64,000 nt of DNA, from positions 35,464,001 through 35,528,000 of the forward strand of contig CM060734.1 of assembly GCA_030704615.1 (NCBI GenBank), in the 5' to 3' direction. Of the stretch, positions 1-64,000 are shown piece by piece. The number at the start of each line of letters is the position of its first letter. The stretch's first letter is position 1. The position numbers and the translations under genes were made by a program. The DNA is from Takakia lepidozioides (taxonomy: Eukaryota > Plantae > Bryophyta). The notes beneath the pieces were generated by a model. That model was given only the letters and a program-made list of their open reading frames with translations. It ran no database searches and was not told where the DNA came from.

Positions 1-54
1 TGGTGTACATAGTTGTACTCTACCAGAGATGGCTTACTTATGCAATCCCCCCCT

Positions 55-1600
55 ACCCAACAATTAGTGAATTACACACATACGTTGCATTGAATCCATC
101 TCATTAATGCACATGCGACAAATGGAAGGTGAAATGATTCAGGATTTGCCAACCTGTGTAATTCCATAAGGTGGTTTGGGTATGGTCCCCTTTTCCATTG
201 CCCTCTGAATGATCTGTCTGACATGGTACCTAATGTCCTTCAAGTTTCGCCCCACCATCTCCATCACCCTTGTGTCACTCTAATTACCCGGAAATCAGCG
301 GTCTAACTCACGGGCATACGCCCACTTCACGCCAAAGTGCTGATCAGCCCACTCAATGTGTAAAGGGAACCGCCTCATTGCAAGTTCGAAGGCTGACTTC
401 TTCATAGCCTCCCAGAACGCACCGCAGGGGTCACCATGACAATTCACCTCCACCGGTGGCACCACGATCTTTGCCAACTCCACGTCCTCTATCGCTAAAG
501 TCATGTTCTTCTTCCCACCCTCTCTCTTACTTGTAGCCTCCTTCCCCTGCTCTTTTGTTACCCCACTGCCCTCCCCCGCATGCACACACTCACCCCTTCC
601 TCTCCATGAAACTTCTTCTTCTTTTTCTTCTTTTTCTTCCCCTTCCCCGCTACTTCATTTCTCTCCTTCTCTCTCTCCCTCTCCCTTCTCTCTCTATCCT
701 CGGCAGCCCCTTCATTGATGGTAACAAAGATCTCGGGAGGTCGAGGCCTCTTCTTCTTACCTTTGGTGTTCGAGTTCTTCATAAACACCACGTGCTCTTC
801 CTCATTGGCAACCCTACTGGACTGCACCAATGAGGCCAGCTATGTTGCTGTCTCCTGAAAACAAATAATCCCCCCAAATTCAAAAAAAGAAACAAACAAC
901 AAAGAAAATCATGCATGCAAAGGAAAGGACAAAACATGGAACAATGTGCGACAATTATACCTTTGCAAGCTTGTCCGACTCGCCCCCGGTGTCACCCGAT
1001 GTGGCAGGAGTCCCCGTTGTCGAATGTGCCCGCGCACCACTGGAAATAGATTCCAGATGTGGAGCATGGCCGGCGGCTGCGCCCCGTAGTCTAGGCCCTT
1101 CTTTGCTGACCGCTCAGGCTCAGGGGACGGCCGCTGATCGGCTAGGCCGCTCCAAACCGTCCCATACCATCCCCCCCCCCCCCCAAATGTGTAGCAGTAG
1201 AAGCCCTCACCTGGCTTGACTACTTCGAGGCGCTTCGCTATCTCGGCCACTTCATGGCCCTCCTTATCTCCTCGTCCCTCATCGACAACATTGGGCTAGC
1301 AACAACCACTTTCAAAGGCCCTTGAACCCGACGTTGGGCCTTGGCAAGTGCAGCCTTCGTTGCAGAGGAAGGGGTCGCTATAGGGGTGACATCCAAAAGT
1401 TGCCCATACCGGGCCCCCGAACAGGTGATGTGCTTGCCAAGGTACATTTCACCCATCTTGGGCCGGGTGTGTGCTCAATTGAGCATCCGGCTCAGCACAA
1501 CCCTCCCGAATAGGAGAGCCGGCTGAGCCGGCCCTGGTGCATCCAAGATGGGGATAAGAGGGGGGGTACTGGCCTCGGGGGCAAACGAGCCCTCCGTTGA
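55..1600 (-). pseudogene. Degenerate transposon-associated ORF remnants of unknown function, lying inside a probable TTAA-type element end
   Basis: Broken ORFs 295-585, 558-830 and 1238-1456 with K/E-rich linkers, plus a segment reading through stops (FWEAMKKSAFELAMRRFPLHIEWADQ...ELDR*FPGN). No catalytic motif recognised. Confidence 0.3.
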
Positions 1601-1892
1601 CGGGGCTGGTAAATCATCATGGTGCCTTGTCCAAATTTTTTGGCATTATGATAAATTTTCTAGATGTTATCTTGAACATTGCCCATTTGACTGCCACGTA
1701 GGCAGGTCAATGGTGCTCTAACACCGGATTTCCTGAAACCTGGCACTTTGCAAAATTCTAGGGAGTAGAGCTTTTATGATTTTTTGGCGCTGTAAATTCC
1801 CACGTGTGCTCCTATCTGACATCTACAATTCATCTTCAAGGTTCACTTCCATCCACTTTCATCCATGGGAATGGGAGCCTGGCAAGTAATCT

Positions 1893-1933
1893 GACGCGAC
1901 CTGATTCAGGTCGCGTCGTCCTTTAGGGGTTAA
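1893..1933 (-). mobile_element. piggyBac-like terminus (TTAA-CCCCTAAAGGAC... on minus strand) with subterminal palindrome
   Basis: GGGG|TTAA at 1926-1933. Palindrome GACGCGACCTGA-T-TCAGGTCGCGTC at 1893-1917. Confidence 0.5.
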
Positions 1934-2009
1934 CTATGCCGATTTAATTGGTCGGACTCTTTTCTCTTTGGGTAGTTGAGGAATATAATGGTATGGACGG
2001 TGTCTTCTA

Positions 2010-2390
2010 TATTACAAATAAGCAAATTCATTTGTGTGTAGATGAAATGATGATAGAGTATTCCAGTAAGTACAATATCAAACAGTTCATGAAAGACAAA
2101 TATGTTAGCTCCAAGATGCATGAGCACCTTAACTTGAGGCTCTCCTTTAAAAAAGGTGAAGGTAGCTTGGATGTAGGGAGATAAACCAGAATTGGTATTC
2201 TGTTCATGGAATGTTGGTCCCCACCCATCTGGACATGCAGCTGTGTTTTCCTTAACCAGCAGGCTTGGCCTTTTGCACTTAAAGCCATTTTCTATGACAA
2301 GCAGCAACTTCTTCATGAGCTTGGTGGATGGCAAGACTTCCAAGAACCAGGAGCTTTGCAGTTATAGAGCCTCTGGTTCCTTATGAGCCA
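2010..2390 (+). pseudogene. Degenerate piggyBac-like (DDE_Tnp_1_7) transposase fragment
   Basis: LCVDEMMIEYSSKYNIKQFMKDK resembles the piggyBac 'xIDExMxxxxGxxxxKQyxxxKP' block. In another frame, GHAAVFSLTSRLG...SSNFFMSL resembles the 'DNFFTS' block. Confidence 0.5.
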
Positions 2391-4193
2391 ATCATTTCTG
2401 AACATGCTTCTTTGATTACGCCTCCGCCAAAATATATATATGCATTTGCTGCAAAGTCCAGCATTCATGAGCATATTTAAGGATGTTAATTGCAAAGATA
2501 TCCATTTGCATTTCAGCTAGAATGTAGTTTATATACAGACTCAGATGCTATAGTGTATAGCTACAGTGTGGCTGGTCATGACCTCCATTGGCTATATTTG
2601 AAAACACTGAAGCTGGTTTTGATTCGGACCATGATCTCTTTAAATACTACACAGTTTTGTTTCGTCAAATTGTCATTTCAATTGAAATCAATTTCAAGAT
2701 CATTGCCTGCAATTTGGAAATCAATCAGCGCTTTAATTGCATTATCTATCAAAAATGTTATCTCTGTTCATCTATGAGGTCAGCAATTATACACCCTGTC
2801 CATCCACAAAGTCTGGAATATGCATGCGATAGGCAAAACAAAGGGTAGTAGAATACAGGGGTATTAGGCGAGCTCAGAGCCAACCAAAAAGTGACACATC
2901 GGCAAGATCGGGTGACCTGTTGGCTATATTTATCATATCATTTATTCCCACCACTTGACTAGCTACCCACCAGAAGAAACCCTACTCTCACCTTCTTGCG
3001 AGCCTGGCATTGGCTGCTCCCACACACTCTGTTTTGGACCCTTCGCAAATTAATTATTACTATGGACTGGGTATTTGAGAGATAGTACGAGAAAAGGAAA
3101 GAGAGAGCATTAGTCTACAGTTGCGCGATATTTTTGTGGAATATGGCTCAGAGCTGTCTTTGCCAGGTTGTAGAACATGCAAAGATCATCCTTGTAAAGA
3201 ACACACACTGCCGGTGCAGGAAATGCAAGAACTGTCTCTCCCTCTCCCTCTCTCTCTCACCCACACCCATCACACACTTCTTTGTCTAGCCACTTCTGAA
3301 GACTCAGTTATGACTTGGCCAAAAGGCAACAGTCACTTACTGGTCACAATGGAAACATTTAAATGTTTACGAGGCATAGGGGACACACGATCAATGAAAA
3401 TCATTGCTTCGGACCATAAAGTACAAGATAAACGAAATCAAATCCATGAAACTAAAACAGCAACAGTTTGAGTTGCACTGTCAAGCTGACCAAGAATGAC
3501 ATGTCAGAATGCACCATAAACTGTCAACACAATGTGACAAGAAAGACTATAATCAATGCTGTGCAATATCGATTTCTATCTGGGTATCTCAGTCAGATAT
3601 TGGTGATAATAAGCTTCACTGGGTATGAAATTCAGGGATATCAACCAGGGGTGCTCAACAACGGGCAGAGAAGGGAAGATGGGAGAGGAGATAGTATGGA
3701 TACAACTCGCGAGTGCTGATTCCACTACTGAATAGCGACAGCGAGCATGCAGGATGGAAGTGAGCACCACCGGAGAGAGTGAAGTGGACTCATTATAGAA
3801 GAGAAATTAACTCCATGCTGGCAAATCCAGTCAAAGAATAGGAACTGAGTTCCATGGGCGGCCTATCAGGCTGATCGTCACACACCCAAGATGGTGTGTA
3901 ATGGGCTCCATCACCCACATGACATTCCAACCTATAAAATGATCTAGCTCTGGCTACATAAATACAATATGAATGGACATTCTTCTCCCTGTATCTCTGA
4001 CCCTTACCTACCTGCAAAGGCAGAGACATTGTTTTGCTGCCTAGTGCAGTCTAGCAAACCAGCAGTCTTTGACTGCCTAATATTACCTGCCTTCCAGAGA
4101 AGACAGTGCAAGGTTGAATCCCCCTGAGAGAGTGCAGATGAGGACCTACGTGGTCCATTATCTGTCCATTCCCAAGGACGCTATTGATCAATC

Positions 4194-7105
4194 CTATCCC
4201 CCACACTGAGGCGGGGGGGAATATGGAACAGGGGAAGGGGATGGAGGGGCAGAGTATGTAGGGGCTGCAGTGGGAGAAGTGGGTGAGTATTGAAGAGGTG
4301 GAGGGGATGGAGGAGGGTGCAGGTACGTAGGTGGTACGGGGAGAGGAAGTGGGGGTGGATATTGAAGAGGGGGAGGATGGAGCAGGTAGGGGGGAGGGAG
4401 AGGGAGAATAGTCAGGGCGGAGAGAATACACAGGGAATAATTGGGGGGGGGAGGGTAAGGAGGGCTTGATTGGTGCAGGTGGTATGTAAGGAGTGGGGGG
4501 TGATAAAAGAGCAGCACAATTTTGCCGCGACTTTTGGCCTGATGCATTGGGAATACAATTGCCTCGTATGTCAATAGTGACATCATGATGCGTAAGGTCT
4601 AAGCAAGATTCACTTATGCCTGTGAACAAGTTGTTGGAGACAGTGAGGTTCTTCAGATTGGGCAAATCGCACACATTGGCAGTGACATTTCCAGTTATGT
4701 TGTTGTTTCCCACATCGAAATCGACCAGGCTAGTCATGTTTGAGATGCTGCTAGGCAGTGTGCCGCTGAGCTTATTGAAGCTCGCATCAAATACTGTCAC
4801 AAGATTCAACTCACCAATTTGCTCTGGAAGGGTACCTGAGATTGAGTTGTTGAGGAAGATTACTTCGTTCAACATGGCTGACATGTTTCCGATGCTGGAG
4901 GGGATCTCCCCGCAAAAGAAATTGTTTGCCAACACCACCACTGAAATTGGTGAACTCCCCAAATTCTGCGGTATGTGGCAGTCAAACGCATTGTTGTTTA
5001 CAAACAAAGCATCCAGGCGCTTTTCAAAGACTGCTGGTGGAAGAGAGCCACAGAACTGGTTGAATCGAATGTCAAGAAAGATGAGCTCTGGGATATCCAA
5101 CACGACTGAAGGGAATGGACCTGAAAACTGGTTGTTACTCAGATCAAGTTCGAACAAAGTCCCCAAATTCTTGAATGAGTCCGGAATTGTCCCCGTGAAT
5201 CGATTGCTGTTGATATGAAAGAGACCTAATTCATGGAGCGACCCCAGCTCTGTAACCAACGTCCCAGCCAGGTCTGAATGGTTCAAGTCAATCCCAGCGA
5301 CCACTAGTATACTGGAATTATTATCATTCATTGGCGGTGAACAAAATACTCCCTTGTACTCACACACGGCATGCCCCACCCATGTGGCTGTGACTCCTTG
5401 AGGGTCATCAGTAATGGCGCGCTTCCATGCTTGAAGAGCAATATATGCACAGTATTGGCTTGCTGCTGGGTTATGATGCACAACCGCCGGAGGACGATTC
5501 CCTTCTACCCACATGTTGCTTACTTTTGGTTCCGAAGCCCGATTACTGAACCCTGCACATGAGAGTAGAGAGAACATCAGAATTTTGAGATGAACACAAG
5601 CGTATGACATGCACGACTCCACATCTACAAAATCCAAAATGCCTGGAATGGGGAAAAAGAAGAGAAAACAGAAATAATCGTTACTAGTGCTTTACGGACT
5701 TAATCGTTGTCAATATGGGCATTTGAGGATCATGCCAAGGTTGATTGAAATCCTGCACTATACAACCCTTTCGTATTCATGTGCCCATGATCATTTGAGT
5801 CTCAGCACAGACCCTCCCAGCAACCCAGGTATATATTGAGAACATGTGCTTTTCATAGCACTTGCACACCTCATTTCCCCACATAATCCAGAGTTGAACA
5901 CCTGCAGCTGGCATCACTGCGGACTAACTCAGTATATGAAGGGTTCCAGACAGCAATGGTGGTCCCTAAACTCATTAGGCATGACTCAACATGTGGGATG
6001 GGATGCCGTGGTGTGTCACACTCTGTTTGACTCTACTAACAAGGTCACCTCATGATAGGCCAAAAAAAATATGCAACTAAATTGCAGCCGTCATAAGGTG
6101 TGACTGAAACGGGCAGCAACTAGAAGGCCCTCAACTTATTAACTGGTAAATATAGCACATTCTTTACAGAGAGGTGTAGAATCCTACTCAGCCTGTTCCT
6201 CTCTCTAGCCCTCTCTACTGTCTCTGCATCCTCCCCTCCCATCAAAGCTTGAGGAGCTAGTGGCTTTCAAATATACTCAGTTTACACCAGTTGTATTTGC
6301 CATATGATGTTATGTTGAAGCAGAAACTGTGCAAGATCTGAACTAAGCATTGGAATAGCCACAACGGATCCAGCATTTTGCACAAATGTGAGATGTAGCC
6401 TCCAACAGGACTTTCGGGGTAAAACAGATTTGCAGCTTTCACTAGCAGGCGTGGGTTCATTCCATCAAGACCTGCACTCTGTTTCTAATTAAGCCACCAG
6501 TCTGCTTGAACTGTGGGCCATGAAACTCTCCGGTAATGGTGGATTCCAGACAAAGGAGAATTGGCTGGTGTCTAAGTACATTCCGGCTTGTAGCTGTCTC
6601 GATGAAGGACGAATCTATGGGCGGAGAGCTGCATTATGTGCGACTCAAACATTAGACTTTTGAGACACTTCCTTTCAGAGACCTCACAAAATTCTTGTTC
6701 CTACGTTTCTCCCTGCTGAGTTTGTCGTATTCTTCATCTAAACAACAAGCTAGCATTGTGCAAAGTTTGCATTACAAGACTTCATGTAAAGAAGTGGTTA
6801 ACCACGACTAAAACCTGGATCTTTCCGGCCATCTGGATATCCATGACTACCTTGCTTCCAAAGAAAAGAAAGGGCATTTGCAGCCTACCTTCGGCTCTTG
6901 CGATTGGACAGTTTGAAAGAGAAAACAGATCCACACGGAAATAAAAGACTGAGTTGGGACCGAGCAAAGCCAAAAGAAGTAGGCAAAGAATGTCATACCG
7001 GATGCGAGCTTTAATGGCATAGACAAGCACAGCAGAAGCAGCAACATTAAGCTCCTCTGCGCGAACGCGCACATCCGTGCCTGGTGCAAGGAAGCCAATG
7101 GGCAT
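4194..7105 (-). CDS. Leucine-rich repeat extensin (LRX/PEX-like); exon 1 7105-6889, exon 2 5552 to ~4194 with an apparent frameshift near 4390
   Basis: LRX N-cap (AYIALQAWKRAITDDP...W.G..VCEYKGVFC...VVAGIDLNH), ~10 LRRs, Cys motif GNCIP...QNC and Pro-rich tail. GAAG|GT donor at 6889/6888 and AG|GG acceptor at 5553/5552 are both phase 1 and join a hydrophobic N-terminal segment. Confidence 0.85.
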
Positions 7106-7499
7106 ACATCCAACTGTGCCATGCAGCACTCTCGCACCCACCTATCTCCTCCTCAGTTTTTTCCACTGCCTCCCTCTATCGTTTCCCTACTTCTGAAAGC
7201 GTCCTCCCCAAGTTTCTACGTCTATTTCATCACGTTCATCTGCTTCTCCTGCGAGTCCCCTTCCCTCGCACGCTCTAACTCCCCCTGTCTCTCTTCAATG
7301 GCCTAATCCAGCACCGCATTGTAGTCCTCCCTGCGCCTGTCGACCTGTGCTTCAGCCCCGCGCTGTCTTTTCCTTCTCATATCACCAAATCCATGCACCT
7401 CCTCCCTCCTCCATCAACCATCTCCAGCTGCCTTCCCCGTCTGCACTGATTCTGCTCCCCTCAAGATCATCCTAACACGGGTCGTGTAGCTCAATGCAA

Positions 7500-7984
7500 G
7501 GCCTTCATTCTCGTTGGAGCCCCTCCCTCAAGCATTGTCTTGCACATCACCTGACACTGCAATCAATACTCCGATGTGCAGAGCACTCAGAACCCACAAC
7601 ACGCGGAGGAGAGACGAGACTTGTTTGAAAATAGAAAGCGACGCTGCAGTACCGCAGACACACTACCACAGTGACGGGACTGATCATATTCACGTTACTA
7701 ATCGCGAGTAGACTCCGATAGCTGACGTGGGTCTGAGCCTCGTCGCTAACGGGAACGATAGTTAACGTGAAATACCGTCCCCAACTTGTGAGAATTAGGG
7801 TTACAACTGCTGTCTGTGGGCATTAGGGTTGTATGGACTTGAGGCTCAACCCGTGATCGAAATTTGCTGCCACAGACATGATATATGTGATGGAAGTCGA
7901 TTGATTTCGGCACTGGTGATGTATTCTGCTGGTAGGGGAGAGAGACCTCGCAGAGATTGACTGTGTGGTGATGCTGGGAGAAAA
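7500..7984. promoter_or_regulatory. Short intergenic region between divergent LRX and SWC2 genes, with telo-box-like TTAGGGTT (~7796, ~7823) and TGACGTGG (~7723)
   Basis: Head-to-head gene arrangement; motifs are visible in the sequence. Confidence 0.4.
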
Positions 7985-10900
7985 ATGAAGGAGGATGAAT
8001 CAGGCTTACAGCGTCAGGCTCGTTTGACGAGGGGAAGGAGGTGTTTTTTCACTAGCTTCCTTATCTTCTTGTTCAGACTTACGCGTTGCTCAAAGGTTCG
8101 GTGGGTGAAGGTGGTCACGCAAGGAAATAGCTATTCTATTTGCCTACAGTGGCAGTTATTTGTGGTCCCCTTCCAGCCGTATATGCTTGTGACTCCAATC
8201 AGTGTGTTCGGAGAGAGAGAGAGAGAGAGAGAGATGATGATGATGATTTCTAGGGATAATTTCGAATACGAATTAGAGGACGTGTGGTCTTTTCTCTATG
8301 TTTTTTTGTAATCTTCTTTGGTTCTAAGGAAATAATAGACTGGACTGTGATACCCCCAAGCCTGAACTGCTGGCCCACTTGAAACCAGTGTACCCCGGTT
8401 GAGGCTGTTCTCCAGATTACTAAAGGTGTAGTGTTTTGATTCTTCCATGGAGAAATCCCTCTGGTCCACTCGCAACACTTTTCCCGAAACCCTAAATGTT
8501 ACAAAACGTCCTAAGATGGACATAATGTTTTTCTGTCCGTGCCTTTTTGCGTTGAAAGAGCGTCTTGTTCTTCTCGTTTCCAACCCCGTTTTATCTTGAG
8601 AGTTTGAGACTAGAAGCTTCTCATGAAGATTTGACTGCCCTTTCATTTATTCTTTATGGACTGGTTTAGACGGGTTGTGTATGGTTTACACTGTGGGCTA
8701 GCCGATGGCTTCTAACGGTTCGTTTTTCCTCTGTTACTGGTGCAGACTGTCAAGACTGCTTGAGGAGGAGGTGGAAGCTGATGATGAGTTTTGGAATCAG
8801 GATGCATTCAGAGACGTAAGCCTCCTCCATACCTTTGGCCTAGTGTGGAAGGTCATGAGTGACGTTGTTTGTCGCAGCCTTGTGGCCATAGACCCTGCTC
8901 CCAGTTTGGGAGGAACCATGAGAGAGAGAGAGAGAGAGATTCTGGATTCTGTCACAAAATCTGGTCTATCACCATTTTACCGGTTTGAATCTATTGTGTC
9001 TCATAACCATGAGATCAAACACGAGTTGGTGTACGTCTACAAGCCTACTACCCGATTTCAATAAGACATTGTTTGCCATAGCCCAGTTTAAGTGGAGCAC
9101 AATGGGACAGGAACTACCATTGTCAGGGGCTGACGCCGGTAGTTTACCTTGAAACAGACAATTGATCCAAGTTTTCCAGATATCCTCTAGAAATCCCTTC
9201 ACACAAACATCAATCTGCTTTGTGTGACTTGTCCAATAACTAGACCCCAAAAGGGCCTGGACTTTTGGCTCAGCCTCGAGATTTTCAAAGTTGGTAAACA
9301 GTGGTACAGGAACAATTCCCTTGGTTGATTTGAAGAGGGTGTCTCTCTGGTGAGAGTACCCAGGACAATGAATGAGAGAGAGAGAGAGAGATTGTACTCA
9401 TAAGACGTTGTTTGCCGTAGCCTTGTGGCCATTGACCCCGCGCCCAGTTTGAGCGGGAACAAAAGGGACAGAACCTACCTCTGTCAGGGGCTGACGTTGG
9501 TAGTAAGAGAGAGAGAGAGAGAGTTCGATCAATTGTGATGGCAGAGCTATTGCAACACCAGCCTTCGGGTGTCAAGACCTAGAGTTCAGAAAAGTGTTGA
9601 CAAAGTAAAAGCAGAAGGATGTAGTCAGATAAGCTCAGACTTCGCAGAGAACCTTGAAGTACATGTTGCCTATTCAGAGGTAATGGACATGTAAGGGTTA
9701 TTTGTTCTTATTACACTTCATATTTGAAGCCTATGGGTGTGGACCTGTTGTGAATGGCAGGATGAGGTTGACAACGAATATGAAGAAGAAGAAGAACAAG
9801 TGGATGAGTTCGACAGTGATTTCAACGACGATGTATGCAAGCCCCATCCCACATTCATCCACAGTGGTTTTTGTTAAGCATATGCTAAGCCTGTGGTCAA
9901 CATTGTTGTGCTTTAAGCCCCCTCCCCTTCTCCTTTTTTGTTGCTCATTTCTTAGGAGCATGCAATCGTTCCATCCCTTTTGTTTCCTTTGCCCTGTTTC
10001 CATCCTTAATCCCAGGCTTTTGAAATATGGAATGGTAGCTCCGAAGTCTTTGGATTTGGATATAAGGCCTTTACATACTGTGCTTATTCTTTTTCCCGGC
10101 ACATGGGATGTGTGTTGCAGGAAGAAGATTCTGATGGTGAGCAAGCAGATGAAGATGAAAGGTACTTTTTAACTCACTCGCTCCTGGAAACCTGTGCATT
10201 GACAACCGGTTGGTTGGTAGTATGCTGGCTATTTAGTTTGTGTGTTCTTGGTCCCGTATCCCCCTTTCTCATTCCCAATGGTCAGTAGATAGTCGTAGAC
10301 CTCTCACTCTCTTGTTCTGTTGCCTGCATTCAATGGCCACAAGGCTACGGCAAACAACGTCTTATGAGTACATTCTGTTGCCTGCACTCCCTCTCTCATC
10401 CTGGTATTATACTCTTCTTGTTTCGGGAATTGGACTTCAAGCTGATTGAGACTGATTCAATGTTGCTGTGTAACATGTGCTTGGGCAATGTATTCAGGAG
10501 ACCAATGAAGAAGAGAAAACTACCTCCTGGAAAGAAACCTCTCAAGAAAGGCAATCCTTCAAGCACTAAAAAGAAGGGAATATCTTTTGTTGAAGAAGCA
10601 GCAGCAGCCGCCGCCGCCGGAGATGCCCCATGCCCTCGGTCTAAACCAGCTCATCAGCCAACACCAAGCCGGCATCTTGATGATAAAGATGATGGGGAGG
10701 TTTTAGCCTTTGATATAGATGGGGAGAGAACAGTGCGAAAATCCACTCGGACTGCAGTGGTTGTGAAGCAAGCTGAGAGGGAGGCACAGCGTGCTGCTCT
10801 ACAAGCTATTGCTAGGGTAGAGGACCAGACTTGAACATATTCATGCAGTTTTCTCCCTGACCCCTTTTTGTTGCCCCGCATTTGCAGTATACATATGCTG

Positions 10901-13900
10901 AGCTCCATATTACTTTCTCAACGAGATGGTGGGTCCGAGTGTTGCATCCACACAAGCATTAATAGCGGATCGATGTGTCTCTGCATGGATGCATAATGTA
11001 TGATCGAGAGAGCTGCAGCCTGTTGTGAAGAAGAAGAAGGGAGAAGAGGAGCGCAAGATGACCCAGGAAGAGATGCTTCTAGAAGCCGCCCAAACTGGTG
11101 CAACTCCCTCACCCTACCTGTCTCTTTCTATCTGCCTGTTGACTGGTTGTTCATATATGCTACTGAATTGGGGAACTAAGGTAGAAGTACTGAAGCGAAC
11201 AATTTGTTTTCTCATTATGTCCATACCAACCTTTACTGAAATAGCAGATTGATGCTTGTGTGAAGGCTTTCTAGAGAAAATCTGGAAAGCCCAAACTACT
11301 TGTTTATATCATGGTAAGTGCTACTACTGGATTGTCTTTTCCCTCTTGTTCTGCTCAAACTGGGCGCGGGGTGTATGGCCACAAGGCTACGGCGAACACT
11401 GTCCTATGAGTACATTCGCTCTGTACATGTAGGTTTGCCGTTTCCTTTTGAGTACCAGTGTCACTTTTTGGCGGTGGTGACCGTCTGTTGGTGGGATTGG
11501 TACTGCAGAAATACAAAATCGCCAATCATTGGAGATTATGTTGGCTCGCGAAGAGGAGGTGAAGAGGAAGGCAATCATTCACAAGGAAATCTACAGTGGG
11601 CCACAAATCCGTTTTCATTCCAAGAATGGTATGGCTATCTAATAAACATCAGGATTGGGTCTCCAAAGCAAGATGATGCTTGCAAACCCAGGCTCTAGTC
11701 TCAAGCAATTATGGACTTCTCTTTCTCTCACCCTCTCTCTGCAGAAAAGGGTAGAGTAGATTTTCAAGTACCTGAATATTAGGCAGGAAGAACTGATCCT
11801 GCTAGATGAGCTGGCTTAGAGGCTGAAGTGTCGAAGGCCATGTCGGATGCATGAAGAATGTCCGAACAAAATGAAGTTATGGATAAAACGTTCCTGAACT
11901 GTTTCCAGTTTGTGACATGGGTGACCTTAAGGATGATCTGCAGGGCACCTTCCCTCGGCACAGGCTCAAATTTAAACTCGAGGCAGGGAGTCTTCCTATG
12001 AACAAAAACAGATACAGAGAGGAAGAGGAGATTGCCAATGCCCAATGTGCCGGTGGCCTGAAGACAATATCCATTGTGAGACGATGTCCAGGGTATTGTC
12101 ATCAGAGAGCGGCCCTCTTCAAGACCACCAACAACAAAATCCCTGCTCTGTTCACCAACTTTCAAAATATCGAGACTGAACCAAAAGCCGTGGCCCTGTT
12201 GGGGTCTAGTTGCTGGGCAGCTCAGACACAGCAGATTGATGCTTATGTGAAGGGCTTTCTAGAGGCAATCTGTAAAGTACCACAAAGCGAGTACATTCTT
12301 TCCCTTTCTTTCTTTCTGAGCAGCGAATGTCTCAACAGCAACCACAGCCATATTTATCACATCTCTTCTAAGGTTACAGGAGCAGTACTAGAACAACCTC
12401 ATCCGTGCAGTTTCGTGTCAAGCGCAAACCCAATCAAACCTCATTTCTACCCTATGTGCAAGTGCCAAACTGTTTTGTGCTTTCTCTTACACACCTGACG
12501 CCGCACGACCAGCTCTGTGAGGATGCTCTATTTCTTTCTCTGTGCGGACGTTATAAAGTTTCATTTCATTCATTTCATTTCTGTTTCTGTATCTGTCTCT
12601 CTGTGCCGAGTAGTTAAGGGCAACATTTGGGGCTTGATATGCTCTTCTTGGTCCTTTCTGTTTGGGAGTGTGTCCCACTACTGCAGGTACTTCAGTGAAG
12701 TAGTGCCCCCCATGCCGTGCCCCTCTTTAACCTTCCATCCCCCTTCTTAATCTGTCCAAATAGGGCACAGGGGTCCATGACCCCAAGAGTCTCTCCCTGC
12801 ATTCTTGAAGAGGGACTTGGGCACCCTCAGAGTCATTCTCACACCCTAAGGATGTGGGGGCGTTGGAGTAAAAACATATCCTTGGAGGCTAGAATCCGTC
12901 CTGTCTGTACTACCAAGGAAGTAGTGGGAGTAACTGCCATATGTAAGGTGAGATTGGTGGCATTCATCTTTGTCGTTTGATGTTTTTGTCTACATTGACC
13001 ATGGGCCCGTGGGTCACCTGTAAATGTTACAAAGTCTCTCTTTCTATTGCTGTGTCTCTCTCGGGTTCATAGCCTCCTATGTCAGATGAAAGGTTGCATC
13101 TCGTATGCTAACATAACCAAGGTTCAGAGACTATAGCTGGGTCGGCAACTAGCCTGGCCCACATATTTGCAAGTTAAGCCATTTCCTTGTGGGTTTCCTT
13201 GGCAGGTGTCAATATACTGGAGTTCACCAAGGTGCTGGTTGTACCTGAGGTCTTCAGTTCCAAGGCCAAACCTTGTATGTTCTCTTTTAACAGGTTTCAG
13301 CAATCTGCTTACCTCTTATCTTCTTTCTCACTTCCTCTCTTTGTGGTGCTTTATGTTTGTGTTTTTGTCGTCACTATCAAAGATGGACTATTTCTCTTTC
13401 GTTTAAATGATCTCATGCTACCTTCCAATTAACGAGATATGGTGATGCAGACCCAAAAGCCTCTGTCTGTGTCATCACCGGGTTGCCTGCTAAGTACGTC
13501 AACTCGTTATCCCAACTCTGATGTGATATTTACCCAGGAGCTAATGTCTTGTTGAAGGGCTTATCGTTCTCTTCTGCTTCTTTCGAATGTGATTTTTTAC
13601 TCTACTTTGCTTAGTGCCTCTTTGTTCTCATCTATGGTGGGATTTGTCAGGTATCGGGACCCTCAAACAGGCCTGCCCTATGCCACTAGGGACGCTTTTA
13701 AAGTTATTCGTGAACGGTAGGCTCCTTTGTACCTTGTAATTTGTGATACACTTAGCAAAGAAACTGAATTCCAGTCCTGCACGGCCTTCCAGCTTGTAGG
13801 AGACATTGGCTGTGGAGGGAATGATATTAAGACTTAGCTATGACTATTATGACGTGTATTTGGGGAAGGTTTTAGTGATTAGGAGTCTAAGGTTGCTCTC

Positions 13901-14646
13901 GTCTCTCCTCTCTTGCCATATCCATTGTCAAGCCATGCTCACTACCTGTGAGTGTTTATGAATTGTGCAGGCTACGCAAAGGAGAGAAGCCTGTTCGTGA
14001 CGATTCAGTTGAGAAATTACATCAAAGAAAGAGGACAAAAGTGGAGAGGGAAAAACCAGGGCCTGGTGGTCGTACTTTTGCCACAAAACTAAAATTTAAA
14101 ATACCTGTCAAGCCAATCTCTGAAGAGGCTGCAGACTCGAATCCTACCCCTACAGCAGTAGATAATACAGTCAAGTTGGATTCACATCCAGGGTCAATGC
14201 CGGATGATCCAACTTCCAGCCAACCCCTTTTCATTGACATCTCTGCCAACCAGAGCATGACTGGAGGAGATAAGGGTGCTTCAGCAGGTGTTATTCATAG
14301 AATCTCAACACCAGTTCCAGCACCACCAGTACCCCCACTCCCTAGGCCGATGGTAGAAGCAAATGAAGCAGATTTTATGCTGGAGGATCTCGAGGTCTCA
14401 CTTCCCTCAAACCTGGAATCCAGTCTCTCTCTTCCCACATCAGGTATCTCTTCATCTATGGTGCACACCACTGACCTTTCAGGGGTTGGGGAGACAAGGG
14501 AGCTTCAGTTGGAGCATGAGATGTTGGACCTCTCTTCATCCGAAGCAGGGTTACCCCGATTCTCTGAGGGTTATGATCTGGGTTTAGATGTACATAGTCA
14601 CAGTAATATTTTGTCTCTAGATGTATCTTGGTTACAGAACAGTTGA
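7985..14646 (+). CDS. SWC2: SWR1 complex subunit 2 (YL1/VPS72 family H2A.Z chaperone); exons 7985-8040, 8746-8815, 9761-9832, 10121-10161, 10498-10816, 11019-11097, 11509-11628, 13206-13274, 13451-13493, 13651-13716, 13971-14646
   Basis: Spliced peptide contains RLTRGRR-LSRLLEEEVEADDEFWNQDAF, DEFDSDFNDD, RTVRKSTRTAV, MTQEEMLLEAAQTE, and the YL1_C motif CVITGLPAKYRDPQTGLPYAT. All introns are GT-AG and phase-compatible. Confidence 0.93.
8865..9505 (-). mobile_element. Three 5'-truncated LINE 3'-end copies in SWC2 intron 2
   Basis: Reverse-complement copies of CTCAAACTGGGCGCGGGGTCAATGGCCACAAGGCTACGGCAAACAACGTCTTATGAG at ~8865-8915, ~9055-9100 (with ORF2 end QIDVCVKGFLEDIWKT) and ~9393-9460. Confidence 0.75.
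10330..12300 (+). mobile_element. Further LINE 3'-end fragments in SWC2 introns (~10330-10372, ~11200-11415, ~11890-12295)
   Basis: Same 3' UTR motif in the first two. ORF 11917 (DDLQGTFPRHRLKFKLEAGSLPMN...CPGYCHQR...QQIDAYVKGFLE) parallels LINE ORF 18179. Confidence 0.75.
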
Positions 14647-14676
14647 TGTATTCGGCCCCAAATTCTGGGCATAAAA

Positions 14677-14980
14677 ATTGGCTGCATTCAGTCCGGTGGT
14701 AGGGCTGCACTCTTTCAATAACTGCAACCTTGCAGGTGGCACGACATGTTAACTGTGGTTGATTCAGGACCAGAAGATCTCCCCTTTACCCTCCCCATGT
14801 CTGATCTCTTCTCTTGCTGTCTTTCTGTCGAATGCCCGGGAATTGGCTGCATTCAGTCCGGTGGTAGGGCTGCACTCTTTCAGTAACCAAAACCTTGCAG
14901 GTGGTACTACTGTTCAGGACCAGAAGATCTCCCCTTTACTCCCTATGTCTGATATCTCTCTTGCTGTTTTTCTGTCAAGT
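14677..14980 (+). repeat. Imperfect tandem duplication (~150-165 bp) in the SWC2 3' region
   Basis: AATTGGCTGCATTCAGTCCGGTGGTAGGGCTGCACTCTTTCA at 14677 and 14841; TTCAGGACCAGAAGATCTCCCCTTTAC at 14763 and 14913. Confidence 0.85.
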
Positions 14981-15906
14981 GCCCTTGGCAATATTGTGAC
15001 TGGCAGTGTGCTGACATCTGTCCGTCGTGCAGCTTAAAGTCACTGCCAGCTCATACAGTCATGCTCAATTCGATGTAACTGGACCGTAGGCAGGGGCATT
15101 GGGTTTGATGATAGATGGAAAGAATGCAGCTAGTAAACTTGCCTCAACTGAAGATCTCCATCAACTCTAGTAATGCATAACAAAGATGTAATATACAGAG
15201 CATTGGAAGAGCTATGAGGACACAGTTACAATGGCTGCACTTCTGTGCCCCAGATAGTTTGCTTGCTGGGTGAGGAATCAGGACAGCCTGGTTCTCTGTA
15301 AGACTAGTTTGGTTGCCAGTCTGGAAATACACACAACACAGAGGAGATGGAGCTGGAGTTCCAAAATGTCCGCGGGATAATGCGTTTGTCATTGTGATTG
15401 TAACATGCATGAAATGGACCTGCATTGTGGTTAATGTCACACAAGCCAGGCAGCTGCACTGCAGCTGTATGGTCTATCTGTGAAAGGAGGAAGAAGTCAG
15501 ACCTGGTCTTCACGTCTTCACCAACGTTCAAGGAAGACAAGTCAGAGATCCGGGTGGCTGGACAAGTGGGCGGTTGGCCACCCCGATCTGTGGAGTTGAA
15601 TTTGCGGAAGCGCGTGGTGTGTCACGCGAAGCTGCGACAGAGTAGCGCGAGTTGACACGGAGATGCCATGGCGAGAGAGAGGAGAGAGAGAGAGGGAAGC
15701 AAGGACTGTGCAATGTCCGTGTGATATAGAAAGGATCGTGTATGAATTTCCTGTTGCTCCTGTGAACAGGGAGATCAAGGCGAGGCTGCAAAATGGGAGG
15801 AGCCAGAGAGAAGGAGTGGTTCAGAATTCGCACTACCGCACATGTGATTGTGACTTTCTGGCTGTTAGGAAGATCTGGATATTATACCAAAAAAAAAAAA
15901 AAAACA

Positions 15907-16145
15907 CCAACAGTCAGTAGCTCAGTTGGTAAAGTGCATTGAGTGCCATCCGGATGACCCTGGGGTGAAATCCTGCTACTTGACACGTGTGGTACGCTCT
16001 TCTCCCCCTTCCCTGCGCACGTGTCGCATCGGAAAGCCTTACGGCGAGGTTACTGAGAGGTTATTTTCTCCTCTCTCTATCAAGGGGCCTGATTTGTGAG
16101 CTGTCGCTCCCAGGTGTTTCCCTTCTTTATAATAAAAAACAAAAT
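15907..16145 (+). mobile_element. tRNA-derived SINE family 1
   Basis: Box A TAGCTCAGTTGG, box B-like GGTGAAATCC, A-rich tail; second copy at ~43437-43660. Confidence 0.75.
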
Positions 16146-17183
16146 ATATATATATACTGAAAGTTTCATTATACAAAGCCACCACGGCCCAAAAACTGTA
16201 AGGAATTAATGAGATTTTTTTGTATTGTGTAACTTAATACCTCCTGACCGGTACACGTGGCGAATGATTCCCAACATTATTTCTTTACACATAGGTCCAA
16301 TGGGAATTCAGGTTTTTGGACCTGGGGACCATATACATAAATAATGTTTTTTTATTCCTTTGAATGTCCTCAAGGACTTCCTTTCGATCGTCTTATGGAG
16401 TCAGCAATATCACACTCTTTACACATGGAGTGGTCCCCCCCCCCCCTGTACACTTCTGGTGAGCCCAATACAGATGCACCCAAACAGCCTCAGGAGTCAC
16501 AGGGCCCATTCTCTAATACGTGGCTGCTAAGCCAGCGCCCTGGGTCACATGGTAGAACATGATGGAAGAGATGTCTTCCCCCTATAGGTACAAGTTCGAT
16601 CATACTACATAGTGGCCCTCTATTCCAGGGAAATATGTCCAAAAGAACTTTCTTTGAAATTTTTCCGGATCGCCGTATGACATGCTAACATCAAGTTCTT
16701 TACACTTGGAATGGCCCAAGGTCGCCACCTGTTTTAGAGGTGGCGTCTCCACTATGATGGTCTCAGTAGGCCCATTTCTCTAGTACGTGGTAGGCCAAGC
16801 TAGTATCAGGTGATAAGCCCACCATGAGAAACAACCTTGAATTCCACCAAGACATACACAAATCCCATGAAGATTTTATTTAAGAAACTAATATTGACAT
16901 GGAAGTAGAAAGTTGATTCTGATGTAATCTTGGGCTGACTGAAGGGGGTTATAATTAGAGCCCATTTTCCGGTGATGCAGCCGCCAAACTTGCGGCTTAG
17001 TTGAAATAAAAGATTAGGGGACGACAGAGTGTATTGATGATGTCAATCCATTGGACTGATGAGATGTGGGAAACCATTTTAAGCTTGGTGGCCATAAATT
17101 GTTTAATATTATCATTATTTATTTATTTTTAATTAAACTATTGATAACAAACAACAATCGATGTTTTAAAAAAAAGTAGTTGC

Positions 17184-18507
17184 ATGAAAAGTTGCTTTTA
17201 CAACCCATACTCTGCCTTTGAGGCATGTGCTTTTATCAATATATATGCCCCTAATTCGATTGCTGAAAGAGTTGTTTTTTGGTCTTTCTTGAGATCCAAG
17301 CTCCTTGCTTTTCCGAATGTTGTGCACTGGATTTTGGCAAGAGACCTGAACATGGTCGAGAGCCCCGCAGATCGTCTTGGCACTACTTCTCAGATGACCT
17401 TTGATGAAGTAGATGCATGGGAGGGTTTTTGCTTTACGGTTGGCTTAACGAGGCATTTAACACAGATGACAACGGCCTTCGTTACACCTAGTCGAACAAC
17501 AGAAGACCTCCGGACCTCTGCATGGCGCGTTTAGACCGTATTTATTGCTCTCCTACCCCCCTGTTATGGGCAAAACCTGCTCCAATTGGCCCTATTATTC
17601 CAGGATTCGATCATGCCGCTATCAGTGCTGAATTCTCCTTGCCTGGGGCTCATTCCAAAGGAAGAGGCTTCTTTAAGCTAAATCCAGCCATCCTGGCAAT
17701 CCCAGAGTACCTTGGCCTCATTAAAAAGGCCTGGTTATCTGTTGGGACAGACATCACCTCGCCCACAATCCGCTTTCTGAAGAAACTCGAGACGGTCAGG
17801 AAGTTGAGCCAACTAGCTGTTCGGGGTGAGTTTGGCATCCCTTCCTTAAGCCAGATGAATTCAAGGTCAGATGGTGGGGTCAGTTGCAACACATGTCCAA
17901 CACCAGATATCCTAAGTTAATCGACTCTATATCTTGGAAACAGGACCGCCCTGTCAAACAGGCTAAGTCCTGGCATAAGAGAGTAGAAGAGATTCTCAAG
18001 GATCTGAATCTGGACCCGCAAGTCTTGACCTTGCTGGATAAATCTGACTTAGAGACTATAGTGTCCAAAGCCATGTCTGTTACCAGCAAATTGTCTGATG
18101 CAAATGAAGTTAGGCAGAAAACTTCCCTGAATCTGTTTCTGTGGAGGATATTCCATCTGTGACACGGGGGAGGATATCATGGATGACCTCAAGGGTCTAC
18201 CCACTCTCGGCACCAGACTGAAATTTAAACTCAGGGCAGGAAGCCTACCTTTGAACAGTAAACAGAAGCAGAGAGGAAAGGGAGAGTGCAATTGCCCATT
18301 GTGTGGACAACCCGAAGACAATATTCATTTTCTGATTCACTGTCCGGGGTACTCTCACCAGAGAGAAGCTCTCCTCCAATCTATCAAGAGAATTGTGCCT
18401 GTACCTGTGTTTACCAACTTTGAAAGTCTCGAGGCTGAGCCAAAAGCCCAGGCCCATCTGAGGCCTAGGTTTTGGGCAGATCTCACACAACAGATTGATG
18501 CTTGTGT
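17184..18507 (+). mobile_element. Degenerate L1/Tx1-like LINE: endonuclease joined to ORF2 C-terminus (RT core missing); continues at 31396-31570
   Basis: APE motifs NIYAPN, DLNMV, RLDRIY, DHAAI and C-terminal CPLCGQPEDNIHFLIHCP. The sequence resumes seamlessly (GATGCTT-GTGT-GAAGGG) after the Gypsy insertion. Confidence 0.85.
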
Positions 18508-18965
18508 TGTGATGCCCCAAACTTTCCTCATCACAGATTTACCTTATTCATCCAAAGCGGCGATACCCATTCGTAGTATATATTTTTGGCTTAAAATACC
18601 ATTGAACCATTACAAAGATATCATAGCCAGGGTTAGTTATGGCTTGTGGCTGCATCAAGGCCGTTCAATAGATCTAGGGTTTTGATGTGGCACCACGGGC
18701 TCAGCCTGACACGCCTCGCCACGCGTCAGGAAAGCATGCAGCTAGGGTTTGTATAAAATGGCGGCCTGACCTTGTGTCAGGCAGCCGATGTACTCTGGTG
18801 TATGTAGATGTGGAAAGCTGTCTGAATGCGATACGTGTGTATGATTTTCTGTCAGTTCGCTCGTTGAGATCCTCCTCTCGCGTGCATGCACGCTCCTCTT
18901 GTTCTCCCCTCGTTGTTTTGAAGAGCACTTGAGAGGATAAGCAGATATTCGTCCTGCTTCTTTTA
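18508..18965 (+). repeat. 5' repeat (segment B, 458 bp); ends CTTTTA, with no terminal CA
   Basis: Collinear with 30928-31385, with about 18 substitutions counted by eye. Confidence 0.92.
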
Positions 18966-18983
18966 TGGTGGAGGCGCGCCGGG
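18966..18983 (+). other. Primer binding site, probably tRNA-Ala
   Basis: TGGTGGAGGCGCG directly follows B; TGGTGGAG is complementary to the CUCCACCA 3' end of tRNA-Ala. Confidence 0.6.
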
Positions 18984-20409
18984 TGTTTTCCTTGATCATT
19001 TAATCGGCGTGCTTAGGTTAAGATTAAGAGCTCCACGGTGTCTTATAAAGATGGCGGCAACCCGCCACCCTGCAGTGTATTTGCTTAGTGTTGAGTTCTC
19101 TCCATGCTTGCTCGTTAATCTTGCTTATGTTTCAGACTATGGCGTCTCATGTGTCGATTACTAGAAGTGCTATTAATCGTGAAGGAGAGCGCTTGCATGT
19201 AGAGCTTGATCTGGTCATTTCACTTTCTGCTTCATCTGCTAACCCTCCTTCTTCCAGCACACCGCCTGGCACTCTTGCCTTGTCAGTGTTGCTGGTGTGT
19301 GGAGATAATGTTGTTGATTCAGGTCTTGTTGTCCGCTTGAATTCACCTAGTCCTAGTGAAGAAGCTAATCTAGCTGCAGCCGAGGCTTGGTCGCCAAGCA
19401 CTGCAAGGTCCGGTTCATTGGATAGCTGTGATCCAGAGTATTACAATTTTGATAACTATCATGATCCAGGGCCCGATTACTGTCCTAGAGAGCAGGAGCG
19501 AGAATTTGAGAGGGACATAGCTCGTTCACAAGAGTATGATGCTACAGTGTGTAACTTACTTTCTGTTGATCAATTCTAGTTTGACAAGATAGAGATTGCG
19601 GTGCAACGGGACATATCCTACTTCACCGAGAGTCGAGTTTCGGCGCCCAGACGACCTGACTCTGACCCAGCGGTGATCGCTGTGGACTCTCTCTCTGCGC
19701 CAAGGCAAGTTGTGGCTTCGAGGAACGCTGCTCGTCTGTCTTGTGATGTGGTCAAGTCTCGTTTCTTGAATCATCAGGCTGGTCGTGGAAAGAACTGGGG
19801 CTTCATCTTCCTTTATCTATTGAACGTGTTCACCGTGATTGGCTGGTTTCCTCCTTTGTCGAGCCATCTTGGTTGTCGTTAGCTCTCCGAGGTACGGGCT
19901 CTCTCGTTCTACGTCTTCTTCGTTTTCATCACGAGCCCAACAAGGGTCTGCCACCGTCGATCGACCTGCTTCAAGGACTGTCGTCGGATAGTCTATTTGG
20001 CCGAGCTTCCGACATTGTCATTTTGCCAGGGACTTTATTTGACGATCAACGGCTTGTCAGACCTGAGCTTGATCGCTTTCCTGTTGATTCAGTGCTATCT
20101 CGCATTTGGGAGAAGGAGAACTCTACCTGTGTGTCCTTTTGGGTTAAGACCACGAGCATGTGGCCGGAAAATGGTGGGCGCTCTCCATGCACGATTCTGA
20201 CTCTCACGACATCACCAAGGAGATCTCCTGTTTGACCTGGCCTTGAATTAAGGACGATCGTGGTATTGCGGGCTGCTGTAGCGGATTGCTACCCATCCCT
20301 GCTCGCTGACTTTGGCTTAATCAGAACTCTTGTTGGTATTCGTTGCTTCCAGGTTATCTCTCTACTATTCCTATATCTTGACATAGTTTAATCAGAACAA
20401 AATATTTTC

Positions 20410-22399
20410 TTGTTCGTGTTTGGACTCGTTGCTTCCTGTTGTATGGTAAGAAATACTGTTAATACTTGGCTGAGGTCTGGGAGGCAACGTGTTGCGATGG
20501 ATGCTCCCGATCTGGCCACAACGGAATCAGCCCTTGTCGAGGTCAGAGAGCCGGGTCTTCCATCACCTACAGGTAATTTGAGTGACAATCCGCGAATGCA
20601 ACATGGGATGGTAAGTCTAGATGAGGGATCACCTCTACCAGAGGCCAGTCTCTATACTGATTTATCTTGTGAAGATGGTATTGTTTCCCAAGAATTAGAT
20701 GATGTTCAGGTGACGCCAGCTGGTCTCACAAAGACAGTGCAATTTGAACTTTCAGGGGTCACTATGTTGCTTGGCAATGGGCCTGTGGTGCCAAGTGTAG
20801 CTGGTACTGGTAATTTTGTCACTAACGAGGGCCTGTCCGCAGCTGCTGATCAGCTAGCCTCTACTCGACATATGGCCATGATGCCTGGCCTGTCTCAAGT
20901 TACAGGAGCCAGTCCTTTGGGTGGTATTTCCAGGCATGCCATCCATCCCCCTTCTTTAGACCCAATTGCTAGTGGTGTGTGCAATGTCCCAGTGGGAAGG
21001 GCTAATGTGAGCGGTATGCCAGCCCCGTTAAATGCTCGTGTCAACGTAGGAACTGCTGCTGGTTTGCCTGTTTCTATGGTGCATGTTCCTAATCCCGCTC
21101 TTGGGGGAGGAATTGGTGTGTCTGTGACTTCTGGATTGTCTGTTGGCATGAATACTGCTTGTTCTAGCTCTAGTGTAGGCGGTCAGTCAGCCCAGCAATT
21201 GGGAAGGCCACCCATTCCCACCATGAGTGGAGTGGCTCCAAACCAAGTAGCCATGGTCAGTCAAGCTGTTCAGTCAAGGCCTGTGTTTCATGCACCCCAG
21301 GTGGGCGTGACAACATTACCGCCTAACCTGCCATCTTTGTCATTTCAAGGTCCCTCTAATGTCATGAGTAACAACTATGTCCCGGTTACTAGTGGGGTCC
21401 ATGCTATGAATACTACCACCAATCAGACTCAGGCTATGGCTCATTGTTGCCCGGCCCATGGATCTGCTCAGCCTGGTCACATGAATGCTTCCTCAGCTCA
21501 CTACCCAGCCCTATCCAGAATACACAATGGGAGAAGACTTTGATAGATATCTCCAGATGTTTGAAGTGATTGCTAATGTGAATGGTGTGCCTGAGAATTT
21601 TAAAATGGCAATTTTTAGAATGAGCTTGAAGGGACCAGCCCGTGACTTGTTACATGCAGCTGTCATGGATGACCCCCATCTCATTTGGGCATCCCTTGTG
21701 GAATGGGCTAAAACCCTGTTCAAACCACCTGAAAGACCCTTGGACTGCTTCATCAAATTGAGCTCCAGGACTTACCAGCCAGGAGAGTCCTTGTGGAAGT
21801 ATTACATGGATCTAAAATTTGATGCTGCAGAAAATATCATTGATCTAGCAGAACGTGATTGTATGGTGAAGACCTACTTTCTCCTTGGCTTGCCCCATGG
21901 TCTTCAAAATTGGGCCCAACGTCGTCATTTTGTCAATGACAAAACTATGCTAGCTGAAATTAATCTTAAGATGGCAGACTTAGCTGACAGCAAATCAATG
22001 CAAACTCATGCCAAGTTTCAAACTCCAGTGGGCTCGGAGCTTGGCATGGCTGCAACATCTTCACCTTATGTCCCGCCTGCTATGCAATGTAAGTAAGATA
22101 ATTTCACTCTTCAAGGGCTGGCCAACACAGTGGGTAGTCTAAGTGAGTCAGTTGCCACTCAGTTCGCTGCAATGCAAGCTCATCAGCAACGGTGGCAGCC
22201 TAGACAGCCACAAGCACAGACAGGTGGTAGCAACAGAGGTCGTACCCAAACTGGTCAGGCCTATGAAGGCAACCGAGCTGCATGCTACATATGTGGGTCT
22301 TATGAACATTGGACCAAGCATTGCCCTGATAGAGCAAGCCTACCAGAGCTGCTTAAAAACAAAAAGGCTGCCAATGGTTCCAACCCTCCTTTAAACTAG
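20410..22399 (+). pseudogene. gag (long low-complexity N-terminus, capsid-like region, CCHC knuckle); frameshift and stop
   Basis: GEDFDRYLQMFEVIANVNG...SLKGPARD and CYICGSYEHWTKHC; ends PLN*. Confidence 0.8.
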
Positions 22400-22448
22400 A
22401 CAGACCTCTTGGGAAGGGGGCGAGAGTCCACCAGTCACCAACCCTTCC
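22390..22448 (+). promoter_or_regulatory. -1 ribosomal frameshift signal: T_TTA_AAC plus H-type pseudoknot
   Basis: In-frame slippery heptamer at 22390-22396 before the gag stop. Stem 1 GACCTCT/AGAG(G)TC; stem 2 GGAAGGG (22412-18) / CCCTTCC (22442-48). Confidence 0.75.
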
Positions 22449-24510
22449 TCTCTCATTCCTTTGCAGGCTGTGTTGTCTACTAATTTCAAAGCTTTGCATT
22501 GTCCTCTGAGCAGGCAGACCTCAGGACAGCAAATCAGCCCTCTTATGGCCCAATGCCATATTCACGAGTTGAGTTTCCCTTGTGTAATCGACACGGGTTG
22601 CACCATATCTGCCATGCCTCTAAATATTGTGAGAGTTCTTGGTCTTAAGTTATGCCCTGCCTCTGGTGTTGAAGTACTAATTGCGGATGGGTCCAGATAT
22701 GAGCCTCTAGGTTTGGTCACTGTGCTATCAAGATTCACAAGAAGGAGGTCGTGGTTACATGTATAGTCACTATAGGCGATCAATTCTTGCTAGGCCTTGA
22801 TTGGATGACTGGAGCCGGTGCAACCATCAGTCTGGCCGATTACTCCTTCCGATTTAGCAATGGTGAGGGCCATGAGGTCGTTGTTCCATTGAAGGCTATG
22901 AAACTTAGAGCTGGATCTGCCACAGCCAATCTATCCAGAGTTCAGGCAATGGTGAAAGAGGTACAACATAACTCTCACTCCAGCCTCAATTGGAATGATT
23001 TTTACAAACTTCAGCCTGATCTGCAACTCTTATATCAATGGCATGTTCCTAGTGCTGATGGTAGAACAGGGATGCCTATAGGTGTCCCCAAAAATTCTAC
23101 CCTGATTCGTGCACCCATGAACATCACCATCCCTGCTATGACCAAGAAAGTGATCAAGTCTGGTCTAGCCAAACTGCTCATTTCCTAGAAGTAGAAGGTT
23201 GGCGGAGACTCACTGCTCTCAAGCATTGCTTGGTGGCTACTGGGGTTATAGATCGAGGATATAGGCAGGAGGTCAAAGTGTTGATTGCTAATCCGAAGCG
23301 CTTTCCTGTGACCATTAAGAAAGGGCAGGTCCTGGCTCGTATCACTGCCCTGCCCATTGCTGAGATACAAGAAGTGCAAGTTGGCTTTGGGCTGGAGGCC
23401 ATTGGCATTCAACACGGCCCTGTGGATGTTGTTGCTGCCTTTGCTGCTCTAGCACCGCCACCTCTCCCTGATCTCAGTCCTGAAGGTAAGAAAGCTCTTA
23501 CCGTGTTGTCTGAACTTACATTAGGAAGTACCCTCTCCCCTGGCCAAAAGAAAGAAGTAGAAATGCTTGTTGCAAAAAATCTCGATATTTTTAGCTTGGG
23601 ATCTACTGATCTAGGGCGTACTCCCATCCTTCAACATGACATTGTCACTCAGGGACCTCCTATTAAACAATTTGTATACCGAGAAAGTATTAAAGAACGT
23701 GCCATAGTCCAGGAAGAAGTCCAGAAGATGCTAGATGTTGGTGTAATTAAGCCATCAATCTCTCCTTGGGCCAGTCCCATTGTCCTGGTTGGTAAGAAAG
23801 ATGGCACTACTCACTTTTGTGTTGACTTCAGGAAATTGAATAACATCACTAAGAAGGATGCTTACCCTCTACCCAGGATCAATGAAACCTTAGATCAACT
23901 GTATGGTACTACCGTTTTCTCCTCTCTTGATCTTGCATCTGGTTTTTGGCAAGTTCCTCTCACTGAAGCAGCCAAGAAAAAGACTTCCTTTATGTATCGC
24001 GTGGGCAGGTACCAATACGAAACCATGCCCTTTGGCTTGTGCAATGCTACCTCTATTTTCCATCGCCTCATGGACATTGTCTTAGGTAATCTTAGTTGGG
24101 AATGTGCCTTGATTTATGTTGATGATATCAATGGTGTTTCCCAACTTTGAATTACTTTTTCTGCTTCAGACCGATGCATCCGATGTTTCTGCAATCTTAT
24201 ATCAAATTGTAGAAGGTAAGGAGCATGTGATAGCTTATGCATCTCGCCGCCTAGATCATCATGAAAGGAATTATTCCATATTTGATAAGAAAGGTTTGGC
24301 CCTGGTCTTCGGTGTGAAGCATTTTAGGCAATATTTACATGGCAACTGGTTTGTGGTGGAGACTGATCACCTTCCACTCAAGGCTCTTGTCAAGCCCAAG
24401 GAACTTCATGGCAGACTTGCTAGATGGGCTATGTTCCTATAAGAATTTAACATGGATATTGTCTATAAGAAAGGAAAGGAAAACACAAATGCTAATGCCC
24501 TCACGCGGGT
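22428..24510 (+). pseudogene. pol part 1: aspartic protease, dUTPase-like domain, reverse transcriptase (3' part deleted), RNase H
   Basis: VIDTGC; NITIPA...TGVIDRGYRQEVKVLIAN...IKKGQVLARI; SPWASP...LDLASGFWQV...MPFGL...YVDDI; LQTDASD...IAYASR...ETDH. Confidence 0.88.
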
Positions 24511-25645
24511 TGATCCTCCTGTCAGCACGCCTATGCTCACCTTGGATGACCTTGCTGCTGCTGATGCAGCCCCTCCTCTTGATCCAGCTCTGCTTCTCAA
24601 CCTCCTTTGTGCAGATCAGCACCCCTTGACCTTGGATTCGGATGGCATATTGGCTACTTGGGGCTGGTCTAGCCTTCTTGATGATCCTGGTTGATTTATT
24701 CATGTGTTAGCATGTGTGGTGGATTTATCGCTTAGGAAGAATTTGGATGGTTTGGTGAAAATTCCTCGTTTTGTTCTAGCTCTTCTCTTTCCTTGGCCCC
24801 GAGTTTGTTGTGATTCGGCTGTTGCACTCCGGTGTGACTATTGGCTTGAACTTCAAGGCCTGATTTGGCTGTCCATGAGTAGTAACAAATGAGGTGAAGG
24901 TATCCCTGGCTGGAGATCATAGGTGCAGGCACTCCAGACCACCAGCGAAGGGCAGAAGACAGCCCTTTCGGGCGAAGGCCGCTCGTCGCACGCCGGAATA
25001 AAAAAACCCTTCTTTCATCGCAGCCCTTTCTCGCGACGCCAGGCCGTCGCATGGTGGCATGAAAGGCAAAAGGCCCCTGCGACGATCGGGCGTCGCAAAC
25101 TGCCCGGCTGCCCTATTCTTGCAAAAAAAAAAAAAACGGGTCATAGTGTGCGAAGGCTGGCCGTCGCCGTGTGCGACCCCGGCCTCATAATCCATTCAAA
25201 AAACAGGTCGCAGATGGCGACGGTTGGCCGTCGCCGTTTGCGACCCCCAGCCTAAAAACCGCGTCACAGGTGGCGACGCGTGGGGGTCGCAGGCAGCGAC
25301 GGCAGGGCTTTCTAGGTTTAGGTTTAGGGCCTTTGGGGGTTCTCAGTTTTTTTTTTTTTTCATATAGTACTGGGATAGGGTGTTTGTTTTTCTTTATGGT
25401 TTAGCTTGTTGTTGTAGACCTTCTTGTAGATTGTGACATTCATTGTGATAATTCTCTTGATACCACATCTGTATGTGTTGCTCCAACATATTCATTGCAT
25501 ATGCCTTCTTTCTTGAAAGACTACCAGCCACAGCCATATTTGATGAATCATAGAAATAAAGTACAATATGCATGTACATGTACAATCAATCGAAGGGATG
25601 GGTCCAGTTCGGTGCGAGAATTGTTATGTAGCTTTGATTTTGTGT

Positions 25646-26420
25646 CTAATCAACTTGAACATCATCATCCGGAGCCTCTTCATCCTCATCAAGTTGCAAG
25701 TCTTCGGAATCATCGTCATAAATGGTCCGGCCCTCAAAAGGCACCTCCGAATCATCCTCCACCTTGTTGTCAATGGCCGTGTCTTCTTCTCCTTCTCCAA
25801 CATCCGTATCTTCTAAAGTTTCATCATATAGGGTCCAAGATGCATTGTCCGGGGCGTCATCATCCTCTTCTACCCCCTCTACCCAACCTCCATCATCAGC
25901 ATCATTATGACCAGTCTCTCCGTCCACCGTAATTGCCTCACCCCATGGAGATCCGAGACCATGATAGATACTTCTTCCTCTTGGCTGAGCATGCACAACC
26001 ACTTTCCAATTCCCCCCTCTTGTTTTGTCATCGGAGAAGAAAACTTGCTCCATGTCTGAAGGCCGTGAAAAAAGCTCATCGGATGGACGATAAGTAGGGT
26101 TGAGCCTATCTGCATTGACGCGCATGAAACCACAATCATCTTGCACTAGTGTTGCTGAGAGCCCCACAAGATGTGGCTGGAACCACCTTCCCTTGAAGAG
26201 AAGAGGCCGATACCTTGTATACTGAAGTTGGAGTATGCTCTCAAGCTCTCCAATGTACTCAAGTTTGCTCATAGCAGGTCATGTATCTCCCTTGCCCCAC
26301 ACGGAGTCTTGCCAATATGTGGCACACAAGCCAGAATCAAAGGTTTTTTTGCGCTTCATGTCAAGAGCACGAATGCGGAAATGACGACCGTGAACCCAAA
26401 CCGCCGTGTATGAGGGGGCC
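25646..26420 (-). pseudogene. CACTA TnpD C-terminal (DUF4216-like) remnant
   Basis: VHGRHFRIR...TFDSGL; YIGELESILQLQY...LFKGRWF...DDCGF...EQVFFSDD...WKVV...PR. Confidence 0.75.
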
Positions 26421-27805
26421 AAAGCATGGTACGGGCCATCCAAAAGCGGCAACTTGCAGTCCATAAAAAATGGACATATGAAGTAGAAAACGCAGCACGC
26501 GGGAACGACGGAGCAAAAAGTTGAATTAATTGTAGCCATTGGTTATTTTTGTACATCAAGTTACAACCGTCGATTGGAGGTCGCCTTCGTCGGGCATGTG
26601 GGATGGCTGGTCGCGTTGGGCTAGACTGAAGTGCGGGGACGACGAGCTGCCAGATATGACGCGCGACGCGCAACTAGAAGCTAGCTAAGAGGTACGAGTT
26701 GATTGGGATTGGGAATATGAAGAGATTGGAAAGAGAATGGGACTATGAAGAGATTGGGAATGTTTGATCACAAAAGTCTGCTTACCATTTTGTGGCCAAA
26801 TTTAGGGTTTAGCTTGTGATTGTTTCATCAACTCTAAGTTTGTTCTTTTCTGTGTTTTCTGTGTGGGCGCGCTTGGATGGTGGCAGCAGAGGAAGCGGGC
26901 GATGCGAGCAGAGCTTATAAAGTGCAACATTGTGTGTTGCTGCCATAGCAGCGGAGGCACGAAGGTAGAGGAGTAGAGGAGGAGCTTGGGCGGGGGTGCT
27001 TGGGTGTGCCATCGCTGGAAAAGCAGTTGATTGTTGCCTGACTCTACCCTTGGTAAGTTTCGTTCAAGTAGGCTGTTTGTGGCCCCTCTTTTTCTTGTTT
27101 CTTTTATCCTCGTGTCCACAAGCTCTTTGAGCTTCCCGCGGACGTTACAAACCATTTCATAACATTTCATATCTTTCCTTTTTCTCTTCTTCTCTCTTCT
27201 ACTATAGAACCTTCAGATGCATCTTTCTTTTCTTTGGGCTTCCCTCATATTTAGTAAAATTTCTTACTTTTTCTTTCCTTCTCTTCTCCTTTTATCTGTT
27301 CATGGACACATGAAGATTCCCTCCTCTCTCAGGGCCCTGAATGGCCCTTGTTATTAAGTTTAATTTTCTTTCATTCCTCTTCCTGGATTTATAAAGCTCT
27401 TTTTCTCTATATCTTTTTCACTATACACCCCTTAAGAACTGCCACTTTGACTCAATTTTGTTCTGCCCAAACTGGGTGTGGGTACGGCCGCAAGGCTACA
27501 GCAAACAACATCTTATGAGTACATTCTTTGACTCAATTATCACTCGCACTGCCCCCTATGGCTGGAAGATTTTGGGTCATGCTTGCTGTGGAGGAACAAA
27601 TAGGTTTCAACAGGGAATGATTGGACCATAGCCAGGAAAACGTATGAATTGTTTCTTGGTTTGTATTTTTGCAGTTTACATATTACAAACCCTTTGTTAC
27701 AATCCATCCCCAAGGCTAGTATACAAGACAGAGTAGACGAACATACATGTGTTGAGCACTGGCTCTGTCCATATCACAGAAGCAACAAGATGAGAGTGCT
27801 CCTAC

Positions 27806-27997
27806 CATGTTCTCAATCCAGATGGCATCCACAGGCCCATCAAACATTAGCCACTTCTTGGAAGTTGATGTGTCCTTGACAAGCTCTCTCATGTAGCATG
27901 CCAACACCCCATCAGTCCACTCATGTGTGTTTTCATCGAAGTCACCATATAGCTGTCCCATAGAAATTGACTTGGGATTCAAGCATGTTGTTTGGAC
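27806..27997 (-). pseudogene. Captured exon of an axonemal dynein heavy chain (AAA2 region)
   Basis: 64 open codons [33 protein letters not shown]...[17 protein letters not shown], flanked by a CAG acceptor and a GTAGG donor. Confidence 0.9.
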
Positions 27998-29379
27998 CTG
28001 GGCAAAATGCAGTTCATATCATGTCATTTGCAGTTACCAGCTCCTTGTTACAGCATATTCTTGATGCCTCTCCATTACCTTGTTGTTGTTTGGTCAGGTT
28101 ATCGATCAACTAGCAGGGGGGTTGCTATTCCATATGCACAGGTTGCGTGCATGCATGCACAAAATCCCTTATTATATATGTATGTGACAAATTTGTATGC
28201 ATACATTGTAGATTGTATGCAGTGGAGTTATATAACATAGAATACAACGTATTTATTGCATATGCAAATGTTACATCATATGTATATAGAAAAAAAATAA
28301 AAAAATAAAAAAAATCTTAGCTAACAAAATCAGTAGTCAATGGTCAAAGATGCATGTGACCCCTAACTCCAACAAATGCACCACCTTAATCTGAAGAGAA
28401 TACAAGATCCCTGGCCAAAGTAATAGTTTGCAAACTTGTATTCAAGGAAAACAGTTTCATATTAACCAAAATATGGACTTTTGTACTAACAAATGCATAT
28501 GTGTCATATTTGGAACCACCACATTGCATGTCTGTTTGTAATGCCAAGCAGTTCTTTAATTTGAAAACTTGGCTCAATTGTGTACCTGCTAACTCAGAGA
28601 AATGGAACTGTAAGTTCTCCCATCCCCAAATACAAAACCAGGAGAAAAACAAAAAACCACCCCCAAAATGAACCCCCAACCCCCCCCCCCCCCCACCAAG
28701 CTGCCCTCGCGACTGCAGCACGTCGCCAATGGCGACGTGTTCTTTGGGCGGGGGTCGTAAGCAGCGACGGTTGGGCGTCGCAAACCCCATTTGCAGGTGG
28801 CAACGCCGACACCCCCTGCGACGTGTTTTTTAGTCCGGGGGTCACAAGCTGCGACGCGGAGACCGCCACCATGCCTGCGCCACATTTTTTTCTTTATTAA
28901 ATTTAAAACAAAAGCGACGCCGGAGCGTCGCAACAACCCACGCCCGGGCGTGGCGGAGACCAACTCCTGCTGTTTTGTGCCACGCCCAATAGTCGCTTGC
29001 AGCGACGCACGGGCGTTGCTTGGCGTACCACCCGGCTGACTCCCGGGCAGGTTAGAAAAAAAAAAAAAAATGCGACGCAGCGCCGGCGCCCCCACCAACG
29101 CTGTCGGCTGGAGGGCCGCGACGGCGAGACGTCGCTCGAAGAGGCTCCTGCCATCGGCGCGGACGGCCTGAAAAACCGACGTCCGGCAGTCGCGGGAGTT
29201 TGGGCGGGGCTCGCGACCCCCATACGTCACATTTTTGCGACGCCCTTGCGACTGTAGGGCAACGGCCGGACGTCGCAAATTCTGCGTCTCCCGCGTGTTC
29301 GAAAAGGGCGTTTTCCCGACGCTGCGGCATGGCCGCGGCGTGGCGCGGGCGTCGCAAAGGCCCCCCTTTTCCTGTAGTG

Positions 29380-30600
29380 CCGAGTTCTTGTGCAAGCAAA
29401 TTCTTTATCATGTGTCTACTCACGGCTTCATGGGTGATAAGCTTTTCAAGGAGCTCACTAGAGGGGGAGTGCCATGCTATTTGGAGGTGCCACCACGGAG
29501 CCAGTTGAATGCTTTATTGGAGCGTTTTCATTGTTCCTTATATGCAGGTCACCTTGGTATCAAGAAGACCGTGGCCCGCATCCAAGAGGTTTACTATTGG
29601 CTGGGAATTCACCAGGATGTCACGGAGTTCATCTCTAAGTGTGAAGGTTGTCGTGCTAACATTGCTCTCCCTAGGGCCCGGATCTTGTATGAGCTACAAC
29701 CTTTGTCTGTTACACATGCTTTTGCTCGTGTTGGCATTGATTTGGTAGGACCCCTCGCACTCACATCAAAGGGTCGAAGCTATCTTTGTGTAGCTACCGA
29801 CTACTTGACTAAGTGGGTAGAAGTCAGGCCTTTGCGTACCAAGACTAGTGATGTTGTAGCTCAGTTCTTCTTCAATGAGATTCTTATGCGGCATGGGTGT
29901 CCTCGGGAGATACTAACGGATCAGGGCAAGGAGTTTTGTAACCAGCTCCTCACGGTGGTGTGCTTCAACTTTGGTGTCAAGCATTCCACCACAGCCCCAT
30001 ACCATCCCCAGACCAATGGCCTTACAGAACGCTTCAACCAAACTCTTTGCCACATGTTGGAGAATAATTGCGCACTTACCAGGGAGTGGGATACCTTTCT
30101 TCCCCCTATTCTCTTTGCTTATTGCACCGCCGTGCACTAAGAAGACTCTTTTTGAGTTGTTGTATGGTCGCAAGTGTGTTTCTCCTTTGCATTCTACCCC
30201 TCTTATTTCTACTGTAGCGGAGCCAGTTGATCTTGAGACCTGTGTTGAGGATCTTCATGCTCGGCATGCGGTGTCTATCCATGATGCCAAGACGAACATT
30301 GGTAAGGCTTAGCTCACCCAAGCCCGTAATTTTAACAAGCGTGTCAAGTATTCTAACCTTTTTCAGGTGGGACAGACCGTGTGCATTCGGCTGCAGCATG
30401 GTAAGCATGCATGCAAATCTAAGCTTAAGATTGACGGTCCATACTTGATCTATGAGCTTTTACGTGGGCGACATGCTCTCCTTCTTCCCCAGGGGTTCAA
30501 TGTCCATGCGCGTGATGAACCTGTTTCTCTCACGGATCTGGTGCATTCCGAGCTGGTCTTTGATCTTACATGCATCAATGTGGAGGGACGTACGGTGGGA
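29380..30600 (+). pseudogene. pol part 2: integrase (HHCC, DDE core, GPY-type C-terminus, no chromodomain seen)
   Basis: H...GHLG...CEGC; GIDLVGP; TDQGKEF; YHPQTNGLTERFN; DGPYLI. Confidence 0.9.
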
Positions 30601-30908
30601 TGATGTCTTGATCTTCTTCATATTGGCTTCTTCGGCGGATTGGTGTTAGCTTGCGGATTTGGCACTTTGTGGCTTTTCGGCCTTTCTGGCCTTTTATTCT
30701 AGCTCTTGATGCATTTGTAGACCTATGATATGTCACCACGTGTACTCCCTGCACGGTTTTCCTAGCCAAAGGTTTTGTCCTCGGCCCAATTTGCAGGTGC
30801 CAGTTTTTCCTTTGGTAGGTTTTTCACCCAGCAGTGGAGGGTGATTTTATCCCAAACATTTACTTATTATTTCTTATATTGTGCTTCACGGAGCTCAGGA
30901 TTTTTCGT

Positions 30909-31395
30909 GGGGGGTAGGCTTCACAGATGTGATGCCCCAAACTTTCCTCATCACAGATTTACCTTATTCATCCAAAGCGGCGATACTCATTCGTAGCATA
31001 AATTTTTGGCTTAAAATACCGTTGAACCGTTACAAAGATATCATAGCCAGGGTTAGTTATGGCTTGTGGCTGCATCAAGGCCGTTCAATAGATCTAGGGT
31101 TTTGATGTGGCGCCGCGGGCTCAGCCTGACACGCCTCGCCACGCGTCAGGAAAGCATGTAGCTAGGGTTTGTATAAAGTGGCGGCCTGACCTTGTGTCAG
31201 GCAGCTGATGTACTCTGGTGTATATAGATGTGGAAAGCTGTCTGAATGCGATACGTGTGTATGATTTTTTGTCAGTTTGCTCGTTGAGATCCTCCTCTCG
31301 CGTGCATGCACGCTCCTCTTGTTCTCCCCCCTTTGTTTTGAAGAGCACTTGATAGGATAGGCAGATATTCGTCATGCTTCTTTTAAGGCTTCACA
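30909..31395 (+). repeat. 3' end: PPT (G6, 30909-30914), A (30916-30925), GA, B (30928-31385), A (31386-31395)
   Basis: AGGCTTCACA occurs on both sides of the 3' B copy and is absent after the 5' B copy. Confidence 0.9.
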
Positions 31396-31570
31396 GTGTG
31401 AAGGGATTTCTAGAGGATATCTGGAAAACCCGAATTAATTCTATTTATAAAGGTAAGTCTTACTACCAATGTCAGCCCCTGATGGAGGTAGGTTCCGTCC
31501 CTTTGGTTTCCGCTCAAACTGGGCACGGGGTCAATGGCCACAAGGCTACGGCAAACGTCGTCTTATGAGT
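31396..31570 (+). mobile_element. 3' end of the interrupted LINE
   Basis: VKGFLEDIWKTR followed by the family 3' UTR motif. Confidence 0.85.
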
Positions 31571-31784
31571 AGGGTTTCCTCACGTTATGCGAACCGGATA
31601 CCCCAGAAAACCCCAAAAAAACAAAAATCATCATGTTCAGTCCGGGTATCGGCAGTTAAAGCCCTAGAAAAGTTATTTTCGCACTGAGAAAATAAATCTG
31701 AAGGTACTTATATGCACTGTGCCTGTTAACATGTAATTCCTATGACCGCGGTTTGAAAACATTTAACCCCTATGACCGCGGGTT

Positions 31785-34700
31785 TCTTATGTACCTGGGA
31801 TTGAACCCGTAGCAGTTGAAGGATAATTATTAAAGGAACGGGTTCTCACCATGGTGAACATATCAAGAACAATGGGATGATTAACGTGAAAGGGTATGAG
31901 CTGACAAGCAATGACAGGGGGCTGAGACAGTGACCATGCTTCAACGTGGAAGGTAAACTGAGGAAAGGAAAAGAAGCACGGCAGAGCAGAAAGGGAGATA
32001 GAGGAGAAGAGGAGGAGAGGATCTGCTGCACTGCCCTTTGTGGGTAGAATGTGATGATGCACAGTGTGGTGGAGGGGCGGACTGGACATAGTATTCCAGT
32101 ACTGTGCATAGGCAAAATGGCATGAGATGAGTACATAGGTTGACAGCGAGATCTTTTGAACGAGGAGCCAGGCCAGAGTAGGATTGACGATCGCTTTGGT
32201 GATCTATCTGTAAAATTGTAAATGAGGAAAGTGGAATAAGAAAAGGGCCTTGGCTGGATTCAGAGAGAGATGTGAGTCTGGTTGGATCAAATTGTGGACA
32301 ATAGAAAGAAGAGAGAGGGAACATAACATTTTGGATCAGAGTGGTTCGAGTCTGTTGGACCTGAGGCGCATGAGTCAGTTGACTTACGGAAGCGACAGTT
32401 CTCGATTGTGGAGCGAGAGCGTGGAGATGGTCGCAACAAAGCGTCTAAATTTATAAGTGGCCACTGGATCTCGACCTGCAGATCATATTGTGGAAGAGGT
32501 GATGGCAGATCCAGGTAAAGCCGTTGGCGATCCTCCTGCTAGTAGTGAGGCAAATTTCATGACACCTTTGATGGTGCAAGCAGCCATAAAAGAAGGCATA
32601 TAGGCTGCCGTGAAGGAATTGGCAGGAATTAAAATGTCTGGGGGCACAGTTAGTACATCAGCCCGTGCAACCTAGTGCCATTCCAGATGAGGGTTGCCAG
32701 AGACAAGTGAATGTTGGCCAATCCATTGATGCACAGAGAGATCCTGCGATGAGGGTTAGAAATTCTAGGGGCTCTCGAAGGGAAAGATCCCCTTCCAAAT
32801 CTACTTCATCACGGGAAAGTCATGGAGGCCTTACTCGTGTTGAGAAAAGGCGGACAGTGGACAGAGAAATTAGGAAGATGGTGAGGTTACCAGAATTCCA
32901 CGGCCGTTCAGTTACACCCTGTACATAGGTCCTTTCATTCCTGGAAATGCTTGAGGAATTTTTCAGCGAGGATTACACTGACGCTGATAAGATTCGGACA
33001 GCATCCTTACAGATGAGAGGTAAGGCAAAAGAATGGTGGATAAGGATGACGGGAAACCCAGAGATGGTTGTAAATACCTGGGTGAAGTTTCGACGACTGT
33101 TCACTGAACAATATATGCCAGAAGATCATGCTCATAAAATGAAAATGGGGTTTATGGAACTTGATCAAGGGAAGATGAGCGTTGTAGATTATAAGATCAA
33201 GTTCGATGAGCATGCCTCTTATTTCTCATCCTTGAAGGAAGCAGATAGGATTGACTTCTTCTTGAAGGGATTGGACAAGTCCATTAGGTTTTTGGTCCAG
33301 GCACATGAGCCAAAGACTGAAAATGAGGCCTACAGGTTGGCCACTACTTTTAAGAGTCAGAGCAGGGCACACTTTGCTGCAAGTGCGCCTGGGGAAAGAG
33401 AATATAGGCCAAATAGATTCTCTTTTGTTGTGGGCAAGAGGAAGAATTGGAAGAGGCCTAATAAGAAATTCACAAGACCAACAGTCCCCCAGATTCAGAA
33501 GTCTCGACCTCAAACAGTGACCAAGCGTCTGACAGAAGGGGAAAAGGAGACTCACAGACGTTTGGGCCTTTGTTTTATTTGCCATAAGAAGAACCACAGA
33601 GCCTTTGATTGTCCTGACAGGTTAGGCCAGGTCCAATCTGCGGCAGTTGTGGTTCAGGAGGTGGAAGATCATAAGATGGATGTTGACGAACATACAGGGT
33701 TTGATAAGGAGAAGCAACAATTGAGGATATCAGCTGCAGTGATGAATGATAGGATTGATTACAACCCTAATGTCATCAGGCTTGAAGGTTGTGTAGGTGG
33801 GGAGCCTACGACCATCCTTATCGATCCTGGAAGTTCTCACAATTTTCTATCTGAGAGGCTAGCTAACAAAGGCAAGATCTTACAAGCAGTGATGGCAGAA
33901 CCGAGCACCATCTTGCTTCCTGATGGGAGTACTGGATTTACGAACAGCAAAGTGCTGGGAGTCCCAGTTGAGATGCAGGGGATGGAGACAAAGGTCGATT
34001 TTGAAGTTTGGGACGGCTCAAGGTATGACGCCCTCATTGGTATGCAGTGGCTGATGCAAGTGGATGCTCAGGTTGCATGCCGGGAATGTGCTGTCACAGG
34101 AGTCTTACCAAGCGGTCGGTCATTCAGACTGGCAGGTATGCGTGCCTTGCCAAATGTACCCTTGCTTTCTGGGACCCAAATGAAAAGATGTGCTCGGAAA
34201 AGAGATGAGCTGTTCTATGTAAGTATACATGAAAGTTAAGAATATGGTGCTACTGTGGCTATACCATCTGAGGATGGAAATAACGCAATATTGAAAGAAT
34301 TTTCTGATGTCTTTCCAGACGACCTTCCTGCATTACCTCCAAGAAGGGATGTAGATCATGCAATTGATATGGTTCCTGGAGCTGTTCCTGTCTCCAGAAT
34401 CCCTTACAGACATTCTCTTTTAGAGAATGAGGAATTGGAAAGACAGCTTAATGATCTGCTGGACAAAGGTTATATTAAGCCCAGCAAATCTCCATGGGGA
34501 GCACTTGTCTTATTCAAAAGAAAGAAAGATGGAGGGTTAAGGTTATGTGTTGATTACAAATGGCTAAATAAGCTGACTGTAAAGAACAAATTCCCACTTC
34601 CTAGAATCGATGATCTGTATGATTACCTACATGGTGCGCAAGTGTTTTCAAAGATAGATTTAAGGAGTGGATACCATCAGATCCGGATTAAGGACTCTGA

Positions 34701-37663
34701 TGTATACAAGACAGCTTTCAGGACAAGGTTGGGGCATTATGAATTTATGGTGACGTCTTTTGGACTCACAAATGCACCAGCCAGGTTCATGTGTCTCATG
34801 AATTCTTTGTTCAGAAAGTACTTGGGGAAGTTTGTGCTAGTCTTCATGGACGATATTTTGATTTATTCAAAGTCCGAAGAAGAGCACAAAGAACATTTAC
34901 GAAGCGTCTTACAAATCTTAAGAGAAAATAAGCTTTATGCTAATATGAGCAAGTAAGAATTCTTCGTCTCTGAGATGGTATATCTAGGTCACATAATATC
35001 ACGTGATGGCATGAAGGTAGATCCTAGAAAGATAAGAACTGTGGCTGAATGGCCACTACCGAAAGATAGAACGGACGTGAGGGCATTCCTAGGACTTGCA
35101 AGTTATTATAGAAGATTTATAAAGGCATTTTCTAGGATTGCGGCCCCTCTTACTAGCCTGCTGAAAGGTTCAGGGCCAATCAATTGGACCCCAGATTGTG
35201 ATGAGAGCTTTGAAAAGCTCAAGGATGCCTTGACACATGCTCCAGTGCTGAAGTTAATGGATTATACAAAGGGAGGCCTAGTGTTTTGCACAAATGCAAG
35301 TGACTTGGCCATAGGAGTTGTGTTAATGCAAGAGAGTCATGTGATTGCTTATGAATCAAGGAAACTGAGCCAAGCAGAGCAGAATTACCCAGTACATGAG
35401 AAAGAGTTGCTAGCCATTATTCATGCTTTGAAGATTTGGCGGCACTACTTACTGGGGAGAGAGGTTAAGATTGAAACGGATCATGAAAGCTTAAAGTACT
35501 TAGCCACACAGCCCAACCTCAGTCGTAGACAATGTCGTTGGGTAGAATTCCTTCACCAGTTCTTCGTTGATTTGAAATATGTGAAGGGAAAGGAAAACGT
35601 AGTGGCTGATGCTTTGTCCAGAAGGAAATGGGCAAACGCTATATCTGTGATAAGAAGTATTGTCATAGATGAGATCAAAGGCCAGTATGCTAAGGATGCA
35701 TATTTTTCTGGACCTTTTGAAAGCCTTTCTCGTGGAATTAAGACCCCTGAGGAGATTGGTAAGTATCTTGCTTACATATTGAAGGATGGACTATTGTATT
35801 ACAATGGGCGCCTCTGCATCCCACAAGTTGCGGATTTCAGACTGAAAATTATGTATGATTGTCATAATGTCCCCATTGCGGGCCATCCTGGCTTTCAGAA
35901 AACGTATCTCGCAGTCAGAAAACAATTTTTCTGGCCAGGTATGAAAAGGAACATTAGAGACTATGTTGAACGGTGTTTCCCTTGTCAGGTGACCAAAACA
36001 GAACAGATTAAGACTCCTGGCCTTTTACAGCCCCTGGATGTGCCTAGGGGAAATGGGAATCCATTAGCATGGATTTCATAGTCTCATTGCCAAAGACCAG
36101 GAATGGACATGATGCTATCTTTGTGGTGGTTGACCGCTTGTCAAAGCAGGCTCACTTCATACCCACAAAGATGATTGCTACTGCAGTTGATACAGCCAAT
36201 CTCTTTGTGAAAGAGGTATATAGGCTGCATGGGTTGCCAAGGGAAATCGTTTCGGATAGGGATTCAAAATTTACAGGGGGCTTTTGGACTACCTTGTTTA
36301 AAGCTTTGGGTACAAAGCTATGTTTTAGCAGTGCCTACCATCCTGAGATAGATGCTCAGACAGAAAGGACAAACAGAACCTTGGAGGACATGCTCCGAAT
36401 GTATGTGGGGCAAATGCAGCTCTTGGGAGCAGTATCTGTATTTGGTTGAATTTGCCTACAATAAGAACATGCAAGCCCGTTTAAAGCTGTTTATGGGCAG
36501 GATTGCTTGACACCTGCATCGTGGCATGTTTATGATACAAAGGTAGAGAGTGTCAACCAAATGATAGGGCGGATGCAGCAAGAGCTAGACTTGGTAAGAG
36601 AAAGCATGATGAAGGCTCAAGAGAGGGCCAAGACTTATGCAGATCAGAAAAGATCTCTTAGAGAGTTTGAAATTGGAGATCAAGTCTTTTTGAAAGTGAT
36701 CCCTAAGAAAAGTCAATTAAAGTTGGGAAAGTGTTATAAGCTTTCTCCAAGGTACTGTGGACCTTTCAGGATTGTAAAGAAAGTTGGCAAAGTAGCCTAT
36801 CAGCTCGAGTTGCCATCAGGGTGGAGAATACATGATGTATTCCATGTCAGTCTCTTGAGGAAGTATGTTTCTGACCCCAGTCATCTTCTCCCTGAATTGC
36901 CAAAAGTAACAACAGAAGGTGAGATCTTGGCAGAGCCAGAACAGATTCTTGAGGTACAGATTAGAACCCTTCGAAACCGTTCCTGGAATGAGTACTTGGT
37001 GAAATGGAAAAATTATCCCATAGAGGAATCTACATGGGAGAAAGAAGAAGAAATTCGAAAGAACTATCCCTACTTCAGTAGTGAGGACAATACTCTCTTT
37101 TAAGAGGGGAAGTGATCTTATGTACCTGGGATTGAACCCGTAGCAGTTGAAGGATAATTATTAAAGGAACGGGTTCTCACCATGGTTAACATATCAGAAA
37201 CGATGGGATGATTAACGTGAAAGGGTATGAGCTGGCAAACAATGACAGGGGGCTGAGACAGTAACCATGCTTCAACGTGGAAGGTAAAAGGAGGAAAGAA
37301 AAAGAAGCACGGCAGAGCAGAAAGGGAGATAGAGGAGAAGGAGGAAGATGATCGATCTGCACTGCCCTATGTTGATAGAATGTGATGATGCACGGTGTGG
37401 TGGAGGGGCGGACTGGACATAGTATTCCAGTACTGTGCATAGGCAGAATGGCATGAGATGAGTACATAGGTTGACAGCGAGATCTTTTGAACGAGGAGCC
37501 AGGCCAGAGTAGGATTGACGATCGCTTTGGTGATCTATCTGTAAAATTGTAAATGAGGAAAGTGGAATAAGAAAATGGCCTTGGCTGGATTCAGAGAGAG
37601 ATGTGAGTCTGGTTGGATCAAATTGTGGACAATAATTAGAAAGAAGAGAGAGGGAACATAATA
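31785..37663 (+). mobile_element. Full-length but inactivated chromovirus (Ty3/Gypsy); LTRs 31785-32328 and 37116-37663; TSD GGGTT
   Basis: Gag with CFICHKKNHRAFDC, PR IDPGS, RT FMDDI, RH, INT and chromodomain (EYLVKWKNYPIEESTWE). iMet-like PBS TGGATCAGAG at ~32332; PPT at 37102-37115; several stops and frameshifts. Confidence 0.95.
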
Positions 37664-37923
37664 GGGTTGTGCTCACGTGAGCATGCTCACGTTGTGCTCA
37701 CATGATACCAACCCCCGCCATTGGGTGTGTAATTTGCCTTGGCCTCTTGGGGGTTTTTTTTTTTTCCCCCCTCAGATTATATACAATTAATAAACAGGCT
37801 ATGCATTTTACCCAATTAAAAACAAATAAAAAAACATATGGGAGATTTTGTACATACATAGGGTCCTCAACAAATTCTCCTACACCTAGTTTGAACTCAT
37901 CCAATTTGATTGGGAGAAAATAC

Positions 37924-38530
37924 CACTGCTTGGCGGTTATTTGTTTTTCTCTCCAATAACCAATGGTTACCTATTCGGTTAATGGCCAGGGATCCTATGT
38001 TCCAAGAGGTGATATTGAGTCCGTTGGTGTAGGTGTCATGGGAAGCGGGGGAGTGGTCGGGGGAGGGGGCAGGTGTGGGTATCTCATTTTGGGGTGTAAT
38101 GGGTGGTGGGGGTTTGTAACCTGCAGGGGAGTAACGGCGCTAAGTGTTGGAAAGGAAAGGAAATTTATGGGTGATGGTGTGGTGGTCTTGGTCATATATA
38201 TATATATGATCGTTGGAGGTGAAAAAATGAAGTAATGGTAAAAACAAATTAAAAAATTAAAAATTAAAATAAAAAATGGTCCAGTTAGAAGCCGGTAGAG
38301 GCTGGCATCCAAATAACCAGCCAATGAACCTTTAAAAGAACTACCCAATACCCATCTGTTATTTGATAAGTTATTTAAAGTTTTTGCTAGCAACCAGAAC
38401 CGGCCAAATGTTATCTCTAGCCATAAAATATTGTAATAACCGCAACCGGAGGTTAATATTAGTTTTTCAGATATTGAATTGACCGGACCCATTGGTTATG
38501 GAAAAACAATGAAATACCCGCCCAACATTA
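37924..38530. mobile_element. Non-autonomous hAT-type element
   Basis: Degenerate TIRs related to CAGTGTTGGGCGGGTA; 8-bp TSD GAAAATAC/GAAAATAT. Confidence 0.65.
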
Positions 38531-40990
38531 GAAAATATCATTTAAAAAATTTGAAGAATATTTTAATATTTTAATATTTACTTTGATTTGTTTTTTTTTG
38601 TTTTGTTTTTTTTTTCCCAAGAGGGACAGAGGCCCTATAGGGTAACATGTTTATCGTGTATAGGTGTTACTTGTTTCTTAAGTGATGCTTTGAGGGCCTA
38701 TGTGAGTAGTTAAGTTTCGCAAAGTTTTTAGTTTCTCAATTTTACTTTCACTGGAGAATATTCGAAAGGTATCTAGGGAATATCATTAATATTCGCTTGT
38801 GCTCGCGCATGCTCACGCGCTACCCAACCTCCCCAATGGCGAGGGATGAGGACAAAAGAATGCAAGAGAGAAACAAACATGGGGCAAACCAGGGAATGAA
38901 CCGAAGACACTATTGAGAGTTAATTGAGGCACCTGAGTGACATGACTGGGGAAATCGTCCCTTGTCGATTTGGCCCCACAGAGACAAAAAGCAAGACATG
39001 AAAAGAAATTATATGAGCAATATGCGAAGGTGTCAGGCACAACTTGAATGCGAAATGAAGTTGGTGAGGGCGAGCATTGCCCTAAGATGCAGAGAAAGAC
39101 CTGAAGCAATTTCAGCATAGCCTTGTTGCTCTCGAAGCATCATCTGTGAAATCATAAGAGGGTCTGAAAATACAACTTTCAGTGAATAAAATAAATTGAA
39201 AATAACGGAAATGTTCAATTTCAACTAATATATTGTATATCATTTGCCAAAGACAAAAATAAATCTGTCCCCTTTCGTTTAAATAGGGGAAAAAAAAAAC
39301 CCCCCTTTCTGAAATAACAAACTCATATATGCAGTAGTTTATAAAAAACATAAATATAAATATAAATCAAACCCAGCCCACTGAGACCGAAAATGGGTCT
39401 CACAATTTATTTGATTAGGCAAGCGCATCGCGACTCACGAGGTTGTGTGGGATGCAGTGGCTTCGGTGGCTTGCAATGAATGATTCCACTCTTCGACACA
39501 TGAACATTAATCTTCCATTCCTTCTTACTCGGTCAGATGTACTTTCAAGAGTAGCATTAACAAAGGGAGCAGCTTCTTTGGAGCTGCTAAGGGAAATGAA
39601 TGAGATTATCACGATCATCATTCCATGGACACATTCCTCCCATCAGCTGTTGAGATTTTTAATTGAATGTATGCATCGTCATTTAATTGATGATTTTCTT
39701 TACAAATGTGCTTACCGTACAACAAAAACGAAATGCAATACTGGAAGGCCCAACACGTCTTTTCTTGTAGCCGTCTTTAGGCATTGAGTTCTTATTGCTT
39801 TACAAAAGGCACAACCTATGTCTATTTTGCACCGGGAATAGGTGGCTGGGGCAACTTTATCTTGACTCTCCGCTCTTTTGATAAGTTTTTTAAAAAATAA
39901 ATAAATAAATAAATAAATTTCTTTGTCTATAGATGATGTTAGATCGATTTGATTTGCTTTTTGTCTTTACAATTTTCCTTTGTTTATTGATTACTTCTCT
40001 ATTTTAAGGTTCTTGATAACTCTTGTACGTTCACCTTTCTTTTTATTAAGCTTTACAAAGTTTTTCGACATTGTGTGACAAGATATGTTTTACGTGGGCT
40101 ATGCCAAGTAGCTTGAATTATGTTGCTATATAAAGGGTGGGCAATGCCACCAAGGACAGGGACCCCCTCATCACACTTGTGTGTAAAAGATGTTCAACAC
40201 AGACAATAGAGCAACCAACATTTTTTTGGCGAAGACGTTTTTTGTGTCGGTGTTGGATCGTTTGTTTTGCATTATTGTAAGATTGGCAGCCTGCTCAGCG
40301 CTATCCTGAGCGAGAATGGAGAGTCCAGATCCAATGACCTGTCTTCTGAATGTGCGGGAAACCTCACATCATGCTTTTCCCAGACCGTGGAGCTGAAATG
40401 CGTACCCAGCTTGGCGATGCCACGAGACCCCAGACTCTTGCGAATGATGGCTTCCCAGCCTCCAGAAATTCCGCAAAAAGATACACAGGTAACTGTATTC
40501 CTTCAATTTTTTTTAATGGGTCTCTAGAGTTTACACTGTGTACCTTTGATGAGCTATCTAGTGTCAGTCAGCAGAAACTCCACTCATGTTGGTAGAAGAA
40601 TTTCCCTTTAGGTTCACACACTGGAGTGTAATTGACACCCTTGGGAGAGAGATGGATACTTATTACATTGTCCTGAGGCAACATACAAGTGGTGCAAGCA
40701 TTTTGAGCTCAATCCTGGATGCAGATTGTTGGGTATCACAGACGTAACACACATAATTGTTGTGCAATTTAGAGCGACAATTGTCAGTTGCACTGAGATG
40801 AACAAAAGGCAGATACAGATGCACCAACTAATTGTTCCAACTTCCAAGCAAATGTAGAGCCTCCCAGGTCCAGTTGGGTTTTCTATCCACCAAGGTATGC
40901 AAAATCAGCTCACTAATGCCATAGGTCGCCCACAGCCAGCGACAACCTGGTTACAAGAAATTGGGTATACGTGTGAGGGAGGGTATAGAC

Positions 40991-42036
40991 CAGTGTTGGA
41001 CGGATATGTTACTGAGAACATGACCTACGGGCCGGACTTGTCAATATGAAAATCCATTATAAACCCGCCGGGTCCGGCTAGTGGGATATTAAGATTTTTG
41101 TTGTCCGACTGATATGCATAATCTATGCTCATTGTCGGATATGGATATAAAGGGTTTGTTATTATAGAAGCCCATTGGTCATGAATTTTATTTAAATAAA
41201 TAAATGTTAAGTGACTCCAACTTCTCTAACACATTTTGGGCCTCCCTCATTTCATTGGAAATCACCAATTGCTGAAGTACCTCATGATCTTTGCCCTTAT
41301 TTCGTTAACTATCACTAGTCATCACCAACCTGGGCCCACCTCTTCACATGCCCTCATTGTCCTCTGTCCACAAGCCCGCCCCGCCCCTCCAACACGGCCT
41401 ATGCAGGGCTTTTGGCGACCCTCCTGGAGTCCTAAGAGCCGGGTTCCATGGGCACTCCCAAACGCGGCCAGGACGGAATCGCCCCTTAAAAATGAGAGGG
41501 GGTGGTTCCATGGACACCTTCCATTCACCCCTCTAGAAATCTTGGCACCAATAACCATGTAGGCCCATGACATAGTATAAGTTTTGGATGAGGATGTCAA
41601 AAATCATTCCCTCTCCTAAAATCTAGTAACTTACTTTGGATGGAAATCAAGAGCACTTTGTAAGGCTGCGGGCCTGCTATAGGAAAGGACAGGTGTCAGT
41701 TAGGGGCACCATGAAACACTTGATTGCCCCCTTGTGAAGAGACGTCTTTTTTGCACGCCTTCTCAAGGGGTGATTCGGTGGGGGCGCCTCTTAGGGAATA
41801 TTCTATTTCGATCAATAGCGCCTAATTAATCTTGGGGGCGATTAGGGGGGGGTTTGCAGCTGCCCATGGAACCCGGCTCTAACCTGCCTATACAGGTCTT
41901 GGGGTGGCCCTAGGGAGAGCCAAACCCACCTAGGCAGGTCTTGCGCCGGGTAAAGGGTAGGGATGGGCCCGGCGGTCACGGCTGGATATACCCATGTACA
42001 TACCCAGCTCTGACCTATGTACCCGCCCAATTCCTG
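40991..42036. mobile_element. Non-autonomous hAT-type element 1 of a tandem pair
   Basis: CAGTGTTGGACGGATA ... TACCCGCCCAATTCCTG, flanked by GTATAGAC and GTATAGAG. Confidence 0.7.
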
Positions 42037-42044
42037 GTATAGAG

Positions 42045-43150
42045 CAGTGTTGGGCGGGTATATGAATTACCCTGATATACCCGCTGGGTATATCAGGGTA
42101 TATTGATATATATATACCCTGGTGTGGCAAGTTTAGGTACCCGGATGTATACCCTTATATCAGGGTATATTTTTATGATATACCTTTATCCTTATATTTA
42201 CCCCGCATCAAGATGCTCAATATACCCTACTTTCCTGAAAGGTATATGTTAAAATGAAGGGTATATCTAATCAGGGTATATAAGGGCCTTTATGTGCCTT
42301 CATAGCCTTTGTGTGCTAGGTCTTTTCTCTTTTTGTTGTGTTGGTAGGGAGCCTTGAGCTATAAGAAAGCTCCAATCACAGCTAAAACAGATGCTACATA
42401 TATATCATTCCTAAAATGTCATATAACCCAAACAATACCTCTTCAGATCTCGCATATATATATATATATATATAAAAGGAAACCTGACAGCCCACAATTT
42501 AGGTCCTTGAGGGGGGGATTTTTAATAAATAAATAAAAAATAAAATAAAAAAATAAACCTTGGAGCGACAGCCCACAATTCAGGCCCTTGAGGAGGGGGA
42601 AAGATTAACCCCCTTTCATTTATGGGCCATGAGACCTACAGGACGATCAACGCCAGCACGAACAATCCCACACACGGGGCAGGGTAGCGGGTTCGAACCC
42701 GAACCACCAGAGCGACACACACTGTGTACTTACCAGCTGAGCTACCGGCCGATGTGTTTTTTTTTAAATCTCAAACCTCCTCCATCTTGCATTGGAAATT
42801 AACACCAAAACATTATGCAATATCTTATCAATTTTCTCTTAGATTGTTTTTTTTTGTGTGTTTTGTACATATTGAAGAACATCATATATTCCTTGAAACC
42901 ATTAGGTTATATATCAATTGAAATAACTATCCATACCCGGAAACTATTCATACCCTCAAGGTATATTTTGGCATATATATCCATACCCGGGGGTTATATA
43001 GAAATCTGAAAAGTTAATTTATCCATACCCGGAGGGTGAATATTTTTTTGAGATTTCAATTTATCCATACCCAGAGGGTAAATGGTTTGACAAAAATAAT
43101 TTATTTATACCCTAAGGGTATATTGAAATCAATATACCCGCACAACACTG
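42045..43150. mobile_element. Non-autonomous hAT-type element 2 of a tandem pair
   Basis: TIRs CAGTGTTGGGCGGGTAT / ATACCCGCACAACACTG; many ATACCC subterminal repeats; flanked by GTATAGAG and GTATAGAC. Confidence 0.85.
42555..42750 (-). mobile_element. tRNA-derived SINE family 3, nested in the hAT element
   Basis: Box A TAGCTCAGCTGG and box B GGTTCGAACCC on the minus strand; 3' tail shared with SINE family 1. Confidence 0.75.
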
Positions 43151-43436
43151 GTATAGACATATACTATACTTATTGAGCACTGCTGACTATAATACTGATG
43201 TGATTGCCAGACAAAAATAAATAAATAAATTGCGAGACATATCAAGCGGAAACCCATTCATTGACCACCCACCATAGGCTCAAAATCTGGGTGGACTTGA
43301 TGGATGGTGTGCCACAATTTCAAGATGAACGATTTCATCCCGTCGTCTAAAGGCAATGAAAATTTGTTACTTTTGATAAAAGGCAACAAAATTCCCCAAT
43401 TCCCAACGGTGGCATTTTCGTGAGATTTAACCTAGT

Positions 43437-43665
43437 CCAACAGCCAGCTCAGTTGGATATGCGTTGAGTGCCACCCAGATGATTGTGGGGTCAAATCCTG
43501 CTACCTTGATGTGGTATGTTCTTCTCCCCATTCCCTTGGGCGGTGTCCCATGCGAAAGCCTTCACGGCGAGGTTAATGTGAAAGAGTTTATATTCTCCTC
43601 TCACTATAATTAAGGGGCCAGGTGTTTCCCTCAAGGAAAAGAAAAAGAAAAAGAAAGAGAAAAAA
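43437..43665 (+). mobile_element. SINE family 1, second copy
   Basis: Collinear with 15907-16145; A-rich tail. Confidence 0.7.
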
Positions 43666-45111
43666 AAGATCTAATCCAGTACATGAGCTAGGTGGCCATG
43701 CAATGTCCAGCCGCTCCTCATTTGGACATATGTTTAGGATCTGCAGTGATTTTTCATATTTTTCAAAATGTCAAACATGATCATTAGGCATTTGAGGGAA
43801 GTTAAGAGGATGGTTATAACTATTTTCTACCACATTCTGTTATTCTCTGATTATAGATGAAATGCTTATTTTCAATCACCTATGACTCAATGGTAAAAAT
43901 GAAATGTACACCACACTTGCAAAAGAGAACCTAGACTTAGGAAGTAGCTGATAAATGGCTGAACTGCAAAATTATTAGGGGTGCTAAATGGTCGAGTTGC
44001 TTATAAGATGTATTATGAGCCTCTTCCAATATAAATAGGTGGTAATTTTGCTTTTATAAATGAATAAATTAGTATTTAGGTGGCTCAAACTAATAATTCA
44101 AATAAATTCATTAAACAAACATATATATTAATTCTTGGGTAATATGTTTGCAAACAGAAATACAAGTTGTAGACGAACATAGGTTACTGCTGCGTCAATA
44201 GGGTCACTTACATTGTCTATGGCGAAAGCCCACCACTGAAAAAGGGCAAACCAGCATGGGGAAGAGGCTCTTATTTACGCTAGCTGGCATCATATATATA
44301 TATATACATCTATGATGAATGTGTTAATATTTTTATTTCTTAAAATCAATAGAAAAATTTAGTTAATTATATGATTAAAAAAAATAAATCCTTATAATGC
44401 AATGAGATATACAATTAAGAAAATGATAATAGTTGAATAATATTTTTAATATTATGATATAATAATGGCAGCATTTCGTCAGCTTGGTCAGAGACTCGGA
44501 ATGATAAAGATCACTCAAATATCATATCACATCTACTTGAGTTTATGGAGAGTTTCATTGGGGCTTAAGAAAAAACATTAACAAAATTTGTTTTTATTGG
44601 ATGGATATCTTATGCAAAGAAGTCAGTGTAGTACTATGCTCACGTAAGCAACAACAGTTTTTCAAAAACAATATATTCCAAGATACAGTTTTTCAAGATA
44701 TTCCTAGAATATTAGATGGAATATCATTTTTACTTTCAATTATCCTCAATAAAGCTCTCAAGGGCCTTTAAAAAAATTAAAAAAAGAAAAACAATTCCTC
44801 ACTTGAGATGCGAGTCGCAACTCACATGCTACCTAATCAAGCACTCTTCATGGCGAAGGAAAATGGGTAAATGTAATAACATTTTGTGCTTTTAACCTAT
44901 GAGATCATGTAATACAACAGAAAGCTCTTAAGATAACACAACTTTTCTTAGTTGAAAGCTAAACGAGATTCCGACTTTATCTGCTATTAAAAGTGGATAG
45001 AAGTAGAGGATGTCAATGTCAGCCTATGGCACACCTTGTTCCTATCATGACTCATTCATATCTCATTAATATCTTTTCTACCTGAGATGGTAACCAAAAA
45101 ACAAAAGAAAA

Positions 45112-45365
45112 AATACCATTGGAAAGCGCTTAATGTGGCCCATCTTTTTGTAGTTGGAGCAATTTTCATTAGAGGACATCTACCTATAGCATTTTATAGG
45201 TAAAACAAGTGGGCCCATCATGGCCCACAAGATATATTGCTCGTTTGGTACCTTGGACTTAAACCATTTTAACCATTTTAGGAAATAAAGATACCATTGG
45301 AAAGCTCTTGATGAGCCCTAGCATTTTGTAGGTGGAACAATTTTCAGTAAAGTTCATCTACCTAG
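45112..45365 (+). repeat. Imperfect direct repeats (ATACCATTGGAAAGC...AATTTTCA), probably transposon subterminal
   Basis: Copies start at ~45113 and ~45291; related GAAAGCTCTT at ~44920. Confidence 0.55.
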
Positions 45366-46668
45366 GGTAATTTGAGTGTAAAGTGATTTCATGAATGGTG
45401 TATTGTAGTTCATTCCTCTTTGGGTAAGCTTTCTGGCCTATCATGGCGCACCCCACCCTGACACGTTCCAAAACTGGGCATACTTTCTTGCACCATGGGC
45501 ACACTTTGAGCGCCACTATGGGGCACATGCGCAGTGATCAGTGCTTCTACCCTAATGAGTGGGACTTGGCAATGCGGTTGCCGGAACCGTCCCAAAGATT
45601 CAAAAATTCCCACATACCCACACAAAAACTTTTTTTTGTAGTGGGGATGGGATGGCTATGATATTGGATAAACCACAACCATTTGTAAGACAATCTTGTG
45701 ACATAACGATTGGGCCATTTGTAAAATGCTTGTGGATCATTATTATAGCTAAACCTAGATACGTAATTGTTATAACATTTTTAAAGAAAATTGACTCATG
45801 TTGAAGCAGAGTGGTTACCCAAACCTCTCCCAGATTCTTGATCCCACATGAAGGTTGACCCACCCACCACCCACCACCCACCACCCACTTTTATAGTTGG
45901 ATTTGTTGGCATATGTGACATCAGAAACCAACACATACCAAGTGGTTATGGCGTGGTCGTGAGTTCAAAGCCACATAGGCGCGTATGCTGGATGTCACCA
46001 TTATGGCCAAACCAGCTATGAAAACGGAGTAACCGGATCAACTGGTTAGTTAATATGTGGGTAACTGAGGACTTTTGAGTCCCTAGAAGAGGTTTGAGCA
46101 ACCTTGTTGCCCCATTACTGCCTTTAGAAGGTGTCCACCTTCCACATGGAAGACAGTAACGTTTTGGGGTGAGGTGGCAAGAGTCTTCCTTCCTTCTAAT
46201 GACATCCGACATACATTTATGTGGGGCTTTGAACCCACTCTTATCTATAAAATGACTTTGTACCCGAAATCACATGGTCATGTCAACTTACATGGTCTAA
46301 TGCACTTAACATTCTTAGCTTTATGTGGAGTCACGAACATACATATAGATTCTAGTGACAACTAAAGGTCCAAGACTAGTTTTAGTATAGAGCAGGAATA
46401 GGGTGCCACATCATTGTCATCAATTGTTTTTAAGCTGCCCAAAATAAAAGTGAATTTTGAAGATCTTTTTTGCAAATCTGCTCTAATAACGCTTTCTCCT
46501 TTTCTTCACCAACGTCTTGTCGGCATTTTTTCATCTGCTCGGGAAACAAATAAAAAGAAAAAGAAAAAGAAAAAGAAATCAAAATTTTAATTTGTTTTTG
46601 CGAATGTGCTCTAGTATAATTTATTATTATTATTCTTCACACATTCATTGTAATGTTACAACACTTCT

Positions 46669-46806
46669 AGATATTAATTATGATAAATCCACCAAGCAGA
46701 AATCAACGGTATGCCCATTTTGAAACCTCACAAGTTTAGATATTAATTATGATAAAACCACCAAACAGAAATCAATGGTATGCCCATTTTGAAACCTCAC
46801 AAGTTT
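46669..46806 (+). repeat. 69-bp tandem duplication
   Basis: 46669-46737 versus 46738-46806, near identical. Confidence 0.9.
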
Positions 46807-49179
46807 AATTACTTGGTTTTGTGGTAAGCACATTTAAATTGATTAATATACTACTGTAGTATATATATATTATAAACATGAATAGCAATAGCTAATGAAA
46901 TGTCAAAAAATTTAATGTTAAATTTTTGTCTCTTGTCTATATTTTGGATAATTAAAATATTGATCCATTAAATTATTATAATTACACATTAACCAACTCT
47001 ATAATAGATATTAGATGTATGTACATCTATTTAGTCTCTATCTTTAAATATTTTAAATCTACTTGTTGAGATTTTGATTTAAGAAAATCTTTATAGAATC
47101 CACCCTTGATAGGAGCAGTAGCCATAAAATGCAGTGGCTCTTAATTACATCAGCTCTAACCCCAACGTTGCCTAAATCCCGCAAAAGTATGGTCAGATTG
47201 TACTCCTCAATTAAGTTTTTGTATAATTTGAATATTGACTAGTAGTGTGGATCTATACCATAGTAGTTATAGATATACTTTGATGAGTTGATGATAACCA
47301 AGTTTTAGCCAAGCGGTAATAGGCACAACCTCCGAAGTCGTTGTGTGTGAGTGTGGGTTCAATCCACCGACTAGTATCACAAAGGTCTCCACGTTCCAAT
47401 GGAAGCAGTATGAGGTGTCATACTATACTATGCTTGACTTGTTTATCAAATTAATTGGTATTATTACAAAGATCCTACTTCTATTTTTGCAAAACTGACA
47501 CTGTAAAGAAACAAGTGTCACCATAAGTGCGCTTCCCTATAGTACGGAAGTTGACCTATAATATCGTTAACGGCTCGTTGTTGGTTAAACTAGTACGGTG
47601 CATATGAGATGTAAAGATAAAAGATAAAAGACTCCGATCGAATCCAACACAAATAAAAAAATACATATGCCTTTAGGGCACACAGCCACCCTACAAGTGG
47701 TTGTGGTTCAAAGCCACATATACCGTACCTACCTATGCTGTCCGACATTAAATAATTCATAAATTCTTGTAACGATTTTTTCCTAAAAGTCACCAAATCA
47801 CGCCGAAATCTTCAAAAATCTCGCCGAAAATCTTGAAAATTTGTGCCTTGGATGCCGAAGTCAACGCAATTAGTGAGAAGCATGTGAATACATAAAACAA
47901 ACCGCATGAATTTTCCTCCCTCAACTCATCGACCATGTCCGTGAGCTTTTCTACAGTGGTCATGGTCTCTATGAGTTCCAGAGCCCAGCGCCCGACGGGC
48001 AGAAAGATTCGTCTTTCTCATCATAGTCTAGCTCTCACAGATCCCTACAACCTGAAACCTTTATTCAAAACTTTTGGGATGTCTCCTTTTTTTTCTCCTT
48101 AGCAGGAAGATAAATGCGGTGGCATGTGGTGAAGATGGCAATGACAGGCGCTATACAGAAAGCAAGTCACGCGCATATTCCGAGTTCTTACAATCCTGCA
48201 AATCCCCGAGTCCACGGCTATTGATCTTCCTTATGGCCCATTGTAGGATCCAGTTCTATGCAGTGTGACAGTTGGAATCTCGCGGTTTGAGCAATGCTCT
48301 CTGTGTGTCCAATTGCTCTACTACCCTTTCTTTGGTGATGCAGGAGTGATCAATAGAGATGCTGGCGATGCTGGGGAAGAGGATGACATCCAGACCGTTA
48401 GACATAGAAAAACGTTATACATCAGTACGGGCCGGAACCTATTGTTCTACGATGCTGGCCCTATCGAACTCCCCTGATAGAATTCCTACTTCATGTTTTT
48501 CTCTTGGGGTGATATGCATTATCATTACATGTAAAGATAGACAATCTTACAACCTTAGGACATCTGGCTTTCACTGGTTGCGCACTGCGTGCTAAAGGGT
48601 GTATGCAGAAGAAGTTGGATGTTGTGATCCTTCAAGTTGAAGAAAGTCTCGTGGAACAGGTGCTGGTCTTTGCTGCCTCCAATGACTAGAATATCGAGAC
48701 CTTAGCAATACATTTGTTCACTGGTATCTAAGTAGAATTATAGGGGACATTTCTTAACACAATGTTCCAAGTTCTGGAGTCAGGTCTATCCAGTCTAATG
48801 GTTCAGAACAATATGGCCTGAACACAACTTTTATATGATATGTCTTGTCCCATTTGTATGACCCAACCCCCCTTTCCATAGAGCTCACTACAATTGTGAG
48901 CATGTAAGGAGATCTCCAGACCAGGCATCCTGAGCAATTTAATTTTGTATACTTGACAGATTTTGAATGCTCTTATTTTTGTATTGGAAAGTCAACTCGA
49001 GATTGTCATATAAAGACTGTTTTATAGAGGTGACTTTCACTTGCTTCATGAATATGTAATGGGTTGTGGAGGCATATGCCTCTGGATATGGATAATTTAA
49101 ACCCTTACACATTTTCCCATAGGCAATTTCATCATTCACTTATTATCATGATTCACTTTCAAGTTGTCATTTTATTGTT

Positions 49180-50450
49180 GAGCAGGTCCATAGATTGAAC
49201 TTTTTTTTGAAGGCATGTTTGAAAGGTCTGTAGCATTATCTAGGGATAATTTCACTTCATCAAATCTCTGGATTTTTGGCTCTTGTGAACAGACCAATAA
49301 TCGATCAACCACACCATTTTCTAGTCTGTTGGTAAGTCAAGCTCTTTGATTTTGGATGCATAGTATGGTAGTAGAATCTGATCTACAAATTGCTTGTAGG
49401 TGTCCAAAGTAGACCAATCGCTCGTCGTGAGAGTGAAATGAAAACCTACAGCTTGATATTGTTGTCGTCCCAGACTATTGGGTGAAAGTGCACGAGCTGT
49501 TGTGTCTTTCAAGATCCCATGTAGTGGTAGGGTTGTCGCAAAAGCTGAAGAAGATACCACTACAGTAATTTACCTTTTGTCCTGATCCATACCTATGACA
49601 TGAATATGCTTAGCGCCATTGGTTTCTCAAGTGTGTTCACCACCTGAAGACACAAGATGTATCCTTGTTTAATCTTTATCGACCACTAACTGAGGTGGAA
49701 TATTTGACGAGGTAAGCTATTCGATGTGCCAATAGTGTCCCTTATTCCTCCCAGTCTTTTGATCTGCTGTTGTGGTTGACATTCGGTAGGACCAGTTGAG
49801 GTAAGTCCACAAGAGTTGTTGTAAGAGGGACAACCAGCATGTAGCCCAGTGGTAATGGGCACATACCACGTTGGATGTGGTTGTGGGTTCAAACCACGGT
49901 CTAGTGTGTCATGAAGGTGTCCACTTTCCTAGTGGAAGGCAGTAGCCCTTCGGGGTGAAGTGACTCCATAAGTTACGCTTCCTTCGGGAGGCGTCATACT
50001 TTGCTGTAAGAGGTTGGCCTTTTGCTTTTATGCTCTTGAGGGCAATCCCTCTTTCTATGGCTTGTCTGAATTTCTTTGTCAACACTCCTTGTGGTCTAAA
50101 GTATTCTGCCAATGATCCTCTGCCCAACTTGTCATATGGGCCATAAACTTCTGTAGGATTTATGTGAAAAGCCTTGAGGTAACGCAAAGTTGCACTCAAG
50201 CTATGATGTCTTTTTATAGCTGCGTAGATAAGAGACTAGAGATGAAAAGCAAACTAGGTGGTGTATTTTGCTCTTGTTTTTTATGTCTTGAATGATCTTG
50301 AAGAACTTGCCATTTCATCTTCTTCTTGCTTGATTTGCTTGGTGAACAATGTTGCTTTAATATCAGTCCTCGGTCGTCCAACTAGCCGCTTCAAAATCTT
50401 TGAATTTTTTTTCTCCAAAGCCTTCATACGAATCTGCTATCCAATAACCT
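49180..50450 (-). pseudogene. pogo/Tc1-mariner-like (DDE_1) transposase relic interrupted by a SINE
   Basis: D*TRIHLVSSGGEHT..NGAKHIHVIG...KR*ITVVVSSSA; WSTLDTYKQFV..IL.PY; VWLIDYWSVHKS. Confidence 0.65.
49829..50000 (+). mobile_element. tRNA-derived SINE family 2 (reference copy); related copies at ~45950-46195, 47295-47425, 47675-47720, 50870-51060 and 51306-51475
   Basis: Box A TAGCCCAGTGG, box B GGTTCAAACC; 13-bp TSD TTGTTGTAAGAGG / TTGCTGTAAGAGG at 49816-28 and 50001-13. Confidence 0.85.
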
Positions 50451-53400
50451 CTGCTGCGTGTTTCAATGCAAATTCACTTTCCTCCTTGCTTACTCTTTGG
50501 AACATTGTAGTAATGATTGTCTGCTTATGCGCCATGATGTTGGATCCACACAAATCACTTCACAAAGTGCTGTCACCTCCAAACTATCGCCATGAAAACT
50601 TGAAAAATTATACCAATGCAAACAACATAATCCAAAGATCAAGAATAAAATTGTTCATCCACATCAATTACGATCAAAAACCTATGAGGATGAATGTACA
50701 ACGAATTTAAGTCGCATGACATAAATTTATCCACAAATCTTGGCCGAATTTTCGAAATTAAAATATTTCTAAAGATATTTAGAAAAAAAGAAAAGAAAAA
50801 TGACACTGAATCATTTTAAATATATATATATATTCCGGTAGAGGCTTGGCGAACTGCATAGGCAAGTACGGTGATGTCACCCACTATAAGCAACCCAGTT
50901 GCGAAGGGGGTGGTTGGGACAGCTCCAATGACTTTCGAGTCCTTGGGGGAGTTTTGAGCAACCCCGTTGGACTTTACGACCATGTTAGAAGGTGTCCACC
51001 TTCCAAACAAAAGGTAATAGGTCTAGGGGAGATGAATTGCCCTCATAAGTTACACTTGTTTTCTCTCCTCTAATATTTGTCAATTGGTCTACAAAATAGA
51101 CTGATTCTAGGCTACTAGATGGTAATTCGCTAAAATTTTGAGTAAAAACATACGGTTTTTAGCTCAATGGATCTCAAAAGCTTTCAAAATGCTGGAATGA
51201 TGTAGGGAATATTTATGATTGCTCAACTACTATGCTGACACTACAAAAGACCTACAAGAAAAACAAACCCCAAAAACTTTGGAATTGGTGGACCCAAAAT
51301 TTAGAGACAACCAAGTTGTAGCCTAGCGGTAATGGGCACATGCCACCTGGGAAGTGGTTGTGTGGTCAACCCACCCAGTGGTGTCACGAAGGTGTCCACC
51401 TTCCCGCCGGAAGCAGTACCCCCTTGGGATTCAAGAGACACAATAATTTACGCTTCCTTAGAGCGGCGTCATACTTTTATACTTGTTTTTTGTAAGTTTA
51501 GAGAGCTTAGACCTGGATCCTACTTTTCACTGCTATTACCTGCTTGACTCGAACTAGCTCATACACCGTCTATGGCTTGAGAGACTTGGCATTGTTTGGG
51601 GAAGAGACTTCAGGGAGAAAGGCATCGGTGTTCACGTCGGACACAAATGGCCTTGTAAAAGTTTTGCTAGTCACAACTCATGCAGTGTGGAAGAGAGCTC
51701 ATACCTTTTTTAGGGTTGTTGAAGTGACGACCTGGACATCGTTTGATTAAAATTTACTAATGTTGCTTCCCTGATTCTTCTGTACATTGCCAACATCTTC
51801 AGTTCACAAGGTTCTCTCTGTACTAATTTGCTCACCGTACCACCAGGAACTCATAGCAGAGGAAACTTATATGGACGCTAGCTTGCATCATCGTTTTGTC
51901 ATGCTTCTCGTCTGTACCTGCAGGCGGCTAAGGTTGGTGGATTTCTACCTGGATTTTGCCTCGAGATGTGCCAAAATTTCGCCATTTCGACCAGTCCACT
52001 ACTGGTCCCCATCTCATCTAGTATCTTCGTCAACATGTGACTTTGGCCTCGTGCCATATATAGTCCCAGCATGAGAGAGGGTCCCGACCCCTTGGCCTTT
52101 CCTTCATGGAAGTATCGGTGAATACTGCTAACTAGGTACAAGCACCTACACGGTATCGCTGATAAGTGGGGCGAGATTCTGTTTGGACTCTGCGAGCGTA
52201 CTGTCACTTCGACCGGTGCACTTGAGACCGACGACTCTACACCTCCACACGCAAGGAATCCAACTTGCGTAGTCACGATGGATCGTGGGTGAGGCAGTGG
52301 CAAATTTGAAGGATAGAGTAGCTAACAGCATTGTTAATTCTGAGTAATATTACAAGGCTTTGCTTGTCTGCTATATGAAATCATAGGGCTTGGCCGGCAA
52401 TATCCTCTATAATAGCCAGCGGTTGAATTATTCACCTGGACCTATTCCAGCATGGCCAGTATCGCTGACAACCCATTATCTGAGCTGGTACAATATCGCG
52501 TCGTCCGGTTCAATTGGACTTCTTGAGTGGCGGTTTAATTACTGATTCTTCATGGCTATGAGGATGCCAGCATGCCCAACAAGTCTGGCAATGCGTACGT
52601 AAGTACTAGAATATTAGAAGTTAGAACAGCTCCATGGCGTGGCGTACCACCTGACCGTGAGATCCAGCTTGAGTTCACTGACAGGTCTCCGTGGCCTTCT
52701 ATCTGGCCATCAGATTCTGAGAATGTGAGTAGCCAAAAACTAACTTATCTAGAGGTATAAAGTGGACCTGCAAACTGTCGGTAGGCTATATTAGGTCTAT
52801 ACTAACTATTAAGGGACCATTTCTAGGGACAAGAGGATATCCATTGATCAGTACAACATTACTCCATTATATCGTCCATGACGATTGCCCTAAGTGTACA
52901 TTCCGTCTACATTCAATTAGTGTGATCTCTGACCATTGTATAATGGGTTGCAGTCATAGGACAATACTCATGTCATCTCTGACCGCTTGAGATGCAACTG
53001 GAAGCAAGCTAGATTGATGAAGTTCATCTCTAAACTCCCATATGTAGGTGCCACAAAATGAGCATCCATTGTTGGGAGAAGACTGCTTTTTTCAAAACCA
53101 AGTTTGTAAAAGAACAGGGACTAGAAGATTGTTTACAGTTCAAACCGGCCCTCTTTAACACTCAAATAGGTAAGATTTGAGTGTAACTTCGTGAGCAAAC
53201 GTAACGGCAGCTGACACGGGAAGGCTCTACGGAAGGCCCGCACAGACCCGGTGCTTGCGTCGCCTTCACTGCTCCCCTGGCCCTCCGGCGTGCATGTGTG
53301 ACAACTGCACTTTTGCCCCACAGTCCTCTCGTTGTCACCACCAAACTAGACCTACAAAACTCACTCTGCAGCTCTGCTTATTGTGGTCGTCCAGGTGAGC

Positions 53401-56400
53401 TGCTTTCACCTCACGTGAAAGAGCCCAGTTCACCTGGGACTTTGTGAAAGGGGCTTCCAAGGCTCTCATGTAAGACGATAGTTTCGGCAGGGATCACCTC
53501 TCTCTGGCCATGCGATGGGCAAACACTGAGTCAGGATTTGGCGGGTTGAAATATCTAACTTCTAGATGATATTTGGGCACAAACAGCGCCCGTTCACTGG
53601 ATTCCGTAAATCGTCGTACGTACTTTGTGCCTTCGGAGCGCACTGTAAGGAGGTGCGTTGTAGATTCCCCCGCTGGCTCAGGTTGATCATCCTGTCCCTT
53701 TCTAACCAGTTTCCGTCCGAAATTCGAGTAAATCTGAAGCTAGAAAGTTCTATCTCTAGACTCTGGAGTCTCGACTGACTAGAATAACGATCGGATGGCC
53801 TACAAGCAGGGGTATATAGCGCAGATCTCAATGGGCAAGTTGGTGACGGTGCAACCTGTGCTGCGTCACGCCCTGCCCCAGTGACGTCAAAAGCCCTGCG
53901 GTGGTACGATGTTGTGGCTGTGATCATAGTTCCACAAGCGGTGAAGGAAATTGATCTCGAATCTGAAGTGTACCGAGGCTGAATGACGGCGCCCTAACTC
54001 GCAAACTTCGAGCTGATACCGACATTCTAATGCTTCAATCTACTTCCAAAAATAGAGGCTGGCTGTAGCTTTTTCTCTCTTTTGGAAACCTCTCGCAATT
54101 TGAAACTACATATTCCCAGCTCTTCCCAGGGGCCACGGTGTGCTAAGTTGCTAACCCAACATCACTTCAACATAGTTTCCTCATCGTGCTCACTTTGACT
54201 TGCCGTAGCATTACATACCAGCGGAGTTACGGACTAACTTGGCGGGGCCAGCTTCCAAGGAAAACTCTTTGAAGTTTGAGAGTTCTAGGATAGCTAGGAA
54301 TGCCCGATTGCGAGGCCCCAGGGTCAGAACCCACATCTAGTCACTTGCACGGCCTGCTTTGAGTGTGCCATACACATCATGCATGCAAGGTGTCATGTTT
54401 GAACGGCAAAGTTGCTCTTCTCCTCCATATTTTACCACAAGCCTGGATAGGCCTCTCTACGACGATAATGTACCACAGACTGAATGTCGTGACGGATTGG
54501 GTGGGCAGAAGGAGTATGGTACTCCTCAACAAGGTTCAGAAAGTTCACACGATCGTGAGAAGGGAGAGAGAGAGAGGGGGGGAGAGTCTAACACAGGGTC
54601 AATTGTAGATTCAGACGATGATTCGACCAGACAAAGTTAGGTAATTTACAATGGCCAAATGTGGACCGGCAAGTCGGAGAAATTTCCAACTGTGGCACGA
54701 TGGCAATCATGTTACATTCTGAGTTGGTCTTTGTGTAATCCGGTACAGTCAAACCTAGTCAACCTTTTACCGTACTCACATTCTTCTCAACTTTTTGTTT
54801 TCTATGTTGCCTCTTAATTAGAAAAGAAGGTTTAGTCTTTCAAAAGAATGCAGGTTTAGGGTATCTATATAACAATGAATTTAACACCTAGGCTTCTCCA
54901 TGATCATCGCTGAATACCTCATACCTCTTACTTTGTTTTTCCCAAATGTTGGTTTCTTATATTATTCTTAAAAAGCCTAAGCGAATGCACCCAGGTCAAC
55001 ATAGCTGTGCCACAGCTATAGCTATATCTTCTTAAGGGATTCACACTTCAGTCCAGATATATGCTCAAAATTGTCAACATTTGTCTCTAACTTAAGTGAG
55101 CTAGCTACCATTGCTACCATTACTGTTTTCTTTATTATTCCTACTATCTATTTTTTCTTATACCCCCTTGGTGCTAGCCATGAGGCCTCAGGCTGGATTC
55201 CGTGTTGTCTGATTGGGTGGAGTGTCTTGACATCCTTGTCTTCATGTTGAGATACTCAACCATGTGCTTCTAAATCTCTTGCAAATTTTCCGCTCGAGAC
55301 CTTTCCCGAGCATACCTGGGCTTATCTAGCAACCAATCGGCCGGTTAGCATGCAAACCGGCATACACCATGAGTTTGTTGTGAGTGCATTTTCTCGAGTC
55401 CCAAGGCAAAAGTAGGCCCACAATGTGTTGCGGTCCAACATCTCCCACGTGGGTTGGTGGACATGTCACGCGAAGAAGTGCTCCATGAAATTCTGAGAGT
55501 AACGGAAGAATTGACTTCACAGCAGGCAATGGCCCACAAAGAAAGTTTAAAGATCAGGGAATCAATTCAACAACCCACGAAGCCAGTGGCCTCCCTCCCA
55601 CCTTTTGCTTGCTCTCCCACACTGTCAGGAAAGAGGCGTCCGTAGACTATTCCGTTGCAGTTCGGTATGTCGCACGATGTCAATCATGGATTGCATGATT
55701 TTTTTTCCCCCTTCTATGATGTATTCTTCGCATCTGTCCTCACCCCTCATTGGTCTTCACAGATAAATAAAATTGAGGGACAAGGGGAGCACTCCTTTGC
55801 ACGAGCATTTCATGCTCAGTTTCTGGGTTCTCCAAAGTAGGCTCTTCTCAAAGGCCTTCATACTACATCACATTCATGACTCATTATATTCTATAAAGGG
55901 CCCACACAAGCCTTGAGGCCCAAAGTCCACAAATCCCAATCTTGAAACTTACAGGTGAATTGAGTTGGGTTCAACGTTAGCCCAGTAATCTGAGCCAATT
56001 GTACAGTGCCCATGTTCTGCTAAAAGTTGGCTCCGGTATATGTACTTCAATCAAGGTTGATTACATTAATGGTTCAGGGCGGTGTAACTACATATTTCAG
56101 CGATGCTCAGTGCGCTGGCCTGCTGCAAGATGCTCTGCAAGTGCAATTAGGTCATTAGGTGCATGGTCAAACCTAGATAAATGTTAGGCTTTGGCTAATG
56201 GGACCCTTTCAACAATCTTTGAGGGCGGAAATTTTCTTTGATATGGGGGTTTCGCAAAGAAGGTCCAAGGTTTCGAGAGAAGGAAAGAACGTGGAGGTAG
56301 CATCAAGGAGCTGAGGAGGCACGGAGCTGAGCCCTGCATTCAGGACGGATTCCACCAAACAGCTGAGCACAGAGTTATGGCATGTGAGTTTTTGAGCATC

Positions 56401-58339
56401 TTGATAGTCAATCACAAGTGAACACTGTAGTTCAAGATAACCGATAGTTCGGTACTGCATTGGGTTTGTAGATGTGCAGCAGCACCACCTGGAGAGTACA
56501 GTGGACAGATACTTCAACGCAACATCGTGCACTCATCACTAGAGAGCGCCATTCCTAGTGTTCTAGCTAAGTTCAAAATGGTAACCGTCAAAGTAGTCTG
56601 GGGTGCGCCTGGTGGATCATGTTTAGGAAAGCGAAGTTTTAGACAACAAACATTCAACATACTCCTAAATTGGGTAGGATTGGGCTCTCGAGGTAGATCC
56701 AGGCCATTAATAGAGGTGGCCCACTGCACCATCCGTTCACCCTTCTCGCCTGGCCTGTTAATGACGTAACTAGGTGCTCAGTGGCATGTGCTGTTTCTTC
56801 TGGATGGGTCAATCCAGCAGGCCTTCCTGCTGAACCAATCCCAGTGCAAGCCTTCCGCGGGAAACGGGGAAAAGGCTTCACTCTTCCGAATGAATGCTCT
56901 GTGAACGCTTTCTTTACAGGAGTAGAACACAGTATTCTGCCGGTTGTGCTTATGGTCTTTCAATGCTCCCTGTACAGAGCATATAAAAGGCTGTGAGGCG
57001 TAGAAGCATGAATCAGCTTACTAAAGGGCTGCAAATTGAAGGGGTAAATGCCCTTCATTGCCTTAAAATAAGGGCTATCCGCAAAATGGCCTGTCACATT
57101 TAAGGGCTCCTAGTTGAACAAACCGTCACATTGAAAATTATTGCATGGCGAGGAAGAGCAGGTCTATATTTGGCCCTTCATGAAGCTGGTGCCAGTCTCG
57201 TGGGAGAAAGGGACTACCTGCACCATGCATGGGGCTTTTGTGGAATTAAAAAAGGAATGGCATGAATGCTTTCCTAATGTTACATGAGCCTACTATGGCA
57301 AATGGTCATGAATGGTAATTCTATCATCCAGGTTTTAATAAGACAAATTTTCATCACATATGCGTAACTGCCTTCATCAGGATGCTTTAGATGCATGCAT
57401 GTTGATCTATGAAAATGGTGCTAGATGGAGGAAAATAAGCTCTGTTCTGGGTATGGAAGTCCATGAAAAGAAGTTAGGTTGCCAGATATAGTATGAGTTG
57501 TAGCAGCCCTTGAATCAGATACTATGATCCAAGTCTTTCCAGAACACTGTAATGTGCTAAGTTTTGAATGTTTCTATAGACAAATTCATGGTTTAGCTAC
57601 AAGGAATTGTGGCCTTTCACTGATACAGACTCATCTGAGGTGAGTACCTTGTGTTTTTAATGTCTTGCAGAAAATAATGGCGTATATGGTTAAAAGCTGT
57701 CCGTACAAAGAAAGACGAGGTCGCCCTTCAATTTGAAAAGTTCAAAAGGGCTAACTTACACGAGCCTGAGCTCAGGTAGGACAAGGGGAACTCTGGCCCT
57801 GCACTATAACTGTATGTACAGAGCGTTGGCCTGCTTGCACTGTAATTATGGTGCTCCCATCCATGTACATATTCCGCTCTCCTCCCCTTCTCAATTGGAA
57901 CTCCTGAGCGTCCCGAACTTTCAGACTTTGAAAATTCTAGTAGACTGGGTGCTCAAATCATTCTTCCACATGAGGAGAGACACCCGCAGACGACAGAGAC
58001 AACATTACGTACGCTGTCTTCTGCTGCATATGCAGCTGACCTTTCACAAGGAGAAAAGCCGGAAGGGTCACTTTACATTCTCGACCTTTCGAGAGGTAAA
58101 GAAGAGGTAACTTCTGATGACCTTCAAATCGCAACCCTGATCAGGATGGCAGCAACCCCCGCCATATGGGCCCCCTCGAAGTATCAGGAGCATTAAAGAA
58201 GGGGTGAGATGGGGCAGGTGTGAGATCCACTGCGCTGACAGGGAACAGAGTGGAAAGTGTTTCCATTTGCGCGCTGCACAACAAGACTCGGTACGAGAGC
58301 GGCTCCCATATCGGGAACGATGCCGTCTACGGCCCCCCT

Positions 58340-58530
58340 CCCACGTCACGCAGGCCCGCCCCACGTGCGACAGCCTGGGGGGCATGCCAGTTTCTCCACC
58401 GAGAACACTGTCTAATTCCAAGCCTGCACGTGCACTCTCCTTTCCTCTTATATATTCCCACCTCCTCACTCTTCCTCCCATCTTCTCTCGCTCGCTCTCT
58501 TTCGCTCCAGTCGGTTTCCCTTCTTCTCCC
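58340..58530 (+). promoter_or_regulatory. Promoter-like region (CACGTG boxes, TATA, CT-rich leader) with no identifiable downstream CDS
   Basis: CACGTG at ~58362 and ~58427; TTATATAT at ~58448, then a pyrimidine-rich patch. Confidence 0.35.
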
Positions 58531-61500
58531 GGGGGGAGTTGTGCCGGTGCCCAGCTGCAGGGATTGGACTCCCGATCTGGAAAATAACTTGGGTTTCCGG
58601 GGCGCCCAATTTGCAGTAACGACTTGGGTGCTGATGGCGCCGTGGAGGAGAGGTAGATTTCAGGGGTGTGGTTGACGTTTGATGGATTTGCGCAGTTGGG
58701 TTTTGCATGTTCAAATCTGTTTCAATTGAAGTCGATGAGGTTGTGAAAAGGTGACTGATAAGGTGCGGTGGTTGAATTGCAGATTTGTGAAAGGGGTCAG
58801 AAACGGTGCTGAATTGCTGGTTGGGAGTATTGGATCTCCTGTTCTTGATGTTTCAATTGTTCTCGGGTTTCGACACTTACACCTAACGTTGCATGGAGTC
58901 TATGTCTGGATCCCTTCAGTAATCTTACTTCTTCTGTCTGTGTCGAGCTGAATCTTCTTAAGAGCGACACAACTTATGAGGAAAGAAAAATAAAAATATA
59001 TGTCAAGACAAAGAAGAACTGCGGAGATTGTCCAGGCATGGCCTTCATGCATGCTAGGCGTGTGACGGCACCCGTGAACTGCTGAAACTGTTGCCACTCA
59101 CAGTATATCGTCAACATCTGCTGCTCATGCGTCCATCTCGGAAAGGTGCACTCTCTGTTTTGATGTCTTGCTTGTACATACACCGTTGTGGATACGAAAG
59201 AGAACATACACCAGCTGATTTTGGAGGAACGGGCCCGGAGCGGGTCTGTTCTCCCAGTCACTTCCGCACATGTCTTGTGCACATAATATTTTGATAGGGC
59301 CACCTATGGCTAGTCATTGGCAGGATGCTGTTGTGCTAGTCTTTCGTATTCATTATGACTGCTTTTTTGCCAGGCTCTTCTCCTGCATATATATATCTAG
59401 TATGTATTGGCATACATGTGAACTCTATGTCTATTCATTGTCTTCGTGGCATATCTTCACAGGGAGTCGATCTTAATTTTTTGTATTGTTTGGCCAAGGC
59501 ACCTAGCCAGTTGACTGCAGTCTCAAGTTTTAAGCAAAACAATTGCCTGGCTCAGCTGAATTAACGATCAAGTTGCTGCATTTGGGTTGAAGACGGATTG
59601 TAGTTACGCCACACAACTCTTTAATCACGTGTGATCTGTACACATCTTACTATGTTACACTTTTGATTGTAGCTTTTCTACTTTGTGATCTGCAATTGCG
59701 AATGGTGGATCTTGAATATACGTGCTGCAATATAATGTGAGGAACAATTAGAGGAACTTGGGAGAGAGTGAGGCACTAAGAAATTGTTCAGGCATCCTAA
59801 TTATTGTCTGGATACAACGAGTTTCAAAGAGGCATTATCGGCAAAGACTATTTCTTCAGGCCTGGTGTTCGCTTGCGTTTTCAAAAACGCATCGATGGCT
59901 GGACGGTAGGGCTTGGAAGAGTAAAGTAGGGCATGCATTCGATGTGAGAATCATACATGCGAAGTTGGTTCTATCAACCGGTTTACTTTCCATTCCTAAG
60001 ACATGCACACTGTTTATCTTGTAGATATTTTTCTTCTAGACTCAGCACAAGAATACTGTGACGCGTAGGTTTCCCTTAGGTCGCGAACTTATCGAACAGA
60101 CTACGCAGAAGCTAGCCTCGGACCCTTGTCGTTCAGAGGATACTGAAAAGCTGGTTTGTGCTTTCAAAGTGAAATTTATACGTGTGTGGTTTCTGTCACA
60201 AACTTCTGACTGGTGTAGCAGTTTCCGAAAGTGTACGTTGTGGGCACTCGTTAGCTGGACAGACAAAAGCTTTCTATCAAGTACAAATGGACGTCGAACT
60301 GCGATTTGCCGATACATTCAAGTGTATCAATCAGTGATACAGCGCCCGGCGGAATCGACAGAAAGCCCCTCAACCGCTCCTGATTGAGCACAGAATCTTT
60401 GTTTGGGGACCTTCTCCGTGATCACTCCCATCAGTTACCGTATCGCAGTCATATGACTACTGAGACTGATCAATTGATGTTTGGAAAATCCTTGAAAGTT
60501 CAAAGACTATCTAGTCTGCAGTGGTTCTAATTCCTCGTCGCTCCAAGATCGCAAGTATGCAGTCTCGGGTGCTTACACTTCACAAGTGGCCATGATGACC
60601 AAGTCTGTTTTACTTTCAAGCATCTAGCGTACCAAGACGAAGGCCTGCATCAACTGCTCATCATGCGCTGAGAAAAGGGTATCCATCCTTAATGGGTCTA
60701 GATTGCATGGTGCAGCTTGCCACGCAGAGGAGGTTATGCTAGGCCCAATACACACAGCAAGACTTTCAACGATATTCAAAGAAATGTATAGTTTTGTATC
60801 ACGCACGCTAGAGTTTTTATGTTCTTCACAATGTTCGATCGATCAACTGTCGGTGGATGGTAGTCGGAGACTGCAGGTTTGTGGTTGTGAACACGGCCAG
60901 TGACGATACTTTTTGCAGTGCTAATAAATACAAAGTAGCAAACTGTACTCTAGCACTATGATCAATAAATTCCAATATTGAAGTTGTACAGCTACATGCA
61001 GATCGTGCTCTAAGTCAATGATTGTACCGCTTGCAGTATCAATTGTTAAAGTCGAATTTCAAATGCGAGACTTCTATGGTATCCGAAAAACAAGGTGTCC
61101 TGTTTTAGAACTTCAGCAGAGGTGTAAAACCAGCCTGAATCCCACCATCTTGTGTCTACTGTTGCAGGCAGCACTAGAGATCGGTTGTCCAGGGACCTCA
61201 ACAATCAAAATCCGAAAATGCAATCCTACTGTACAAAATGCAATGTGAGCAACCCAAAAAGAAGAAACAGGATAGTCCGAGGGTGGCCATGGAGTAACTA
61301 ATTTCACCAGAACGATTGCAAATGGGTACAAAAGTCATTCCAGGGAAACTTACAAACTAATGTGATCTAAATGAACAGATACCCCTTAGATAGAGAAATT
61401 TCAGGGATTTGTGTTATATACTACCTTATATAGATACCTTTTCCCATATTCCTTTCTACAAATTTACCAAGGTTTAAACTTTAAACTTAGGGTTTCTTGA

Positions 61501-63377
61501 CTGAAGGGAAGGGACGTACTGAGGGAGACGGCTCGGGATTTTGAAAGTGACTAGCAACATTCTGTTTACGTGGAGTCCAAAGGGGAAGGGGGAGTTGGGC
61601 AGTTTCCATACCACCCACTTCGTATGGGGAGAACAACCGAGACAGACAGAACGCATGCAGTGTGGGAGAATGACACTAAGTACTACATACTATTATAATC
61701 TGTGGAAAAGAGTCAAATGCTCTACAGCTGACCATATGTCATGACGTTCACACATGCTTTACTATTTCCTGGCGCTGCTCTATCTATGGTGCAGCTACAG
61801 AAAGCATAAAACTTGGTTTTGGCAAGCAGAAAATCGCATTGTACATATCAAATACGAGCTTCAAGAAATACATTGAACGCGTTCAGCTTCAGCCAGCTTC
61901 AGCCAATTGATAAACGATTGAGAACTGACCATACAGGGCAAACAAAGCATCGGTGGTATTGAAGAGCTTTCGCCTCCCGAATCTCGGAGTGACTCAAAGT
62001 CCTAGAGCTTCTAAGATCTTATGCGCCTATTGAGTCTTGCCAACATGTAGGGGCTAAGGTTTACAGCAGAGCAAGAAATTCGTGTGTGGCTCAAGTTCGG
62101 TAGTATCAAGCAGACCAATCAGAAAAGCCTCTGACTCCCGAAGGAAAGATGAAAGAGAATCGAATTGAGCTCCATATCTGAGGAGGAACAGAGAGCTTGA
62201 GCAGTTCGGAATGTCATGGGACTGCATGGAGGTAAAATCTGTAGAGGTGACATCTTTTTGCAAGCTGTTCACCTTTGCCCCTAAACATTGACAAGACCCC
62301 ATGGGCACACAACTGACCGTGAGGATGTCGCTGGTTCCGTTTCAGAGGTGCAAACGTTTCCCCGAAACACAGGGACGCCATCTAGAAACCTTCATATCAC
62401 CCTGATAATGTCCCGAATCCTGCTTGCGGAGTCACAACATCTACGGGGCTCCCAGATCCTGTTGGCCAGTGTCTTCAAGCATACCGACAATGCTAACTAA
62501 CCGAAGCTAATAGGAACATGAAACAGTGCAAAGCAGAGCAACAAACAACCCAAAGAAGAGATGATCGAAGACTGAAGATGGGCTGAAGAGCAAAGAGCAA
62601 CTAATATTATGCTAGAAATCGTATGGCCTGGGCACACGATCCTCCTGGATTCTGCTACGAGACTCGCCTTCTACAACCTGTCCTTCCATAACCGTCAAAG
62701 CATCCACCGTCCCAATCTACCGCACTGAGGCTCGCAAGGACTCTCTGTTACCCTAAGTTATTCACCGACAGTTTTCAGTACTATTTTCCTTCCGATATAT
62801 GATACATACATCGGACCAAAGACCAGATCTTTGCATTCTAATTGGTGAAGAGATGACTTATTTTTAACCGTTCATCTTTACAACTTGGGCGGTCAGATGT
62901 GCATCCCTCATTGTTGTCTTCCTCGTTGGGCTCGGGAGAGATGGCCTGCACAGATTAGGGCTAGGGTTTGGGATGGAGCATCGTAATCTCGAAGAAGGAA
63001 TGTTTTGATGCTGTGCATCACGTTGTCGCAAGTAATGTAGATACATCTGATACATATGCGGGAATCCAATTGGCACCTAAGGATAGAGCATCTTGTATTG
63101 TGGAACTAGGGTTTTGTGACGGAAGGATTTGACTATGGCAAAGCTTTGATCTGCCTGAAGACTGAGTGTAGGGGTGTGGATAGACTCAGTTTTAGCTCAT
63201 TTTGTACATCAATCATCTGCATTGCTGTTGAAAGGTGTCCAGAGACCTCATGTGCTTCTCGAACGGGCCAGAGACGAACCAACTGGAAACAGCCATCGCT
63301 TTCTCCGTCAGACGTTTGCGGAGTAGTGGATCATAATTGGCCTTCGAACTGGAGGACGTCGGAGAACGAAGAGAGCG

Positions 63378-63494
63378 ATGGATTTGGCTGGCATTGTCGC
63401 GGTGCTGCTTGTATCAATAGTGTTCTGGGAGGTTGCAACTGCGTACCAGACGGGCGACTCTGTGCCCCTGTCTAGAAGGGGTCAATACCATGGC
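63378..63494 (+). CDS. First exon of an NPU-like (At3g51610-like) membrane protein; gene continues beyond the window
   Basis: Signal peptide followed by AYQTGDSVPLSRRGQYHG, recalling the 'AYRPGDIVPMSKMGQYH' N-terminus; phase-0 GT donor at 63495. Confidence 0.65.
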
Positions 63495-64000
63495 GTTAGT
63501 CTCTCCCGCACTCTTTTTCTTTCAGTTTTTCATTGGCAGGAACTCCTTACAGATGAATAGCGGTAGCACTGGCATGGAATTTAAAGTGGTAATTACGGAG
63601 TCTTCGGCTTGCTTGTAGGAGAATAGATTGTCTAGCAGCAAACCCTACAGCGTAAGTGCTGTTGAGGACAAATTTTCTTTCAGCTGGAGTTTGATCATTG
63701 ATGTGTGATTTTGGGTTTATGGGAGCAGCAACGGACGCCTTGGTTTGATCAGCTTGGCCGCCATAGCCCACATTTTGGTGTCGATACTGAGGTACGCTTC
63801 GCTTTTCCCAAAGTCACTTTACACTGTTGAAAATCAGACCTATCGATTCCAATGCTAATTCACTTAGCCGGCAATTGGGTGGGAGACTTGAATATTGGGA
63901 GAAAAGGAGTGAGGACCCTCCATGACAGAGGCAGTAATTGTACTCTGTCTCTTGCTGTCTCTCTCTTCCTCTCTTCATTTTGAGGTCAGATCGTACCTAG

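Follow-up and report, generated by a model that had tools for sequence, protein, structure and literature searches.

Permuted LTR ends in a plant Ty3/Gypsy clade suggest integration through an LTR-LTR junction

A dead Ty3/Gypsy element and its termini

The window, by which we mean the whole 64-kb stretch of DNA analysed, contains a dead Ty3/Gypsy element that survives as a degraded fossil (Table 1). Pfam matches along positions 22461-30140 followed the order protease-RT-RNase H-integrase. The same pol order was found in L014, a related element from another assembly in which a dUTPase follows the protease, and the Pol and INT sequences of the two elements are 50-52% identical. A Pfam search of the upstream ORF remnants gave zero matches at 19088-21543; L014 likewise has unassigned ORFs upstream of Pol. 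The RNase H and integrase matches lie ~4.86 kb apart in the window, compared with ~0.4 kb in L014 as estimated from its ORF coordinates. The foreign segment contains a DUF4216-like ORF on the minus strand and GCGACG hairpin repeats. Residues D169, D229 and E265 of the integrase were invariant in alignment A3, and the D, D(35)E residues were kept, including in the window copy. None of the ORFs from the window element and from L014 contained a recombinase domain; the DDE integrase was present.

Table 1. Positions of the features of the window element
Feature	Start	End	Strand	Remarks
Left TSD GTGT	18504	18507	+	Same as 31396-31399; 4 bp
5' B, 458 bp	18508	18965	+	Begins TGTGATGCCC, finishes ...CTTCTTTTA, without a CA end
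PBS, tRNA-Ala type	18966	18983	+	TGGTGGAGG..., immediately 3' of B; degenerate in the window copy
Upstream ORF remnants	19088	21543	+	Broken; without Pfam match
Capsid-like (gag) ORF remnant	21485	22096	+	Weak PNMA match, E 2e-5
Aspartic protease remnant	22461	22766	+	Weak Pfam match; 39% identity to L014 Pol residues 33-124
dUTPase domain	23065	23370	+	After protease, before RT; dUTPase at the equivalent place in L014 Pol
RT and RNase H	23790	24530	+	Frame breaks; RVT_1 E 1e-18; RT_RNaseH E 2e-30; 51-52% identity to L014 Pol
Foreign sequence, ~4.5 kb	24640	29170	.	RNase H to integrase; approximate ends; outside the element proper
Integrase	29235	30140	+	H2C2 zinc finger and DDE core; Integrase_H2C2 E 8e-17; rve E 1e-15
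PPT GTGGGGGGT	30907	30915	+	GGT at its end, like all relatives
Internal A AGGCTTCACA	30916	30925	+	CA at its end
Spacer GA, 2 nt	30926	30927	+	CA on one side, TG on the other; TA in relatives
3' B, 458 bp	30928	31385	+	Direct repeat of 18508-18965
Terminal A AGGCTTCACA	31386	31395	+	Same as internal A; gives the element its CA end; TSD adjoins
Right TSD GTGT	31396	31399	+	Same as left TSD

Within the 64-kb window, the element reads TSD GTGT-B-PBS-internal region-PPT-A-GA-B-A-TSD GTGT. This arrangement had been proposed in an earlier sequence-only reading, and it was borne out base for base. The 5' and 3' copies of B differ by 18 mismatches in 458 positions, with zero indels, and the 5' copy adjoins TGGTGGAGG... 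at 18966 with nothing between. The internal and terminal copies of A are identical at 10/10 positions, or 11/11 counting the next G. No further copies of the exact AGGCTTCACA 10-mer were found in the 64 kb, and the chance of two identical 10-mers falling at precisely these two boundaries is ~1e-6. We recomputed how well reverse-complemented A matches the first 10 nt of B and obtained the same 8/10 as that reading had given. The TSD of the window copy is 4 bp long; a 5-bp reading fails (TGTGT versus GTGTG). Its PBS matches the published tRNA-Ala antisense probe at 12/18 positions.

The layout in related elements

Six relatives from other assemblies (L002, L013, L014, L003, L095 and L105), drawn from three other data sources, all showed the layout B...PPT-A-NN-B-A, where NN is the 2-nt spacer. 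Layout counts given here cover seven elements, namely the window copy and these six relatives, with three of the seven being related subfamilies from a single assembly; the clade member L001 was left out. The six relatives grouped with the window copy and L001 in a single integrase-tree clade with 98/97 support, which excluded the control element L113. The pol architecture of the clade is PR-dUTPase-RT-RNaseH-INT.

In the six relatives, B adjoins an 18-nt tRNA-Ala PBS that matches the published antisense probe at 17-18 of 18 positions. Their A is 9 nt long, with the internal and terminal copies identical at 9/9 or 8/9 positions, and when reverse-complemented it agrees with the beginning of B at 6-8 of 9 positions. 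The spacer is TA in 6/6 relatives. The PPT is a G-rich tract with a GGT end directly adjoining A in all seven elements, and the B-end|A joint is exact (7/7 copies). The layout had also been sought at independent TSDs, and it was present in all five relatives for which both ends were available: a 5-bp TSD surrounds TG...CA in each, perfect in four and matching at 4/5 positions in one. Flanks and TSDs differ from element to element, and LTR pairs are 94-98% identical within elements, compared with at most 88% identical or unalignable between elements; the insertions are thus independent.

The two controls, L113 and a neighbouring Gypsy element in the window (31785-37661), have the ordinary layout; in L113, the PPT adjoins TG and the 5' LTR retains ...AACA beside the PBS region. 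By contrast, all seven resolved clade members have a 5' repeat that is 9-10 nt short and an A-NN segment separating the PPT from the 3' repeat. Sister copies of ordinary layout, which the sequence-only reading had named as the finding that would speak against it, were not what we saw: the outcome was the opposite, with 6/6 of the nearest relatives that were retrieved and could be resolved, all outside the window's own family, sharing B...PPT-A-NN-B-A. The permuted-end layout is real and clade-wide, not a one-off, and because six relatives share it at independent sites, it propagates through transposition.

Proposed joining of cDNA ends and integrase cut

The layout is probably best explained by a head-to-tail B-end|A-NN-B junction, most simply in the form of a 2-LTR circle, that would be cut at CA^NN^TG. 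Under ordinary reverse-transcription rules, the plus strand would begin just after the PPT and the minus strand just before the PBS. The repeat made by RT would be A-NN-B, with the internal A as its initial 10 nt in the window copy, and the linear cDNA would read A-NN-B...PPT-A-NN-B. Both integrase sites would then abut at the left end as CA-NN-TG, formed by the CA end of A and the TG start of B, which are mutual inverted repeats, and the right end (B-end) would be without any CA. The integrated copies would be this linear cDNA permuted by A+NN, which implies that the cDNA ends had first been joined head to tail, most simply by ligation into a 2-LTR circle, to give B-end|A-NN-B. Cutting of this junction by the DDE integrase after each CA, with a 2-nt stagger, would release linear DNA running from TG to CA, its 3' ends recessed, and this DNA would insert with a 5-bp TSD (4 bp in the window) and the loss of NN. 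Exactly NN is missing between the junction and the integrated ends, consistent with a cut after both CA dinucleotides. All seven elements carry the near-palindromic CA-NN-TG att junction in their genomic copies, in the form PPT-A-NN-B. A cut at this PPT-proximal junction instead would give a product lacking the 3' R and unable to replicate, which would be why only the observed layout persists.

The logic of the sequence-only reading, in which reverse transcription would produce A-NN-B...A-NN-B and a head-to-tail join would follow, holds; nothing else would create the B-end|A joint of every 3' LTR. The circle-based DDE-integrase pathway that it built on this logic stands in part. The layout recurs across the clade, but the circle and the integrase cut are deductions, and linear or RT-jump routes would give the same product. 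We infer the strand start points, the end joining and the cleavage from integrated copies, not from circles, junction reads or cDNA ends, and this weighs against the joined-end model. Further points do so as well. The PPT-proximal A-NN-B should also be an integrase target in every DNA form, and cutting it would split or mis-permute the cDNA, so its sparing is unexplained. The exact B-end|A joint in 7/7 copies is cleaner than usual NHEJ, and the TSD of the window copy, at 4 bp, falls short of 5 bp. The general view of circles as dead ends, and a sample of only seven elements, weigh on the same side.

The exactness of that joint would suit templated synthesis better than end joining, and a minor but appreciable alternative is that RT, not host ligase, makes the head-to-tail junction before integrase cuts it. 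In this scheme, the plus strand would reach the B-end and RT would jump to the minus-strand 3' end, at the opposite terminus of that cDNA or of a second one, and copy A-NN-B, so that a covalently closed circle would be unnecessary and the product would equal the observed layout. However, blunt end-to-end jumping is inefficient in retroviral-type RTs, and the B-end and A lack complementarity that could guide the jump. The sequences themselves give no preference for jumping over ligation.

We consider it improbable that non-standard reverse transcription gives a linear TG...B-A(CA) molecule directly, followed by ordinary integration, for example if the plus-strand primer were extended through A-NN and the right-hand A were templated in an unrecognised way. 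Such a scheme has no direct support, and what room it has comes from the strand start points being predicted ones. However, a plus-strand start at or after NN would give cDNA ends without A, from which the terminal A could not be made, and the sole template joining B-end, A and a primer site would be a read-through RNA with its primer site in variable flanking DNA. A perfect 18-nt tRNA-Ala PBS adjoining the B-end and the same GGT end of every PPT exactly at the start of A also argue against it.

Equally hard to credit, and if anything more so, is a split-end reaction on linear cDNA, in which integrase would cut both strands of the left-end CA-NN-TG palindrome. The TG end of B and the freed 10-bp A duplex would be inserted as two 'ends', and host repair would ligate the B-end to the outer end of A in the chromosome. 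The predicted linear cDNA already has both integrase sites at its left end, and the end product would equal the observed layout. A stable integrase end complex would, however, have to form on a very short duplex of 9-10 bp, and the chromosome would be left with a double-strand break needing exact repair; to our knowledge, it has no precedent.

Finally, a one-off rearrangement or assembly error, combining the loss of 10 bp where the 5' LTR meets the PBS with the gain of 12 bp between the PPT and the 3' LTR, could appeal to the window's own family having a single copy in the 64-kb window and none closer than 54% identity in the protein collections searched, but it is effectively refuted by six relatives from three other data sources that follow the same layout logic nucleotide for nucleotide, at independent sites and with TSDs of their own.

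Returning to joined ends followed by an integrase cut, we think that in this plant Ty3/Gypsy clade the end recognised by integrase may well have shifted from U5 to where U3 starts. The linear reverse transcript could then not integrate, and the obligatory substrate of the DDE integrase would be two LTRs joined to each other, as in a 2-LTR circle. We did not find an obligate, genome-encoded junction route of this kind in a retrotransposon clade in the literature searched. If it is true, it would show that a DDE integrase is able to work from, and even rely on, a circle or concatemer junction, and it would tie retroelement integration in eukaryotes to the copy-out-paste-in logic of bacterial IS elements. 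The disputed circle-cleavage results from foamy virus and HIV could also be tested in the clade as a natural system, whose hosts are probably genetically tractable mosses. LTR finders that need two co-extensive TG...CA repeats will set wrong boundaries for elements of the clade or overlook them; one large plant survey chose candidates by 5'TG/3'CA at the element termini (PMC6317226).

Comparison with known systems

The clade shares with canonical Ty3/Gypsy elements (Metaviridae; for example, L113 and the neighbour at 31785-37661) the PR-RT-RNase H-INT order, a DDE integrase with an H2C2 finger, a tRNA PBS, a PPT, TG...CA element termini and TSDs of 4-5 bp. In canonical elements, however, each LTR is TG...CA, the PPT adjoins TG and the CA end lies beside the PBS. 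In the permuted clade, the 5' LTR is without its last 9-10 nt, and these nucleotides, together with a 2-nt spacer, lie between the PPT and the 3' LTR; the predicted linear cDNA would therefore lack a usable right end.

DIRS/Ngaro/PAT-like elements have the topology X1-internal-Y1-X2-Y2, which corresponds here to B-internal-A-(NN)-B-A, and in both cases the ends must be joined in replication for the layout to make sense. Those elements use a tyrosine recombinase and make no TSD, whereas the clade has a DDE integrase, 5-bp TSDs, a tRNA PBS, a PPT and a Y of only 9-10 nt.

Integrase cutting of a circle junction has its chemical precedent in foamy virus and HIV. The integrase of prototype foamy virus cuts a palindromic circle junction with CA-2nt-TG spacing, and the resulting linear DNA has both ends processed and is competent for integration (PMC1180852); HIV-1 2-LTR circles can be re-linearised and then integrated (PMC4372172). 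The claim that the pathway was undescribed was thus too strong, since cutting of the 2-LTR circle junction by integrase has been reported for foamy virus (PMC1180852) and also for HIV-1 (PMC1905944, PMC4372172). As proposed for the clade, a DDE integrase cuts CA-NN(-NN)-TG in these viruses and frees linear DNA in which both 3' ends are processed; the spacing at the foamy-virus junction is likewise 2 nt, and integration removes exactly these 2 nt. End-joined 2-LTR circles do form from plant LTR elements, although circles are generally regarded as dead ends and, in plants, serve just as markers of activity (PMC5338827). In retroviruses, where the linear cDNA ends are themselves competent, integration through circles is debated and at most a side path or reserve. 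In the permuted clade, the 10-nt offset of the linear ends would make the junction route obligatory and place it in the genome layout itself.

Bacterial IS3/IS30-type copy-out-paste-in elements have a DDE enzyme that acts on a circle or dimer junction with inverted ends abutting across a 2-3 bp spacer. They are DNA transposons whose transposase makes the junction, whereas in the clade it would arise by reverse transcription plus joining, and we claim no homology; the clade would be a eukaryotic parallel to their circle junctions. Encoded in the genome, its junction route would likewise be a natural version of the abandoned circle-junction model, in which, as Panganiban and Temin reportedly proposed in 1984, the joined LTR ends are the att site for integrase. 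That model was given up for retroviruses after linear DNA proved to be the precursor. The proposal made here for the clade is the same, and in this case the genome layout itself argues for the junction.

Architecture of the window element

The degraded Ty3/Gypsy copy at 18504-31399, which carries a DDE integrase, had been described in a sequence-only reading as having split LTRs in the permuted order TSD-B-PBS...PPT-A-NN-B-A-TSD, where B is a 458-bp repeat, A is a motif of 9-10 nt ending in CA, and NN is a 2-nt spacer. We checked the repeat, A, the GA spacer and the TSD, and the described layout was borne out at each. Between the two B copies there are 18 substitutions, 14 of them transitions, and no indels, and the A 10-mer occurs as an exact copy in the window only twice. 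When reverse-complemented, A agrees with the opening 10 nt of B in 8 positions, so that B plus A has the look of an ordinary TG...CA LTR with inverted repeats at its termini. The anomaly is that the 5' LTR lacks A, and that an extra A-GA stands between the PPT and the 3' LTR. The TSD matches over 4 bp only, a 5-bp reading having failed.

Coordinates of features in the window and in related loci
Feature	Position	Description
5' TSD	18504-18507	GTGT, before 5' B
5' B	18508-18965	458-bp direct repeat; directly adjoins TGGTGGAGG... at 18966
PPT-type G-rich tract	30907-30915	GTGGGGGGT, upstream of 3' B
Internal A	30916-30925	10-mer AGGCTTCACA, then GA, then 3' B
3' B	30928-31385	458-bp direct repeat
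Terminal A	31386-31395	identical 10-mer, directly 3' of 3' B
3' TSD		second GTGT, directly after terminal A
dUTPase domain	23065-23370	between protease and RT
Stretch with the dUTPase domain, element L014	L014:3698-6370	between protease and RT
Unrelated insert	about 24640-29170	~4.5 kb, between RNase H and integrase
Hairpin repeat clusters	24960-25310, 28730-29360	GCGACG...CGTCGC
DUF4216-like ORF	25646-26272	minus strand
Neighbouring Gypsy element	31785-37661	ordinary layout
Extensin-like ORF	4051-5637	minus strand
Paired 96-bp units	45109-45382	178 bp apart
Element L105	L105:967-16489	15.9 kb between LTRs
Palindrome, element L001	L001:6565-6590	AGCCACA TA TGTGACC; CA-TA-TG palindrome also placed at L001:6572-6590

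On the plus strand, the Pfam order is capsid-like ORF, aspartic protease, dUTPase, RT, RNase H, a gap, and H2C2/DDE integrase. The reading frames are interrupted at many places, and the window copy is a dead fossil; the D, D(35)E residues are retained in its integrase piece. The unrelated sequence that splits RNase H from the integrase contains a DUF4216-like ORF, hairpin repeat clusters on both sides, and poly-T/poly-A runs. TIRs and a TSD were looked for in this insert and none were found, nor were its boundaries located; it probably represents one or more nested DNA-transposon fragments. By all gene-level criteria the permuted elements are Ty3/Gypsy, and they lack the two co-extensive TG...CA LTRs of the structural criterion. 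L014, a relative within the plant Gypsy clade described here, has its dUTPase domain at the same place; in the literature found, Gypsy elements with a dUTPase are recorded from fungi only (PMC2864245).

Elsewhere in the window lies an intron-free ORF of 528 aa encoding a leucine-rich-repeat extensin-like protein, whose best named matches are proteins of Diphasiastrum (lycophyte; 60%) and Ceratodon (moss; 56%). These matches indicate that the host is a land plant outside the seed plants and absent from the protein collection. An AT-rich stretch with no annotation holds two 96-bp units that are 77% identical.

The permuted layout among relatives

No second copy of the family was found within the 64-kb window. 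Comparison of the window-family integrase with 5.8 billion proteins gave a best identity of 54% and no closer sister, and a full HMMER search that took the dUTPase-RT piece as query also gave at most 54% identity and no closer sister, its top matches being generic RTs from a pseudoscorpion, in long gene models that contain several RTs. A viral contig scan returned no match. Scanning metagenome contigs with the integrase alignment yielded 80 loci (34-54% identity), most of them short soil contigs from other Gypsy lineages; apparent LTRs on those short contigs proved to be contig-end repeats or could not be resolved.

The closest relatives available together with their flanks comprised three elements from one ENA assembly (L002, L013 and L014) and three on JGI metagenome contigs with plant-type genes flanking (L003, L095 and L105), each JGI insertion being found identically in many samples and counted once. 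All of them (6/6) have the permuted layout. Their B starts TGTA... and ends directly abutting TGGTGGAGATGCGGGGTA, and downstream of a PPT ending in GGT come a 9-nt A (GGTGTTACA, AGTGCTACA or AGCGCTACA), TA, B, and the same A again. The 5-bp TSDs are perfect (GACGC, GGCTG, GATAC and CTGGT) or match at 4/5 positions (GTCTA/GTCTG); in L105 the start of the 5' LTR is truncated and the TSD is unreadable there. A tRNA-Ala gene was searched for in the loci as a check on the PBS, and none was found. We used a published tRNA-Ala antisense probe instead (PMC4506996); over the initial 18 nt of the probe, the PBS of the relatives agrees at 17-18 positions and that of the window element, which is of a degenerate tRNA-Ala type, at 12/18.

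Every element has its own flanks and its own TSD, and LTR pairs are 94-98% identical within an element versus at most 88% identical, or unalignable, between elements. These copies therefore reflect separate transpositions after family divergence, indicating that elements with the permuted layout transpose. We are highly confident that this layout is a clade-wide, transposition-competent architecture. The sequence-only reading had proposed other genomic copies as a check for a one-off event; in the six relatives, the layout shared at independent insertions excludes a one-off rearrangement or a misassembly.

The integrase tree placed the six relatives in a single clade with the window copy and a further element, L001 (support 98/97). 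The six relatives formed a group within it (100/99) that did not include the window copy, and thus the permuted layout spans the resolved depth of the clade. In L113, which falls outside the clade, the PPT abuts TG and an ...AACA end is retained beside the PBS region. The neighbouring Gypsy element, ~390 bp downstream of the window element, likewise has the ordinary layout, with LTRs of ~545 bp (95% identical), a TSD of GGGTT and a PBS resembling tRNA-iMet (TTGGATCAGAG). Its LTRs start with TC, not TG, and end in CA (5') or TA (3').

L001 has a dUTPase, is missing its 5' part and has an undefined 3' end; it was kept outside the layout count. A CA-TA-TG palindrome lies 1.3 kb after its integrase, with no second A downstream, and the 7-mer does not recur within 4 kb; the palindrome may be either the remains of a junction or a coincidence. 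The spacing between the LTRs of L105 is about twice the usual length, and this element probably carries nested insertions. The same two insertions (L003-L012 and L095-L104) recurred with identical flanks in more than 10 JGI samples and one Logan run, near genes that include Mur ligase and WD40. These samples seem to have a single plant in common, probably a bryophyte.

Origin of the permuted ends

In standard reverse transcription, U3 starts with the base that follows the PPT, and U5 ends with the base that precedes the PBS. In these elements the two boundaries are unusually well marked, by GGT at the PPT end (7/7) and by the 18-nt tRNA-Ala PBS, and they fall at A and at the end of B. Reverse transcription therefore makes A-NN-B as its repeat, which gives a linear cDNA of the form A-NN-B-PBS...PPT-A-NN-B. 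Such a cDNA would carry both integrase sites inverted at its left end, as CA-NN-TG, and its predicted right ends (...CTTTTA, ...AAACTT, ...AAGAT and ...AGGTT) contain no CA. Integrated copies run from the TG of B to the CA of A and are flanked by a TSD of the DDE type. The joint between the end of B and A is present in integrated copies and absent from the RNA and the predicted linear cDNA; its formation requires that the right end of one A-NN-B be joined to the left end of another. A plus-strand start at or after NN would leave no end with A, so that the terminal A could not arise.

The best explanation is a head-to-tail junction that serves as the integration substrate, and we consider a ligated circle rather likely. 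In the simplest path, the cDNA ends would be joined into a 2-LTR circle, as the sequence-only reading had proposed; integrase would cut the new junction after each CA, the two cuts being staggered by 2 nt; and the recessed CA-3'OH ends would insert normally, with loss of NN. The alternative cut, at the PPT-proximal junction, would give B-A-NN-B-PBS...PPT-A, which has no 3' R and could not replicate, so that only the observed permutation would be seen. With each cycle the internal A would regenerate the terminal A, which fits the identity of the two As at insertion and the single A/A difference, found in the older L013 copy.

The joint is exact in 7/7 copies, favouring a templated or very clean process; this speaks for production of the junction by the RT through an end-to-end template jump, an explanation that we still regard as improbable. 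Integrase could also act on the linear cDNA, cutting its terminal palindrome and inserting the TG end together with the released 10-bp A duplex, the host then ligating the end of B to A. A variant reverse transcription could directly yield linear TG...CA DNA, but the template for B-end-A does not exist. Every junction model has the weakness that the PPT-proximal CA-NN-TG, too, offers integrase a potential target in all DNA forms. As for the terminal A itself, target DNA or a long TSD was ruled out because the 5-bp TSDs begin after A, and a tRNA origin was ruled out because A is not the same in all families and changes together with the start of B.

Relation to known retroelements

The open-access literature searched (split repeats with integrase, plant circle junctions and abutted LTR ends) yielded no description of the permuted layout. 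A large plant survey chose its candidates by 5'TG/3'CA at element termini (PMC6317226), and for plants the stated position is that re-integration of such circles lacks evidence (PMC5338827). Formally, the topology is that of the split direct repeats in Ngaro/PAT elements; unlike Ngaro/PAT, the elements described here have no tyrosine recombinase and do have a TSD. The impression of new chemistry in the sequence-only reading did not hold up, given precedents in foamy virus (PMC1180852) and HIV-1. Foamy-virus integrase has been reported to cleave the palindromic junction of 2-LTR circles, in which CA and TG are separated by 2 nt, precisely the ones that disappear on integration (PMC1180852), and this is the closest mechanistic precedent; there is related work on HIV-1 (PMC1905944; PMC4372172). 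What appears to be new is a lineage whose linear product is not integration-competent and whose junction is encoded in the genome.
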